From the NCBI GenBank assembly GCA_963422365.1, contig OY729426.1:64001-128000 (forward strand): a stretch of DNA of 64,000 bases. Reading direction: 5' to 3'. Source of the stretch: Nitrospirales bacterium (lineage in GTDB: Bacteria; Nitrospirota; Nitrospiria; Nitrospirales; UBA8639). Of this stretch, positions 1 to 64,000 are shown in pieces (positions within the stretch are counted from its first letter, which is position 1; every line of letters begins with the position of its first letter). The translations under genes and the position numbers were made by a program. The notes under the pieces are model-generated. The model saw only the letters and a list, made by a program, of their open reading frames with translations. It had not been told where the DNA came from and made no database searches.

Positions 1-284
1 AAGGCAGAGGCCGATCCACCTTCATAATGAATAATATGAGCTGTTCCTTCCACAAGCACTTCATCTCCCGGACGGGTATGGAGACGAAGGCACAGTTGAT
101 TCGCCATCACCCCGGTGGGCACAAAAAGGGCCGAATCTTTCCCCAACAATCGAGCAGCCTTGGCTTCCAAGGCATTGACCGTTGGATCCTCGCCATATAC
201 GTCATCTCCTACCTCAGCTTGAACCATGGCCTCTCTCATGCCTGGAGTCGGCTTGGTGACGGTATCGCTTCGTAGGTCAATCAT
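1..284 (-). CDS. ltaE: Low-specificity L-threonine aldolase, 5' part (runs off window start)
   Basis: Manual translation from ATG at 284: [40 protein letters not shown]..., the typical LtaE N-terminus; not in the ORF track. Confidence 0.9.
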
Positions 285-355
285 CGTAGGGCCTCATTGG
301 CAAACGAGCCATGCCATCGAGCACAACGTTCCTTGCTTTATTCTACGGCCGTCCC

Positions 356-1009
356 CTAATGGGAACAAGAAACCGTGCGCCCGATTTTCGATAAAACCAG
401 TTGGATCTCTGTTGCAGAAACAGGTCCTTCACGAAGGATACGTGGCTCATCTACCACACTCAACAGGGTAGAAGGCTGATTTCCTGGAGACGATCCAGTA
501 TCGAGAATCACGTCGACATGCTGGTCCAACGCTGCCTCCACCTCTTCGGCAGTCAAGCAAGGGACAGCCCCGGATCGATTGGCACTCGTTCCTGTTAACG
601 GACCCGTGTGTTGTAATAAAGACCGCAAGAATGACGGCGCAGGTTCTCGAACCCCGATGGTGCCCGTCCCCGCTGTCAAAACAGGAGCGACCCAGGGTTG
701 CGCCGAAAAAATCACGGTCAAAGGTCCAGGCCAAAATTCGTTCACCATCGTGTCGGCCCACGATGGAATGGAACTGGCCAAGGAATCGAGTTGGCTCCGT
801 TCCCCAATCAGAACGAGAAGGGGTTTCCCTGAAGGCCGACTTTTAGCCCTGACAACACGGTCTAGAGCATGAGAAACCGAAACCAACGCAGCTAACGCAT
901 ACGAGCTTTCCGTCCCAACCGCAAGAAGTCCGCCGCGACGAACGAGGTCCACAATCGGGCCAAAAAATGAAGGAGGGGGATCGGAAGGAACTGGAAGGAT
1001 CTTGGCCAT
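356..1009 (-). CDS. tsaC: L-threonylcarbamoyladenylate synthase (Sua5/YrdC family)
   Basis: TESSYAL, KSRPSGKPL, FWPGPLT, GTSANRSG motifs. Confidence 0.85.
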   Translation of the reverse strand: MAKILPVPSDPPPSFFGPIVDLVRRGGLLAVGTESSYALAALVSVSHALDRVVRAKSRPSGKPLLVLIGERSQLDSLASSIPSWADTMVNEFWPGPLTVIFSAQPWVAPVLTAGTGTIGVREPAPSFLRSLLQHTGPLTGTSANRSGAVPCLTAEEVEAALDQHVDVILDTGSSPGNQPSTLLSVVDEPRILREGPVSATEIQLVLSKIGRTVSCSH

Positions 1010-1040
1010 GAGAGATGAGCTTTCACTCGACTGGAAGATT

Positions 1041-2309
1041 TTACGTCAACACTCGTTTGGCAATATCGGTTCGGAAATATTGCCCTTCAAACTTGATGTT
1101 TTTGCCAACTTCATAGGCACGATCATGCGCCGTTCTGAGGGAAGAACCCCAAGCGGTCACCCCTAACACCCGGCCACCAGCCGTCACGATGTCTTGGCCT
1201 TTCCAAGCCGTACCGGCATGAAAGACCGAGACGTGGTCCTGATCGGAAGAGTCAGGGAGCCCGGTAATCGGCAGGTGATGCCTGGACTGACCCGGATACC
1301 CCTCCGAAGCCAAGACCACACAAACCGCCGATTCCTCAGACCATTCGAGATGGACCTGGTCTAAACGATGTTCCACTACCGCTTCCAGGACCTCGGCGAG
1401 ATCTGTTTTCAACAAAGGCAACACCACTTGAGCCTCAGGGTCGCCAAACCTGGCATTAAATTCCAAGACATAGGGCGTCCCCTCTTTGACCATGAGTCCT
1501 GCATACAAGACCCCATAAAAAGGGCTTCCCACACGTGATAACCCTTCGATAGCAGGGTGCAACACGTTTCGCATAATTTCATCGCGTACAGCCAGCGCGG
1601 CCAACGGTGCCGGCGCGTAGGCACCCATGCCACCGGTATTGGGGCCGGTATCGCCTTCCCCCAAACGCTTATGATCCTGCACGGCCAACATAGGCACCAC
1701 GGTTTTCCCATCGGCAAAGGCCATCAAAGTGAACTCCTCCCCTTGAAGACATTCTTCGATAACCACGCGTTTGCCTGCCTTGCCAAAGGCTTGATGCTCG
1801 AGCAGATTGACCACCGCATCCTTGGCGTCCTGCATCGTCCCGGCAACCATTACGCCTTTCCCCTGCGCTAACCCATCCGCTTTGACCACGATGGGAAGCG
1901 AACACCGTTCTAGATATTTGAGTGCAGGCTGAGCACTCTCAAAAGTACACCCGTCCGCTGTGGGAATCTGTTGACGCATCATCAGATTCTTGGCAAACGC
2001 TTTACTCGATTCAATTTTCGCGGCGTTTTTGGTCGGACCAAAGACCTTGAGCTTGCTTTGTCGAAAAAGATCCGCGATGCCCAGCGCTAATGGCGCTTCA
2101 GGGCCTACCACGGTTAAATCGATGTCTTCCTCCTCAGCGAACTTTTTAAGGCCAGCCAAGTCTGTCGCCGAAATCGGCACACAAGTGGCCTGTTGGCTGA
2201 TTCCCGCATTCCCGGGAGCGCAATAGAGCTTGGTCACACGAGGACTCCAGGCGAGTTTCCAGACCAAGGCATGCTCACGCCCGCCACTGCCGATGACAAG
2301 GATCTTCAT
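1041..2309 (-). CDS. purD: Phosphoribosylamine--glycine ligase
   Basis: GSGGREHAL, KADGLAQGKGV, GPNTGGMGAY, EFNARFGDPE. Confidence 0.97.
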   Translation of the reverse strand: MKILVIGSGGREHALVWKLAWSPRVTKLYCAPGNAGISQQATCVPISATDLAGLKKFAEEEDIDLTVVGPEAPLALGIADLFRQSKLKVFGPTKNAAKIESSKAFAKNLMMRQQIPTADGCTFESAQPALKYLERCSLPIVVKADGLAQGKGVMVAGTMQDAKDAVVNLLEHQAFGKAGKRVVIEECLQGEEFTLMAFADGKTVVPMLAVQDHKRLGEGDTGPNTGGMGAYAPAPLAALAVRDEIMRNVLHPAIEGLSRVGSPFYGVLYAGLMVKEGTPYVLEFNARFGDPEAQVVLPLLKTDLAEVLEAVVEHRLDQVHLEWSEESAVCVVLASEGYPGQSRHHLPITGLPDSSDQDHVSVFHAGTAWKGQDIVTAGGRVLGVTAWGSSLRTAHDRAYEVGKNIKFEGQYFRTDIAKRVLT

Positions 2310-2336
2310 AAGTCTCTGACAATCGCGAAGAACGTC

Positions 2337-3893
2337 TTAATGCCGAAAATGCCGCATGCCCGTCATAATCATCGCCACATTCTGCTCATCGGCAGCCTTG
2401 ACAACCTCTTTGTCCCGGATACTGCCCCCTGGTTGGATCACCGCGGTCACGCCTGCCTGAACAGCCGCATCGAGTCCATCCCGGAACGGGAAAAAGGCGT
2501 CCGATGCCATGACGCAACCATTGAGTGGCAGATTGGCTTTCATCTTGGCCAATTTGACGGAATCGATACGACTCATCTGGCCGGCCCCGATTCCAACGGT
2601 CTGCGTGGTATTCGCAAACACAATAGCGTTGGACTTCACGTGTTTACACACCTTCCACGCAAAGGCACAGGCCGCGTATTCGGCATCCGTGGGTTTTCGT
2701 TTGGTCGGAACCGTTAAGGTTTTCAAATCCGTCAGAGCACCAAGATCGCGATCTTGTAAAATCAACCCACCGACAAGCTTTTTCAAATCATAGCCTTCGC
2801 GGGGATGGCGTTCGAGTGAACCGATCGTCAACAACCGTAAATCCTTTTTTCGTTGTAACTCAGCCAGTGCCTCGGCAGCAAATGCAGGAGCAATCAAGAC
2901 TTCGACAAACATGGCGGTCACTTCCTTCGCCATGGCCAGATCAACGGGTCGGTTACAGGCAATCACCCCTCCGAAGGCAGAGACCGGATCGGCTTCCCTA
3001 GCCTTCGTATAGGCTTCGATCAGGGTCGTACCAAGGGCGACCCCACACGGATTATTATGTTTGATGATGATCACGGCCATGTCGGCGAATTCTTTCGCCA
3101 ACTCCAAAGCCGAGTTGGCATCCAGATAATTGTTATAGGACATGGCCTTGCCATGAAGTTGGCAGCCCAGGGAAACCGACGGTTCCGTACTGCCGATTTC
3201 TCGATAAAACGCCCCTTCTTGATGAGGGTTTTCGCCGTATCGCAAAATTTCCGCTCGTTCATACGTCAACGATAATCGTGCCGGAAATTTGTCGGCTGTC
3301 CCACCGGCAGTCTGCTCAGCTAAATAATTGGCAATAAGGCCATCATACCGTGAGGTATGTTCAAACACTTTCTGAGCTAATTCCCGACGAAGCGATAAGG
3401 GGACTGCCCCGGACCCCAATGCCTCCAGCACACGACCATAGTCGCTCGGATCAACCACCACCACGACTTCTTCCTGATTCTTTGCAGCCGAACGAAGCAT
3501 GGCAGGACCCCCAATATCAATATATTCAATGGCATCCTCGAAGGTACATTCCGGTTTGGCGATAGTCGACTCAAACGGGTAGAGGTTGACGACCACCACG
3601 TCGATGGGCACAATCCCCTGTTGCTGCATTTGTCGGACATCATCAGGCCGACTACGCCGCCCCAACAACCCCCCGTGAATCTTGGGATGAAGGGTTTTGA
3701 CCCGCCCTCCCAGAATTTCTGGAGAACCGGTATGCGAAGAGACTTCCGTGACCGGCACTCCGGCCGTGCGTATTGCATTGGCCGTACCTCCTGTGGAAAG
3801 AATTGTGGCCCCAAGTTCGACCAGTCCCTTGGCAAACTCCACAACACCCGTCTTATCAGACACACTCATCAACGCATGGTTCAATTTGCCCAT
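2337..3893 (-). CDS. purH: Bifunctional AICAR transformylase/IMP cyclohydrolase
   Basis: [41 protein letters not shown] at 3893 has an AAGGGG RBS (ORF track starts at 3923). Confidence 0.97.
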
Positions 3894-4146
3894 TGTTCGC
3901 CCCTTGATGGTCAATTCAGTCAATGAAAGGAAAAGAGCATGTAAAGCCTACCAAATGCATCGTATCAGCATCAACGAAATGGCACCAGTGCCCCTGTCTC
4001 GGCGACATCCCTGCTTGGAGGCAGAAACGGGCATTATGGCATAGACCCTGATCTTGCTATGATGCACACCGGCGCAACGCCGGAACGAAACGATTCAAAT
4101 GAAGCAATGCGGAAAAGCCAAACACGGCGCCGACAAAGGAACGCTC

Positions 4147-6024
4147 ATGAGCACGAAGCCATCCCCATCCTGGGCTCTAGACCTAGGGGCCAGACTGACC
4201 TCACCAACAACCGTACATTTCAAAGTCTGGGCTCCCACGGCTGAAGCCATGAGCGTGAAAATTCATGCAGCAACTCCTCGAAACATTCCGTTGGCGCCGA
4301 CTCGGCACGGGTATTGGGAGGGAACCGTATCAGAGGCCTCGGCACATGCTCCCTACTCCTATGTGATTAACCAGAACCTGGAACGCCCGGACCCGGTCTC
4401 CCGGTTCCAACCCGACGGTGTGCATGGTCCATCCGTGGTGATCGATCCATTCGAGTTTACCTGGACCGATCACCATTGGAAGGGACTGCCGCTCGAACGG
4501 TTTATTATGTATGAACTCCACGTTGGCACCTTTACGCCGGAAGGAACCTTTGACGCGATCATCGACAAACTTCACTATCTTCGCGATACCGTCGGCGTCA
4601 CGGCCCTCGAATTGATGCCCGTTGCCCAATACCCTGGCGTTCGCAATTGGGGTTATGACGGGGCCTACCTCTTTGCTCCACAAACCAGTTATGGAGGGCC
4701 CGAGGGACTCAAGCGCTTGGTCAATGCCTGCCATACACAAGGCCTAGCCGTGATTCTGGACGTCGTGTACAATCATCTCGGACCGGAAGGCAATTACCTA
4801 GGAGACTACGGCCCTTACTTCACCCATCGCTATCCGACTCCTTGGGGACAAGCCATCAATTACGATGGGCCAGACAGTGATCCCGTTCGACATTTTATCA
4901 TCAGCAATGCCTTGTACTGGATCACCGAATTTCACATCGACGCGCTTCGACTCGATGCCATCCACGGGATATTCGATTTCAGCGCCAACCATATCCTGCA
5001 AGAGTTGGCGGAAGCGGTTCATACGCAGGCAGCGCAAGCAGGGCGAGCCGTTCATGTGATCGCGGAAAGCGACCGGAACGACGCACGGGTCATCACCCCG
5101 ATCACTCAAGGAGGATACGGGCTGGATGGCCAATGGAGCGACGACTTTCATCATGCCCTCCACTGTTTGTTGACCGGGGAAAAAAACGGGTATTACAAAG
5201 ACTTCGGGGACCTTGAACAGCTGGCAACGGCAATCACGGACCGATGTGGTTACTCAGGTCAATACTCGGCTGACAGAAACCATCGTCACGGCAATTTCGC
5301 TCGACACGCTGGCTCTTCTCAATTCGTCATTTTTTCACAGAATCACGATCAAGTCGGCAATCGAGCGCATGGCGATCGACTCTCGACCCTCGTGCCCTTT
5401 GCGGCGCTCAAGCTCGCGGCCGCCGCCGTTCTGCTTTCCCCAAACCTCCCGCTATTATTCATGGGCGAAGAATACGGAGAGACGGCACCGTTTCTCTATT
5501 TTATTGATCATGGGGATCCCGAACTTGTCGAAGCCGTGCGGGAAGGCCGTCAAGCAGAATTTGTCTCCTTCGGGTGGTCTGACGTGCCGGATCCACAGGC
5601 GCCGTCAACCTTCATGCGTTCACATTTACAATGGGATGGGCCACACACAGAAAAATCGCCATCTTTACTGCGGTGGTACCAAACACTCGCGCAATTGAGA
5701 AAATCAGTGCCGGCCCTGGGCCCGGCGCACGAAGCAGACATACTCAACATCCGGTCCGACCGAACGGCGAAGGTGCTCACGATCTATCGAACAGGCCGGT
5801 CGGGTCCGGAGGCGTTGATCATTCTGAGCCTCAACCCGAACACGACAAGTATTTCGTTGAATCAACCGGAAGGTCAATGGGCACTGCGACTCGATTCAGA
5901 CTCGCCGGCATTCGCTGGGAAGCAGGAAATTCTTGCTTTAAATAATCTGACTGTCCCCCATGAAGCACTCTTGCTTCCACTTCCGTCCTACGCTGTCTTG
6001 GTGTATACCAAGCAACCGGGATGA
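4147..6024 (+). CDS. treZ: Malto-oligosyltrehalose trehalohydrolase (GH13)
   Basis: YELHVGTFTPEGTF, RNWGYDG, LRLDAIH, QNHDQVGNR; ATG 4147 follows AAAGGA. Confidence 0.93.
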   Translation: MSTKPSPSWALDLGARLTSPTTVHFKVWAPTAEAMSVKIHAATPRNIPLAPTRHGYWEGTVSEASAHAPYSYVINQNLERPDPVSRFQPDGVHGPSVVIDPFEFTWTDHHWKGLPLERFIMYELHVGTFTPEGTFDAIIDKLHYLRDTVGVTALELMPVAQYPGVRNWGYDGAYLFAPQTSYGGPEGLKRLVNACHTQGLAVILDVVYNHLGPEGNYLGDYGPYFTHRYPTPWGQAINYDGPDSDPVRHFIISNALYWITEFHIDALRLDAIHGIFDFSANHILQELAEAVHTQAAQAGRAVHVIAESDRNDARVITPITQGGYGLDGQWSDDFHHALHCLLTGEKNGYYKDFGDLEQLATAITDRCGYSGQYSADRNHRHGNFARHAGSSQFVIFSQNHDQVGNRAHGDRLSTLVPFAALKLAAAAVLLSPNLPLLFMGEEYGETAPFLYFIDHGDPELVEAVREGRQAEFVSFGWSDVPDPQAPSTFMRSHLQWDGPHTEKSPSLLRWYQTLAQLRKSVPALGPAHEADILNIRSDRTAKVLTIYRTGRSGPEALIILSLNPNTTSISLNQPEGQWALRLDSDSPAFAGKQEILALNNLTVPHEALLLPLPSYAVLVYTKQPG

Positions 6025-6194
6025 TAAAGCGGCACCGCTCCTTCCCCTGCCGTGAATACCTGAGGCAACAGGTACGCCATCCCGAAACTCGGTTCCATTC
6101 GTCTTTCAATCGCCTCGGGGTGTACGGATACGACAGATTCGTTATATACTCTTAGAAAAGAGGAACGACTCACTACGGCTAAGGGTGTTGCCCA

Positions 6195-6494
6195 ATGCCA
6201 TTTACATTCATTGCGACCCTCATTATCGTTTTTTTTACCGTTGCCTTTTCTCTTCAGAATAACCAAACGGTTTCCATTCAGTTTTTCGGGTGGACGTTTG
6301 AAGGGTCACTCGTCTTGGTTTTACTCACCACCCTTTGCCTAGGCATCGTCATTCATATCTTGGCTTCTATGCCGTCTCGCATTCGGAAGTCACGGGAAAT
6401 TGCGGAACTCAACAAACGGATGATGGAACTGGAAGAGACGCAAACACCCGAGGGTTCACCTCTACAGCGTCAACATACACTGTATCCTGACTGA
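6195..6494 (+). CDS. LapA/DUF1049-family small membrane protein
   Basis: Two TM segments around QN..V.IQFFGW, followed by a coiled-coil tail. Confidence 0.75.
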   Translation: MPFTFIATLIIVFFTVAFSLQNNQTVSIQFFGWTFEGSLVLVLLTTLCLGIVIHILASMPSRIRKSREIAELNKRMMELEETQTPEGSPLQRQHTLYPD

Positions 6495-6525
6495 CCCCTG
6501 TAAGAAGGAACCGATAACATCGACT

Positions 6526-7812
6526 ATGGTTGAACAAATGCACCAACGTGTGCTGGCGATGATCATGGCCGGCGGCAAGGGCGAACGCCTGATGCCGCTG
6601 ACCGAACATCGCAGTAAACCGTCGGTCCCGTTTGCGGGCACCTACCGCATCGCCGATTTCGTTTTGAGCAATTTTCTCAACTCCGGTGTCCTCGCCATGT
6701 ATGTCTTGGTCCAATACCGGTCTCAATCGCTCATTGAACATCTTCGCCGGGCTTGGCGGACTGGCGGCCCGAATCGGCACACCTTCATGACGGTTGTCCC
6801 TCCTCAGATGAAGGGCCGTGGGAAATGGTATGAAGGCACAGCGGATGCGGTGTATCAGAACCTGAATATCGTACAAGACTTCGCACCCGATCTCGTGGCA
6901 GTGTTTGGCGCCGATCACATTTACCGCATGGACCTCAGGCAAATGATCCAATTCCATTTGGACCACCAAGCAGAGGTGACCGTGGCTGCACTGCCCGTCC
7001 CCATCCAATCGGCCAAAGGGTTTGGGATTATTCAATCGGAGGCCGAACAGCGAATCATCGGGTTTGAGGAAAAACCTAAAAACCCGAAGCCCATGCCCGG
7101 CAATCCACAAATGGCGTTCTCGTCAATGGGCAATTATCTCTTCAATGTGGATGTCCTGATGAAAGCGCTGAAACTCGATGCGAAGGAGACTGGCTCTCAT
7201 GATTTTGGCCGAGACATCATTCCTGCCCTCATCAAACCATACAAGGTCATGGCTTATAACTTCTTAGACAACGTCGTCCCAGGGATTCACCCCTATGAAG
7301 AATGGGGGTATTGGCGTGATGTCGGCACCCTGGAGGCCTACTGGCGTGCGAATATGGACATTTTGGGTGAACACCCGGTGTTTGACCTTCGCAACGTCAA
7401 TTGGCCTATTATGACGGATGCGTCAGGTGAACCCACAGCCAGTATCGTGCGATCCCAGTTAGATGACACCATGGTGGGCCAAGGGAGTTTAGTCGTGGAT
7501 GCTCGTATTCGACGATCCGTTATTGGCCGCAATGTCAGGATCGGCGAAGGAGCGGAAATCGACGAATCCGTCATTTTGGATGGCACCGTGGTCGGCTCAC
7601 AAGCCAGGCTCAAGGGGGTCATCTCCGATCGGTTTAACCTGATACCGCACGGAACGGTCCTCGGGTATGAGCATATAAAAGATCATGGTCTGCGATATAC
7701 GGTTGATAAGTCGGGACTCATCGTCCTTCCACGAGGACGTTCCTACGGCGGTCGGGCCGTCCCTCCCGCAACCCATAGCGAACCGACCGTCCCCAACCCG
7801 CCCCCATTATGA
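6526..7812 (+). CDS. glgC: Glucose-1-phosphate adenylyltransferase
   Basis: AGGKGERLMPLT..RSKPSVPF, GTADAVYQN, GADHIYRMD, YWRDVGT. Confidence 0.95.
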   Translation: MVEQMHQRVLAMIMAGGKGERLMPLTEHRSKPSVPFAGTYRIADFVLSNFLNSGVLAMYVLVQYRSQSLIEHLRRAWRTGGPNRHTFMTVVPPQMKGRGKWYEGTADAVYQNLNIVQDFAPDLVAVFGADHIYRMDLRQMIQFHLDHQAEVTVAALPVPIQSAKGFGIIQSEAEQRIIGFEEKPKNPKPMPGNPQMAFSSMGNYLFNVDVLMKALKLDAKETGSHDFGRDIIPALIKPYKVMAYNFLDNVVPGIHPYEEWGYWRDVGTLEAYWRANMDILGEHPVFDLRNVNWPIMTDASGEPTASIVRSQLDDTMVGQGSLVVDARIRRSVIGRNVRIGEGAEIDESVILDGTVVGSQARLKGVISDRFNLIPHGTVLGYEHIKDHGLRYTVDKSGLIVLPRGRSYGGRAVPPATHSEPTVPNPPPL

Positions 7813-7900
7813 ATGCCCTGAGCCTCGACAAGCTAAACAACATTTGAGGTTGTTCCTAAATTGTTTCCTGAAGAACATTTCCTGGAGAAAGGCCATCCTG

Positions 7901-10798
7901 ATGCAGGGTTCTCGTTTTCCCCTTTCGACGTACCGACTCCAATTCAACCGGCATTTTACGTTCGCATATGCCGCCACGATGATTCCCTATTTAGCCGACC
8001 TCGGCATTTCGGATTGTTACGCCTCACCCTATCTGCAAGCCTGTCCCGGCAGCCTCCATGGATACGACATCGTGGACCCGACGAAGTTGAACGCTGAAAT
8101 CGGATCAGCCGCCGACTATCAAACCTTTGTCGATGCCTTACACGTTCACCAGATGGGGCAAATTCTTGATATCGTCCCCAATCATATGAACATCACGGGA
8201 TCCTGGAACCCTTGGTGGCAAGACGTGCTCGAAAACGGCCCAGGCTCCCGCTACGCGCATTTCTTTGATATCAACTGGGTCCCGGTCAAGCGTGAATTGA
8301 AGGGAAAAGTCTTACTCCCCATCTTGGAGGATCAATACGGCCTGGTGTTGGAAAACGGCGAAATCACCCTGTGCTACCAGGAAGGTCGGTTTTTTATTCG
8401 CTATTACGAGCATCAGTTGCCCATTGATCCGAGTGACTATGGGCTGATTCTCAAGCATCACTTGGACCCTCTGCTTGAACGGGAGAACGCAGAAACCCAT
8501 CCTGTTCAAGAACTGCAACGCATCATTACGGCGTTCTTGACTTTGCCTAGCCGAAACGATCCGGACCCTGAACGAATCACCATCCGATATCGGGAACAAG
8601 AAACCCTCAAACAGTGCCTGGCCGCGCTCACCGACGACTACCCACCCATAAAGGACTTCGTACAGGAAACCCTTCGGGCTTTTAACGGTACCAAAGGAGA
8701 CCCGCAAGGTTTCAACCTGCTGGATTTTCTCCTTCAAGACCAAGCGTATCGATTGGCATTTTGGCGTGTGGCTGGAGAAGAAATTAACTACCGTCGTTTT
8801 TTTGACATTAACGAACTCGCAGCCATTCGGATTGAAGATCCCGCCGTGTTTCAGCACGTCCACCAATCCATTTTCTCCCTGATTCAATCGGCGGCGGTGC
8901 ATGGTCTGCGGGTCGACCACGTCGATGGTCTCTACGAACCCAAACGATACCTCGAACATTGGCAGGAATGGGCACAACAGGAACTCGGGTTGCCGGCCGA
9001 CACCAAAGGCCGGGCGCTCTATCTCGTGGTCGAAAAAATTTTAGGAAAAGGGGAGCGCCTCTCTGAGGATTGGCCCGTTCACGGCACCACCGGGTACGAA
9101 TTTCTTCACCTACTCAACGCTCTGTTTGTGGATTCTCATAACAAACGAGCCATGGACGCCTTTTATACGAAATTTGCGAGAGATGCGACCACCTTTGAAA
9201 CCCTGGCCTACGAATGCAAAAACTTGATCATGGATACCTCCATGTCGAGTGAGTTAAATACCCTCGGACATCAATTGAATCTTGTATCGGAACAACATCG
9301 CCATTCCCGTGACTTCACCCTGAACAGCCTCACCCATGCCGTCAAAGAAATCATCGCATGTTTCCCCGTTTATCGCACCTACGTGTCTCCACACGGGCAC
9401 GAAGGCATTAACGACCGAGATCGAGCCTATCTGCGGTTGGCGGTGATTCAAGCAAAACGCAGAAATCCTGCGACCAACAGCCAAGTTTTTGATTTTGTCC
9501 AGGACTTCTTTCTCGGGACTCAGGCCAGTCACAGGACGCTTTCCTGGGAAGACGTTCAACCGTTCGTCATGAAATTTCAGCAGACGACCAGCCCTGTGAT
9601 GGCTAAGGGCCTTGAAGATACCGCCTTTTACCTCTATAACCGTTTGATCTCCCTCAATGAAGTAGGCGGAGAGCCCACGCAATTCGGCATCCCCGTTGCC
9701 ACGTTCCATGAACGAATGCGAGAGCGTCAACAACAGTGGCCCCTGAGCCTTTCTGCAACTTCGACTCACGATACCAAACGGAGTCAGGACGTCCGAGCGC
9801 GCATCACTGTTCTATCGGAGTTTCCACAGGAATGGAAAGCGCATGTCAGACGATGGCACCGGCTCAACAAAAACAAAAAACGGCGACTTGACGGCCAAGA
9901 CGTTCCCTCCCGCAATGAAGAATATCTCCTCTACCAGACATTGCTGGGAGCTTGGCCTTTTGCCAGCCTCGACTCCCCCACGTACCAAGATTTCCGCCAA
10001 CGCATTCAGGAGTACATGCTCAAAGCCCTCAAAGAAGCCAAAGTGCATACCAGTTGGATCAATCCACACGATGCCTATGAGCAAGCCGTGGGCCAGTTCA
10101 TTCAGAAACTACTGGAACCTGACCCCTCCAACCAATTTTTAGAATCATTTCTACCCTTTCAGAACACCGTTGCCCGCTATGGAATGTATAATGCTTTATC
10201 GCAAGTGGTCTTGAAAATTGGGTGCCCCGGCATTCCTGATTTTTATCAAGGATCTGAGATCTGGGACTTGACGCTGGTGGATCCAGACAATCGGCGGCCA
10301 GTTGATTATGCACATTTACAAGACCTGTCCAAGGCCATACCATCCGATTGGTCTGAGATTACCGAACCGTTTCTGCAAAACCTTCTAGAATCCTATGAAG
10401 ATGGACGCATTAAATTCTACGTCACCCGTACATTACTCAACTATCGCAAAGCCCACCCTGAGCTTTTTCTACGGGGAGCCTACGACCCCCTTGAAACAAA
10501 CGGCAAAAAACGTCGCTATCTTTGTGCATTTCAACGAACGTGGAAAACTCAAGCGGTGGTCGTGGTCGTACCACGGCTCATCCATGGTATTATTCCAGAT
10601 CCCAATACCCCGGCACTTGGCCACGCCGTGTGGGGAAATACCGGGGTGATACTCCCAAGCAACAGCCAGACCACCCAATACCGAAATGTACTCACAAACC
10701 AACGGATCTTGACACAGACCCGGGCGGCTGACACCATGTTGAGAGTTTCAGAAATTTTTCAACAGCTGCCTATAGCCATAATGGAGCGATTATCATGA
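7901..10798 (+). CDS. treY: Malto-oligosyltrehalose synthase
   Basis: STYRLQF, GSLHGYD, NYRRFFDIN, GLRVDHVDGL, TSTHDTKRS, LVDPDNRRPVDY; start placed at 7901. Confidence 0.95.
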   Translation: MQGSRFPLSTYRLQFNRHFTFAYAATMIPYLADLGISDCYASPYLQACPGSLHGYDIVDPTKLNAEIGSAADYQTFVDALHVHQMGQILDIVPNHMNITGSWNPWWQDVLENGPGSRYAHFFDINWVPVKRELKGKVLLPILEDQYGLVLENGEITLCYQEGRFFIRYYEHQLPIDPSDYGLILKHHLDPLLERENAETHPVQELQRIITAFLTLPSRNDPDPERITIRYREQETLKQCLAALTDDYPPIKDFVQETLRAFNGTKGDPQGFNLLDFLLQDQAYRLAFWRVAGEEINYRRFFDINELAAIRIEDPAVFQHVHQSIFSLIQSAAVHGLRVDHVDGLYEPKRYLEHWQEWAQQELGLPADTKGRALYLVVEKILGKGERLSEDWPVHGTTGYEFLHLLNALFVDSHNKRAMDAFYTKFARDATTFETLAYECKNLIMDTSMSSELNTLGHQLNLVSEQHRHSRDFTLNSLTHAVKEIIACFPVYRTYVSPHGHEGINDRDRAYLRLAVIQAKRRNPATNSQVFDFVQDFFLGTQASHRTLSWEDVQPFVMKFQQTTSPVMAKGLEDTAFYLYNRLISLNEVGGEPTQFGIPVATFHERMRERQQQWPLSLSATSTHDTKRSQDVRARITVLSEFPQEWKAHVRRWHRLNKNKKRRLDGQDVPSRNEEYLLYQTLLGAWPFASLDSPTYQDFRQRIQEYMLKALKEAKVHTSWINPHDAYEQAVGQFIQKLLEPDPSNQFLESFLPFQNTVARYGMYNALSQVVLKIGCPGIPDFYQGSEIWDLTLVDPDNRRPVDYAHLQDLSKAIPSDWSEITEPFLQNLLESYEDGRIKFYVTRTLLNYRKAHPELFLRGAYDPLETNGKKRRYLCAFQRTWKTQAVVVVVPRLIHGIIPDPNTPALGHAVWGNTGVILPSNSQTTQYRNVLTNQRILTQTRAADTMLRVSEIFQQLPIAIMERLS

Positions 10799-11049
10799 CG
10801 GCGTTTCCTTCAGGAGCGATGCATCATATCGGACATCACTCATCTGCAGACAATCCCCTCGTTGATGAAGCCTTGGGCTGGGAAGGGCACGTCAACGTCC
10901 CCCCGTCTCCAATGTTAGCCAAATTGATGCGTAACTGGCCTGAACTGCGAACAGGTCTGGCTTTCAGTATGGTGTTTGTAGTGGGAGCTCTTGTTGGCGG
11001 GACCCTGTGTGCTGCATTAGGTTGCAATAAAAAACTCTCGAACCCGTAA
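10795..11049 (+). CDS. Small hypothetical protein with a C-terminal TM helix
   Basis: ATGA overlap with the treY stop; hydrophobic GLAFSMVFVVGALVGGTLCAALG. Confidence 0.5.
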   Translation: MTAFPSGAMHHIGHHSSADNPLVDEALGWEGHVNVPPSPMLAKLMRNWPELRTGLAFSMVFVVGALVGGTLCAALGCNKKLSNP

Positions 11050-11170
11050 CCACGGCGAGAAGAGGTGCCATACATCACGGCGGCGACTCGTACGAGGGGA
11101 ACGAAGAATAGGACTCAGGATTTTTTCTTCGAAAGACGGAAGGATGAAACCCTTACAATGTGAAGTTTTA

Positions 11171-11245
11171 TGGAGCCGGCGAGTGGGATTGAACCACCGA
11201 CCTGCTGATTACGAATCAGCTGCTCTACCACTGAGCTACGCCGGC
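11171..11245 (-). tRNA. tRNA-Thr (CGT)
   Basis: GCCGGCGTAGCTCAGTGGTAGAGCAGCTGATT-CGT-AATCAGCAGGTCGGTGGTTCAATCCCACTCGCCGGCTCCA folds as a cloverleaf with encoded CCA. Confidence 0.97.
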
Positions 11246-11301
11246 CTTGGAGAAAACATGTTGTGAGTTTGGTGAAAGACGGCTGCTTACGGTACGAGGC
11301 C

Positions 11302-11330
11302 ATCTTATTTTCTGAAATGAGTCGTGTCAA
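11302..11330 (-). promoter_or_regulatory. Sigma70-like promoter for tRNA-Thr
   Basis: TTGACA-N17-TAAGAT on the minus strand. Confidence 0.65.
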
Positions 11331-11407
11331 CTAACGCGATTCAAGGCTGACATCGGGTACCGAGCACATGATTGACAGAATTTTTCCCTCTGCGCGACCG
11401 TGACCAG

Positions 11408-12307
11408 ATGTCCCCTCCTGCGAGTAGAGACCAGTCGACTCCGGCATCAATTCCCAATTTCTCGTTTACTCATTTGTTCTCGCTGATCAGGCTTTCGAAT
11501 CAAACAGGAACCCTCCTGCTCATGCTTCCGTCCTTATGGGCCTTGGTCTTGGCGTCAACGGGACAGCCCTCCGGTCTGCTGATTGTCATTTTCATCGTGG
11601 GATCATTCATCATGCGAAGTGCCGGTGTCATTATGAACGATCTGGCCGATCGTTCGTTTGACCGCCAAGTAACCCGCACCCAAACTCGTCCACTGGCCAA
11701 TGGATCCCTTCGCCCTTGGCATGCCGTCCTTTTACTCGGTGGGCTTCTTGTCGGAGCCGTGGGCCTTCTCGCCTTCCTCAATCCGCTGGCCATAGGGCTC
11801 AGCCCTATCGCATTAGGATTAGCCACGATCTACCCCTTCACAAAACGATTCTTTCGCGTCCCTCAACTATTTCTTGGTCTGGCATTTGGTTGGGGAGCCG
11901 TGATGGCCTGGGCCGCCGTTCGCAATCAACTCGATCCTGCGACGTGGCTGCTCTTTGCTGCCACGGTTTGCTGGGCCTTGGCTTACGATACCATTTATGC
12001 TCTTCAGGACCTTGAAGATGATCTTCGCATCGGGCTGAACTCATCAGCGATTTTCTGGGGCTCTCATATATGGATTACGGTGGGAACCATCGAGATGGGC
12101 TTGCTGGGTCTTTTAGCGACAGTGGGTTGGCTGGAGAATCTCAATGTGGCGTTTTATGGAGGACTCGCTGGGCTCGCAGGGTTCTTGAGCCAACAAGTCT
12201 GGCGTCTGCGAAGCGACGTCACCCCATCAGAGGCATTTGCCATGTTTAAACAACACGTCGGAGTCGGGCTTGTTATTTTGATCGGGATTTGGGTGGGAAC
12301 GCTCTAG
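11408..12307 (+). CDS. ubiA: 4-hydroxybenzoate polyprenyltransferase (UbiA family)
   Basis: MRSAGVIMNDLADRSFDRQVTRTQTRPLANG and YDTIYALQD..DD motifs. Confidence 0.9.
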   Translation: MSPPASRDQSTPASIPNFSFTHLFSLIRLSNQTGTLLLMLPSLWALVLASTGQPSGLLIVIFIVGSFIMRSAGVIMNDLADRSFDRQVTRTQTRPLANGSLRPWHAVLLLGGLLVGAVGLLAFLNPLAIGLSPIALGLATIYPFTKRFFRVPQLFLGLAFGWGAVMAWAAVRNQLDPATWLLFAATVCWALAYDTIYALQDLEDDLRIGLNSSAIFWGSHIWITVGTIEMGLLGLLATVGWLENLNVAFYGGLAGLAGFLSQQVWRLRSDVTPSEAFAMFKQHVGVGLVILIGIWVGTL

Positions 12308-12363
12308 GCAAGCGCTGAACACCATGTCTTCCCTCTAGGACCAAAAAAGACCGCTTACGTCTG

Positions 12364-13416
12364 TTATTCGGGTGGAGGGATTGGCTTGTCAGGTTTTGGT
12401 GCCCGCAAGGTATCAAGATACGCTGTCAGGGCTCTAGCATCATGATCATCAAGGCCTAGGTTCGGCATCCGCGTGTGTTTTTTCATGCCTTGCGGGTACC
12501 GAATCCAGCGATAGACCCATGCGTCATTGAGACGGAATCCAGCACGGTCTAAGGCCGGTCCGACCAAACCACCCACATCCCTGATACTGTGACACCCGTT
12601 ACAACCATATTTATCGAAATACAGGGTTTTACCCTCTTCTTGCAGAGTGACCCTTTCTTGCTCAGCCATGGTTAAGGTCGGGCGTGTAATTTGAGCCATT
12701 TTCGGACGTTTCGAGAAATTTTCCAAAGCGGTCTTGGCAACTTCAAAGCGTTCCGCCACTTTTTCATAGGCTTCTTCTTCGGGAAGCACGAGTTCCTCTT
12801 CTTCCTCTTCGTCATCCTCTAAATCGTCCTCTTCATCTTCCATATCCATGTCTTCATCATCTTCTTCGACAGCAGCTCTGGCAGCCTCTTCAGCTTCATG
12901 TTTCGCCAGCACTTCATCCATGACCTGTTTGGCTTGATCATGTTCTGTCTTCGCAGCTTGAAATTGTGACTCCAACGCAGCTTTCCGTCCCTCAACATCA
13001 AACGTTAACGACCCGCCATGAAGCGTTCTGACATATCCGACAACAGCCCAAAGTTCCTCTTCAGAAAGGGTATATTTAAAGGTTGGCATCGTTGACACGG
13101 CGAAGTAATTTTCATCATCAAGCACCTCTTGTAATGAGGTGTCTCTCATGTCGCGAGAGATCGTATCGAAAATTTCCTTGTCGGAAAAGGTTGACATCGC
13201 CGCAGATTCCGACAGATCGCGAGGACGAGGGTCCGGCATTCGTCCCCAATTAAAGCCTTCCTGCTGTCTTCCATTTTCTCCATGACAGTGCATGCAGTAA
13301 TGACGATAGAGCTTTCGACCTTTGGTCGTCCTTTCATCTTCAAACAAGGCACATCCACTTGTCACCACCACCATGGCGACGACAACAATGGCGACGCTGA
13401 TCAGGACCCGCTGCAT
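12364..13416 (-). CDS. Diheme cytochrome c lipoprotein with acidic coiled-coil linker
   Basis: Lipobox VTSGC; CMHCH and CNGCH; long D/E run between the heme domains. Confidence 0.85.
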   Translation of the reverse strand: MQRVLISVAIVVVAMVVVTSGCALFEDERTTKGRKLYRHYCMHCHGENGRQQEGFNWGRMPDPRPRDLSESAAMSTFSDKEIFDTISRDMRDTSLQEVLDDENYFAVSTMPTFKYTLSEEELWAVVGYVRTLHGGSLTFDVEGRKAALESQFQAAKTEHDQAKQVMDEVLAKHEAEEAARAAVEEDDEDMDMEDEEDDLEDDEEEEEELVLPEEEAYEKVAERFEVAKTALENFSKRPKMAQITRPTLTMAEQERVTLQEEGKTLYFDKYGCNGCHSIRDVGGLVGPALDRAGFRLNDAWVYRWIRYPQGMKKHTRMPNLGLDDHDARALTAYLDTLRAPKPDKPIPPPE

Positions 13417-13430
13417 GCCTTGTTCTCCCT

Positions 13431-14267
13431 TCATGCTTCGTTACCTCTCCGAATTTTTCTCACCAAGAAAAATTCAAACCCAGCGGCAAGCGCAATACCT
13501 AAGACGACATATCCATACATGGAATTGTCTGGTGGCGGCTCAGCCCGAAAATACCACCATGATGAAACCGCTTTCTGCGAACCTCTTTCTTTGACCGCGC
13601 CATCCACGACTTGCCCATCCCAAAATGCAAACGCCACATTTCTCCATTCACCGGGGGTGACTTGCACGTCATGTTCATCGCCCGTTTGTAATGGCCGCGA
13701 AAAAACGATGCGCCAAGCTCCTTCCTGCCAAACTCCTGTTGCCGAGACATTTTGACGCTCCTGGGCCCGAATCGTTTTGAACCCTTTTGCACTCAGATCA
13801 GTGGCTTTGCCATTTCCTTTTTTCCAGTACCAAATATTGACCGGTCCCCCTTCAACTTGAAGCATTTCTTGCCCATGAGCAAAGTGGGCCATTGTATCGC
13901 CAACCACAAACTCGATCGCGGCGGCATCGGCAGCATCTTCAGACGGATCGTCATATTCCAGCATGATGGCCATATCCTGTCCATTATGCATCCCGCGAAC
14001 CTTGACGGACTTCACCGTGACTTCCTGAATGCGATCTGGCCAATGGACCTGTGGAGACAATTTAAATTCTGCAGGCTGGATCATGTTCCACGCAGCGGCA
14101 TTCGGATCAGCAGCAGGAATCGATCCATCAGTCAAATGCAAACGAACGGCCACACTTCCGGCCTCACCTTCCAGAGGTGGTTCATTCGCGAAAACGCAGG
14201 AGACACTGAATCCTGTCACCATGAAGATGGTCACGAGCGCGACATTGAAGATCTTCTCACATCCCAT
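13431..14267 (-). CDS. Ethylbenzene dehydrogenase gamma-like heme b protein (alternative NxrC candidate) with C-terminal TM anchor
   Basis: Signal peptide; GGPVNIWYWK, GVW.EGAWRIVFSRPL, VAFAFWDG..ERGSQKAVSSW (EB_dh-like). Confidence 0.75.
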   Translation of the reverse strand: MGCEKIFNVALVTIFMVTGFSVSCVFANEPPLEGEAGSVAVRLHLTDGSIPAADPNAAAWNMIQPAEFKLSPQVHWPDRIQEVTVKSVKVRGMHNGQDMAIMLEYDDPSEDAADAAAIEFVVGDTMAHFAHGQEMLQVEGGPVNIWYWKKGNGKATDLSAKGFKTIRAQERQNVSATGVWQEGAWRIVFSRPLQTGDEHDVQVTPGEWRNVAFAFWDGQVVDGAVKERGSQKAVSSWWYFRAEPPPDNSMYGYVVLGIALAAGFEFFLVRKIRRGNEA

Positions 14268-14333
14268 TTTCCTGCTCCTTGGATTCTTGCCTTCGACAAG
14301 ATTCAGGACAACTCCCCCACTTGTTTCTGCTCC

Positions 14334-15059
14334 TTATTCTTCTTCTTCCCATGTCCGTGGAGACTGACCGGCGCCGTCATATTCACCCATGATAATTTTC
14401 CAAATCCACTCGTCTGGCAATTCCACTTCCCATCGCGGCATGGCTGATTTCCAGGGCATCGCTTCAACCGGAAGCCCAACGCCTCCTTTTTTGATTCGCC
14501 AGAAAAGATAGGCTTCTTGCAACTGGGCAATGGTTCCGGGATCGCTAAAATTCGCCGGAGGCGGATTAAAACCCACTGCCGCCGGACCTTTCCCGTCGAA
14601 ATTGGCTCCGTGACAAGGGGAACAAAACGCCGCATAAAGGCCTTTCCCCATCATAATATTTTCTTGTGTTTTCGGATAAGGATTGGCCAGCCCGACAAAC
14701 TCACCTGGAGGCGCAGGATGAATGGTTCGATTTTCTGCCGGCGGCAAATCACTTGGTGCGAGTCTCGTGTACGTTTGCCAACCCACTAATAAGGGGAACA
14801 ACACAAACACCAGAATACGTGCAGTCCTAGCAATGCCAGTCTGCTCCTTGCCAGTGAGAAACCTCCCAATGGGTCCCATGAATTCGTCAAGACTCCCCCC
14901 ACTCATGGTATAGAAAATCATCGAAGCCGCAACAGTGAGAGCCAAGTATAAGAAAATCAAACTTGCCGGGAGAGGTGCGGTGAATAACGGGAGTATGAAT
15001 TTGAGAAACACATACATTCCCGCTAACAAGATGACTGTTTTCGCAAGAGGGCCTTTCAT
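14334..15059 (-). CDS. Membrane-anchored monoheme cytochrome c
   Basis: Three N-terminal TM segments; CSPCH; SAMP distal Met. Confidence 0.85.
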   Translation of the reverse strand: MKGPLAKTVILLAGMYVFLKFILPLFTAPLPASLIFLYLALTVAASMIFYTMSGGSLDEFMGPIGRFLTGKEQTGIARTARILVFVLFPLLVGWQTYTRLAPSDLPPAENRTIHPAPPGEFVGLANPYPKTQENIMMGKGLYAAFCSPCHGANFDGKGPAAVGFNPPPANFSDPGTIAQLQEAYLFWRIKKGGVGLPVEAMPWKSAMPRWEVELPDEWIWKIIMGEYDGAGQSPRTWEEEE

Positions 15060-15074
15060 AGTTCACCCTTCTGG

Positions 15075-15683
15075 TTAGTGTGCTCCATGGGCTGTGCGTG
15101 AAGCGACCTTCACGCCACCTTCTTGACTGATATTGATCACGTCTTCGACTTTGATGCTAATGGGTTCCCCGCTCATTTTCTGGAGAAACGAAATCACCGA
15201 ATAAATTTCTTGTTGCGACAAGGCAATGGGGTTTTTATGGATATAGGGCATGCGGGCCGGATATTCCTTGGGCAGGCCTTCATGTCTGAAATCCAAATAA
15301 ATATAGGCTTGAGGCTCGGTGAGACTTTCATAGATAAACTCCGGAGCGAGTTTGGCCCCAATTCCTTTTAAATCCGGACACCTGGCTGATTCACTGGGAC
15401 CAATGGAGTGACACAAGGCACACTGACCTTTGCTGAAAAAAATCTTTTGACCAATCGAGGCTAAGTCATCAGGGGTTTTGACTTCGGCGATATCAAAGGT
15501 CTCAATCGCTGGAGGCAGAGAGGGCATCTGCGGCACACCCAACGCAATTAAGGTAAACGCCCCCAATACGATCGCTACGAAGCCTACCACTCTGAGGAAT
15601 TTCGCCTTGATAAAGAGCAGGATGCAGATTCCGAATCCTACGACAATGAGACCAATTAATTGGAGTAATGCAACTTGACTCAT
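15075..15683 (-). CDS. Membrane-anchored monoheme cytochrome c
   Basis: Two TM segments; CALCH; ARMP. Confidence 0.85.
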   Translation of the reverse strand: MSQVALLQLIGLIVVGFGICILLFIKAKFLRVVGFVAIVLGAFTLIALGVPQMPSLPPAIETFDIAEVKTPDDLASIGQKIFFSKGQCALCHSIGPSESARCPDLKGIGAKLAPEFIYESLTEPQAYIYLDFRHEGLPKEYPARMPYIHKNPIALSQQEIYSVISFLQKMSGEPISIKVEDVINISQEGGVKVASRTAHGAH

Positions 15684-15766
15684 GTGTCCTCGCTCCAGTT
15701 CGGTAATGCCAACATCACTAGTTTCTCAAGCAAGATATCCAATCCCGGCTATGCGTTCAGAGTCGG

Positions 15767-17626
15767 TCAGCCCTCTCGTAGGGCCCCTCCGGCCATAACC
15801 GGCGTCACACTTGCAGGGATCTTGGCCGGTTCTCCTTCGGGTTTCCCCTGACCAGAACCTTTTTGCCCCTTCTCCCCCATCGTGGCGACCCAAAAGATAA
15901 ATGCCACCAGCAAACAAAACACAAAGGTATTGAGGGACATAAACGCGGCTGCATATCCCAACGCAGGAGAAAACGCATAGTCCGAGGTATCCCTCATCAC
16001 GCCATAAATATGCCAATGAACCCGAGACGATGATCGGGCATAGCCCATCAATGACATGAGCAGAATCACCATGACCGCGTTGGACACCAAAGAATAGGCA
16101 GCCCTGATCGGCATTTGCCCCCAGATCATTTCAGTCGTGGTTTTAGCGCTTTTCATCAGCAGGGCCGTTAAAGGCGTGAAGGTCACCATAATAAACAAGA
16201 CGATCAACACCTGAGCAACGGAAAAATAATTAATTCGAATAATAGCCGGCACGAAATACCCCCAGACCCCAAGAATGATGACCGCTAAACCTGCAATCAC
16301 CAATAAGCCCCCCATCACCGCTTTGGCAATCTTTGCCCAAGTGGCTGTTTCTTGCTTTCCAGCCCGCCAATACATGACGAAACTCATAAAGGTGACCAGA
16401 ATCATAAGATTGGCTACCGTCATTTTTGCGGACATCACCCCGAACACCCCAAGCAAGGGATGATGGGTCCCGCCCATCTTTCTGGCCTCCTCAAGACTGG
16501 CCACAAGGGAGTGGGGGGTCATCCAGACCCCTAGACACACCATGAGCACAATCAGCATGGCAAGGATCGGTCGTCTGTAGTTTCGCTCAGAGCCCGGAAT
16601 CCTGTAGGTAATGCCCATCCAAAAATAGTAATTGGCTCCGAGGAACAGCACCCCAATGAGCATCGCCTGCAAGATAAAGAGCCAAGCCAAAAATCCTCCC
16701 ATTAAGGTAATACCCATTTGCTGGTTATATTGGTAGATCTCCCGCATGAGCCAATACCCGGCGAAGGGAAGGGGGAGCATACCGAACACGCCGATGAAGT
16801 TTCCGACATAGCCCATCCAATCATAATGTTCTCGTTCCTGTTGACTGGCTGCAAGGAGATATCGGATTCCGGCATAGGCGCCGCAAATAAACCCGCCCAA
16901 GACAACGTTGGCAATAAGTCGATGAATATTGACCGGCCACCACGTAGGATTCCACGTGGCCGCCCATGCTCGCTCGATCGCCGTTCCCTCTCCCACCACG
17001 ACAGGGCTGGCCTGGAACGTCGCCCAGGCATTGGGAACGACCATGATAAAAAGGGCAAAGACATTCAGCAGGAATCCCAAAAAAAGATGGAACGTTTTTT
17101 TGTTTCCTTGCATGGAATCCCATCCGTACCAATACAGGTACAGCGTGACGGTTTCCAACAGAAATAACAGGCTATAGAGAATGAAGGAAGGGAAAAAGAC
17201 ATCTGACAAATACGCCATGAGCTTCGGGTACAGCCCAATCAGAAGAAAGAGAAGGATCCCCCCAAACAGTGCCGTTGTGGCATACGCGGACGTCAACAGC
17301 TTGGTAAATTCTTTTGCCAGTTTATCGTATCGGGCTTCTTTGGTCTTCCATCCGACAATTTCGCAAACCCAGGCAAAGATCGGCACACCCAACACGAACC
17401 CTGCAAGGAGTAAATGCTGCTGGGCCACAACCCAGACAACATTTCGGCTTCCGAGTCCTGGAATGTCTCGATACTCTATCGACATGGCTTGTGTCGCCGC
17501 ATCTTGGGCCCAGACAAATGCAGGGAGGAGCACGAGTGCCCACAAGACACTCCATCCGGAGAGGGACGATGGTTTCACCGTTGGCACCCAGGACTTCAGA
17601 TTTTCTATTATGCCGTGGTTTTTCAT
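15767..17626 (-). CDS. Cytochrome bd-like oxidase subunit I (CydA-like), copy 1
   Basis: QQHLLLAGFVLG, YLYWYGWD, NIHRLIAN; many TM helices; extra His motifs TPHS, THHP, HWH; start 17626 follows a GAGGGG RBS. Confidence 0.85.
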   Translation of the reverse strand: MKNHGIIENLKSWVPTVKPSSLSGWSVLWALVLLPAFVWAQDAATQAMSIEYRDIPGLGSRNVVWVVAQQHLLLAGFVLGVPIFAWVCEIVGWKTKEARYDKLAKEFTKLLTSAYATTALFGGILLFLLIGLYPKLMAYLSDVFFPSFILYSLLFLLETVTLYLYWYGWDSMQGNKKTFHLFLGFLLNVFALFIMVVPNAWATFQASPVVVGEGTAIERAWAATWNPTWWPVNIHRLIANVVLGGFICGAYAGIRYLLAASQQEREHYDWMGYVGNFIGVFGMLPLPFAGYWLMREIYQYNQQMGITLMGGFLAWLFILQAMLIGVLFLGANYYFWMGITYRIPGSERNYRRPILAMLIVLMVCLGVWMTPHSLVASLEEARKMGGTHHPLLGVFGVMSAKMTVANLMILVTFMSFVMYWRAGKQETATWAKIAKAVMGGLLVIAGLAVIILGVWGYFVPAIIRINYFSVAQVLIVLFIMVTFTPLTALLMKSAKTTTEMIWGQMPIRAAYSLVSNAVMVILLMSLMGYARSSSRVHWHIYGVMRDTSDYAFSPALGYAAAFMSLNTFVFCLLVAFIFWVATMGEKGQKGSGQGKPEGEPAKIPASVTPVMAGGALREG

Positions 17627-17654
17627 GTGGGATCCCCTCATCGGTGTATGATCG

Positions 17655-18557
17655 TTAATGCTCATGTTCACCATGTTCATGGTCATGACCAGGGGAATCG
17701 GGGTTGCCTGACGCCGTCGACTCCTCTGGGGCGACTGCGTTCTTCTCCGCTGGCGTTTCCCCCACGGGGTTATCTTTTTCTAACTCTTGTAACGTGGCTT
17801 CAGCACGAGCCAAGGTTTGCTCGGCGCTTTGAATGACCTTTTTAGGAACGATCTTTTTTTCTACTTTTTTTACATGCACAAATTCGTATTCTTCATGAGG
17901 ATGAGGGGTACTCACGGGGAGCAATCCCCAAAACAACATAATCAGAACGACGCCGACTCCCGTAAAGGCTGTCAGCAAAAGTGGTTGATCTTGAGGAATC
18001 CGAAGAAGATCCCATTTCGACACGATATCCTGGAATGCCCCATCAACGGGGGTAGACGCACGAACAACGCGTTGAGTGAAGGCACCCAAACCAAACAACC
18101 AGCCATAAATGAAGAGGAGTAAGACGATGGTGGTCGGTATCCCCCACATCACTAATTCCAGACTAATTTTTTCCGCAATGGGAATCACCATGATATGTTC
18201 TTCAACAAAATGTAGCATGCCCTCGACTGCGGATTGGGCAAGAGATTGTACCCCGCTCATCATAAAAAACAACAGCGGAAGATAGACGACGGAAAAGACC
18301 GCCCACTGCCCCCACAAGCGAAGCCCTGCACCTTTGGGAGGGTCAACGCTCAGTCTTTCAAGAAAAACAGTTCGAGCACATAAGCCAAGCGCCCAAATGT
18401 CAATAGGAATGGAGAGCAGCAGCAACGCTTGAAGACCGGCACCTTCCCATGGATGGACACCAGCCGCTAACAGCAGAAAAAAAATGACCAACTTTAGAGG
18501 AAAGCCCGTCCAAAAGGTTGGCCAAAAAACCAAGAGACCGAGTTTTGCGTTTGACAT
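17655..18557 (-). CDS. Multi-TM hypothetical protein with His-rich C-terminus
   Basis: About 5 TM segments; TPHPHEEY; ends GHDHEHGEHEH; sits inside the operon. Confidence 0.75.
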   Translation of the reverse strand: MSNAKLGLLVFWPTFWTGFPLKLVIFFLLLAAGVHPWEGAGLQALLLLSIPIDIWALGLCARTVFLERLSVDPPKGAGLRLWGQWAVFSVVYLPLLFFMMSGVQSLAQSAVEGMLHFVEEHIMVIPIAEKISLELVMWGIPTTIVLLLFIYGWLFGLGAFTQRVVRASTPVDGAFQDIVSKWDLLRIPQDQPLLLTAFTGVGVVLIMLFWGLLPVSTPHPHEEYEFVHVKKVEKKIVPKKVIQSAEQTLARAEATLQELEKDNPVGETPAEKNAVAPEESTASGNPDSPGHDHEHGEHEH

Positions 18558-18563
18558 AATCGA

Positions 18564-19676
18564 TTAATCTAAAAATTCTCTATTAAGAATCGCAGAAATG
18601 GTGAAAATTAAAATCACCGACATAATGGCAATCCAGCCCATCAACGCAATCGGCCGCTTAAAAATATTCCGTTCCGGACTCTTATCAAGAAAAGGCAAGA
18701 CCGCCAAAAACGCCAGAAACGCTCCTGGAATCGCGACAGCTCCCAAAAACTGGCCAAATTCTCCGGCAAAGATTTTCAATCGCAACATCTGGAAGAGAAA
18801 CAGAAAATACCATTCAGGTTCCGGATGATAGTCCCCTGGATCCGGCGTCGCCTCTTCCAACAAGACCACCGGTTCAATGAACGCCAACGAACAAATAATA
18901 AGGAAGACCGTGGCCATGGCCACAATATCTTTCCAGACTTGTCTGGGAAAGAAATAATCCGTCTTTGCTTTGATTTGTTCGGGGGTGCCACGGAACGGAC
19001 CGGCAGGTCCGGCTTTGCGGAATAAGAAAATATGGAGACCGGCCAGACCCATTAACGCCGCCGGCAGAATCATGACGTGAATGACAAAGAACCGACTCAA
19101 GGTCATCTGACCAGGAGTGGGGCCCCCTTTCAAAAATCGACTCATGAAATCCCCGACGATCGGGGTTTTATCCATAATCTCGACGCCCACGACCGTGGCC
19201 CAATAAGCTCGTTGGTCCCACGGGAGCAAATAGCCCGTAAACCCAAAGGCCATGACCAGTCCGAAGAGGGCCAGCCCGACCAGCCAAATCAGTTCTCTAG
19301 GTTTTTTGTAGGCTCCCCATAAGAACACTTGAGACATATGGGCAAACACCATCACCACCATGGCTGAGGATCCCCAGAAATGGTAACTCAGCAGAAACCA
19401 TCCGTAATCCACTTCATGAATAATGTATTGCGTGCTCGCATATGCATGATCGGTGCTCGGAACATAGTAAAACATCAACAGAATCCCCGTCACCACCTGC
19501 ATGACAAAGATGAACAACAAACATGATCCGAACGCATACGCCCAACGAGACCCACCAGGAACAGGCTCATTCAACATTTTGGCCTGAATGGATTTCAGAC
19601 CGACTCGTTGATCGACGAAGTCGACAACTTTTTCAAACGCGTTGGGTTCGTTGGGGGTATCGGTTTGTCCGTTCAT
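18564..19676 (-). CDS. qcrB: Cytochrome b subunit of a Rieske/cytochrome b complex
   Basis: HFWGSS...AHM, GFTGYLLPWDQ, RFFVIHV...LH, PEWY. Confidence 0.93.
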   Translation of the reverse strand: MNGQTDTPNEPNAFEKVVDFVDQRVGLKSIQAKMLNEPVPGGSRWAYAFGSCLLFIFVMQVVTGILLMFYYVPSTDHAYASTQYIIHEVDYGWFLLSYHFWGSSAMVVMVFAHMSQVFLWGAYKKPRELIWLVGLALFGLVMAFGFTGYLLPWDQRAYWATVVGVEIMDKTPIVGDFMSRFLKGGPTPGQMTLSRFFVIHVMILPAALMGLAGLHIFLFRKAGPAGPFRGTPEQIKAKTDYFFPRQVWKDIVAMATVFLIICSLAFIEPVVLLEEATPDPGDYHPEPEWYFLFLFQMLRLKIFAGEFGQFLGAVAIPGAFLAFLAVLPFLDKSPERNIFKRPIALMGWIAIMSVILIFTISAILNREFLD

Positions 19677-19697
19677 AACGACTGTCTAGCCAAAACT

Positions 19698-20645
19698 CTA
19701 CAGAAGTCGGATTTGGCCTTTCACGCCAGCTTTGTATTCGACATCAATAATTTGCACTTCCCCTGCAGCATTGACTTGCATCGGCAGCACGTCAAGCGGC
19801 CGGGGCGCCGGGCCATCCAGCACCTTGCCTGCCTCATCATAGATACTTAAATGGCAGGGACACAAAAAGACCCCGTCGGGGAAATTCTTTGTTCTGCGCC
19901 ACTTGTAGCCGCATCCCAAATGTGGACATTTTCCGGAATAGCTAATGTAGGGCAACTTGGCTTTATTCACCCACACCAGATTGCCCTTATGGTCATAGAA
20001 CTTTTTATCTTTCCCGCCGTAGACGGTTTTTTGGACTTCAGGGGTCGCCTTCACCACCCAGATATTTTTTTCGATTTGCTGTTCGGGCATAAACGCTTCT
20101 TGAAAGCCCCTCGTAAACTTAAACTGGTATCCAATGTTTTCTTTTCTTATTTTGCGGACATTGCCAACGGAAAACCACGAATTATCAAATGGCTTATACA
20201 TGGGCTTCATGAGATATTTTAAAATGGGGAACACCAGAGGAAGTGCCATCAATGTTCCAATGGCATGAGTCATATTCGTAAAAAAGCTACGGCGGGGCAC
20301 CCCATGTTCGAGCCGAGGATAGGGAACGAGAATTTCGCCAGGCTCCACATGGAGACGATCTTCCAAGTGGGCAATTTCCACCTCATGATTCGTGACATAG
20401 GCCTCACGATCCAGCACGGGAAAGGTTCTGAATTCTTCTAGCGAACCCCGCAGAACAATTTCTTCTTCATTGAGGATTTCTTGAACCTGACCAATCGGAA
20501 CTTGTCGATCCACATCTTGCCCGGTGGACTCCCTGACCACCACATGACTGATTTCAAGGGATAACGGATCAACAATGACCTTGGAAATACTACCGACGTC
20601 CCCGTCAGCACACCGTGCTTTTGCTTTTATTTTCGGTTGCATCAA
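19698..20645 (-). CDS. qcrA: Rieske 2Fe-2S subunit with N-terminal PRC-barrel-like domain
   Basis: CPHLGC and CPCHLS, GPAPRPL; internal RRSFF plus TM after about 115 aa. Confidence 0.9.
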   Translation of the reverse strand: MMQPKIKAKARCADGDVGSISKVIVDPLSLEISHVVVRESTGQDVDRQVPIGQVQEILNEEEIVLRGSLEEFRTFPVLDREAYVTNHEVEIAHLEDRLHVEPGEILVPYPRLEHGVPRRSFFTNMTHAIGTLMALPLVFPILKYLMKPMYKPFDNSWFSVGNVRKIRKENIGYQFKFTRGFQEAFMPEQQIEKNIWVVKATPEVQKTVYGGKDKKFYDHKGNLVWVNKAKLPYISYSGKCPHLGCGYKWRRTKNFPDGVFLCPCHLSIYDEAGKVLDGPAPRPLDVLPMQVNAAGEVQIIDVEYKAGVKGQIRLL

Positions 20646-20669
20646 CCGACCAATAATCCTGAAATCAGG

Positions 20670-21479
20670 TTATTTCATGTTGATAGGGTTTGGTGTCTTG
20701 ACCGAGGGATCTTTCAACGACGACAAAAAGGCCACCAGCGCATCAATCTCTTCATCAAACATCAAGTCTTTATATTTGTCTGGCATTTTGCCTTTCTTGT
20801 ACTGCTTGTCAAACCCTTCAGCCTTCCAGCTTTTAGGGTCAAGAATTTTCTCCCGGAGGGCTTCAGGCGTCATGAGATTACCGATATTATCTAACTCCGG
20901 CCCCCGCTTCTTTCCGCCTTTCCCAAAGAGTTTGTGACAGTTGTAACATTCTTGCAGCTCCCACTGCTCCTTACCAAGGGCAATCAGATCACCTGCTGCA
21001 GCCGGTGCCGTGAAAGTGTCTGTAGCTTCCCCCACGACCTGAACCCCACCGCCAAGGGTTTTTAATTGTTGCTCAATCGAGACGGCTCGCGCATTCAAGG
21101 CTTTTGCTCGTGCGATCAATTCTTCGGCTTTCCCCTGTTGGGTTCTCGCTCGACGGGCTTTCAAGACCTTTTCGATTTTTCCTTTTTCAACTTCTGGATC
21201 ATATTGCGGAAGATTGCTTGCTCCACCGACATACACTCCCGAAAGAATCAGGTAAAACAACACCAGTCCGATGATTGCCTTTGCTCCCTCAAGACGGTTC
21301 AAGGAGGGCGCATCAAGCAGGATAAACACGCAGGCGCCAAGCATCGCATAAATAAAGAACATCACCTGGAATACGAGGGGAAAGTGCGTGGCTTTTGCGA
21401 CCCCCACTAGAATAATCCCGACGAGGATTCCTAGTACGCCTTTTTTTATAATGGTTCGTGTCAAACGTTGCTCAGCCAT
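20670..21479 (-). CDS. Membrane-anchored monoheme cytochrome c (possible bc complex cytochrome c subunit)
   Basis: Three TM segments, coiled coil, CYNCH, GKMP. Confidence 0.85.
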   Translation of the reverse strand: MAEQRLTRTIIKKGVLGILVGIILVGVAKATHFPLVFQVMFFIYAMLGACVFILLDAPSLNRLEGAKAIIGLVLFYLILSGVYVGGASNLPQYDPEVEKGKIEKVLKARRARTQQGKAEELIARAKALNARAVSIEQQLKTLGGGVQVVGEATDTFTAPAAAGDLIALGKEQWELQECYNCHKLFGKGGKKRGPELDNIGNLMTPEALREKILDPKSWKAEGFDKQYKKGKMPDKYKDLMFDEEIDALVAFLSSLKDPSVKTPNPINMK

Positions 21480-21497
21480 ACTCGCATCCAACCTCCG

Positions 21498-23255
21498 TTA
21501 CTTCGCACCGGCAGGCATCGGGGCCCCTTGCGGCGACTCTGTCTTTTGGCCAGTGGTTCTTAACGTCACCACAATGGCGAAACTCACGACCAGATAAAAA
21601 ATCAAGGTGACACCCGTAATCCACCAGGCGGAATAGGCCAACGTGGGCGTAAAGGATTCCGGCGTAAAGTCAGGTACGAGGTTATATACATGGTAATATT
21701 TTCTCGTGAGGGACCGAACCGTCCCCATCAAGCCCATCGTCCAGATTGCACTAAATGCCAGAAAGATCAGGACGAACTGGGACGTGAAGTCGATTTTCCC
21801 CCAAATAATGGTTCCGCTCCGAATGGCCCGGTTATAGAGAATATAGTTGACGATGGTCAGAAAGACCAACGTAAACGCGGCCGCATTTTTCGCCGGCATC
21901 AGCGCCAATTCACTTGCCCAGGAAGGCAGTTCCAATTCTTCAGTGGCCAACGCCTGAGTCGCCACAAATCCGTGTGGCGTCATCCAGATGGCATTGGCGA
22001 CCACAATCATCAAAAATCCGACCTTGATCATGGTGAAGGACGACACGGTAAATCGTAAACCCGGAAACCTGCTCAGAATCGGCGGAAGAATGATCAGTAA
22101 CGCCAAAAAGATCAGCGACTGCCATTCCGGTGGCGGGAACATTTTCCAAGCAACCCCCATGACCGCTGGAATGAGAATCACGGCAACCATGACCAGTCCA
22201 GACATACGGACCCGCTCCACACCTTGAATCCGCTTCATACTCAGCCAGATATAATAGTTGCTGGCTAAAAAGATCAGGCCGACCATGGCGCCTTGCATTT
22301 CAAAAAACATCGAAAGTTGGTCTGCCATCATGTACGGACAGATCGAAGCATCGTAATCACACAGTTCATAGGCCAAGAGATATCCCATGAAGGGGAGAAA
22401 CAAGAGGGCACCCACACCAATCAGATTTCCTACAAACCCCATCCAGTCATAGTACGAGCGCTCTTCATCCGTCTTGGCTCCCATATACATATACGCCGCC
22501 ACAAGTCCCGCTATGAACCCACCGAACGTCACGTTTCCAACCAACCGATGGAGATTCAAGGGCATCCAGCTATAATTGGCGACCTTGTCCCACAAGCCCG
22601 CCGTTTGGATAAATTCAATCAGGGAGATCCCTTCTACGGATTTGGCAGGCGTGTTCATAAACGCCGTGGGACCATCAATCACAAACAACGTGACCGTTCC
22701 TACCACGTTCAACAAGACCCCCAAGGCAATATGTCTGGCTTTCTTTGCGCCCTTCAGAGAATCCCAGGAGTAAAAATACGTGTACAGCACAATGGTTTCG
22801 AGAATAAACAGGAGTGGATACACCAGGGCAAAGATCAGGAAAAAATGCTTGATGAGCCACGTCGTGAAATCAGGATAGGTGGCAAGCAAGACGAAAATAA
22901 ACAGCCCGCCGGTCAAGGCTGTCATACTATATAAGATCACCGTGACTTTGGTGACTTCCTTGGCTAATCGATCATACTTCGGGTCTTGGTTTTTGTAACC
23001 CAGCCATTCCGAAACCACAGCAAATATTGGGGCTCCCAGAATAAAAGCCGCAAACAAAATGTGGAGTTGGGCCACGATCCACACCCCCGTCCGATTCCCG
23101 GTATACGGAAACTCCACAGCTGGGGGAGGCGGAACCTGGGCAGAGGCGATAGCAAGCCCCCCGAGCACAAGTCCTAGCAACACAACAAGACTGCGGGTGA
23201 AGGTTTTCAAGGGTGGTGGCCCTCCTTGGTTATGACTGAATTTGTAGGGCCGCAT
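21498..23255 (-). CDS. Cytochrome bd-like oxidase subunit I (CydA-like), copy 2
   Basis: AQLHILFAAFILG, NLHRLVGN, WMTPHG; paralogous to 15767..17626; alternative TTG start at 23210 after AAGGAGG. Confidence 0.85.
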   Translation of the reverse strand: MRPYKFSHNQGGPPPLKTFTRSLVVLLGLVLGGLAIASAQVPPPPAVEFPYTGNRTGVWIVAQLHILFAAFILGAPIFAVVSEWLGYKNQDPKYDRLAKEVTKVTVILYSMTALTGGLFIFVLLATYPDFTTWLIKHFFLIFALVYPLLFILETIVLYTYFYSWDSLKGAKKARHIALGVLLNVVGTVTLFVIDGPTAFMNTPAKSVEGISLIEFIQTAGLWDKVANYSWMPLNLHRLVGNVTFGGFIAGLVAAYMYMGAKTDEERSYYDWMGFVGNLIGVGALLFLPFMGYLLAYELCDYDASICPYMMADQLSMFFEMQGAMVGLIFLASNYYIWLSMKRIQGVERVRMSGLVMVAVILIPAVMGVAWKMFPPPEWQSLIFLALLIILPPILSRFPGLRFTVSSFTMIKVGFLMIVVANAIWMTPHGFVATQALATEELELPSWASELALMPAKNAAAFTLVFLTIVNYILYNRAIRSGTIIWGKIDFTSQFVLIFLAFSAIWTMGLMGTVRSLTRKYYHVYNLVPDFTPESFTPTLAYSAWWITGVTLIFYLVVSFAIVVTLRTTGQKTESPQGAPMPAGAK

Positions 23256-23300
23256 CTTATGCGGCCAATATGCCCCAATAGAATCTGGAAATGCCCCGCG

Positions 23301-23870
23301 TTACTGTGGAGCTTCCTCAGAAGTTCCCTCGCTTGGAGGTTTACTCCCATCAGCGCCAGAGACCGCTGGAGCATCGGCCATTCCTTCAGGAACCCATTTT
23401 TTTTGAGTAACACTATATTCCATGCCTTTCAAGCCGAACGTGGCTTCATAGGCAATCACTTTCCACCGATCCTCTTCAGAAAGCTTGGATTTCCAAGCTT
23501 TCATTTTAGTGCCTTTGACCCCTTCAGAGACGCGCCAGAACCATTGGGAATCAGAGAACAATTTCATATGCTCACCCTGACGAAAATCTCGGGCACCCGC
23601 CTTAACCGGTTTTCCATCTTTCCCATGACAACTGGCGCAATTGACGTCGATATTTTCCGCACCGATAAAGATGGCTCGGCCTTGCTCGATAATGTCTGGA
23701 TTATTCCAATGGCCTTCCGGCATATGCTTATCGGCATACTCCGGTGGCGCTGGGGGTGGTGGGGCCGGTGGCTTGGCTTCCCCACAGGCTGACAATGTTA
23801 ATCCCATCGACACGACAGCAACGGCACCCCACATCTTTCGGCTCGCATCTTTCTCCATAACCCCCCCCAT
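23301..23870 (-). CDS. Monoheme cytochrome c lipoprotein
   Basis: Lipobox LSAC, Pro-rich linker, CASCH, GTKM. Confidence 0.85.
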   Translation of the reverse strand: MGGVMEKDASRKMWGAVAVVSMGLTLSACGEAKPPAPPPPAPPEYADKHMPEGHWNNPDIIEQGRAIFIGAENIDVNCASCHGKDGKPVKAGARDFRQGEHMKLFSDSQWFWRVSEGVKGTKMKAWKSKLSEEDRWKVIAYEATFGLKGMEYSVTQKKWVPEGMADAPAVSGADGSKPPSEGTSEEAPQ

Positions 23871-24383
23871 CTTCGCTTTTTCATATCAACAAATAGTCTG
23901 AGCGTCAAAAAGAGAACTCCTTCCTTTTTCTCTTCACCTCAAAAAAAATGACTGTCTCTCACACAACGGGCCACATAGCCACGGCTCTAGAACTGAACTC
24001 TTTTCAATTCGATGAGACAGTCATTTCCAGGATGGAAGATTCTCTCAACCTAACAAGATGAAATCCTTTCTCAAAATATCAATTATGACAAACGCTTCCT
24101 AGACTCCCGTATCCTTCTTTCCCTCTATCTACCTATCCAGCAAGGATGACCGGACCGGGCATTTTCTTTTTTTAAGCGCGATGGCCCGCCTAGACGAGCC
24201 ATAACCTGGTCATGATGAGGGATAGCGTAAGATGGGCTGCCTAAAATCGAGTCCCGGACTTGCCACTTGGGAAAACCTATCCAGATAATTCGTTTTTCCT
24301 TTGGGAGCCAAACAAGCAGTACCACCTCAACGCTTAAGCAACCTTTTTACAGGAAGGAAAATCACAGTCAAAATATCCGTGAT

Positions 24384-24413
24384 CTTCTAGCACATGGGGC
24401 TTTCATCTGTCAA
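24384..24413 (-). promoter_or_regulatory. Candidate sigma70 promoter for the respiratory cluster
   Basis: TTGACA-N18-TAGAAG with an extended -10 TG, about 510 nt upstream of the first gene. Confidence 0.4.
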
Positions 24414-24562
24414 GAATCAGGCTCCTGAAAAGGTCTAAGGCTGATGAACCCTCTCATGTGTGAGGGGGTGGGCATCGGGCGTTGTCGAATGATGCACCCA
24501 TGACACGTTGCCGGCTGGTTTTCCAACAATCCAGGAATACGGGTGGGCGGAACATGGGCGCT

Positions 24563-24907
24563 CTACGGATTCCTGTCCGCCTGGTTTTTCTCAACCCAGG
24601 CTTCCCATGATTTTCCTGAAGCCGTATCTTGCCCTGTAAAATGAACGGCCTGAATCTCGCGATAGAAAATTTTTCGGGGATCGGGGTGATCCGGTTGGAA
24701 TATTTCCACGTAGGAATGAGGGTCGTCAAAAACCCGATTCAAAAGGTACCCGCTCATGGATTCTCGAGACTTCAGTTCCAGGGTAATATCGCCTCGGTAA
24801 TCAAAAGCCAATTCAATGACTTCTAGCAGTTCTTCGTGGGAGCCTGGACGAAAAACCGCTCCCTGGAGGCTTTTGGGGGAAGTACCATCAGGTACGTCCT
24901 GAGACAT
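24563..24907 (-). CDS. Hypothetical protein downstream of hpnH
   Basis: MSQDVP...ELAFDYRGDITL...GKSWEAWV; protein-like composition, co-oriented with hpnH. Confidence 0.65.
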   Translation of the reverse strand: MSQDVPDGTSPKSLQGAVFRPGSHEELLEVIELAFDYRGDITLELKSRESMSGYLLNRVFDDPHSYVEIFQPDHPDPRKIFYREIQAVHFTGQDTASGKSWEAWVEKNQADRNP

Positions 24908-24948
24908 AGACACCGTGGAATGGAACTGGAAAACCCGAAAACGGGCAG

Positions 24949-25965
24949 TCAGGTCACGTTGGGGAACAGCGTGGCCTTGACGGTTCCGGCAAACCCAGAC
25001 CACGAACTAAAGGTTTCTTCTACGGCTGAGGCTTCGTACCCGCAATGCACCATGCAGTCCTGACATTTCTCATTTCGCCCCACGCCATATTGCTCCCACG
25101 CCGTAGACTCGAGCAATTCTTTGAAACTCGACACATAGCCATCCTGCAAGAGGTAGCAGGGTTTTTGCCAACCAAAAACATTATAGGTTGGATTTCCCCA
25201 TGGGGTGCATTGATAATCACGCTTGCCCATGAGAAATTCTAAAAACAGGGGGGATTGGTTAAACCGCCACCGGCGTTTTCGCTTCGTGAGTACATGAGAA
25301 AACAGTTCCTGCGTCCGATGTCGTTTCAAGAAGCTATGTTGGTCCGGAGCCTTTTCGTAACTATAGCCAGGGGAGATCATCATCCCCTCCACCCCAAGAT
25401 CCATCATCTCATCAAAAAAGGCTCGTACGCGTTGCGGATTTGCATCGTTGAACAAGGTCGTGTTGGTGGTGACTCGGAACCCTTTTTTGAGAGCCGTTTT
25501 GATCGCTTGAATCGCCACATCGTAAACCCCATCACGACACACCGCGAAATCATGCTCATCTCGCAACCCATCCATATGGATACTAAAGGTCAAATAGTCG
25601 GAAGGTTCGTATTCCTCAATTTTTCGTTCTAAGAGAATGGCATTCGTGCACAAATACACATATTTTTTGCGCTGCACCAACCCTTGAACGATATCCGACA
25701 TCTCGGGATGAATGAGCGGCTCCCCGCCGGGGATGCTGATAACAGGGGCTCCACATTCTTCAGCCGCCGCCCAACATTGTTCAGGCGTTAACCGTCGATC
25801 CAACACATGATCAGGATATTGGATTTTCCCGCAACCGGCACAAGCCAGGTTGCACCGAAAGAGCGGCTCCAACATCAACACCAGTGGGTAACGTTTCACG
25901 CCCTTGAGTTTTTGCGAGACAACGTACCTGACAACAGTTGCCATCTGGGAAACAGGAACGGCCAT
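24949..25965 (-). CDS. hpnH: Adenosylhopane-forming radical SAM enzyme
   Basis: LMLEPLFRCNLACAGCGKI (CxxxCxxC), CTPWGNPT, CMVHCGYE; hopanoid context. Confidence 0.92.
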   Translation of the reverse strand: MAVPVSQMATVVRYVVSQKLKGVKRYPLVLMLEPLFRCNLACAGCGKIQYPDHVLDRRLTPEQCWAAAEECGAPVISIPGGEPLIHPEMSDIVQGLVQRKKYVYLCTNAILLERKIEEYEPSDYLTFSIHMDGLRDEHDFAVCRDGVYDVAIQAIKTALKKGFRVTTNTTLFNDANPQRVRAFFDEMMDLGVEGMMISPGYSYEKAPDQHSFLKRHRTQELFSHVLTKRKRRWRFNQSPLFLEFLMGKRDYQCTPWGNPTYNVFGWQKPCYLLQDGYVSSFKELLESTAWEQYGVGRNEKCQDCMVHCGYEASAVEETFSSWSGFAGTVKATLFPNVT

Positions 25966-26111
25966 GGTTTTCCCATGATCCTTTCTACTCGACGTACGCG
26001 ATGACATTGTCCATCGATCGACATTACTCTGCCAGAGGGTAGAGACACTTACCTCTTCGACGATAAACAGCCCTCCCTCATGCGCGAACCTTCCACAGGG
26101 TGAAAGGGAAA

Positions 26112-26187
26112 TGGAGGCGCCGAGCGGGATCGAACCGCTGAATCGCAGTTTTGCAGACTGCTCCCTTAGCCACTTGGGTACGGCGCC
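26112..26187 (-). tRNA. tRNA-Cys (GCA)
   Basis: GGCGCCGTACCCAAGTGGCTAAGGGAGCAGTCT-GCA-AAACTGCGATTCAGCGGTTCGATCCCGCTCGGCGCCTCCA, 76 nt with CCA. Confidence 0.96.
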
Positions 26188-26195
26188 CGCACGAT

Positions 26196-26224
26196 ATTAT
26201 AACAAGGCGCCAGAACCCTGACAA
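26196..26224 (-). promoter_or_regulatory. Sigma70 promoter for tRNA-Cys (possibly also hpnH)
   Basis: TTGTCA-N17-TATAAT ending 8 nt before the tRNA 5' end. Confidence 0.75.
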
Positions 26225-26288
26225 GAAGACGGCATAGAACCCCAACAACTCACCTTCAGCAGAGAAATCTTTCATTGGACTCCGTAAG

Positions 26289-27464
26289 CTAGCGTGAGGG
26301 CAAAACGGGAAGGTCACGACTCACGGATCCACCGTGAGAAGCGCTGGCAACGCGGGAAGCATTCGCAGTGAATGAGGCGGACGCCTCCTCATCCGAGTTG
26401 TCCTGTTCCAACGCCATCAACTCGACTTCATCAATGAGCACATCCATCAATGCTTCTGATGGCACTTTTTTAACAAGCTTCCCTTTTTTGAACAAAATTC
26501 CCATGCCCTGTCCGCCCGCAATGCCGATATCCGCCTCTTTTCCTTCACCAATGCCATTCACCACACATCCCAGGACGGACACATTCAAGGGCATGTGAAT
26601 GTGGCTTAACCGTTTTTCTAATTCATTGGCCATTCGCACCACGTCAATTTCGACCCGTCCACAGGTCGGACACGCAATGACATTCACTCCGCGATGGCGA
26701 AGTTCAAGGGACTTAAGAATTTCAAAACCGACCTTTACTTCTTCCACGGGATCAGCGGCCAGAGACACTCTCAAGGTATCGCCGATACCTTGGGACAATA
26801 ACCAACCTAATCCGACAGCGGATTTGACGGCACCGGTCATCACCGTCCCTGCCTCGGTGATACCGATATGAAGCGGATAATCCGATTGATGGGCAAATAA
26901 CCAATACGCGTCAACGGCCATGTGGACATCAGAAGCTTTTAACGACACCTTCATATTCGTGAAGCCCATATCCTCGATGGCATGGACAACATTCAACGCT
27001 GACTCTGCCAAGGCCTCTGCTGTGGGATACCCGTACTTATCCAAAAGTGGGCGCTCTAACGAACCGCCGTTGACTCCAACCCGAAGGGGAATGCCTCGGT
27101 CTTGCACCGCTTTGATGACTTCGGCCAATCTCCACCACGGCCCGATATTCCCGGGATTGATGCGAACACAATCCACCACTTCAGCCGCTTTGACCGCCAA
27201 CCGATGGTCAAAATGCACATCCGCAATCAAGGGAATCGATATGCGTGATTTGATTTCAGGAAGGGCCTCGGCGGCCTCTTGATCTGGCACGGCAACCCGT
27301 ACGAGTTCACACCCAACCTCTTCCAACTGATGAATTTGTTCGACGGTTCCTTGAACGTCACGCGGATGCGGGACGGTCATGGACTGGACGACAATGGGAG
27401 CCCCTCCCCCAATCTTGACGGAACCCACCTGGGTTTGTTTGGTTTTTTTTCGCGTAATCCGCAT
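26289..27464 (-). CDS. ispG: HMBPP synthase
   Basis: IVVQSMT, ADVHFD, RINPGNIG, CPTCGR, GCVVNG.GE. Confidence 0.96.
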   Translation of the reverse strand: MRITRKKTKQTQVGSVKIGGGAPIVVQSMTVPHPRDVQGTVEQIHQLEEVGCELVRVAVPDQEAAEALPEIKSRISIPLIADVHFDHRLAVKAAEVVDCVRINPGNIGPWWRLAEVIKAVQDRGIPLRVGVNGGSLERPLLDKYGYPTAEALAESALNVVHAIEDMGFTNMKVSLKASDVHMAVDAYWLFAHQSDYPLHIGITEAGTVMTGAVKSAVGLGWLLSQGIGDTLRVSLAADPVEEVKVGFEILKSLELRHRGVNVIACPTCGRVEIDVVRMANELEKRLSHIHMPLNVSVLGCVVNGIGEGKEADIGIAGGQGMGILFKKGKLVKKVPSEALMDVLIDEVELMALEQDNSDEEASASFTANASRVASASHGGSVSRDLPVLPSR

Positions 27465-27482
27465 CCGGCAAGACTATTTTCT

Positions 27483-29375
27483 TCAGGTCAACACTGATTG
27501 AACGGAGACGTGAGCGAATAATTGTTTAGCTTGTTGATAAATGCCGTCCGCCGTCAAGCCATATTTCTCTCGAAGCAAATATTGAGGCCCTTGTTCAATG
27601 AACCAGTCCGGCAAGCCCACACACTTCGTCGGCACATGGATGCATGCCTCGGAGAGGAACTCGAGGACTGCGGATCCGAAGCCGCCCATTGTTGAAGATT
27701 CTTCTATTGTGAGCAGACACTTCACGTGCTTCGCCACGGTTCCAATCAAATGACCATCAAGAGGTTTGACGAATCGTGCGTTAATCACCGCAACGGAAAT
27801 TCCTTCTTGTTCCAACCGCTCGGCTGCTTCCATGCCCTTATGGACCATGACACCGATCGCCACCAACGCAATGTCCGTGCCTTCTCGTAACCATTCACCT
27901 TTGCCCAGGGGCAGCACTTCCGGCATCGGGTCCATTGCCACCCCTACACTTGAGCCCCGAGGATAGCGAACAGCGACAGGCCTGTTATAACTGATACACG
28001 ACTTGACCATATGCTGTAATTCATTTTCATCCTTGGGGGCCATAATCACCATGTTCGGCATATGCCGGAGGTAAGCAAAATCAAACGCCCCATGGTGTGT
28101 GGTCCCATCCTCAGCCACGAGTCCACCTCGATCAATACAGAACGTCACCGGAAGATTCTGCGTCGCCACATCATGAATCACTTGGTCATAAGCCCGTTGC
28201 AGGAAGGTCGAATAGATAGGAATCACCGGCCTCATGCCTTGTGCCGCCATTCCTGCAGCAAACGTGACGGCATGTTGCTCGGCGATCCCAACATCATAGA
28301 GACGATCGGGAAAGATTTTTTCAAAAGCGGTTAACCCTGTCCCTTCACACATCGCAGCCGTAATCGCCACAATGCGCGTATCTTCTTTGGCCAATTGAAT
28401 AAGCGTATTGATGGCGACGCCGCTATACGAGGGTCTCGTGGCTTTGGTCTTGGGTGTCCCTGTGTCGAGGTCAAAGGGCGCACTGGCATGAAACCACACC
28501 GGATTGTTCATGGCCGGTTCATAGCCCAATCCTTTTTTCGTGACCACATGCAATAACGTCGGGGCATCCAGCTTGAGTACATTCTCCAAGGTAGGCAACA
28601 AATGCCCAAATTCATGGCCATCAATGGGCCCGACATACCGAAACCCCAATTCCTCAAACAACAATCCGGGCAGCAGCAGCCCTTTGGCCAACTCTTGAGC
28701 CCGACGGGCCATTTTCTTCGCCGGTTCACCAATGCGAGGAATCGCGCCCAGCATGTGATTTGTCTCTTCTTTTATTCGAGCGCAAAACTCACCCGTAATC
28801 GTCCGGTTGAGATAGGCGGAAATCGCCCCGACGTTTTTCGAAATCGACATTTGATTATCGTTCAAAATCACCAACAGGTCTTTCTGTAAACTACCCGCTT
28901 GCTGAAGACCCTCCAGGGTTAACCCTGAAGTCAACGCGCCATCTCCAACAACACAGACGACCTTGTGCGATTGTGTTCGTTGCTCACGGGCTTCCACAAA
29001 TCCCACCGCAGCGGAGACACCCGTGCCGGCATGGCCAGCATTAAACGTGTCATACACACTTTCTTCTCGCTTGCCAAACCCACTTAATCCACCGAACTGC
29101 CGAATGGTATGAAACTGTTCTCGACGCCCGGTCAACAACTTATGGGCATAGGTCTGATTGCTGGTATCCCAGACAATCAGATCTTCGGGAGTGTTCAACA
29201 AATAATGAAGTGCGACGGTCAGTTCAACGACGCCAAGATTAGAAGCGAGATGCCCGCCCACATTCGATATGACGGAAAGAATATGCTCCCGAATTTCCTG
29301 GCAAAGTTGCGGAAACTGTTCAGGAGAAAATTTTTTGAGGTCAGCCGGGCTTTCGATCCTTTTCAGGATAAACAT
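27483..29375 (-). CDS. dxs: 1-deoxy-D-xylulose-5-phosphate synthase
   Basis: GGHLASNLGVVELTVALH, GDGA..G, DVGIAEQHAVT, DRGG. Confidence 0.96.
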   Translation of the reverse strand: MFILKRIESPADLKKFSPEQFPQLCQEIREHILSVISNVGGHLASNLGVVELTVALHYLLNTPEDLIVWDTSNQTYAHKLLTGRREQFHTIRQFGGLSGFGKREESVYDTFNAGHAGTGVSAAVGFVEAREQRTQSHKVVCVVGDGALTSGLTLEGLQQAGSLQKDLLVILNDNQMSISKNVGAISAYLNRTITGEFCARIKEETNHMLGAIPRIGEPAKKMARRAQELAKGLLLPGLLFEELGFRYVGPIDGHEFGHLLPTLENVLKLDAPTLLHVVTKKGLGYEPAMNNPVWFHASAPFDLDTGTPKTKATRPSYSGVAINTLIQLAKEDTRIVAITAAMCEGTGLTAFEKIFPDRLYDVGIAEQHAVTFAAGMAAQGMRPVIPIYSTFLQRAYDQVIHDVATQNLPVTFCIDRGGLVAEDGTTHHGAFDFAYLRHMPNMVIMAPKDENELQHMVKSCISYNRPVAVRYPRGSSVGVAMDPMPEVLPLGKGEWLREGTDIALVAIGVMVHKGMEAAERLEQEGISVAVINARFVKPLDGHLIGTVAKHVKCLLTIEESSTMGGFGSAVLEFLSEACIHVPTKCVGLPDWFIEQGPQYLLREKYGLTADGIYQQAKQLFAHVSVQSVLT

Positions 29376-29577
29376 AACTTTATCCTCTCATTGGCAATGC
29401 AGGAGAGAATTCCCAACTCTTTTATGGGAAAGTCAGAAAAGAGCCAAAGTCTCGCAAAGTTACTTGACGCTGTCAAGAAATCAACCTGGAGACCTTACGA
29501 AAACCTTCTGATCCTGTTTCGATCAGAAGGCTGAAGGGGAACGCATCAACGAGGAACTCTATTGGCTACAGCACGCC

Positions 29578-30249
29578 CTAAGACGGAGACTGAGTGGTCT
29601 TGCTTCGCAATTTTTCAAGAAGACCTTCAACTGATTCAGCCTTGATGATCCGTCCGAATTGGCTTCGAAAATTTTTGACCAAACTGACGCCGTCAATGAC
29701 CACATCATACACCCTCCAAGTATTCAAGCGTTTCAGCAAACGATAATAGAGGGAAATGGCTACTTTTTTGGAGAGAACCGTCGTTTGAACCTCTGCAAAA
29801 TCTCCCTTTTTCCGTTCTTTGAGGTATTCAACTTGCTCGCCGGAATAGCCATCAACATTTCCAGCATATGTCTTAGAGAGAAATCGCTGAAACAGGCTCA
29901 CGAATTCTTCCCGTTCGGCTTCGTTTAATTTCTGCCAATGCCTTCCTAAGGTTCTTTTCCCTATTTCTTTATAGTCAAAACGCTTTTCGATGATTTTTTC
30001 CAAGGCATTCAACCGTTCCTGGGCTCGTTCCGGTGCTTTAAGCGATTCATCCCCCAGGACCTTCAAGACCTCCTCAATGGTCTCTTTCATCGCCTCCGTA
30101 GGGGATCCTGTCTCCGCTAACAGGGGCGAAGACAATCCAAAAGTCAGCAACCCAAGAATCAATGCGTCAATCAGGATTTGGATTGGTGTTGTAACCGTTC
30201 TCATGATTCTTGGGGGTATCTGTGGCATAACCATTTCCTTTCTTGCCAA
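29578..30249 (-). CDS. MlaC/Ttg2D (HpnM-like) periplasmic lipid-binding protein
   Basis: Signal peptide; RTLGRHW, WRVYDVVIDGVSLVKNFRSQF. Confidence 0.85.
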   Translation of the reverse strand: MARKEMVMPQIPPRIMRTVTTPIQILIDALILGLLTFGLSSPLLAETGSPTEAMKETIEEVLKVLGDESLKAPERAQERLNALEKIIEKRFDYKEIGKRTLGRHWQKLNEAEREEFVSLFQRFLSKTYAGNVDGYSGEQVEYLKERKKGDFAEVQTTVLSKKVAISLYYRLLKRLNTWRVYDVVIDGVSLVKNFRSQFGRIIKAESVEGLLEKLRSKTTQSPS

Positions 30250-30316
30250 CGCATCAGGCTACAGGTGACACCGTCTTTTCTTCACCTTTACACAAATAAA
30301 GGAACTGATCAATGGG

Positions 30317-31078
30317 TCAAGCGCTCTTTCTTGCCATCGAGAAGAAGGTTTTAAAAAATCGAGTCAGTTGGGCCGAAGCCACATTTTTTTGCCGACGCAG
30401 TCGATTCAACGCCAGCCATATCCCGGGGGTTTTAGCAACAGCCCACACCCCTTGTAAAAACGTGCTGGGTTGGCAAAAAAGATTAAGGTCAAGGGGCAAA
30501 TCTTCCTCCACACCATCTGAAACCGATCGGACCACCAAGAATGGGATGCCCAGTTGGGCAGCCGACATCCCGATCGCCGCACTTTCCATGTCCAGACTAC
30601 TCGCTTCATTGGCCCTGCCAATGGCCCGCTTGTCTTGGGCCAACCACACAATATTCCTGACCGTGACCAACCGTCCGGATAAAACCGTGTTCTCTGATAA
30701 TTCTGCCGTGTTTTGAGCTTTTTGTCTATAGAAGGCGCTACAGAAAATCAAGGTGTTGAGAAAAGAACCCGTGCTGTTCGAATCCCGACAGACCACCTGC
30801 TCAGGAATGACCAAATCACCAATTTGTGAGGGAACCAGTGCCCCGGCAAACCCTGACGCAATCAACACAGTCCAAGGTCTTTTGTCCAAAACCGCCCGGC
30901 ATGCGACCTGAGCTTTAGCCAGCCCGACCCCGGTTTGGATGACAGCAACAAAACAAGAAGCATTCGCCCATCGACGCCATTTGACCCCGTCTACCAGTTC
31001 GACACGGCTCGCAGGCAACGCGTGCCCAATGGCCTTAAACTCCCAAGGGGTCGCAGCAAAGACGGCGATATTCTCCAG
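30317..31078 (-). CDS. hpnG: Adenosylhopane nucleosidase-like phosphorylase (PNP/MTAN family)
   Basis: TGVG, SGFAGAL, LDMESAA, RSVSD; frame extends upstream to a CTG at 31078 preceded by GGAG, adding ENIAVFAATPWE. Confidence 0.75.
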   Translation of the reverse strand: MENIAVFAATPWEFKAIGHALPASRVELVDGVKWRRWANASCFVAVIQTGVGLAKAQVACRAVLDKRPWTVLIASGFAGALVPSQIGDLVIPEQVVCRDSNSTGSFLNTLIFCSAFYRQKAQNTAELSENTVLSGRLVTVRNIVWLAQDKRAIGRANEASSLDMESAAIGMSAAQLGIPFLVVRSVSDGVEEDLPLDLNLFCQPSTFLQGVWAVAKTPGIWLALNRLRRQKNVASAQLTRFFKTFFSMARKSA

Positions 31079-31132
31079 GAAGCACTCCGGAAACTGTTGA
31101 AGTAAGAAAGGGCGACGGCCAATCGCCGGAGG

Positions 31133-33304
31133 CTATTGCCGTTGCCTAGCTAATTGCGCGACTTGTCGCAATTCTTCAGCCTTTGTCTGCCCGTGCATCC
31201 GAATGTTGCGATACATGGCCAGGGCCCACATCGGGAAGTATTTACTATAGCCATGATATCGAAGATAGAAGACTCGAGGAAATCCGGTGCCGGTATGGAA
31301 TGGTTCGAACCACGTCCCATTATCCAGTTGCTGGCGGAGTAAAAAATTCATGCCTCGCACAACACTCAAGGAATCAGAGAGGCCTGCGGTCAATAAGGCC
31401 ATGAGAGCCCACGCCGTTTGTGAGGGGGTACTTTCTTCACCCTCTCCAGCCCATGCCTGATCGGCATACGACAAGCAAGATTCTCCCCATCCGCCATCCA
31501 CGTTTTGTTTGGATTCAAGCCACGCGACAGCGCGTTGAATCCATGGAGCGGACATGTCCTCTCCAATGGCCTGAAGGCCAGCCATGACACACCATGTCCC
31601 ATAGAGGTAATTGACTCCCCATCGCCCGTACCAACTACCATCAGCTTCTTGCTCTCGTCGAAGAAATTCAAGAGCCGGGGGCACGGCAGGGTGGGATCGG
31701 TCATATCCGAGGGTGCCCAGCATTTCCAGACACCGCCCCGTCAAGTCCGCCGTAGGAGGATCGAGCAAAGATTGATGATCTGCAAAGGGAATTTTGTTCA
31801 AAATCAGTTGATCATTATCTCGATCATAGGCTCCCCACCCTCCCGTCGAGCTTTGCATGTCCAACGTCCATTGCAGACCTCGCCGAATGGCCTCATCTTG
31901 GTCAGCGGGATGAAGAGATGAGAGTTTCGTTAAGGCGGTCACGACGGCGGCCGTATCATCGACATCGGGATACCACTCATTTTCAAATTGAAAATACCAT
32001 CCGCCAGGTGTGGCCGTGGGAGCGGATACGGCCCAATCCCCCACCCTGTGCGTTTGTCGAGAACGTAGCCAGGAAGAAGCATGCGAAAGTGCGCTATGGT
32101 CAACAGAGAGGCCTCTTTCAATGAACGCATTGACGGTTAACGCCGTATCCCAAACGGGGGAATGGCAAGGTTGCAGGTAAAGCGTGGACGGTGTCCGGCC
32201 ATCGGCTGACGCTGACGTTTCAATCTCCAGGGACTCGATTTCCCGAATTGCTTTTTGGATGAACGGATGCGTCACGGGGTATCCGAGAGCCACCAAGGCG
32301 AAGATCGAATTTGCCATGGCCGGGTAAATCGCCCCAAGTCCCCCTTCACCCTGCATATGTTTCAGCAACCAAGCCTCGGCTTTCTTAATCGCTTTTTTCC
32401 GTATGGAAAGAAGAGGATATTTTTCATAAATCTTGAGAACTCCATCGATCCAAACAAAAAAGTTCCGCCAACTCATGAACTCACGATCTTTTTGAAACGG
32501 TGGTGCGTTTCGATAGTTAATGTGACCCCGAGGCATACAGAACAACTCTTCAATCCCTTGTTCTGCAGGAATTCGGCATTCTCGGCGAATGGCAAAAACA
32601 ATAAGCAGAGGAATAACCACGGCTCTGGACCAATACGAGATGGCATAGATATTAAAAGAAAACTTTTGGGGCACCAGCACGATTTCTGGAGGCATGCTCG
32701 GGAGACCGATCCAATCGTATTGTCCAAACAAGGCCAACGTAATTTTCGTAAACACATTGGCTGACACAACACCGCCTTTTGCTAAAATCGCCAGTCTGGC
32801 TCGACACATCCCCGGATCATCTTGTGGGACCCCAGCCAATTTCAAAGCAAAGTAGGCTTTGACTGAGGCACTGACTTCCATGGGGCCGCCGGTATAAATT
32901 GGCCACCCACCCTCTTCGAGTTGGGTGCCTTGAAGATAGCAAACCATTTGGGCTTCCCGATTTCTATCAACGGCACCGATATACCGACGCAACATCACAT
33001 ACTCCGAGGTCAACGTCGTATCCGCCTCTAATGCCTCAACCCAATATCCGTCTTCAGGATGCTGTTGTTCGAAAAGCCATGTCGTACTCCGCGCCAAGGC
33101 TTCTTCTACTGCTTCCGCATGTCCAACGGTCGATGGCGCAGAACGCCCCTGAATGAATTTTAGTCCCCTTGCAACATCAGGGTTATTCGAGACAAGCTTC
33201 AATGAAGGGTTGTGCGACTTCCAATGACGGGATCGTAATCGATGGGGGACAGAGGTAAAAAAACTCTCAGACAGTCGTCCTAGGAGACTTTTGAGGAGGT
33301 CCAT
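31133..33304 (-). CDS. shc: Squalene--hopene cyclase
   Basis: DVDDTA catalytic motif, QW repeats, GTGFPRVFYL. Confidence 0.97.
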   Translation of the reverse strand: MDLLKSLLGRLSESFFTSVPHRLRSRHWKSHNPSLKLVSNNPDVARGLKFIQGRSAPSTVGHAEAVEEALARSTTWLFEQQHPEDGYWVEALEADTTLTSEYVMLRRYIGAVDRNREAQMVCYLQGTQLEEGGWPIYTGGPMEVSASVKAYFALKLAGVPQDDPGMCRARLAILAKGGVVSANVFTKITLALFGQYDWIGLPSMPPEIVLVPQKFSFNIYAISYWSRAVVIPLLIVFAIRRECRIPAEQGIEELFCMPRGHINYRNAPPFQKDREFMSWRNFFVWIDGVLKIYEKYPLLSIRKKAIKKAEAWLLKHMQGEGGLGAIYPAMANSIFALVALGYPVTHPFIQKAIREIESLEIETSASADGRTPSTLYLQPCHSPVWDTALTVNAFIERGLSVDHSALSHASSWLRSRQTHRVGDWAVSAPTATPGGWYFQFENEWYPDVDDTAAVVTALTKLSSLHPADQDEAIRRGLQWTLDMQSSTGGWGAYDRDNDQLILNKIPFADHQSLLDPPTADLTGRCLEMLGTLGYDRSHPAVPPALEFLRREQEADGSWYGRWGVNYLYGTWCVMAGLQAIGEDMSAPWIQRAVAWLESKQNVDGGWGESCLSYADQAWAGEGEESTPSQTAWALMALLTAGLSDSLSVVRGMNFLLRQQLDNGTWFEPFHTGTGFPRVFYLRYHGYSKYFPMWALAMYRNIRMHGQTKAEELRQVAQLARQRQ

Positions 33305-33409
33305 ATCTCAATGGTATGATTACAGGATATGTCGAGAGACGTGTACAGAACCAACGACTAGAAATTTTCAGGCGACTCATTCTTCGACACTGATCGAACA
33401 GATTATTGG

Positions 33410-33439
33410 CTTATAGCAGACCCTCTCGAAGAGAGTCAA
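33410..33439 (-). promoter_or_regulatory. Candidate sigma70 promoter for shc
   Basis: TTGACT-N18-TATAAG on the minus strand. Confidence 0.45.
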
Positions 33440-33457
33440 GCATAGTACCGTCTGACA

Positions 33458-33495
33458 TTGAGAAAACCGACCAAGTTTGAGAAAACCGACCAAGT
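33458..33495. repeat. Perfect 19-bp tandem duplication
   Basis: TTGAGAAAACCGACCAAGT x2. Confidence 0.9.
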
Positions 33496-33602
33496 GAAGG
33501 ACCATCATGAATGTGACGGTGAAGAGGACTGCACATTTCCACTACATTGCCCTGGCACTTCACGGCTGAGGCCGTCTTATCCCAACCGACGGAAAGGGGG
33601 GA

Positions 33603-34058
33603 CTATAAGACAACATCATTCGTGACATTCAGCAACGTTTTGTTCTCATCGATGGTCCACACGTCACAGGTGGCATCGTTATCAACATTGCCAATCGCCA
33701 CGGCCGTAAACTCGGTATCAGACACCGTACTCTCGGTATCCTCCTTGGAGGGGGTACACCCGCTAGGCAATGTTCCTGAATGATTCTCCCCCAACTTGTA
33801 GGAATATCGTTGCAAGACCCCGGTCACGGCAAATCCTATGGCATTGAAGTTATCACTATACGTGTCATATTCGGCAAAATAGGCCATCTCCCCCGTATGA
33901 ATCGCCACGAGATTGTTTTTGGCTTCTAGTTGTTTGGCTCGCGCTTGATATTGAAGAAAATTGGGAATGGCAATCGCAGCCAAAATGCCGATGATGGCCA
34001 CGACAATCATCAGCTCGGTCAAACTAAACCCTCGCTGATTGCGGATGGCATGAACCAT
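33603..34058 (-). CDS. Type IV pilin (prepilin)
   Basis: QRG/FSLTELMIVVAIIGILAAIAIP with Glu+5; AGGAGG RBS before ATG 34058; two C-terminal Cys. Confidence 0.9.
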   Translation of the reverse strand: MVHAIRNQRGFSLTELMIVVAIIGILAAIAIPNFLQYQARAKQLEAKNNLVAIHTGEMAYFAEYDTYSDNFNAIGFAVTGVLQRYSYKLGENHSGTLPSGCTPSKEDTESTVSDTEFTAVAIGNVDNDATCDVWTIDENKTLLNVTNDVVL

Positions 34059-34106
34059 ACGTTCCCTCCTTCTATATTGGCTACATTGAGCCCCTGCCTG
34101 CTTTGA

Positions 34107-34122
34107 TGCAGATCTCACGCCA
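34107..34122 (-). promoter_or_regulatory. Sigma54 (-24/-12) promoter candidate for the pilin
   Basis: TGGCGTGAGATCTGCA = GG-N10-GC, about 50 nt upstream of the pilin ATG. Confidence 0.6.
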
Positions 34123-34152
34123 TGACCTAATTGATGACTTGCTGAAGGGTGC

Positions 34153-36018
34153 CTAGGGAACAGGGGCTCCGAGAAGCACGGGATCCGCGTATTGGCTCAC
34201 TTGCGCGTCATCCTTCGACCGCTCCCCTTTCAAAACAGGCGGATTCCCAAAGCCCACCTCACGAAATCGTTTGATGAGTTTCTCATTGCGAGGCTCTAAT
34301 TCCAGAGACCGGATCCAGGCATCTTTAGCTGCTGCTTGATGATCTTGCGTCAGATAAATTTCTCCCAAATGCTCAAAAATGACCGGGTCATCTTTGACGA
34401 TCTCAGCTGCTCGCTTAATTTTTTGGAGGGCTTCGGCCACCCGCCCAACTTTGAACAACGCCCATCCTAAACTATCGATATACGCACCATTGTCCGGCTT
34501 GAGCGCAACAGCGCGTTGAGTGAATTCCACGGCTTCTTCCCCATGGATGCCTCGATCAGCATAACTATAGCCCAGGTAATTGAGCGCGTCGGCATGTTCA
34601 GGATTGAGCGTCAGTACGGTCTCCATTGTTCGAACCACGTCTGGGAACCGGTCCAGCTTGTCATACGCGGCACCAAGATTAAATCGCAGCGTTTCATCTT
34701 TGGGGTGATGTTCCAGCCCCTTTTCAAGCACAGACGTAGCCTGTTCAAATTGCTCGATTTGCAGGTAACTCAATCCCAACAAAAGATACGTCTCCGGATT
34801 ACCGGGTTTGAGCTCAACCGCTTGGGCTAAATGCAGCGCGGCTTCATCAAAACGTGTGAGTCGATACAGCAGAAAACCCAAGTGAAGACGGCTGTCATGA
34901 AAAGTCGGATCCACATGGATATTGGTCCGATACGATTCAATCGCCCTCTCAAAATCGTCGATTTGTTCGTACATCCACCCCAGATAATCCCGAACCCGAA
35001 GCTCGGACGGATGGGCCTGGACAATCCGGTTCAACCCCGCAATCGCACGGTGGGGGTCTTTCATCTCCACATAGACGAGAGCCCTTTGGATTTGCACTTT
35101 CACGTCCTCGGGGTCATCCGCCGTCATTTGATTAAGCATATCCAATGCGCGCGCGTAGTCTTTTTGTTTCACCAAAAGACGGACAAAGTCCTTACGGAAC
35201 GTATTGTTGCCCGGAGTGGCCGACGAAACAAACGGCTCATACAGCCGAATAGCTTCCTGAATTTCCCCATCGGATTCGTACAACTTGAGCAAGGCTCGAT
35301 ACGCTGGCTCAAATCGCTCAGCCCTGGTGATCGCTTGGCGGTATGCTTCCTTGGCTTCGACTCTCTTGCCTTGGGCCTCAAAGGCCTTTCCTCGGTAGAA
35401 ATATCCGAGATGCGACTCCGGCGTATAGGAAATACCCTGGGCAAAAGCCTCTTCAGCCTGTAGGGGTTGCTTAAGATTGAGCAGCAGCACCCCTCTGGCA
35501 AAATAGGTCTCCCCACGTTCAGGATTCACACGGACCGCTTCATCATATAACCCTAACGCGCGATCAAAGTTCCCTCCGCCTGCATAGATTTTGGCCATTT
35601 CAGTCAGCACGACCGCATCCTGCACACGAGTGGGTTGGATACGATCTAACGTGGCCATTGCTTTTTGCATCTTCCCCGACAAAAACTGCAACGCGGCTAA
35701 CCTCACGCGTAGAAAGACCGACTCCGAGTCAACCTGCAGGGCAGCGCGATACTCGAAAATGGCCTTGGGGACATCATTCGCAAGTTCTGCTAAATAGCCT
35801 TGTAAAAAATGATAATACGCTGGAGCAAGACGGGGTTGAGAGACGAATTCGGGTTCGGTGATGGAGTCGCTTGGAGGCTCAGGCACCGCGGCACACGATA
35901 CCACGATCAGAGGAACGAGGAGGCACGTGACTGCCACCCGTTCTTGCCATCCGCCGGGCAGTACGCCCGATCCTTTAGAAAACCACCGGTTGGTTTGTCT
36001 TGAATGTATATGTATCAT
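34153..36018 (-). CDS. TPR-repeat lipoprotein
   Basis: Lipobox IVVSC; many TPRs; ALNYLGYS, DSLGW, EHLGE. Confidence 0.85.
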   Translation of the reverse strand: MIHIHSRQTNRWFSKGSGVLPGGWQERVAVTCLLVPLIVVSCAAVPEPPSDSITEPEFVSQPRLAPAYYHFLQGYLAELANDVPKAIFEYRAALQVDSESVFLRVRLAALQFLSGKMQKAMATLDRIQPTRVQDAVVLTEMAKIYAGGGNFDRALGLYDEAVRVNPERGETYFARGVLLLNLKQPLQAEEAFAQGISYTPESHLGYFYRGKAFEAQGKRVEAKEAYRQAITRAERFEPAYRALLKLYESDGEIQEAIRLYEPFVSSATPGNNTFRKDFVRLLVKQKDYARALDMLNQMTADDPEDVKVQIQRALVYVEMKDPHRAIAGLNRIVQAHPSELRVRDYLGWMYEQIDDFERAIESYRTNIHVDPTFHDSRLHLGFLLYRLTRFDEAALHLAQAVELKPGNPETYLLLGLSYLQIEQFEQATSVLEKGLEHHPKDETLRFNLGAAYDKLDRFPDVVRTMETVLTLNPEHADALNYLGYSYADRGIHGEEAVEFTQRAVALKPDNGAYIDSLGWALFKVGRVAEALQKIKRAAEIVKDDPVIFEHLGEIYLTQDHQAAAKDAWIRSLELEPRNEKLIKRFREVGFGNPPVLKGERSKDDAQVSQYADPVLLGAPVP

Positions 36019-36041
36019 CTCGCCTTCATCAATCGCGGATC

Positions 36042-37391
36042 TTATGTCTGAAGGTGATGGCTCTCGAGATTGGCAAATTTCGCATACCGATCTTGGAAGG
36101 TCAGTTGCCGATCACCCGTCGGCCCATTGCGATGTTTCCGAATCAAAATATCGGCAATGCCTTTTTCCTCTGTATCCGGATTATAAACCTCCTCGCGATA
36201 AATGAACATCACGATATCGGCATCCTGTTCAATGGCCCCGGATTCCCGTAGATCAGAGAGGACGGGCCGTTTATCGATCCTGTTTTCCACGGCCCGGCTC
36301 AACTGGGAGAGTGCCAACACTGGAATATCCAATTCCTTGGCCAAGGCTTTTAACGATCGACTGATAACTGAAATTTCCTGTTGTCGAGATTCTGCTTGAC
36401 TGTGCCCCTGCATGAGTTGGAGATAATCGATGATCAAGAGATCCAGGCCCTGCTCCGCTTTGAGGCGACGAGCCTTGCCCCGCATTTGCTGCACCGTGAG
36501 CCCGCCGGAATCATCGATAAAAATCTTGGCCCTCTCCAAGCGATCCGCCGCATCACACAGCGAACGCCAATCTTCAGACGTCAGTTGCCCCGTCCTCAAG
36601 GCATGAGAATCTAAGCACGCCTGGGAACTGAGCATACGCAGAACCAACTGGGCTTGAGACATTTCCAGGCTAAAAATGCCCACGGTTAAATTCGCGCGAA
36701 TCGCGGCATATTCGGCCATTCCCAAGGCCAGACTGGTTTTCCCCATACTCGGACGACCGGCAATAACAATGAGATCGGACGGCTGCAACCCAGCCGTCAG
36801 ATCGTCAATCACACGGTACCCGGTCGGAACTCCTGTAATTCTTTCTTTGCGGCTAAATAATCGATCGACAATCTCAACACTTTCCTTAATGATTTGATGC
36901 ATGGCGACAAACGACCGATCCACGCGTCCTTGGCCCAGCCTAAAGATCTCCCGTTCCGCATATTCCAAGAGGTCAACCGACTCCACATGCGCATCATACC
37001 CTTTGGAGACCACGTCGGTGGCCACGCGGATCAACCCACGCAACAGGGATTTTTCCCGCACAATTTTGCAATGGTATCGTATATTGGACGCACTGGGGAC
37101 CGCCTGCACCAATTCAGCAACATAGGCAGCACCGCCCACCTGTTCCAATTGGGCTTTCGTTTTCAGGAGTTCCGTTAACGTGATCTGATCAACCACTTCA
37201 TTCCGTTCAGACAATTCAAGCATCCCCGCAAAAATGGTGCGATGAGCCCCACGATGAAAGTCTTCTTCGACAATCAATTCGATCGCCTTATTGAGCGCCC
37301 TGTTTTCCAACAGGATAGCTCCGAGGACGGATTGCTCGGCATCAAGATTCTGAGGCGGAAGACGAAGATCAGAGACGTCAGATGTGAGCAT
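36042..37391 (-). CDS. dnaB: Replicative DNA helicase
   Basis: PPQNLDAEQSVLG, GRPSMGKT, DYLQL, SDLRESGAIEQDAD. Confidence 0.97.
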   Translation of the reverse strand: MLTSDVSDLRLPPQNLDAEQSVLGAILLENRALNKAIELIVEEDFHRGAHRTIFAGMLELSERNEVVDQITLTELLKTKAQLEQVGGAAYVAELVQAVPSASNIRYHCKIVREKSLLRGLIRVATDVVSKGYDAHVESVDLLEYAEREIFRLGQGRVDRSFVAMHQIIKESVEIVDRLFSRKERITGVPTGYRVIDDLTAGLQPSDLIVIAGRPSMGKTSLALGMAEYAAIRANLTVGIFSLEMSQAQLVLRMLSSQACLDSHALRTGQLTSEDWRSLCDAADRLERAKIFIDDSGGLTVQQMRGKARRLKAEQGLDLLIIDYLQLMQGHSQAESRQQEISVISRSLKALAKELDIPVLALSQLSRAVENRIDKRPVLSDLRESGAIEQDADIVMFIYREEVYNPDTEEKGIADILIRKHRNGPTGDRQLTFQDRYAKFANLESHHLQT

Positions 37392-38745
37392 GCGTACCGT
37401 TGAGGAGCAGGCTGGGAAGATCTTGGATGCCGACTGTTTGTGAGGCGTTTGCTTGTGTCTTTTTCGCTATGACCAAGGCTTCTTGGCTCGACAAAGAAGG
37501 CACGCCCACCATCACGGCCCAGGATACGCTGGAAGTTTGGACACGGGTTCGAATCATTTTGAGTCGGGTCGAATCCCACCGAGGCACGGTTTCATGATGC
37601 ACCACCAACCCGTGCGAGCGAAGGAGCTGACTTGTTTGAAACGCTTGGCCAAAGTGGGAACGAGGCGCCACCACTAATACGCGAGGGGGGTCTAACGCCC
37701 ATTCCTTTCCCCCTCCGTCAAACGCATGGAATAATCGATCGAGATCCAAGGCAAATCCCGTAGAAGGGAGATCTTGCCCAAATTGTCCGATCAAATGGTT
37801 ATAGCGTCCGCCGCCGCCGAGTTCACAACCGACATTGGCAGAAAACACATCAAACACGACTCCATCATAGTAATCAAAGCCCCGAAACTCTCCCAGATCC
37901 AGGAGCAGATGCTCCTTGACGCCGGCTGCATCGAGAAGAGCATAAACGTTGGTCAACCGCTCAAGGGGGGTCAGCAACCGAGTATTACGACCGGCAATGG
38001 CTCGGCCCCATTGCAATACTTCCTCTCGCCCATAACGCCCCGGCGCTTCAAGAAGCGCTCGGGCTTGCTTGCGTGCCACGCGTTCGGTTTTCAAGATTCG
38101 TTCGAGTTGCGGCAAGTCTTTATGCGCAGCGGCGAGTTCCGCCTGCTTGCGCCCCTGTTCCGACAGACCCGAATGCGCCAGCAACGCCTGATAGAAACCG
38201 ACGTGTCCGAGTGAAATTTTGAAATCCCATAGCCCAACGGCCTTCAGAGACTCAATGAGCAAAGTCAAAATTTCGGCATCCATCGACGCGTCATCGACGC
38301 CAATCAGTTCGACCCCCAACTGAAACACTTCCCGCTCACGGCCAGCATGTTCGGGCTCATATCGAAACACGGTGGAGCGGTAACTCAACCGAAGGGGAAG
38401 TTGTCGTCCGGCCATCCCCATCGCCACAATTTTCGCGATTTGCGCGGTCACATCAGGACGAAGCACTAAAATGCGTCCGGTCGTCCAATCGGCGACTTTG
38501 TAACACTTTTCGAGGATATCAGCCGGCAACCCGGCAGAGAGCACGTCCAGATATTCAAAGGTTGGTGGGATAATTTCGCGATAGCCCCATTGGGTAAAAC
38601 CCTCAAATAACACGCGTTCCAAATGACGGACGCGTTCAGCCGCATCAGGCAGCAGGGTCGTCATCCCAATTGGGATCAGGGAACGGGGTACTGTTCCTAA
38701 AGAAACCGCGTGGCGCTCCGAGTGTGGGTGGAGACGGCGAGCCAT
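37378..38745 (-). CDS. hisZ: ATP phosphoribosyltransferase regulatory subunit
   Basis: LRPDVTAQIA, FQLGVELIG, YYDGVVF, GGGRY; HisRS-like fold; start chosen just after the serA stop. Confidence 0.88.
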   Translation of the reverse strand: MARRLHPHSERHAVSLGTVPRSLIPIGMTTLLPDAAERVRHLERVLFEGFTQWGYREIIPPTFEYLDVLSAGLPADILEKCYKVADWTTGRILVLRPDVTAQIAKIVAMGMAGRQLPLRLSYRSTVFRYEPEHAGREREVFQLGVELIGVDDASMDAEILTLLIESLKAVGLWDFKISLGHVGFYQALLAHSGLSEQGRKQAELAAAHKDLPQLERILKTERVARKQARALLEAPGRYGREEVLQWGRAIAGRNTRLLTPLERLTNVYALLDAAGVKEHLLLDLGEFRGFDYYDGVVFDVFSANVGCELGGGGRYNHLIGQFGQDLPSTGFALDLDRLFHAFDGGGKEWALDPPRVLVVAPRSHFGQAFQTSQLLRSHGLVVHHETVPRWDSTRLKMIRTRVQTSSVSWAVMVGVPSLSSQEALVIAKKTQANASQTVGIQDLPSLLLNGTHAHI

Positions 38746-38761
38746 CGAAAAGAGAGGACCG

Positions 38762-40354
38762 TTAAGGCACGCGTGACAGATCGACAAGGCGAACGGAAAG
38801 AATGTCCTGCTCACGCTTGACGCTCTCCATCACGTGAAGAGGGGGCGGTTCATCTAACCCAATGATCAACAACGCATGGCTTCCCTTTTGCGCACGAGAG
38901 CATTGCATCCGGGCAATATTCATGTCGTGTTCCCCGAGAATACGCCCAACCGTTCCAATAACACCCGGACGGTCGACGTTATAGATCAACAGCATATAGC
39001 CTTCGGGAATCACCTCGACCGCATACGCATTGCTTTCAATAATGCGAGGATCCTTTTTATGATACAGGGTTCCGGCCAATTGATGCGTTTGTGTACCGAC
39101 TGTCACGTGAAGACGAATCACGCTCGTATAATCTCCCGCATCGCTCCCCTTCACTTCCTTGACCTCGATGCCACGTTTCTTCGCAATAAAGGGCGCATTC
39201 ACGGCATTCACCCCATCTTGTAAAATCGGGGCCAACAAGCCCTTTAAGACCGAGACCGTCAGAGGAGCCAAGGAAAGATTCGCTACCTCTCCGCTACATT
39301 CCACAGTGACCTGTTCAATGCCTCCATCAATCAGTTGCGCTTGAAATAACCCCATCCGCTCGGCCAACCCCAGGTAGGGATGGAGTTGAAGCAAGACCTC
39401 AGGGGGAACCGAAGGAACATTCACCGCACCCCGGGACACGCCTTTCTTAAAATAGTCTACGAATTGTTCGGCAATCGCGACGGCGACATTTTCCTGGGCT
39501 TCCTCGGTCGAGGCCCCGATATGAGGCGTACAGATAAAGTTATCCAGGGCAAGCAAGGGATGATCCGGGTTCACGGGCTCCTCGGCAAACACATCGAATG
39601 CCGCCCCAGCGACTTTTTTACTTGTGAGTGCCTCATACATATCTTGTTCATTGATGATGCCCCCACGCGCACAATTCACAATCATCACCCCGTCTTTCAT
39701 TTGTTGTATGGCTTGGGCATTAATCAAAGACCGCGTTTCATTGGTCAAAGGGGTATGAACCGAGATAAAATCGGCCCGTCTCAATAACTCGTCCAATTCC
39801 ACGGTCTCGATTCCCAACACACGCGCACGCCCCGGAGCTAAATAGGGGTCATAGCCTATCACCTGCATGGCTAAGCCCTGTGCTAATTTGGTGACATAGG
39901 TTCCAATCTGGCCTAACCCTACGAGGCCGAGGGTTTTGTTGAACAACTCCGCCCCCATGAATTTACTTTTCTCCCACTTACCCGCCTTCGTCGAAGCGAC
40001 GGCTTGGGGAATTTTACGACTCATGGTCACAATCATGGCAATCGTGTGCTCTGCCGTCGTAATCGTATTCCCACCAGGCGTATTCATCACGACAATACCC
40101 CGACGAGTGGCGGCTTCACAATCAACGTTATCAAGGCCCGTCCCTGCGCGACCAATGATCTTAAGACGACGCCCGGCGTCAATGACGTCAGACGTCACCT
40201 TCGTGCCGGACCGAACAATGATTCCATCATAGTCTTTGATTTCTTCCAGAAGCTGTTCTTTAGACAGCTTGGTTTTTATCTCGGGGCGAAACCCTCCCTG
40301 TTCAAGAACGGCAACGCCCCGAGGCGATAAACTATCACTGACCAGAATTTTCAT
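38762..40354 (-). CDS. serA: D-3-phosphoglycerate dehydrogenase (with ACT domain)
   Basis: RAGTGLDNVD, GLGQIG, NCARGG, TPHIGAST, DRPGVIG. Confidence 0.96.
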   Translation of the reverse strand: MKILVSDSLSPRGVAVLEQGGFRPEIKTKLSKEQLLEEIKDYDGIIVRSGTKVTSDVIDAGRRLKIIGRAGTGLDNVDCEAATRRGIVVMNTPGGNTITTAEHTIAMIVTMSRKIPQAVASTKAGKWEKSKFMGAELFNKTLGLVGLGQIGTYVTKLAQGLAMQVIGYDPYLAPGRARVLGIETVELDELLRRADFISVHTPLTNETRSLINAQAIQQMKDGVMIVNCARGGIINEQDMYEALTSKKVAGAAFDVFAEEPVNPDHPLLALDNFICTPHIGASTEEAQENVAVAIAEQFVDYFKKGVSRGAVNVPSVPPEVLLQLHPYLGLAERMGLFQAQLIDGGIEQVTVECSGEVANLSLAPLTVSVLKGLLAPILQDGVNAVNAPFIAKKRGIEVKEVKGSDAGDYTSVIRLHVTVGTQTHQLAGTLYHKKDPRIIESNAYAVEVIPEGYMLLIYNVDRPGVIGTVGRILGEHDMNIARMQCSRAQKGSHALLIIGLDEPPPLHVMESVKREQDILSVRLVDLSRVP

Positions 40355-40364
40355 GGAATCTTCC

Positions 40365-41447
40365 CTACGCTTTCCGTTTTTCAAAATCTGCCATATAGTC
40401 AATTAAGGCATCCACGCCGGCTTCAGGCATGGCATTATAGATACTCGCACGCATACCGCCCACCGAACGATGCCCCTGTAGTGTGGTCAAGCCGGATTGC
40501 GCAGCTCCCGCGAGAAACTCCGAATCCAATTCCGGATTGGCCAAGACAAACGGCACATTCATCCAGGATCGACAGGGAGGGTCCACCGGGTTCCGATAGA
40601 AGCCGGAACCATCGATCGCAGCATACAGTTTCTTGGCCTTGCGTTCGTTGAGTTTGGCCATGGCCGAAAGTCCGCCTTGCTTCTTCAACCATTTAAAACC
40701 CAAGCCCGCGATATACAGGGCATAGGTCGGCGGGGTATTCAGCATGGACTCCGCTTTCGCCTGTTGCGCATAATCGAACACGCTGAGCGTCATCGGCAAC
40801 GCATCACCGATCAGGTCATCTCGCACAATCACCAACGTCATCCCGGCAGGGCCAATATTTTTTTGTGCCCCCGCATAAATCAACCCAAACCGACTCACAT
40901 CAATGGGGCGGGACAGGATGGTCGAAGAAAAATCAGCGACAAGCGGAACGTGCCCGGTCTCGGGCACCCAGTGAAACTCAACGCCGTCGATCGTTTCATT
41001 GGGGGTGTAATGCACATAGGCTGCCTCTGCACTCAACGACCAACTTTCAAATGAGGGGATGGTGGTGAATTGCTGGCTTTCGGAAGAAGCCGCGACCTTC
41101 ACTTCGCAATATTTCTTGGCCTCGCTAATGGCTTTTTTGCCCCAAGCCCCGGTCAAAAGGTAATCCGCCTTGCTTTTCCCGCGCAAAAGATTCATGGGAA
41201 TGGCGGCAAATTGTCCGGTCGCTCCCCCCTGCAAAAAGAGCACCTTGTACGTATCGGGAACCCCTAATAAGTCACGAACATCCTGTTCTGCCTCGGCAAA
41301 CACCGAGAGAAATTCTTGACTCCGATGGCTTAGCTCCATGACAGAGGATCCGGACCCATGCCAATCCGTCAATTCGGCCTGGGCTTGTTGTAAGACGGCC
41401 TCAGGCAACATGGCCGGCCCCGCGCTGAAATTATACACTCGCGACAT
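40365..41447 (-). CDS. serC: Phosphoserine aminotransferase
   Basis: YNFSAGPA, ELSHRS, AGAQKNIGPAG, GHRSVGGMRASIYNA. Confidence 0.96.
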   Translation of the reverse strand: MSRVYNFSAGPAMLPEAVLQQAQAELTDWHGSGSSVMELSHRSQEFLSVFAEAEQDVRDLLGVPDTYKVLFLQGGATGQFAAIPMNLLRGKSKADYLLTGAWGKKAISEAKKYCEVKVAASSESQQFTTIPSFESWSLSAEAAYVHYTPNETIDGVEFHWVPETGHVPLVADFSSTILSRPIDVSRFGLIYAGAQKNIGPAGMTLVIVRDDLIGDALPMTLSVFDYAQQAKAESMLNTPPTYALYIAGLGFKWLKKQGGLSAMAKLNERKAKKLYAAIDGSGFYRNPVDPPCRSWMNVPFVLANPELDSEFLAGAAQSGLTTLQGHRSVGGMRASIYNAMPEAGVDALIDYMADFEKRKA

Positions 41448-41769
41448 ACAAAACCTTTGGATGATGAAGCATGAAATCAATCACCAGGGTCCATGCGCTC
41501 CACCGGCGCCTGGATCAGTGCCGGTGGGACACTCTTTTCATCATGCAAAACCGGCACGAAACGCGGCTCGGCAATCAGGAATCTTCGTGTCGACTCATGC
41601 CGTGAATGGAAAGGAAATTACGCTACCACATGGTCTGGCAACGGTCAAGGACAAGAACCACAATAACTCCATGCCTCAACTTTTTTCACGAGAAATCGCC
41701 CTTGTCATGAGAACAACGGTTTGCCTACAATGTGACCCTTATACAAGTTTCAGTAACGGGGAATAGAGA

Positions 41770-42042
41770 ATGATGGACGGATTACGATTCGAACGTCGCA
41801 GTGAAGGAGATTATTATAATGTCATTCTTCACATCGGGAGCACGTATGTGCCGATCAGTGATGAGGACGTGAAAGAATTAAAAAAGAAAAGCAGGCTCTT
41901 AGGCGTTCAATTTCTGGAGTTTTTCTTGGACCGGATCGGGTATTCCTCTTACCTCAAAGCCCAAATCAAAACGGAATTACTAAAAATCGGCGATTCCTCC
42001 CAGCAGCTTTCTATGCTCCGGCAGTCGATACAAGAACTCTGA
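41770..42042 (+). CDS. Hypothetical protein
   Basis: 90-aa ORF in a gap, with TTGTCA-N18-TACAAT upstream. Confidence 0.65.
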   Translation: MMDGLRFERRSEGDYYNVILHIGSTYVPISDEDVKELKKKSRLLGVQFLEFFLDRIGYSSYLKAQIKTELLKIGDSSQQLSMLRQSIQEL

Positions 42043-42112
42043 ATTTCGTTGTGAACGCGTTACGATCTTTTTTATCGTACCGGATCACGCGTTACGCTTC
42101 GCGCCTCTTCCC

Positions 42113-43138
42113 TTAATCATGATACCCACCCACAATCTTATCAATAAAATTTAAGATTGAGGTTTTCTTCGTGATATCCTTCTCCAGCAGCAGCGCCTGT
42201 TGGTAATGATCTCCTGCAATCTCGGGTTTGCGTTTGAGATCATAGACTCGCCCCACACCAAATGTGGCCCTCGCATCATTGGGATTGGCTTTGAGCGCAA
42301 CATTAAAACTATCGAGAGCTGAATCAACCTGCCCCTTTTCCAATAAAATCCACCCCACTTCTGTCGCGGCTGGTCCGAAGTCCGGCATGATTCGCAGGGC
42401 TTCTTGATATTCCCGCAGGGCGAGGTCGCGTCGACCTTTTTGTTCATAGATCCCCGCCAACGCATAATGCACCTCAACGTCCTCGGGATTGAGCTTCATC
42501 GCGGTTTTATATTCACGAACCGCCGCGTCAATCTTCCCCTGTTCGGCAAGGGCACAGGCTAAATTCACGTATCCCAACGCATCATCGGGTGCGAGCTTGA
42601 TCAGCTCTCGATACTGGGGAATGGCCATTTCCAACTGACCGTGTTCTTGATACGCCACACCCAGGTTTAATCGAGCGGCTAAATAGGTCGGATCTAATTT
42701 GACGGCTTGGCGATACGCCTTGATGGCCTTATCCGTTTGTGCCATCCGTTGATAAATCTGAGCCAGAAAAAAATGAGGAAAGGGAGAGTCGGGGGCCAGG
42801 TGTCTCGCCGTTTGGTAACTCTTGATCGACTGCTCCGATTGGCCGGACTGCGCCAAAAACAGGCCATAGAGTAAATGAACGTATCCCTCCTCCGGATACG
42901 TCGCGTTGAGGCGATCAACCCATTCGCGGACATTCGCAATATCCGCCTCGTCCTGTAACGACCTCGCGTGCATCTGCCACGCCAAAGCAAATTCGCCTTT
43001 CAACAGATACATGGCATTCAAGGCAAACAACGCCCTAGGCCCGGCCGTCGCACTCTGCGTCCAGTGAGTCGCGGCGTCGATGACCGCATCCCAATCCCCT
43101 CTGAGCATGGCTTGTTCGATCGTCTGTTCTTCACTCAT
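42113..43138 (-). CDS. TPR-repeat protein
   Basis: Several TPRs (NLGVAYQEHG, NLACALAEQG, ALAGIYEQKG). Confidence 0.85.
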   Translation of the reverse strand: MSEEQTIEQAMLRGDWDAVIDAATHWTQSATAGPRALFALNAMYLLKGEFALAWQMHARSLQDEADIANVREWVDRLNATYPEEGYVHLLYGLFLAQSGQSEQSIKSYQTARHLAPDSPFPHFFLAQIYQRMAQTDKAIKAYRQAVKLDPTYLAARLNLGVAYQEHGQLEMAIPQYRELIKLAPDDALGYVNLACALAEQGKIDAAVREYKTAMKLNPEDVEVHYALAGIYEQKGRRDLALREYQEALRIMPDFGPAATEVGWILLEKGQVDSALDSFNVALKANPNDARATFGVGRVYDLKRKPEIAGDHYQQALLLEKDITKKTSILNFIDKIVGGYHD

Positions 43139-43204
43139 TTGACCACATTCATCTCTCGCAACCCCCAAAACCCCCAAAAAGGACTGAAGCGAGCGCCATT
43201 CGGC

Positions 43205-44698
43205 TCAGCGCGTCAGCGTATCCTCGACATCGGGTGGGGTGGCAGGAATCAATTCGCCTAAATGAGGATACTGATTCATGATTTGCTGTTTCATGGCCCA
43301 GGCCACCGCACGGTAGGACCAATGGCCTTTGACCCCTGACCGGAGTTGGCACATGTACTCCGCTTGGGCATAATCCATCTTAAAGACACACCGAACCTTG
43401 AAGCCAAAGGGAAGCACGTAAATCGAGGCCTCCTGATCCATGCCCCGCAACCGTTCGATATCCTGTTGAACCGCGTCCATGGCCATTTGATACTCTCGAT
43501 CCAGTTTCGCCTCATACAACGGATGAGGGATCTCATAGCCGTGGACGGTGGTAAAGTTTTGTTGGATTTGCTGGCACCGTCGATGCCGGTGCAGATCCCG
43601 CCATCCTCCAATATCCATCAACACGTCGAAGATTAAGGGATAGCCGCATCGACATTCCTTAATCAACTCGTCATAGGGACCTCGACGGCGAAAGGCCACT
43701 GCAAGGGTCTCCTGTTTTTCCTTCTCGGACCACTCCCGCACCAATTCCAAAATCCGGCGATACGGCGCATGACTGACGCGATACAACAAACTCGTGACCA
43801 ATTCATCCATCAACGAATGCGGCTCGATGAGATCAACCGGCACCACTTGATCGGTCCAAGCCGACGGCAGATCCAAACCCGCCTTGTGAAAAATTTTCTT
43901 GGCGTGCCTCGACAAATCACGATAGACCTCCGTTTGGTACTCATTGGCCTTGGCGTGACGGGCTAAGGTCGGCGCGAGCGGCTCCGCAGGTTTCCCTGTC
44001 TCACCGCCCAACGCTCCCCACACATTCGAAGGAGCTTTCGCACAGACATCTTGTAACTCCTGGCCAAGCGCCTGGAGTTCAGGAAGCTGCGTCGACAAGA
44101 ACCGGATGATTTGTTTTTCCAACGTCCGGATACTCACCACCTGTCCCACGTTCGTCGTGGTTGCCAAGGGCAACAAATACCGAGTGATATCGTAAACACG
44201 CGCAGCAAGGGTTCGACCATAATTCGCCTCGCTCATGGTCTCGGGCCTGGGAGATTGCCGTTGAAGATGTTCAAGAAGCCGATCATGAAACGTTCGATAG
44301 AGATTGAACAGACTACCGAGAATCCCGCGATAAAATGCCTCGGGTTCGGAATCCTTGATGGTTGACGGCACGTAACAGCCGGACACGGCAAAGTTTTGGT
44401 ACCGGCTGGACTTGGCCTGTCCATCCCACAGCGGTTCATCTTCCAGGCGAATGGCCGCTAATTCGGAAATGCCTTCCAGGCACACGGTCACGTGCCCAAG
44501 ATCGGCGATCGAAGCATGGCCATAGGCAAAATAGAACTGCTCCCAAAACTTTTCGGACGAGTGCCCATGTACCCACTGCAAACTGTCTTCGATGGAATCC
44601 TGAGAACGACTATATCGTGCAAGGGCATACGCCGCTTTCTCTGGCGGCATCGGAGCGAGGACGATCACTCGGCGTTTGTTTTTTTCCTCAACGGACAT
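43205..44698 (-). CDS. thyX: FAD-dependent thymidylate synthase, tandem-domain type
   Basis: ARYSRS, YGHASIAD, SSRY, RDLHRHRR; about twice the single-domain length. Confidence 0.85.
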   Translation of the reverse strand: MSVEEKNKRRVIVLAPMPPEKAAYALARYSRSQDSIEDSLQWVHGHSSEKFWEQFYFAYGHASIADLGHVTVCLEGISELAAIRLEDEPLWDGQAKSSRYQNFAVSGCYVPSTIKDSEPEAFYRGILGSLFNLYRTFHDRLLEHLQRQSPRPETMSEANYGRTLAARVYDITRYLLPLATTTNVGQVVSIRTLEKQIIRFLSTQLPELQALGQELQDVCAKAPSNVWGALGGETGKPAEPLAPTLARHAKANEYQTEVYRDLSRHAKKIFHKAGLDLPSAWTDQVVPVDLIEPHSLMDELVTSLLYRVSHAPYRRILELVREWSEKEKQETLAVAFRRRGPYDELIKECRCGYPLIFDVLMDIGGWRDLHRHRRCQQIQQNFTTVHGYEIPHPLYEAKLDREYQMAMDAVQQDIERLRGMDQEASIYVLPFGFKVRCVFKMDYAQAEYMCQLRSGVKGHWSYRAVAWAMKQQIMNQYPHLGELIPATPPDVEDTLTR

Positions 44699-44958
44699 GG
44701 AGCAAGTTTTTCTTCCGCTCTCCGACTTTATTCAACCTGCCGAAAGCGATTCACTATAGTCAGGCACATGCTCCAATCTCAAGTCGGCACGGTTTCCGTC
44801 TTGATAACGTTCTCAATAACGTGAAAAGAAAACCCTTGAAACAGGTTGCTCCGATGGCTAGACTCCCCTTTCCAATAAAAAGGATCCCACGGGACAACTC
44901 GAGACCGGGGTCGGGGCCGACACAGGAGCCGTTCCCGACAGAAGCGAAACACGCACGT

Positions 44959-46323
44959 ATGATCAAAAACGACCAACAACCCATCCATGGCCAATGGTCC
45001 TCTCGCTTAGCCTTTATCATGGCAGCTACGGGCGCTGCCGTCGGCCTCGGAAATATTTGGAAATTTCCCTATATTACAGGGGAAAACGGGGGTGGGGCCT
45101 TTGTCTTGGTCTATATCCTCTGTGTGGCTGCCTTGGGAATTCCACTGATGATGGCAGAGGTGATGCTCGGACGCCGCGGCAAACGAACGCCGGTCAATAC
45201 CATGCGAGTTCTGGCTGCGGAAACCAACGCCCGCCAAGGCTGGCAACTCATCGGGTGGTCCGGCACCTTGGCCGGCACACTGATTTTGTCTTATTACAGC
45301 GTCATCGGCGGATGGACCCTCGGGTATATTGTCCATGCAGCTACCGGTCGTTTCTCAGGTCTCAACGGAGATGGGAGCACGAGCCTCTTTGGAGACTTTG
45401 TGGGAAATCCCTTAGTTCAGGTGGGTTGGCATACGGTCTTCATGCTCATCACCATGTCCATCGTGGCCCGAGGAGTGCGGCATGGATTGGAAAAAGCCAT
45501 CACCTACCTTATGCCGGTCCTGGTTGTGCTGTTGTTCATTCTTTTGGGCTACGCCATGACCACCGGCTACTTCATGCAAGGGCTCGCCTTTTTATTCACG
45601 CCCGACTTCAGCCACTTTTCAGGCACCAGCATGCTCACGGCCCTGGGGCACGCGTTTTTCACGTTGAGCCTGGGAATGGGCACCATCATGATCTATGGGG
45701 CCTATGTTCCCGAAGACACTTCCATCGCCAGTACGTCCGTGGCCGTGGCCGTGGCCGACACGATGGTCGCCCTCATCGCGGGCATGGCGATTTTTCCTAT
45801 TGTTTTTGCCAATACCCTCACGCCCGGAGCCGGCCCGAGTCTCATTTTTGAAACCCTTCCCGTGGCCTTCGGCAACATGGCGGGCGGGACATTGTTCGGA
45901 ACACTCTTTTTTATCTTGCTCCTCGTGGCAGCCTGGACATCTTCCATTTCATTGATCGAACCGGCGGTCACCATGATGATCGAACATTTCAACATGACTC
46001 GTCACACGGCCGCCTTCTGGACCGGACTGGCCACGTGGCTATTGGGATTCGGCACGGCCTTTTCATTCAACATCTGGGCAGACGTCGAAGTTTTGGGGCT
46101 GACCTTTTTCGATCACCTCGATTTCCTCACCTCAAACCTCATGCTGCCAATAGGCGGAATCGGTATGGCCATCTTCACCGGTTGGGTGATGACCAAAAAA
46201 ATGAGCCGAGCTGAACTCGGCATGAAAAATGAAACAGGCTATTCCATTTGGCAGGTGTCGATTCGATTCATTGCCCCTCTCGCGGTTTCGATTGTCCTCC
46301 TTCACGCCATCGGCGTATTTTGA
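44959..46323 (+). CDS. Sodium-dependent transporter (NSS/SNF family)
   Basis: WSSRLAF..GAAVGLGNIWKFPY..GENGGGAF; FFTLSLG; start moved to 44959. Confidence 0.92.
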   Translation: MIKNDQQPIHGQWSSRLAFIMAATGAAVGLGNIWKFPYITGENGGGAFVLVYILCVAALGIPLMMAEVMLGRRGKRTPVNTMRVLAAETNARQGWQLIGWSGTLAGTLILSYYSVIGGWTLGYIVHAATGRFSGLNGDGSTSLFGDFVGNPLVQVGWHTVFMLITMSIVARGVRHGLEKAITYLMPVLVVLLFILLGYAMTTGYFMQGLAFLFTPDFSHFSGTSMLTALGHAFFTLSLGMGTIMIYGAYVPEDTSIASTSVAVAVADTMVALIAGMAIFPIVFANTLTPGAGPSLIFETLPVAFGNMAGGTLFGTLFFILLLVAAWTSSISLIEPAVTMMIEHFNMTRHTAAFWTGLATWLLGFGTAFSFNIWADVEVLGLTFFDHLDFLTSNLMLPIGGIGMAIFTGWVMTKKMSRAELGMKNETGYSIWQVSIRFIAPLAVSIVLLHAIGVF

Positions 46324-46376
46324 AAACCGGGCAACAAAACATTCCAGGGAAGAACCCCCTGATTGACTGTGATAGC

Positions 46377-46396
46377 GGGACGCCGTAAGGCGTCCC
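46377..46396. repeat. Perfect GC-rich hairpin (REP-like or terminator-like)
   Basis: GGGACGCC-GTAA-GGCGTCCC, no U-tract. Confidence 0.6.
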
Positions 46397-46686
46397 ATAG
46401 CGAAACGTATTAAGTACACGGCAGCCCCCCCCCATGCCCACTTGCCTCCTGAACACCAAGGGATGGAAATGGGGTATGGGTGGCGGAAGCAGTTGTAGAG
46501 CCACATCCAGAGTCAAAGCCCGGGACATGCCTTATGCGGTCAAGAATCGGTTCCATGAGTCTGTTCCAGACCCTGATTGGGGAATGGCGTCGCTACACCA
46601 AAGGAAGGAGGGCGGGCTCATTTTCCGGATTTCGATCCATTCTCTTCCCTTGCAACCATTGGTCGTTTCTCCTACCGTAGCGCATC

Positions 46687-48363
46687 ATGTCGAAAAAGCG
46701 TTTGTGGTTCTACTGCCTGCTCACGGGTACGGGGTATTCGCTTTCCGTTTCCAATTTATTGGAAGGTTTTCCCTGGGGCGTGTTCGCCTGGATTGCGTTA
46801 CTGCCCCTCCACCGGGTGCTGATCGGCGTCACAACGGGTCAAGCCTTTTTACGCGGATGGTTGACGGGATTTTTGGCGTTTACCGGCACGATGTATTGGG
46901 TCGTGATCGCGATGCATCTCTATGGTCAAGTCCCCCTCCCCATCAGCATCGTGCTCATGTTTACATTGGCGGGGTATCTGGGGCTGTACGTCGGGCTGTA
47001 TGCCTGGGGATTTATCTGGCTGGAACAACGATGGGCCACCGGCGCGTGGATCGTGGCACCCTGCTTGTGGGTCTCTCTGGAGTATGGACGCACCTACGCG
47101 TTGAGTGGACTCCCCTGGGGCCTGTTAGGTTACTCTCAATTTCAATGGCTGTCGATCATCCAGATCGCACACATCACCGGCGTCTACGGCGTGTCATTTC
47201 TCATTGTGGTGGTGAACGTCTCATTGTTTCTTCTGCTCCGTTGGGTTTGGGCAGAAAAACCGCAGAGATCCCCCCTCCTCCGGCCCTGGATTCCGCTCGC
47301 CTCATCCGTTGTGGCCATCCTCGTGGTCTGGCTCTATGGGCTGAGTCAACTGCATCTTCCTCGCTCGGAGAGCCTCACCATTGGGGTCGTTCAAGCCAAT
47401 ATCGATCAAGCGCATAAATGGGACGCAGCCTATCGCGTGGAAACGTTGGAACAATACCGCCGGCTCACAAAAACCGTCAGTCCCAAATCCGATCTGATTC
47501 TTTGGCCTGAAGCGGCCACGCCCTTTTTGTTCGAACGAAACGTAGGCTATCAATCGCTGGTGATGGAGATGATAAAGGACGCGCAGGTGCCACTGGTGTT
47601 TGGAAGTCCGGCCCTTCGGCCTCAAATCGACGGCACCCCGTCTCTGCTGAATAGCGCCTATGTTCTGACCCCCTCCAGGGGTATCACCGGGCGGTATGAC
47701 AAGCAACATCTCGTCCCCTTCGGTGAATATATTCCCCTGAAACAGGTTCTCTTTTTCCTGGACAAGTTGGTGGTCGGCATCGGCGATTTTCAGCCGGGAC
47801 CAGGCCCGACCCTGCTCTCCCTTCCACGTGGATCAGGACAACGACAGGTTCGGTTTGGTGTCGCTATTTGCTACGAGGTCATTTTTCCGGATCTTGTACG
47901 GCGACTCGCCAGCGAAGGCGCCAATTTTTTGGTCACGATCACCAATGACGCCTGGTTCAGGAAAACCGTCGCCCCGTATCAACATTTCGGGATGGTCGTC
48001 TTCCGCGCCGTTGAAAACCGTATGGCGGTTGCCCGCGCCGCCAATACCGGCATTTCCGGATTTATCGATCCGACCGGACGCATGATCACGGCCACGCCCA
48101 TTTTTACCGAACAGGCTATCACCGGATCGATTCCCCTGAGCGCGCCCTCGACGTTTTATACACGATTTGGCGATGTGTTTGCGTGGGCCTGTGTTATAAT
48201 AGCCTTGTGTTTGCTATCATTCGCTCGTTTTTTTCCCACAGACCACCCGCGGTTGACACCTGGTTTTCACCACGACGCAAAGGAGCCACGCATGCTTGAG
48301 GATATTCGAAACCGTTTGCAAGCCACCGGAGACCACATCAAAGAGTTACGGAGGCGTCTTTGA
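46687..48363 (+). CDS. lnt: Apolipoprotein N-acyltransferase; ORF ends at the prfB frameshift UGA
   Basis: [35 protein letters not shown]. Confidence 0.95.
48192..48200 (+). promoter_or_regulatory. Extended -10 promoter candidate for prfB inside lnt
   Basis: TG-T-TATAAT about 90 nt upstream of the prfB ATG. Confidence 0.5.
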
Positions 48364-49402
48364 CCTGCCTCGACTACGGAACGAACGAGAGGAACTCGAT
48401 CAAGAAAGCGCCCAACCTGATTTCTGGAAAAATTCGCAAATCGCGACCACGGTTGGACGGCGCAAAGCCACGATTGAACGAGACATCTCCCGCATCACCG
48501 ATTTTGAGCAAAGGCAGGCTGATCTAGAAGCCACGCTCGACCTCATCGGGGAAGAGGATGATGCCGAACTCGAAACCGAATTAACTCAGGGCATTCAAAC
48601 GCTGGAAACGCTTCTGGAGCACCTGCGCACAGAGCAGTTACTGGCCGGTGCGCATGATGTTCGATCCGCCATGCTGGGCATCACCCCCGGGGCCGGCGGA
48701 ACGGAATCGCAGGATTGGGCCCAAATGTTGATGCGGATGTTCGTACGCTGGGCTGAGAACAAGAAGTTCAAGGTCGGCACAATCGACATTCAACCCGGTG
48801 ATGAAGCCGGGATCAAAAGTGCCACGTTGAGTATCGAGGGCCCCTATGCCTATGGCTATTTGAAATCGGAAGCCGGGGTGCATCGTTTAGTGCGGATCTC
48901 TCCGTTTGATGCCAACAAACGTCGCCATACGTCGTTTGCCGCCGTTTCGGTGTATCCCGAACTGGATGACGAGGTTGAGGTCGAGATAGATGAAAAAGAT
49001 CTGAGGATCGATACGTTTCGTGCAGGCGGGGCCGGCGGCCAGAACGTCAACAAAGTCGAAACCGCCATTCGCATGACGCACCTTCCCACCGGAATCGTCG
49101 TGCAATGTCAGAACGAGCGCTCGCAGTTACAAAACCGCATGGGCGCCATGCGTGTCATGAAAGCGAAGTTGTTCGAGTTGGAACAACGGAAAAAGGAGTC
49201 CGAATTTCAAAACATCGTCGGCGAAAAAAAAGACATCGCCTGGGGCAGTCAAATTCGGTCGTATGTGTTCCAACCGTATCAAATGGTCAAAGACCACCGA
49301 ACGAATCAGGAATCCGGGAATATCGCGTCGGTCATGGATGGAGACCTCGATCCCTTCATTGAAGCCTATTTGAAACAGACCATAGCCGCCACGAGTTCAT
49401 AA
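48292..49402 (+). CDS. prfB: Peptide chain release factor 2, programmed +1 frameshift (48292..48360 joined to 48362..49402)
   Basis: AAGGAG RBS, ATG 48292; GGAGG-CGT-CTT-TGA-C frameshift cassette; SPF and GGQ motifs in the +1 frame. Confidence 0.96.
48350..48364 (+). promoter_or_regulatory. prfB programmed +1 frameshift site
   Basis: Internal SD GGAGG 3 nt before CTT TGA C, the canonical RF2 autoregulatory cassette. Confidence 0.93.
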
Positions 49403-49459
49403 CGACCCGGCGGGAGTCCATGGAACCGTTGGGTCTTCATTGCGATGTATTGGAATGAC

Positions 49460-50950
49460 ATGATGGATGAATCAAACGAACAACGCACGCAACGCATTCA
49501 AAAACTCGACGTGCTCAAAGCCATGGCGGTGCAGCCCTATGGCACCCGCTTTGAGACGACTCACCAGGTTGCACACCTCGTGGCGGCATATGGATCAAAC
49601 GCCAAAGACGAACTCGAGCAACAGCCAATCGACTGTCGTATCGCGGGACGCATCGTGGCGTTTCGCCGGTTCGGCAAAGCCGCGTTCGCCTCGCTTCAGG
49701 ACGGCGCGCATCGGCTCCAGGTATATTTGAAAAAGGACGTGCTCGGAGACGACGCCTTTCGCCTCTCCCAAGAATTGGATTTAGGCGATTGGATCGGGGT
49801 GGAAGGTCGGTTGTTCCGCACGAAAACCGATGAGTTGACCGTCGAAGTCCGCATGCTGACGTTTTTGTCGAAAGGACTTCGCCCCCTTCCTGAAAAGTGG
49901 CATGGCTTGACGGATATTGAAATCCGGTACCGGCAACGCTATGTGGACCTGATTGCCAACCCGAACGTCCACGCCATTTTTGAAACACGCAGCAGGATCA
50001 TCACGGGCATCCGCAACTATCTCACCGAGCAAGGGTTCCTCGAAGTGGAAACGCCGATGATGCACCTCATCCCCGGGGGGGCCACAGCCCGCCCATTCGT
50101 GACGCACCACAATTCTCTCAATACGAATCTCTATCTGCGTGTCGCGCCGGAGCTCTATCTCAAACGCTTGATCGTCGGTGGCTTTCGGCGCGTGTTTGAA
50201 ATCAATCGAAATTTTCGCAATGAAGGCATCTCGACCATCCATAATCCGGAATTCACCATGCTGGAGTTTTACCAAGCCTATGCCGACTACCGGGACCTCA
50301 TGGCGTTGACCGAAGATCTGTTCGGCACACTCGCGCGGGATATCCACGGCAGCCCCACGCTGGAGTACCAAGGGCACATGATCGACCTGACTCCCCCATG
50401 GCGCCGTCTTCCCTATTTCGAAGCCATCGTCGAGCACAATACATTCGACCGAACGGTTCTTGAAGATCAGGCGGCGGCAACAGCCGCGGCCCGACAACTC
50501 GGGTTGGAAATTCCCAAGGAGGCCTCACTGGTTGGAATCTTGAACATGATTTTTGAAGAAACCGTGGAACACCGGCTGACTCAACCCACGTTTATCACGG
50601 ACTACCCCACGGAGATCTCTCCGCTCTCGCGAAGGAAGGACACAGACCCGCACCTCACCGACCGGTTTGAATTGTTTATCGCCGGCCGTGAGCTGGCAAA
50701 TGGGTTTTCCGAGTTGAACGATCCGCTTGACCAACGCCAACGCTTTGCAATCCAAGCGTCTCAACGGGAAGCCGGCGACGATGAAGCGCATGATTTCGAT
50801 GAAGATTTCCTGCGCGCCTTGGAATATGGGATGCCTCCGACGGCGGGAGAAGGCATCGGCATTGATCGCCTGGTGATGGTGTTCACGAATCAAGCCTCGA
50901 TCCGCGACGTTATTCTCTTTCCTCAACTCCGACCGGAGAAACCGTTGTGA
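49460..50950 (+). CDS. lysS: Lysine--tRNA ligase (class II)
   Basis: [38 protein letters not shown]. Confidence 0.97.
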
Positions 50951-52221
50951 CCCTGCCGTATGAAATTTTCGTGGGGCTTCGGTATCTCCGAGCCAAACGT
51001 CGAACCCGAACCATTTCTCTCAACACCGTCATTTCGATCACCGGCATCACGTTGGGCGTCGCCGCGCTCATCGGAACCCTCGGGATTATGACGGGGTTTA
51101 AGGAAGACATGCAGGCGAAGATTTTAGGAACAACCTCGCACGTCGTGATTCAGGCACAGGGGCAGCAACCCATGGCCGGGTATTCGGAACTGATTCAGCA
51201 AGTGGAAAAGGTGCCGGGAGTGGTCGCGGCCACCCCGTACATTTTCAAACAAGTGCTACTCACCTCGGAAACCGGGGTGCAAGGGGTGGTCCTGCGTGGC
51301 ATCGATCCGGATAAAGAACCCGAGGTCACGGAAATGACCAAGAACGTGACATTCGGCACCGTACAGGATTTAGCTGCCCCGCAGCCGCCCAAGCCGACCG
51401 AGGTCCCGACGGACGCCTCCACCAGGGCTGCCCAGAAACCCGGCATCATTTTAGGCAAAGAATTAGCCATGCGTCTCGGGGTATTCGTCGGCAATCGGAT
51501 CAACGTCGTGTCTCCCGTCGGCCCGATCAGCGCATTGGGAATGACTCCGAAAATTCGCCAATTTCACGTCATCGGATTATTTGAGTCCGGCATGTACGAA
51601 TATGACTCCTCGCTGGCCTACATTGCGCTGGATGAGGCTCAACGGTTTTTCAGTCTGGGCCAAACCGCAACGGGCATCGAAGTGAAAGTGGACGACGTGT
51701 TTACCGCCGACACCATTGCCGCACGGATTGAGGCAGGACTCGGGATCGGGTATAGGGCAAGAGACTGGATGGTCTTAAACCGGAATTTGTTTTCGGCCTT
51801 ACGTCTCGAAAAAACCATGATGTTTTTGTTGTTGGTCCTGATTACGCTGGTCGCGTCCTTTAATATCGTGGGCACACTCACCATGATCGTCAACGAAAAG
51901 CAACGAGAGATCGCCATTCTGAAAGCCATGGGCGCCACCCCTCAAGCCATCATGCGCATTTTCATGTTGAACGGCGTGGTCATCGGCTTAACCGGCACGG
52001 CGATCGGCATCCCCTTGGGGTACACCTTTCTCTACCTCATCGAAAATTATTGGACCTTCGATCAAACCGTGTATTACATCTCACACATTCCGGTCCACGT
52101 GAAGGCCCTGGACGTGTTCCTGGTTTCGTGTTCCGCTATGCTGATCAGCTTTGTCGCCACGCTGTATCCGTCGCGGCAGGCCGCCAAACTCGCACCGGTC
52201 AGCGCCCTTCGGTACGAGTAA
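50947..52221 (+). CDS. lolC: Lipoprotein-releasing ABC transporter permease (LolC/LolE)
   Basis: [33 protein letters not shown]. Confidence 0.9.
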
Positions 52222-52934
52222 TGCCCATGCGCACTTCTCCTGATTCAGCATCGCCGTTTCTTCAAGTAACCGACTTGTCCAAGTCGTTCCTCTTGGGAAA
52301 TCAAACCATCGATGTGCTCAAGGGCATTAATTTGGAAGTCTGTCGAGGAGAGATGCTCGCGATGGTCGGGGCTTCAGGAGCAGGGAAAAGCACCCTGCTC
52401 CATATTTTAGGCACCCTGGATCGACCAACGCGAGGAACGGTGTGCTATGAATCCCAAAATATTTTCCGTTTATCGGAACAGGAGCTTGCCCATTTTCGAA
52501 ACCGGCGCATCGGGTTTGTGTTCCAATTTCATCACCTCCTGCCAGAATTTACGGCGCTGGAAAACACCTCCCTCCCCAGCCTCATGCAAAAACGCCCGAC
52601 TGCGCAGTGCATCGAAGAAGCAAGCGCGCTCCTTTCGGAAGTCGGCTTAGGACATCGCTTGCATCACAAACCCGGCGAATTGTCCGGAGGCGAGCAACAA
52701 CGAGTGGCCGTGGCACGCGCGCTCATTCACAGCCCGGACTTGGTCCTGGCAGACGAACCAACAGGGAATCTGGACACGCACACCGGCGAAACCCTGTTCG
52801 CCCTGTTGCGAAAGTTAAACGAACAACGCCAGACCGCATTCGTGATCGTCACCCACAACGAACACCTCTCTCGCCAAGCAGATAGATCGATCCACGTGGT
52901 AGACGGACGGATCGTGAATGGGGGCGGCGAGTAA
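52221..52934 (+). CDS. lolD: Lipoprotein-releasing ABC transporter ATPase
   Basis: GASGAGKST, GFVFQFHHLL, LSGGEQQ, DEPTGNLD. Confidence 0.92.
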   Translation: MPMRTSPDSASPFLQVTDLSKSFLLGNQTIDVLKGINLEVCRGEMLAMVGASGAGKSTLLHILGTLDRPTRGTVCYESQNIFRLSEQELAHFRNRRIGFVFQFHHLLPEFTALENTSLPSLMQKRPTAQCIEEASALLSEVGLGHRLHHKPGELSGGEQQRVAVARALIHSPDLVLADEPTGNLDTHTGETLFALLRKLNEQRQTAFVIVTHNEHLSRQADRSIHVVDGRIVNGGGE

Positions 52935-52941
52935 AACGAGC

Positions 52942-53079
52942 AAGAATCTGCCGCTGGTCGGCAAGCTGCTTAGTCATGGGCGACACCAAACCACGGCGGG
53001 CTACGCTGACCTTGCCGACGGGCACCTCGTCGAGGCGGCGGAGAAGGTCGGCGCCGTCATTGCCAGTGTGGTGCGCTGA
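52942..53079 (+). pseudogene. Tyrosine recombinase/integrase C-terminal remnant
   Basis: KNLPLVGKLLSHGRHQTTAGYADLADGHLVEAAEKVG resembles integrase box II (LLGH...TT..Y); no start. Confidence 0.75.
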
Positions 53080-53256
53080 ATCTATTCGTCAGAAATGACG
53101 AACCTGGACAAGAGAGCATTCAACATATCGAATAATGATTTTCCGAATACCTGATGGAGTCCGGCTCGCAGCCAAGATAAATCCTTCCCCTGTTGAGCAA
53201 ACGGGAATTTCTCCAGCCAATACACCAAAGCCAGCTTTACACGCTGCGTGAGAGTC

Positions 53257-53530
53257 CAACCAATCGTGCCGGCGGCACTCGGCGCGGCCAGCGGTTTTGC
53301 CTCAGTGAGAGTCCTCACTCTCTACATCAATAGCCTGCAAGTGAGTGAGCACTATGCGCGGTCGGAACTCCTGTAGCTGGTTTGTCCTCTAGCGATCTAT
53401 TGGTTAGGACGTATGGCGCTGCTTGCCAATCACGGGCTCGTTGCTGATGACCCGCTAATCTTCGCCTTGAACGACCGCACCAGTTGGCTGAACAGTGTCG
53501 GGATTTTAGCTGTTAGTGGTGGCGCTCTAA
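53257..53530 (+). pseudogene. UbiA-family prenyltransferase C-terminal fragment
   Basis: LGAASGFASVRVLTLYINS...ELL*LVCPLAIYWLGRMALLANHG...DDPLIFALNDRTS; TAG at 53374 where Trp is expected. Confidence 0.65.
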
Positions 53531-53603
53531 TGGCCAGCGGCATGAAGCTCTCTGGCCGTGGCCGTTATCCTGTGCTCAATTGTCGGGTAGAGCACCTGCG
53601 TGA

Positions 53604-53924
53604 GCCTTACGGGCGTTGGTTGACGAAAACCGCTTCGGCCTTGCCTCCCACCAGGTCGATGTCTTCATTCTGGAACCCGGCACGGATCGTTACCTCGATC
53701 GGCTCTGCGATTAAAACCCCTGCCCCAAAGGCAAACCGGAATGCAGGACACCAGGCTGCGGGAACGTCAATTTCTGGCGCCGGCATGAGGAATTCCGATG
53801 GTGGCCTGAGACCCTCGCGGACAGCCGCTCCGTCCGGCTCTTCGACCGCGCCACGGAATCGCACCGCCTCGCCGACGATGTGCCGCTTCCCTGCGACAGC
53901 AGACACGATGCCCCGTCGCAATGA
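53604..53924 (+). pseudogene. Cys-rich hypothetical protein fragment
   Basis: HQVDVFILEPGTDRYLDRLCD*NPCPKGKPECRTPGCG..., GC-rich third positions, internal TAA at 53712. Confidence 0.4.
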
Positions 53925-54197
53925 GCGATCGAGTCTCGTGGTTGGCCGATAGTCTCATGTACGGTCCAGGCTAAGATCAAGCGCGCCGTTTCCGACCGCA
54001 TCTGCGGTGGCTGGCCAGCCGGCAGCGAAGTCCCCGAGCACCATCCTGACCCGCTTCCCATCGATATCAGCCGGATCAAAGGGCTTCGCCTTGTAGAGCT
54101 TGCACCCGTAATCGGACAAAGGCGAGGCCATCAGCGGGACCGCACCAGGAGGCAGCCTCGTCGCCGGCGCTCCCGCGGCGCAGTACGCTGCCTGTGC

Positions 54198-57100
54198 CTA
54201 CCAGATCATGCGGATGGCGAGGTTCGCTCCATGCTCTGGCGTGCCGTCCCTGCTCTCGCGGCGACTGCCTTCCAGGCTCAGGTCGAGCCCCGTGCTGAGA
54301 TTGAGACGGCCGCCCACACGGTAGCGGCGACCGCCGCCGTTTCCGAACACCGCGCCGCCGTAAGGCGTGACAAGGCCCGCGCCGCCGAATGCCGGCAGGC
54401 CGTAGCCCAACTCCGCCTCGATGCGTGCGCCAGGCACATCGCCGTTCGCATCTGCCTCGCGGCCGGTCAGGCCGTCCTCCCACAGGCGCTCCATGCCGCT
54501 CCCCACCTCGCCCCAGGAGGGGGTGAGGCTCAGCGACAGGCCGCGCCCGTCCGCGCCGGGGTCGAGCCGGAGCGAACCCGATGCGCCCCATTGCCGCACG
54601 CCACCCGTGTGCGCCGCGAGCGCCCGCCCGGAGATCGCCGCAGTCAGCCCAATTTCCCTGTCGACGTAGCCCAGACCGCCGCCGATCTCGACACCGGTTC
54701 CGGTCTCCCCGTCACCGCCGTCCCAGCGCAGGCCCAGCTCCAGAGACGGCGTCAGGACTGTGTCAGGGAACAATTCGAAGTCGCGAGAGCCTTCCAGCGC
54801 CAGACGCATCCGCCAGGTCCGCACCGACAGACCCTTGATCAGGTCGCCGTTGTCGTCGACCTCGAGACGCGACCCCTGAACCTCGCTCTTCAGGTCGAAC
54901 GCCGTCGCGCCTTCCGAAACGAGCCGCCAGGCGCCGCCCGCCGCCGCCGTCAGCAGCGTCGAGTCGCTTGACTGACGGCCAGCCGCCGCATCGTTGATCT
55001 CAATCTCGCCCCTGCCGTATCCCGCCAGCGCCCACAGGCGCGAGCCGTCCGGCAGCGATAGGCCTGCATAGGGATGCACGCTCGTCATTCGGTTCTCATG
55101 CGTGCCTTTGAGCGGCGCATCGCCGCCGTTGTCGGTATAGTCGATTGAACTCTCGAACCGGGAGACCGCCACCCCAGCCCGCACGTCCTCGCCCAAAGCG
55201 GCATCGACGCCGAGATGGGCGGCGAACATGTCGCCGTCCCAGTCGACAGGGCCATCGAGCGACAGGTTCCGCCAGTCGCCTGCGCCCCAGACCGCGACCC
55301 CGCCTGACCCCGGTCTAGCGCCATCGCCGCCGTCTCCGGAGAGGCCCAGCGAGAACGACTTACCGGCCAGCGCCCGGCGCCAGGAGAAATCGCCCTCGTT
55401 CAGCGCCTGATCGTTGGCCTCCAGGAGATGTGCAAGCGATGCCAACGTCTTCGACCCCGTATTCCCCATGTCCGGCGCCACCGAGCCAAGCCGGTCCGCC
55501 ACCGCACCGGCCGTGCTGGCCGTCATGGCGCGCGCCAGCTCCGGTAGAACTACCTCGTTCACAACCCGGAGCCGCTGCCGCTTCGCCATCGCGGGGGAGA
55601 TCACTTCGATGTCGAAGGTGAGCGTGGCAGGGTCGCCGTCGGCGTCGCTCACGGTGTAGGTAAACGTTGCCTTGTCGAACACCGCTGTTGGGGTGCCAGA
55701 CAGCGTGCGTGCCGTGCTGTCGAAGGTCAGCCCGGTCGGCACGGCCGGTGACAGGCTGTAGGTCAGCGGTGCGTCGCCGCCGGTGGCCACCGGCAGTTGC
55801 AGCGTGCCGATATCAGTACCCTCGGTCCACGACTGGGCAGGGATTGCGGTGCCCTGCACGAAGGCCGGCTTGTCGCCCAGGATAACGGGGAATGTGACGG
55901 TGGTCTCGCCGGTGTTGCCTGCCTCGTCGGTGATCACGACGACCGTGTCGTGCGTATCGGGGTTGACGGTGGTTGGCCTGCCGGAGATTACGCCCGTCGT
56001 TCCGTCCAGCGCCAGGCCCGGAGGCAGGCTGCTGCCCGACTTCACCATGTAGGAGGCGATGTCGGTATCCTTCGTCGTGGGGTCGAGGTCGGCGATCGCC
56101 TGGTTCGCAATCCACGTCCCGGTCGGGTCGGTGTAGAAAACTACGGGGACGACGCCGTCCACTTTGCGCCGCGCGGACGGCACCACCGCTTCGTGATCCA
56201 GTTTGGCGTCGATGCGTATGCCGCCGCCGGCGTTGATCCAGATTTCCCCGCTGTTAAGGGCGAGCTTGTTGGCGGCGATGCTGATCCCGTCTGTGTCCAC
56301 ATCGCCAGCGTCCACCCTGTAGAAGAAGACCAGCTTCGACTCGTCGCTTTTGTCCTCGTCATAGACCGCCTGGCGGGTCCGGTTGCCGATGGTCAGTCCC
56401 ACCTTCGGCTTGCCCGTTACCATCACGCTCACGTTGAACGCGATCGCCACCTCAATCTCCTCGCCGAAGCCATACGTGTCGCCGTCCAGGGGCGCGTTGC
56501 TGAAGGAGATCGAGGACACTGCCGGCACCGACACTGTTCTGCCGTCCACCTTGCGGTTGGCGTCGGCGGCCACCGCATTGTGATCCAGTTCGGCGTCGGT
56601 GCCGTTGGTCGAGATGCTCCCGCCGTTGAGGGAGAGCGCGTTGGCGGCGATGTAGATCCCGTCTGTGTCCACATCGCCAGCCTGCACCGTGTAGAGGAAG
56701 ACCAGTGTCTTCTCCGGGGGGTCATTGGAACCCGGAGGATTATAGTAAGTCGCATACCGCTTGTCGCTGCCGATGGTCAACTCTACCCGGGGAGCGCCAG
56801 TCACCACCACCGCGATGTCGAAGACGGCCATCACTTCGATTCTCTCGCCCTGTCGGTAGGTGTCGCCGCTCGCCGGGGAGTTGTGGTAGGTGACGTATCT
56901 CACCACCGGCGCGTCTACTGCCACGCTGGCCGCCACTTCGATATCGAAGGTGAGCGTGGCGGTGTCGCCGTCGCCGTCCGTCACGGTGTAGGTGAACTGG
57001 GTCTTGCCGAGCGTCGCTGTCGGGGTGCCCGTGACCGTGCGCGCGGTTGCGTCGAAGGTCAGGCCGGTCGGCAGGGCCGGGGTCAGGCTGTAGGTCAGCG

Positions 57101-58505
57101 GCGCGTTGCCGCCGGTGGCCGCCGGCAGTTGCAGCGTGCTGATAGCCGTGCCCGCGGTCCAGGGCTGGGCAGAGATTGCGGCGCCCGACGCGAAGGCCGG
57201 CGTCAGGTCCGCCGCCACTTCGATGTCGAAGGTGAGCGTGGCGGTGTCGCCGTTGGCGTCCGTCACGGTGTAGGTGAACGAGGTCTTGCTGAACGCTGCT
57301 GTCGGCGTGCCCGTGAGCGTGCGCGCCGTTGGGTTGAAGGTCAGCCCGGTCGGCAGGGGCGTGGTCAGGCTGTAGGTCAGCGGCGCGTTGCCGCCGGTGG
57401 CCGCCGGCAGTTGCAGCGTGCTGATAGCCGTGCCGGCGGTCCAGGACGGGATAGTGATTGCGACGCCCTGCGCGAAGGCCGGCCTCGGTTCCGCCGCCAC
57501 TTCGATGTCGAAGTTGAGCGCGGCGGTGTCGCCGTCGCCGTCCGTCACGGTGTAGGTGAACTGGGTCTTGACGAGCGCCGCTGTCGGCGTGCCCGCGAGC
57601 GTGCGCGCGGTTGCGTCGAAGGTCACCCCGGTCGGCAGGGGCGTGGTCAGGCTGTAGGTCAGCGGCGCGTTGCCGCCGGTGGCCGCCGGCAGTTGCAGCG
57701 TGCTGATGGCCGTGCCCTCGGCCCAGGACTGGGCAGGGATCGATACGCCCGACGCGAAGGCCGGCGTCAGGTCCGCCACCACTTCGATGTCGAAGGTGAG
57801 CATGGCGGTGTCGTCGTTGGCGTCCGTCACGGTGTAGGTGAACGAGTTTTTGCTGAACGTCGCTGTCGGGGTGCCCGTGACCGTGCGCGCGGTTGCGTTG
57901 AAGGTCAGCCCGGTCGGCAGGGGCGGGGTCAGGCTGTAGGTCAGCGGCGCGTTGCCACCGGATGCCGCCGGCAGTAGCAGCGTGCCGATAGCCGTGCCGG
58001 CGGTCCAGGACTGGTTGACGATTGCGGCGCCCGGCGCGAAGGCCGGCGTCAGGTCCGCCACTACTTCGATGGGGAAGGTGTATCTGATGCGGTCGCCGTC
58101 GGCGTCCGTCACGGTGTAGGTGAACCGGGTCTTGCTGAACGCCGCTGTCGGCGTGCCCGTGACCGTGCGCGCGGTTGCGTCGAAGGTCACCCCGTTCGGC
58201 AGGGTCGGGGTCAGCGTGGCGCTCATCGGCAAGGGGCCGGTGACCTTTGGCAGTGGATTCGGGCCGATGTCTGCGCCCACGATCCAGGTCGTCACGGTGG
58301 TGATGGTGATGTCTCGGGTGAAGGCAAAGGCTGGCGTCAGGCTCGCCGCCACGCCAGCGAACGCCAGCAGGCCGAAAAGACCGGTCAGGAAACGGCTGGC
58401 CCGGCCGCGCCTGCATGCGCGAGGCTTCGGTTCGGCAGGCCGGCTTGCGCTCATCGTAACCGGCCTTTGGGAATGGGGTGACATACGCGTTAACTTGTTT
58501 TCCAT
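54198..58505 (-). CDS. Autotransporter adhesin with tandem putative Ig (He_PIG-like) repeats
   Basis: Signal ending PAFA; 94-aa repeats (LPTGLTFDATARTVTGTPT...TYTVTD); C-terminal beta-barrel ending in W; start near 58505/58520 (ORF-track start 58727 lies in the IS remnant). Confidence 0.88.
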   Translation of the reverse strand: MENKLTRMSPHSQRPVTMSASRPAEPKPRACRRGRASRFLTGLFGLLAFAGVAASLTPAFAFTRDITITTVTTWIVGADIGPNPLPKVTGPLPMSATLTPTLPNGVTFDATARTVTGTPTAAFSKTRFTYTVTDADGDRIRYTFPIEVVADLTPAFAPGAAIVNQSWTAGTAIGTLLLPAASGGNAPLTYSLTPPLPTGLTFNATARTVTGTPTATFSKNSFTYTVTDANDDTAMLTFDIEVVADLTPAFASGVSIPAQSWAEGTAISTLQLPAATGGNAPLTYSLTTPLPTGVTFDATARTLAGTPTAALVKTQFTYTVTDGDGDTAALNFDIEVAAEPRPAFAQGVAITIPSWTAGTAISTLQLPAATGGNAPLTYSLTTPLPTGLTFNPTARTLTGTPTAAFSKTSFTYTVTDANGDTATLTFDIEVAADLTPAFASGAAISAQPWTAGTAISTLQLPAATGGNAPLTYSLTPALPTGLTFDATARTVTGTPTATLGKTQFTYTVTDGDGDTATLTFDIEVAASVAVDAPVVRYVTYHNSPASGDTYRQGERIEVMAVFDIAVVVTGAPRVELTIGSDKRYATYYNPPGSNDPPEKTLVFLYTVQAGDVDTDGIYIAANALSLNGGSISTNGTDAELDHNAVAADANRKVDGRTVSVPAVSSISFSNAPLDGDTYGFGEEIEVAIAFNVSVMVTGKPKVGLTIGNRTRQAVYDEDKSDESKLVFFYRVDAGDVDTDGISIAANKLALNSGEIWINAGGGIRIDAKLDHEAVVPSARRKVDGVVPVVFYTDPTGTWIANQAIADLDPTTKDTDIASYMVKSGSSLPPGLALDGTTGVISGRPTTVNPDTHDTVVVITDEAGNTGETTVTFPVILGDKPAFVQGTAIPAQSWTEGTDIGTLQLPVATGGDAPLTYSLSPAVPTGLTFDSTARTLSGTPTAVFDKATFTYTVSDADGDPATLTFDIEVISPAMAKRQRLRVVNEVVLPELARAMTASTAGAVADRLGSVAPDMGNTGSKTLASLAHLLEANDQALNEGDFSWRRALAGKSFSLGLSGDGGDGARPGSGGVAVWGAGDWRNLSLDGPVDWDGDMFAAHLGVDAALGEDVRAGVAVSRFESSIDYTDNGGDAPLKGTHENRMTSVHPYAGLSLPDGSRLWALAGYGRGEIEINDAAAGRQSSDSTLLTAAAGGAWRLVSEGATAFDLKSEVQGSRLEVDDNGDLIKGLSVRTWRMRLALEGSRDFELFPDTVLTPSLELGLRWDGGDGETGTGVEIGGGLGYVDREIGLTAAISGRALAAHTGGVRQWGASGSLRLDPGADGRGLSLSLTPSWGEVGSGMERLWEDGLTGREADANGDVPGARIEAELGYGLPAFGGAGLVTPYGGAVFGNGGGRRYRVGGRLNLSTGLDLSLEGSRRESRDGTPEHGANLAIRMIW
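56935..58320 (-). repeat. Intragenic tandem array with a 282-bp period (four near-identical units plus a diverged first unit)
   Basis: ACTTCGAT anchor at 56935, 57217, 57499, 57781 and 58063; a sixth related unit near 55600-55880. Confidence 0.92.
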
Positions 58506-58632
58506 TATGCGGCCTCTCATGATGTCACTAGTTTTTGTTGAGATCATGGCGTAGATGAACACGGAACCAAAACAAAAACAAGAACAGGGTGATGCATGAT
58601 AACATAAGGTTGCTTTGCCGTTCAAAGACCAA

Positions 58633-58990
58633 AGAGTGCTCATGCTATATGGATTTGAGGCCATCAACGAGCAGTGCGAAATAGATGAAGCGGAGACCGT
58701 ATCCAGCTTATCAAAGCGCGTGAGCACCCGCCTGAACAGACGTTCGACTTCATTGACTTCTTGTAGAACTCTCGGTCATAGTCCCATGGAGCTACCCGAT
58801 TGGCCTTCGGCGGGACCAACCGGTTCAAGCCGCAGGTCAGCGACGCACCGATGGGTCTCATCGCCTGCATAGGCCCTGTCCATGACCATGGAGCACGCCG
58901 AACTCGGCAAGACAATGTTGCCCAGCAACTGATGTCTTTGCGGAGCATCTCCCGCCTGGTCCCCAGACAACGAAAACCCTGTTGCACTCT
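58633..58990 (-). mobile_element. IS5-family transposase remnant (frameshifted, truncated)
   Basis: FSLSGDQAGDAP, MDRAYAGDETH, PPKANR.APWDYDRE.YK, NEVERLFRR, TRFDKLD spread over different frames. Confidence 0.8.
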
Positions 58991-59136
58991 AATGGCTGGC
59001 GGCAGGAAACTCTGGCCGGGGCCGGTATCCGGTGCTTGATTGCCGGCTGTAGCGGCTGCTGAGCGCGAGGCGCTGCCTGGGTTGCCTGGTCACAGCGACA
59101 CCCTGATCGCCCGTGGCAACGGCAGCTCCTACGGCG

Positions 59137-59530
59137 TTGAGGTCGGCCAGCGTTGGATCCAGGTAGCGATGCGGGCGTCGAGCACGACGCTTACGCCAGC
59201 AGCTCCAGTTTCGATAGGCCCGATCCTTCTGGCGGTACAGGGAAGGTCTTGTAGGCGAGGCCGATGGAATAGCGGGAGCGGCTTTCAGGCCTCCCGCCGA
59301 CATGGCGCAGCCAAGCCATGTGCATGGCCGAGGTCAGCATCGCGAAATCCACGAGGATGGCGTTCTCCAAAACGCGCACGAGATTGCTCGGGATGGTCGG
59401 CGGCTCCAGCCAGCCGATGGGCACATACTCCCACCGCTCCGAACTCACCTCGGGAATGACCAGAAACGGCGCGGTGGGGATCGTCATGAATGCAAATTCG
59501 GTTGGAAACGATGCGAGGTTGCGGATGAGA
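59137..59530 (-). pseudogene. MmeI-like type IIL restriction-modification enzyme C-terminal fragment
   Basis: IPEVSSERWEYVPIG, LTSAMHMAWLRHVGGR, RYSIGLAYKTFP, then a stop and frameshifted VLDAR / TLADL. Confidence 0.8.
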
Positions 59531-59565
59531 GATTGTCTGCCCGTTATAACTAGACGCAATGATGC

Positions 59566-60378
59566 TTATTGGGGGGACGCGGTAATTCTGTCTTTGATTA
59601 CATCAAAGGTGGCTTTGAGCACCACTTGTTTGGAGACCAATTCTCCGCGAAGACGATAGGGACGATTGGAGACGATCTTGTCAGCTATTTCCTTGGGTAA
59701 CCCTAAAAATAACACCAGGTCATTCGCGGAAGCCGTATTGATATTGACGGGTGCCACTGTTCCATTGAAAGGAACCGCGACCGGAGGTGGGGCTGGCTTG
59801 GGTGAGCGTTTCGTAGCCACCATAGGCGGGGCTGTAGAGGCATTTTCTTTCGGTTGAATGGCCATGGCCAGAGGAGCCGGTGCCGCGCTTTTTACTTTGG
59901 CTTCACGGGCTTCTTTGAGTTCTTTCTGATAGCGGCGCACCGTATCCCGCAACGCGCGATTTTGGCTTTTTACCCGCTGATGCACACGCTGAATTTCTCC
60001 CAGTTTCCGCGCCCTCGCTTCACGGTCCCTCTGCGCCTCAGCCTCACGAATGGCGAGCAGATCTCGCTCATTTTCGTGACTTTCTCTGAGCCGTTGAATT
60101 TCAGCGCTCAGCATTTCTAAATCAAGAGCCGCCTTTTCATGGTCGGCTCGTAATTTGTTATTTTCTTGTCGAAGGGTCTCATGCCACATCAGGCTTTGTT
60201 CCAGTTCCATCTTGGCGGCTTCCATATCGGCCACGGCTTCGTCATGTTTGCTCTTGGCGACGACACAGCCTCCCAAGAATAGGCCGACACTACAGAGGAG
60301 GCTCGCTCCCCACATGCCGCACCGCCACACCCGTGTACGCCGAGTGGTCATGAGTTCGTCCGTTCTTCTCAGCATCAA
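59566..60378 (-). CDS. Coiled-coil lipoprotein with C-terminal helix-hairpin-helix (ComEA-like) domain
   Basis: Lipobox LGGC; long coiled coil; VNINTAS..L..LG....A..IV..RPY; true start probably downstream of 60378. Confidence 0.75.
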   Translation of the reverse strand: MMLRRTDELMTTRRTRVWRCGMWGASLLCSVGLFLGGCVVAKSKHDEAVADMEAAKMELEQSLMWHETLRQENNKLRADHEKAALDLEMLSAEIQRLRESHENERDLLAIREAEAQRDREARARKLGEIQRVHQRVKSQNRALRDTVRRYQKELKEAREAKVKSAAPAPLAMAIQPKENASTAPPMVATKRSPKPAPPPVAVPFNGTVAPVNINTASANDLVLFLGLPKEIADKIVSNRPYRLRGELVSKQVVLKATFDVIKDRITASPQ

Positions 60379-60556
60379 AACATTACGCCCCCGTTCGTCC
60401 GGCAGACAAAATGATTTTCTCAGGTTTTTGCCTCGCCATTATGGTATTTACTATGAAATCCTTGGTATGTTTTGTCAACAGTGCACATGGCGAGGATTCC
60501 ACCGTCATTATTGCACTGTTCCCCATATACTCACTTGTCAATCATTGTCATCACCC

Positions 60557-61432
60557 ATGGAACAATTCGGACCAGGTGTAGCAGTTCTGCTCGGCCTTTT
60601 GGAGGGACTCACAGAATATCTCCCTGTCTCGTCGACCGGCCATCTTATTCTGTTCGGGCACTGGTGGGGATTTACGGGTCGCATGGCAATCAGCGTCGAC
60701 ATTTGCATCCAGCTGGGGGCGGTGTTAGCCGTCGTTGCCTACGAGCGCACAAAAATTCTTTCCTTGCTGAGTCATGCAAACCAAGAACGGCACCTCTTGC
60801 AACGCCAGTTCCACACCCTGCCCGCCACCGCTTTCTTCACGCATCTGCTCAGGGTTTCTGCAGGTACCCACCACCATCTTTGGTTTCTCATTGGCTTGGG
60901 CGCGGCGTTCTTGCCGGCGGCGTTGGTGGGATTATTGGCTCATGAGTGGATTGAGGAGCACTTATTCTCTCCCCGAACCGTGGCCCTGAGTATCATCATT
61001 GGCGGGATCATTATTCTCATCGTAGAAATCTGGCCCAAAGCCGTTCGCTGTACGGTGTTGGAACAAATCGGCCTGTTGAGGGCCGTGGGAGTTGGACTCG
61101 CCCAGTGCGTGGCGTTGATTCCTGGGATGTCGCGCTCAGGATCGACCATTGTAGGAGGTCTTCTTTTGGGGTTGGATCGAAAAGTCGCCACGGAGTTTTC
61201 CTTCTTCCTGGCGCTTCCGACCATGTTCGCCGCCACCGGCTACAAATTCGTGCAATCGTATCATCTCTTGAACGCCCAAGACGTCCTGACGCTGATCATT
61301 GGCCTGGTGGTGTCCTTTCTGGTGGCCTGGGCCGTGATTGCGGCGTTTCTCACCTACGTCAAACGACACACGCTGAAAGTGTTCGGCTATTACCGCGTCG
61401 TGCTCGGGGCCATTATTCTCCTCCTGATTTAG
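60557..61432 (+). CDS. uppP: Undecaprenyl-diphosphate phosphatase
   Basis: EGLTEYLPVSSTGH, IQLGA, PGMSRSGSTI, EFSFFL. Confidence 0.95.
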   Translation: MEQFGPGVAVLLGLLEGLTEYLPVSSTGHLILFGHWWGFTGRMAISVDICIQLGAVLAVVAYERTKILSLLSHANQERHLLQRQFHTLPATAFFTHLLRVSAGTHHHLWFLIGLGAAFLPAALVGLLAHEWIEEHLFSPRTVALSIIIGGIIILIVEIWPKAVRCTVLEQIGLLRAVGVGLAQCVALIPGMSRSGSTIVGGLLLGLDRKVATEFSFFLALPTMFAATGYKFVQSYHLLNAQDVLTLIIGLVVSFLVAWAVIAAFLTYVKRHTLKVFGYYRVVLGAIILLLI

Positions 61433-61505
61433 GAAAGGAGGAGAGAGGCTGAGCCCACGCTGGTTGGCAGCGAATTACATCGCAACTCGATCCTTACGAT
61501 CCTTA

Positions 61506-61792
61506 TAGCATGGCGGCGAATCCGCGAGCGGATTTCCGCGCCGTTCTCGACTCATTCCTTTGACAGTTCATACGCCTTCTGTGCGTTTATCCAGAAGTCA
61601 GGGGTTCGGCCGAAATACACGCCCAGCGCGATGGCCGTCTCGGCCGTTACCCCTCGCTGATCTCATGAAGCCGCGTCGCCGGCAGGCCAATATCCCGAGC
61701 GATGCCGTTGACGGTCAACCCATAGCCTTGATCTGCTCAAGCAACAGGGCGCAGGGATGCATTGTGATACGATTCGTGGGCACATTGATCAT
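61506..61792 (-). pseudogene. higA: HigA antitoxin (HTH), frameshifted
   Basis: HP..LL / LTVNGIARDIGLPATRLHEI / RGVTAETAIALGVYFGRTPDFWINAQKAYEL across frameshifts, plus a premature TGA. Confidence 0.75.
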
Positions 61793-61826
61793 CTTCTTGC
61801 TCCGTTCCTTAATCTTAGTGATTGTT

Positions 61827-62093
61827 TCATGCCACCTTGAAGGCATCTCCATCTCTCCAGACAAAGCATCTACGCCACCCACGCGAGACACGAATGCTCT
61901 GCCGTCCTTCACGGCCGCCCTTAAGCCCTTCGAGGTGATGTCCTGACGGTATCCGAAGGTCATTGATATTGGCTGCGTAGTTGATCCGGTCCAGCTTGCT
62001 CTGCGCCCGTTTCACAAGCATTGCCGGAAAAGACCTATTTCTCACGCCGTTGAAGATATTCGCAGTACGCTTGTCGGAGAAGGACCTGATCAT
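61827..62093 (-). CDS. higB: HigB/RelE-family toxin, probably C-terminally truncated
   Basis: MIRSFSDK..., DLRIPSGHHLEGLKG...SIRV..WR.CF.W; TGA where VEIVDYH is expected (VA*NNH*). Confidence 0.75.
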   Translation of the reverse strand: MIRSFSDKRTANIFNGVRNRSFPAMLVKRAQSKLDRINYAANINDLRIPSGHHLEGLKGGREGRQSIRVSRGWRRCFVWRDGDAFKVA

Positions 62094-62179
62094 ACAATTC
62101 GCCCATTACGATAAAACGTAATACGACAAAAATACAAGAGGACGCTCAGCTCGCCAAGAATTCCAAAAAATTCTGCTGC

Positions 62180-62971
62180 TCAGGAGAGATAATACTGAGG
62201 GCGTCGATCTTTCACCAACTCATTGTACGGATTGATCGACTTGTTGCGGGCTTCGTTGATATCGATCTCGACTACCGCGAGTTCCGGAGCATCTGCAGAA
62301 GCCCGGGACAGAATATGACCGTTTGGTGCAATAACTTCACTTTTTCCGATAAAGGTCAGAGGTGGTTTGCCTCCTCTGGCTTCTTGACCGATTCGGTTGG
62401 CCGTAATGCCGAAGATCCGATTTTCCAAGGAACGTGTCACCATGGCATCAGGGCAGTGAGGCAGGACTAAATTCGATGGATGACACACAATCTCGGCCCC
62501 TTGTAAGACGAGAGTACGAGCGGCTTCTGGGTAGTACCAATCAAAACAGATCATGACCCCAATGCGGGCCTCGCCAATATCCCAGACCTGAAACCCTGAG
62601 TCACCCGGGCTGAAGAACAACGTTTCCTCACAAAACAAATGCGTTTTGCGGTAACACCCCAAGAACCCCGAAGGACCAACCACAATCGCCGCGTTGTAAC
62701 ACTGCCGACCGGCCCGTTCAGGCAGCCCCGCAACCAAATGCATCTGATGTTGTCGGGCAAGCTCAACGCAGGCCTGAGTCGTGGGGCCGTCCGGAACCTG
62801 TTCCGATAAATCGAGGACTTCCTCCTGATTAACAAATTGATAGCCGGTAAAGGCACATTCCGGCAGAACAAGCAGTTCGCACTCCACCGGACCCAGTCGG
62901 GAAGCAACCCGTTCAAGATTTCGTTGCACTTCTCCGAATTCAGGATGTAGTTGGAAATAGCCGACTTTCAT
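62180..62971 (-). CDS. Nitrilase/carbon-nitrogen hydrolase family protein
   Basis: E-K-C triad: LPEC, YRKTHL, ICFD. Confidence 0.9.
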   Translation of the reverse strand: MKVGYFQLHPEFGEVQRNLERVASRLGPVECELLVLPECAFTGYQFVNQEEVLDLSEQVPDGPTTQACVELARQHQMHLVAGLPERAGRQCYNAAIVVGPSGFLGCYRKTHLFCEETLFFSPGDSGFQVWDIGEARIGVMICFDWYYPEAARTLVLQGAEIVCHPSNLVLPHCPDAMVTRSLENRIFGITANRIGQEARGGKPPLTFIGKSEVIAPNGHILSRASADAPELAVVEIDINEARNKSINPYNELVKDRRPQYYLS

Positions 62972-63000
62972 CAATTGACCCTTTGAATGTCCTTCAAAAC

Positions 63001-63033
63001 AAAAACGGGCAGGAACCCCCTTGCCCGTTTTTT
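63001..63033 (-). terminator. Rho-independent terminator after smbP
   Basis: AAAAACGGGCAGG...CCTTGCCCGTTTTTT hairpin with A/T tracts on both sides. Confidence 0.8.
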
Positions 63034-63059
63034 AGACCGCATTGACCCGTTCGGCACAA

Positions 63060-63401
63060 TCAATGGACTTCCTTAAGATGCATGACGGCACTGTTGGCAT
63101 GCTTGGTCGCCACCTCGGCATGACCTTCTTTGCCATGCGCAATGGCGTCTCCCAATGCACTGACGCCTTCATCAAGATGCGCATTGGTGACTTCTCCCTG
63201 AGCCGTTTTCGCATGCGCCAATGCTTCTTCTGCATGTTCGACAACGGCATCAGCATGCCCCATGCCGCCATGTTTTGCCGCTTCCTCCGCATGTGCAATT
63301 GCTTCCTGAACATGCGCATTGACTTCAGCGAACACCGGCGCAACCACCAATACGAACGCTGCCGACATCAACAATCCGGCGAGAAAAATGTTTTTCGCCA
63401 T
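63060..63401 (-). CDS. smbP: Small metal-binding protein SmbP
   Basis: Signal peptide; periodic His (AIAHAEEA..HG..GHAD...HAEEALAHA). Confidence 0.85.
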   Translation of the reverse strand: MAKNIFLAGLLMSAAFVLVVAPVFAEVNAHVQEAIAHAEEAAKHGGMGHADAVVEHAEEALAHAKTAQGEVTNAHLDEGVSALGDAIAHGKEGHAEVATKHANSAVMHLKEVH

Positions 63402-63478
63402 TCTACACCCCCTCTTTGAAAGGTTGGAAAAACAACGGATTCCTTACACTTATCTTCTCGCATACTTTCGAGATTTCT

Positions 63479-64000
63479 TCAAGAAGCCTCTTCTTCGGCT
63501 TTGCCCGTCACCTGGTAGAGCAAGTTCATATCTTTTTCAGCGGGAGCCGCAAAGTCCCGGCTCCACTCCCACCAGGACCCAGGATAGTTTCGCACCTTCT
63601 CATAGCCCGTCAACTTGAGCAAAAAATAGACCCATGCCGACCGAAGACCGCCCAAACAATAGGTAACGACTTCTTGCTGTTCGCTCATGCCAAACGCATG
63701 AAACATTTCCCGAAGGGCGGACAGGGGCTTGACGGTGGCATCCTGCTGGAGAAACCCGTTCCAGGGAATATTGACTGCGGACGGGATATGCCCTGGTCTC
63801 GGCAACCCATCGATTTCCTTCCCCGCATACTCCTCCACGCTTCGGGCATCCACGATCACCGTGTCTCGATGCGGACTTTTGACCAATTTTTTCAGTTCCT
63901 GTTTTTTAATGATCACTTCCGGCTGAACCAACGCCCGAAAGTCGCCGGGTTTGGGGCGAACCGGCGCATGTTCATAGGGTCGATGTTCCGCCGTCCATTT
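63479..64000 (-). CDS. Sulfurtransferase (rhodanese), 3' part
   Basis: DARS..EY.G, GHIPSAVN, YCLGGLRS, NYPGSWWEW; open to the window end. Confidence 0.9.
   Translation of the reverse strand, partial: KWTAEHRPYEHAPVRPKPGDFRALVQPEVIIKKQELKKLVKSPHRDTVIVDARSVEEYAGKEIDGLPRPGHIPSAVNIPWNGFLQQDATVKPLSALREMFHAFGMSEQQEVVTYCLGGLRSAWVYFLLKLTGYEKVRNYPGSWWEWSRDFAAPAEKDMNLLYQVTGKAEEEAS

Follow-up and report, generated by a model that had tools for sequence, protein, structure and literature searches.

Two described systems come particularly close to the locus reported here. The first is the programmed +1 frameshift of prfB, the gene for release factor 2 (RF2), which is known from E. coli and most bacterial phyla and through which RF2 regulates its own synthesis. 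The second is a set of reporters in which the prfB motif, with 60-bp flanks, was placed between two fused proteins, so that an upstream ORF leads in frame into the cassette and translation can yield either a terminated protein or a +1 fusion. In the reporter experiments described in PMC12421855 this motif gave 52.7% frameshifting in B. subtilis, and the same type of reporter gave about 6% fusion in M. smegmatis. Here we describe a natural locus in which both arrangements come together. It lies in a 64,000-nucleotide stretch of DNA from a Nitrospirales bacterium (contig OY729426.1, referred to as the window), where the gene for apolipoprotein N-acyltransferase, lnt, runs on into the frameshift site of prfB. 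Full-text searches, combining prfB frameshift with lnt and apolipoprotein N-acyltransferase with release factor 2, found no description of an lnt-prfB run-on.

The lnt reading frame and the prfB cassette

The genes lnt, prfB and lysS stand in one row (Table 1). As assembled, the open frame of lnt extends from ATG 46687 to the TGA at 48361-48363 and lacks a stop of its own. Beyond the last membrane helix it crosses the prfB Shine-Dalgarno sequence and, in frame, the prfB ATG (48292-48294), to finish only at the UGA of the prfB frameshift cassette, CTT TGA C. An earlier note, made from the sequence alone, had described this course through AAGGAG and the ATG, and also a stop that lies behind the internal GGAGG; the ORF scan confirmed both. 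The predicted protein consists of Lnt proper (residues 1-516), a new linker of 19 aa (517-535) and 23 residues of prfB ORF0 (536-558). Automatic gene callers will annotate an Lnt of 558 aa that ends in the 23 N-terminal residues of RF2.

The prfB cassette itself has the familiar form, with a 23-codon ORF0, GGAGG, a 3-nt spacer, CUU UGA C and RF2 in the +1 frame. The 3-nt spacing between GGAGG and CTT is kept in 43/43 of the relatives' loci, and the whole cassette is intact in all 43 loci examined; the prfB Shine-Dalgarno sequence is conserved in the genus alignment. Read in the +1 frame, the downstream sequence specifies a full RF2 with both PCRF and RF-1 domains, which scores 505.3 bits with TIGR00020 (cut-off 370). 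Joining it to the lnt ORF gives 558 + 346 = 904 aa, and here the arithmetic of the earlier note, which had the 23-residue RF2 N-terminus as the tail, was right. The prfB switch would thus decide the C-terminus of Lnt as well. We dismissed a separate promoter or terminator between the two genes, as the scan gave no promoter-like site in 46300-49600 and no terminator-like match between lnt and prfB.

Table 1. Positions of the features of the lnt-prfB-lysS row, numbered from the first letter of the window
Feature	Position	Strand	Basis
lnt ORF as assembled, 558 aa	46687..48363	+	ORF scan; TIGR00546 4.5e-105, LNT_N, CN_hydrolase
Last Lnt membrane helix codons, about residues 497-516	48175..48234	+	translation; 3' of CN_hydrolase 232-485
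T7CCC tract with 2-nt insertion relative to sister species T6CC	48228..48237	+	genus alignment; BLAST against G001
Third-frame TGA	48254..48256	+	frame scan; stop used by G022
prfB Shine-Dalgarno AAGGAG, here within lnt codons (...AKEPR)	48280..48285	+	conserved in genus alignment
ATGCTTGA, ancestral lnt stop TGA 48297-48299 overlapping prfB codons 2-3	48292..48299	+	28/38 genus genomes stop there
prfB ORF0, ATG + 22 codons, then UGA	48292..48363	+	sequence read-out
prfB +1 cassette: SD-like GGAGG (48350-48354), spacer CGT, CTT TGA C (48358-48364)	48350..48364	+	
RF2 body, prfB +1 frame, 346 codons + TAA, SPF and GGQ motifs	48362..49402	+	PCRF, RF-1; TIGR00020 8.1e-152
lysS, next gene in the lnt-prfB-lysS row	49445..50950	+	tRNA-synt_2 2.4e-94, tRNA_anti-codon

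The identity of the upstream gene is clear. Its product matches the TIGR00546 equivalog with 352.1 bits (cut-off 132.9), residues 61-465 covering model positions 2-394 of 395, and contains the Pfam domains LNT_N (27-178) and CN_hydrolase (232-485), followed by one last membrane helix. The alignment to the solved Lnt structure 6nwr_A spans residues 34-516, includes the terminal hydrophobic segment and ends at 516. Within it the motifs WPE, K-HLVPFGE and ICYE are identical, and the catalytic Glu-Lys-Cys positions are conserved; the first two motifs hold what we take to be the catalytic Glu and Lys. The catalytic cysteine of Lnt is Cys387, as given in the account of the enzyme in PMC5500888. According to the same account, E. 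coli Lnt has eight helices with both termini in the cytoplasm, and its periplasmic domain bridges H7 and H8. The homology to E. coli Lnt, together with the single helix after the periplasmic CN-hydrolase domain, suggests that this helix returns the chain to the cytoplasm and that the C-terminus of the present Lnt would be cytoplasmic.

Origin and distribution of the read-through

A 2-nt insertion at a run of thymines brought lnt into frame with prfB. In the alignment to the sister genome G001 there is a gap of +2 at 48234-48235, where T7CCC stands in place of T6CC. The earlier note had pointed to this T7 run, which occupies 48228-48234, and it proved to be the exact site at which the lnt frame departs from that of the relatives, just 3' of the last membrane helix. 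What that note considered a possible loss of the lnt stop is of a different kind, since the stop remains in place and it was the +2 at the T-run that moved lnt out of its frame. The ancestral tail frame, now out of the lnt frame, still has no stop before TGA 48297 and encodes a tail resembling that of G001, and the insertion is therefore recent. The same tract varies among other relatives, with one nucleotide more in G022 (T8) and one fewer in G011. Were the tract one nucleotide shorter here, lnt would enter the third frame and end in the tail PQTTRG at the TGA of 48254-48256. An error of one base in the homopolymer, with T6 called as T7, consequently fails as the full cause, as removing one base leads to the stop at 48254 and not to the ancestral frame, from which the difference is 2 nt. 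The frame scan likewise ruled out TGA 48254 as the ancestral lnt stop, which is the TGA in ATGCTTGA.

Most of the genus ends lnt at this ancestral stop. In 28/38 genus genomes, among them that of the sister species, lnt runs in a different frame and terminates at the TGA at +5 inside ATGCTTGA, which gives an 8-nt overlap with prfB. A further eight stop earlier, spread over three frames (frame 0 in G051, G050, G023 and G048, frame 1 in G022, G006 and G052, frame 2 in G016). Only two of the 38, the present genome (G000) and G011, read through. The conserved in-frame overlap among relatives that the earlier note had proposed to look for is thus not there; the overlap is common, the stop-free in-frame junction is not kept. 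Its opposite expectation, that relatives would all stop before the prfB ATG, does not hold to the letter, most of them stopping 5 nt after it, and holds in its sense, with no protein-level selection on the last part of the linker. In G051, which is in frame 0, a new TAA lies 6 nt before the prfB ATG, and this could hint at selection against read-through, that is, at a cost.

The read-through arose independently in G000 and G011, on separate terminal branches. This follows from their positions in different clades of a quick maximum-likelihood tree of Lnt plus RF2, and from their different indels. G000 is sister to G001, which is of the overlap type (SH-aLRT 99), and G011 branches off at the base of another clade of seven genomes, the others being of the overlap type (5) or stopping in frame 1 (1). 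The change is +2 in G000, whose counterpart in G011 is -1 at the T-run together with -3 at a later point. When 401 genomes of the order were searched, these two alone, among the 150 matches listed, crossed the junction without a stop. Throughout the order lnt and prfB abut or overlap, and the prfB frame upstream of its ATG has no stop for about 30 codons. Because the genes lie so close, an indel that shifts the frame within the short lnt tail has a chance of about one in three of entering the prfB frame, and the in-frame junctions are not more frequent than chance would give.

The tail in which such indels fall shows little sign of constraint. Using a codon-position statistic on 21 gap-free genomes of the overlap type, which are related sequences, we observed no lnt-frame periodicity over the 39 nt that directly precede the ATG (mean entropy of 0.25/0.43/0.30 for codon positions 1/2/3) and a weak one in the region -75..-40 (0.46/0.20/0.61). 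In these 21 relatives no protein-level constraint was found on the last part of the linker, and the genus as a whole uses all three frames for the tail. With the match to 6nwr_A ending at 516 and no codon periodicity in the last 39 nt, the Lnt tail appears to be dispensable, variable and unconstrained.

Assembly and alternative readings

The difference from the sister species falls in adjacent homopolymers, T7 and C3, a classic site of long-read indel errors. If the true sequence were T6CC, or of another length, the stop of lnt would be the one in ATGCTTGA, as it is in G001, and there would be no read-through. It is also the case that both read-through genomes are single-contig genomes, and a second assembly with the same tail was not found. 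Such an error would have had to add two bases, however, and not one. Over about 55 kb aligned to G001 the +2 in lnt is the sole indel within a gene body that changes the frame and is left uncompensated; of 30 gaps in Pfam-supported genes, those that are not multiples of three are locally compensated or lie at an ORF end, lnt alone excepted. Seventeen other homopolymers of at least 7 nt, within 38 Pfam-supported genes of the window, keep frame, and among the 57 other ORFs scanned, 36 of which have Pfam families, none looks split. Genome completeness is 98.58%, and the length of the tract varies in an assembly of 160 contigs (G022) as well. We infer that the assembly is correct at the T-run, and consider an error there unlikely.

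An exact look-up in a collection of 15 billion proteins returned neither the 558-aa ORF nor the open frame of G011 as we delimited it. A search for Lnt proteins with an RF2-derived tail gave 43 matches from 88 candidates, of which none covers the tail and the best covers 72%, weak evidence of absence as the search works by shared 5-residue words.

If the sequence is right, the read-through could still be a selected device, in which the level of RF2 would set the C-terminal state of Lnt, or a membrane-tethered pool of RF2, and so couple lipoprotein maturation to termination. Two origins within one genus of 38 species could be read as recurrent selection instead of neutrality, the cassette and the prfB Shine-Dalgarno sequence are intact, and the cytoplasmic C-terminus of E. 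coli Lnt, as described in PMC5500888, means that RF2 could fold there. Against this, the read-through is missing from the sister species and from 36/38 genomes of the genus, the 150 listed matches of the order show it nowhere else, both cases are single terminal branches, the event is young, and the database ORFs that join Lnt and RF2 domains, among the 120 of 231 matches listed, are all singletons. We regard such a device as very unlikely, and these comparisons do not support selection for a link of lipoprotein maturation to termination. Of the two outcomes offered in the earlier note, coupling or a tolerated loss, it is the tolerated one that is favoured, with G001 and 27 others stopping in ATGCTTGA and the two exceptions independent of each other. 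As the sister species does without it, the read-through is probably a tolerated accident rather than a regulatory device.

The last alternative concerns expression. Slippage on the U7 run, by RNA polymerase or by the ribosome, could restore the ancestral frame through one additional U or the skipping of two bases, so that the bulk of Lnt would terminate at ATGCTTGA and few ribosomes would arrive at the frameshift site. RNA polymerase is known to slip on homopolymers, and a single additional U brings back precisely the ancestral register and tail (one U fewer gives PQTTRG and a stop). Efficient slippage is known mainly from runs of 8-9 or more, however, and the 17 other runs of at least 7 nt sit in ordinary genes of the window, where frequent slippage would harm many proteins. 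We think this reading highly improbable.

Predicted products and comparison with known systems

We return to the tolerated run-on and to what it would produce. After the insertion at the T-run behind the last helix, lnt shares the prfB frame and lacks its own stop, and ribosomes finishing lnt would reach the prfB frameshift UGA. Termination there would release a 558-aa Lnt carrying a foreign cytoplasmic tail of 42 aa, and a +1 shift is predicted to yield a 904-aa Lnt-RF2 chimera. That lnt ribosomes meet the prfB switch, as the earlier note proposed, is reasonable, since in the reporters of PMC12421855, studied in other species, the cassette acts on ribosomes that come from an ORF fused in front of it. 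Ribosomes from lnt would, we assume, shift as efficiently as those of prfB and with the same dependence on RF2. The foreign tail, and the RF2 of the chimera, would lie in the cytoplasm, and the run-on products are presumably harmless. We consider it likely that this account as a whole is correct, from the insertion through the run-on to the prfB UGA and a 558-aa or 904-aa product, as a recent, tolerated and lineage-specific by-product and not a selected device. More tentatively, and leaning slightly against it, we suggest that a third to a half of Lnt may be made as the membrane-anchored 904-aa chimera, its ratio to the 558-aa form being set by the RF2 level. If this is true, a natural frameshift site decides the fate of the ribosomes of two genes, an arrangement that arose twice in one genus, and a membrane-tethered pool of release factor has been created.

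Provided that the sequence is right, the locus is a natural experiment in which an important polytopic membrane enzyme relies on an RF2 recoding site for its termination. It would show how far cells tolerate both run-on into a recoding signal and a membrane-tethered release factor, and the ratio of 558-aa to 904-aa protein would serve as a natural reporter of frameshift efficiency in an uncultivated Nitrospira-like lineage. The regulatory importance is probably small, as the relatives do without the read-through.

RF2 joined to the products of neighbouring genes is found in databases as well. Among the 120 long RF2-containing proteins listed, out of 231 matches, are fusions of RF2 with SecA, LysS and further domains from adjacent genes. 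At least four of those listed combine LNT_N, CN_hydrolase, PCRF and RF-1 (P0027, P0033, P0042, P0073) and at least three CN_hydrolase with RF2 domains (P0003, P0049, P0109). All seven are singletons, with one member sequence each. Unlike the present lnt ORF, they run in the frame of the RF2 body (+1) and not via the frameshift site, and most cross an lnt stretch that by eye is rich in Arg, Pro and His and looks out of frame; P0003 keeps an intact Lnt end. A full Lnt-RF2 fusion as a conserved family was ruled out on these grounds, the listed matches being singletons in the RF2 body frame with mostly garbled junctions.

The ancestral arrangement of the genus, the 8-nt overlap at ATGCTTGA, resembles the ATGA-type stop/start overlaps of translationally coupled genes and is ordinary for a packed operon. 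The difference in the present genome is that the overlap has become a 72-nt stretch of in-frame run-on, which a recoding site closes instead of an ordinary stop close to the start codon. In the classical prfB system the frameshift serves RF2 autoregulation, whereas here the upstream lnt also feeds ribosomes in frame into the cassette. The two-protein reporters described in PMC12421855 share this feature and are engineered; at the present locus it occurs on a natural chromosome, with a polytopic membrane enzyme upstream and RF2 itself downstream.

The lnt-prfB junction and its surroundings

The lnt product carries LNT_N (residues 27-178) and CN_hydrolase (232-485) in a domain search, and its residues 61-465 match the equivalog TIGR00546 at 352 bits against a cut-off of 132.9. 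The solved Lnt 6nwr_A aligns with residues 34-516, where the match stops, and the WPE, K-HLVPFGE and ICYE motifs are retained. An earlier note had described an lnt frame running stop-free through the ribosome-binding site and ATG of prfB, the RF2 gene, to CTT-TGA-C. The window sequence and ORF list confirm these coordinates, and the arithmetic given for a fusion (558 + 346 = 904 aa) is correct.

Features of the lnt-prfB junction in the window, with early lnt stops of relatives counted relative to the prfB ATG
Feature	Position	Description
lnt ORF	ATG 46687 to TGA 48361-48363	558 aa, single open frame (window sequence and ORF list)
Last hydrophobic helix of Lnt	~residues 497-516	Ends FARFF at T-run 48228-48234
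lnt linker	19 codons after last helix	Includes prfB Shine-Dalgarno (SD) AAGGAG 48280-48285
prfB ORF0 (short first frame up to frameshift UGA)	ATG 48292 plus 22 more codons	In lnt frame
Frameshift cassette	48350-48364	GGAGG-CGT-CTT-TGA-C; its UGA is the lnt stop
RF2 body	48362-49402	+1 frame, complete; TIGR00020, 505 bits against 370
lysS	Starts 49445	Downstream of prfB
Early lnt stops, prfB frame	-6 (TAA, G051); -39 (TGA, G050); -57 (TGA, G023); -102 (TGA, G048)	
Early lnt stops, third frame	-38 (TGA, G022); -74 (TAA, G006); -104 (TGA, G052)	
Early lnt stop, ancestral frame	-4 (TAG, G016)	

Upstream, the spacer before lnt contains a C9 run (46425-46433), and an SNF-family transporter ORF (44362-46320) is open for about 200 codons before its Pfam match, which begins at residue 210; translation of this ORF probably starts well inside the open stretch. 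The minus strand at 62183-62974, 14 kb downstream of lnt, carries a second CN_hydrolase gene (1.9e-46), which encodes a soluble protein of 264 aa. Also on the minus strand, 12367-23870 holds a dense respiratory cluster with two cytochrome bd-like subunit I genes, several cytochrome c genes, an EB_dh-like gene, cytochrome b and a Rieske protein, which we take to be typical of Nitrospira-type electron transport. The cytochrome c gene at 23304-23870 is another gene tail out of register with the sister species (G001); its 3' end has a cluster of gaps at 23318-23377 (-20, -2, -2, -2) that are not multiples of 3, and with a further -1 at 23859 and a sixth gap the gene's net difference comes to -36. 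The stretch 52935-59504 has no collinear match in G001, only one 330-bp, 75% hit; it contains a 1509-aa minus-strand gene (54201-58727) with He_PIG, Big_9 and cadherin-like Ig repeats, and looks like a species-specific surface-protein insertion.

Arrangement in relatives and origin of the run-on

We extracted 43 loci, 38 from genomes of the genus and five from a second family. Related proteins in the database bear names that put the genus among 'Nitrospira sp.' MAGs, near 'Candidatus Nitronereus'. At every one of these loci lnt adjoins prfB and the frameshift cassette has identical spacing. The commonest arrangement, in 28 of the 38 genus genomes, has lnt in the -1 frame relative to prfB with its stop, a TGA, inside ATGCTTGA (window 48292-48299; L002, L004-L010 and other loci). 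Here the two genes share 8 nt, in prfB codons 1-3, with the lnt stop lying inside codons 2-3, and the Lnt tail has the pattern ...FARF..PSA.DTRFSTRRKGARHA*; the overlap suggests coupling of prfB to lnt by termination-reinitiation. Eight genomes have an earlier lnt stop, and two, the window's (G000) and G011, run on in frame into prfB without one. A conserved stop-free junction is thus not borne out, the sister G001 itself being of the overlap type. In an order-level scan of 401 genomes, only G000 and G011 span the whole junction query stop-free among the 150 of 447 matches listed. In many second-family genomes of the scan, lnt shares the prfB frame and just one stop stands shortly before the ATG, 21-24 nt before it in four such extracted loci (G034, G037, G025 and G028; L026-L029). 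There, changing that one stop codon, or reading through it naturally, would yield a run-on like that of the window.

The run-on in the window goes back to two nucleotides inserted at the T-run (T7CCC versus T6CC), a placement on which the genus alignment of the junction and BLAST against G001 agree. Translation of the other registers revealed that the ancestral frame, that ending inside ATGCTTGA, is still open after the T-run and gives a G001-like tail that stops at TGA 48297-48299, and that removing a single base would give PQTTRG* with a stop at 48254. The lnt stop was therefore not mutated, and lnt was instead shifted out of frame, recently. The 'loss of the lnt stop' considered in the earlier note holds in that lnt runs on, but the codon persists and it is the frame that has moved.

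It is improbable that this insertion is an assembly artefact, which would require two surplus bases rather than one. The lnt tract does consist of two homopolymers side by side, both read-through genomes are single-contig assemblies, and no second assembly with the window's Lnt tail was found, either by exact look-up or among 43 Lnt hits, none of which covers the tail. However, 36 of 57 other scanned window ORFs contain Pfam families and none appears split, and frame is kept at 17 other homopolymers of at least 7 nt inside 38 Pfam-supported genes. Over the ~55 kb aligned with G001 (90-93.5% identity), 30 of 106 gaps fall within Pfam-supported genes, and among these 30 the +2 in lnt is the sole uncompensated gap with a length not divisible by 3 that lies away from ORF ends. 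Each of the others of such length either is cancelled by another gap a few bases away (as with +1/-1 at 45372/45380) or sits at an ORF end, among them a +38 gap at 30239, located where the 5' end of an ORF is drawn.

The tract is prone to changes of length within the genus. G011 reached read-through by a -1 at the homologous T-run and a 3-nt deletion further on, and in G022 the tract is one nucleotide longer (T8) and lnt is read in the third frame. On a quick ML tree of Lnt plus RF2, with SH-aLRT support only, G000 is sister to the overlap-type G001 (support 99), and G011 branches at the base of a different clade, of seven genomes, whose other members are of the overlap type (five) or have a frame-1 stop (one). 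The two read-through cases are thus independent events on terminal branches. In G051, lnt shares the prfB frame, and its new TAA at -6 could be the repair of a read-through.

Predicted products and constraint on the tail

A scan of 46300-49600 found no promoter-like site, and no terminator-like hit between lnt and prfB. The genus-wide overlap implies co-transcription and, with no intervening terminator-like hit, all ribosomes completing lnt must reach CUU UGA C, where they face the stop with an SD-like GGAGG three bases behind. They would probably shift +1 there as prfB ribosomes do, a shift whose efficiency in E. coli is roughly 30-50%. Termination would give Lnt of 558 aa whose last 42 aa are foreign (19-aa linker and 23 RF2 residues) and shifting a predicted 904-aa Lnt-RF2 chimera, in a ratio that the RF2 level would set; the prfB start would still supply free RF2. 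Placed between two fused proteins with 60-bp flanks, the prfB motif is reported to have a frameshifting efficiency of 52.7% in B. subtilis and of ~6% in M. smegmatis (PMC12421855). E. coli Lnt is described as having eight helices, cytoplasmic N- and C-termini and a periplasmic domain between H7 and H8 (PMC5500888), a topology by which the tail, and RF2 within the chimera, would be cytoplasmic and membrane-tethered.

Column entropy by lnt codon position (1/2/3) was compared over the 21 overlap-type genomes aligning gap-free, a small sample of related sequences that serves as supporting evidence only. The first 12 tail codons (-75 to -40) have weak coding periodicity (0.46/0.20/0.61). The final 39 nt before the prfB ATG are without lnt-frame periodicity (0.25/0.43/0.30) and their nucleotides are well conserved, which fits constraint by the prfB leader and SD, not by the Lnt peptide. 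This pattern and the use of three frames across the genus indicate that the extreme Lnt C-terminus is free to vary.

On these sequence comparisons we favour the read-through being a tolerated accident: the sister is without it, it occurs in two of 38 genus genomes and on terminal branches, the ancestral frame is intact and the tail appears unconstrained. The same sister, genus and tail comparisons weigh against the proposed coupling of lnt to termination capacity. The double origin in G000 and G011, and the TAA of G051, leave a slight chance that read-through carries a cost or a benefit.

Comparison with known Lnt-RF2 joins

A search for long RF2-containing proteins in the database gave 231 hits. 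Among the 120 listed, at least four ORFs carry LNT_N, CN_hydrolase, PCRF and RF-1 and at least three carry CN_hydrolase with RF2 domains, these seven having one member sequence each; similar one-off joins link RF2 to SecA, LysS and other neighbours. In five singleton ORFs (P0003, P0027, P0033, P0042 and P0073) the Lnt and RF2 domains are joined in the RF2 body (+1) frame. P0003 retains the last Lnt helix intact and passes directly into the RF2 body; the other four cross a garbled Arg/Pro/His-rich stretch that by eye looks out of frame. As singletons, mostly garbled at the junction, they were rejected as a family and are read as sporadic run-ons.

Our literature search found no description of an upstream gene terminating on the prfB recoding site. 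The window junction is a plausible natural Lnt-RF2 chimera and an annotation trap. Its elements are already known: the prfB cassette, the lnt-prfB-lysS gene row and stop/start overlaps.
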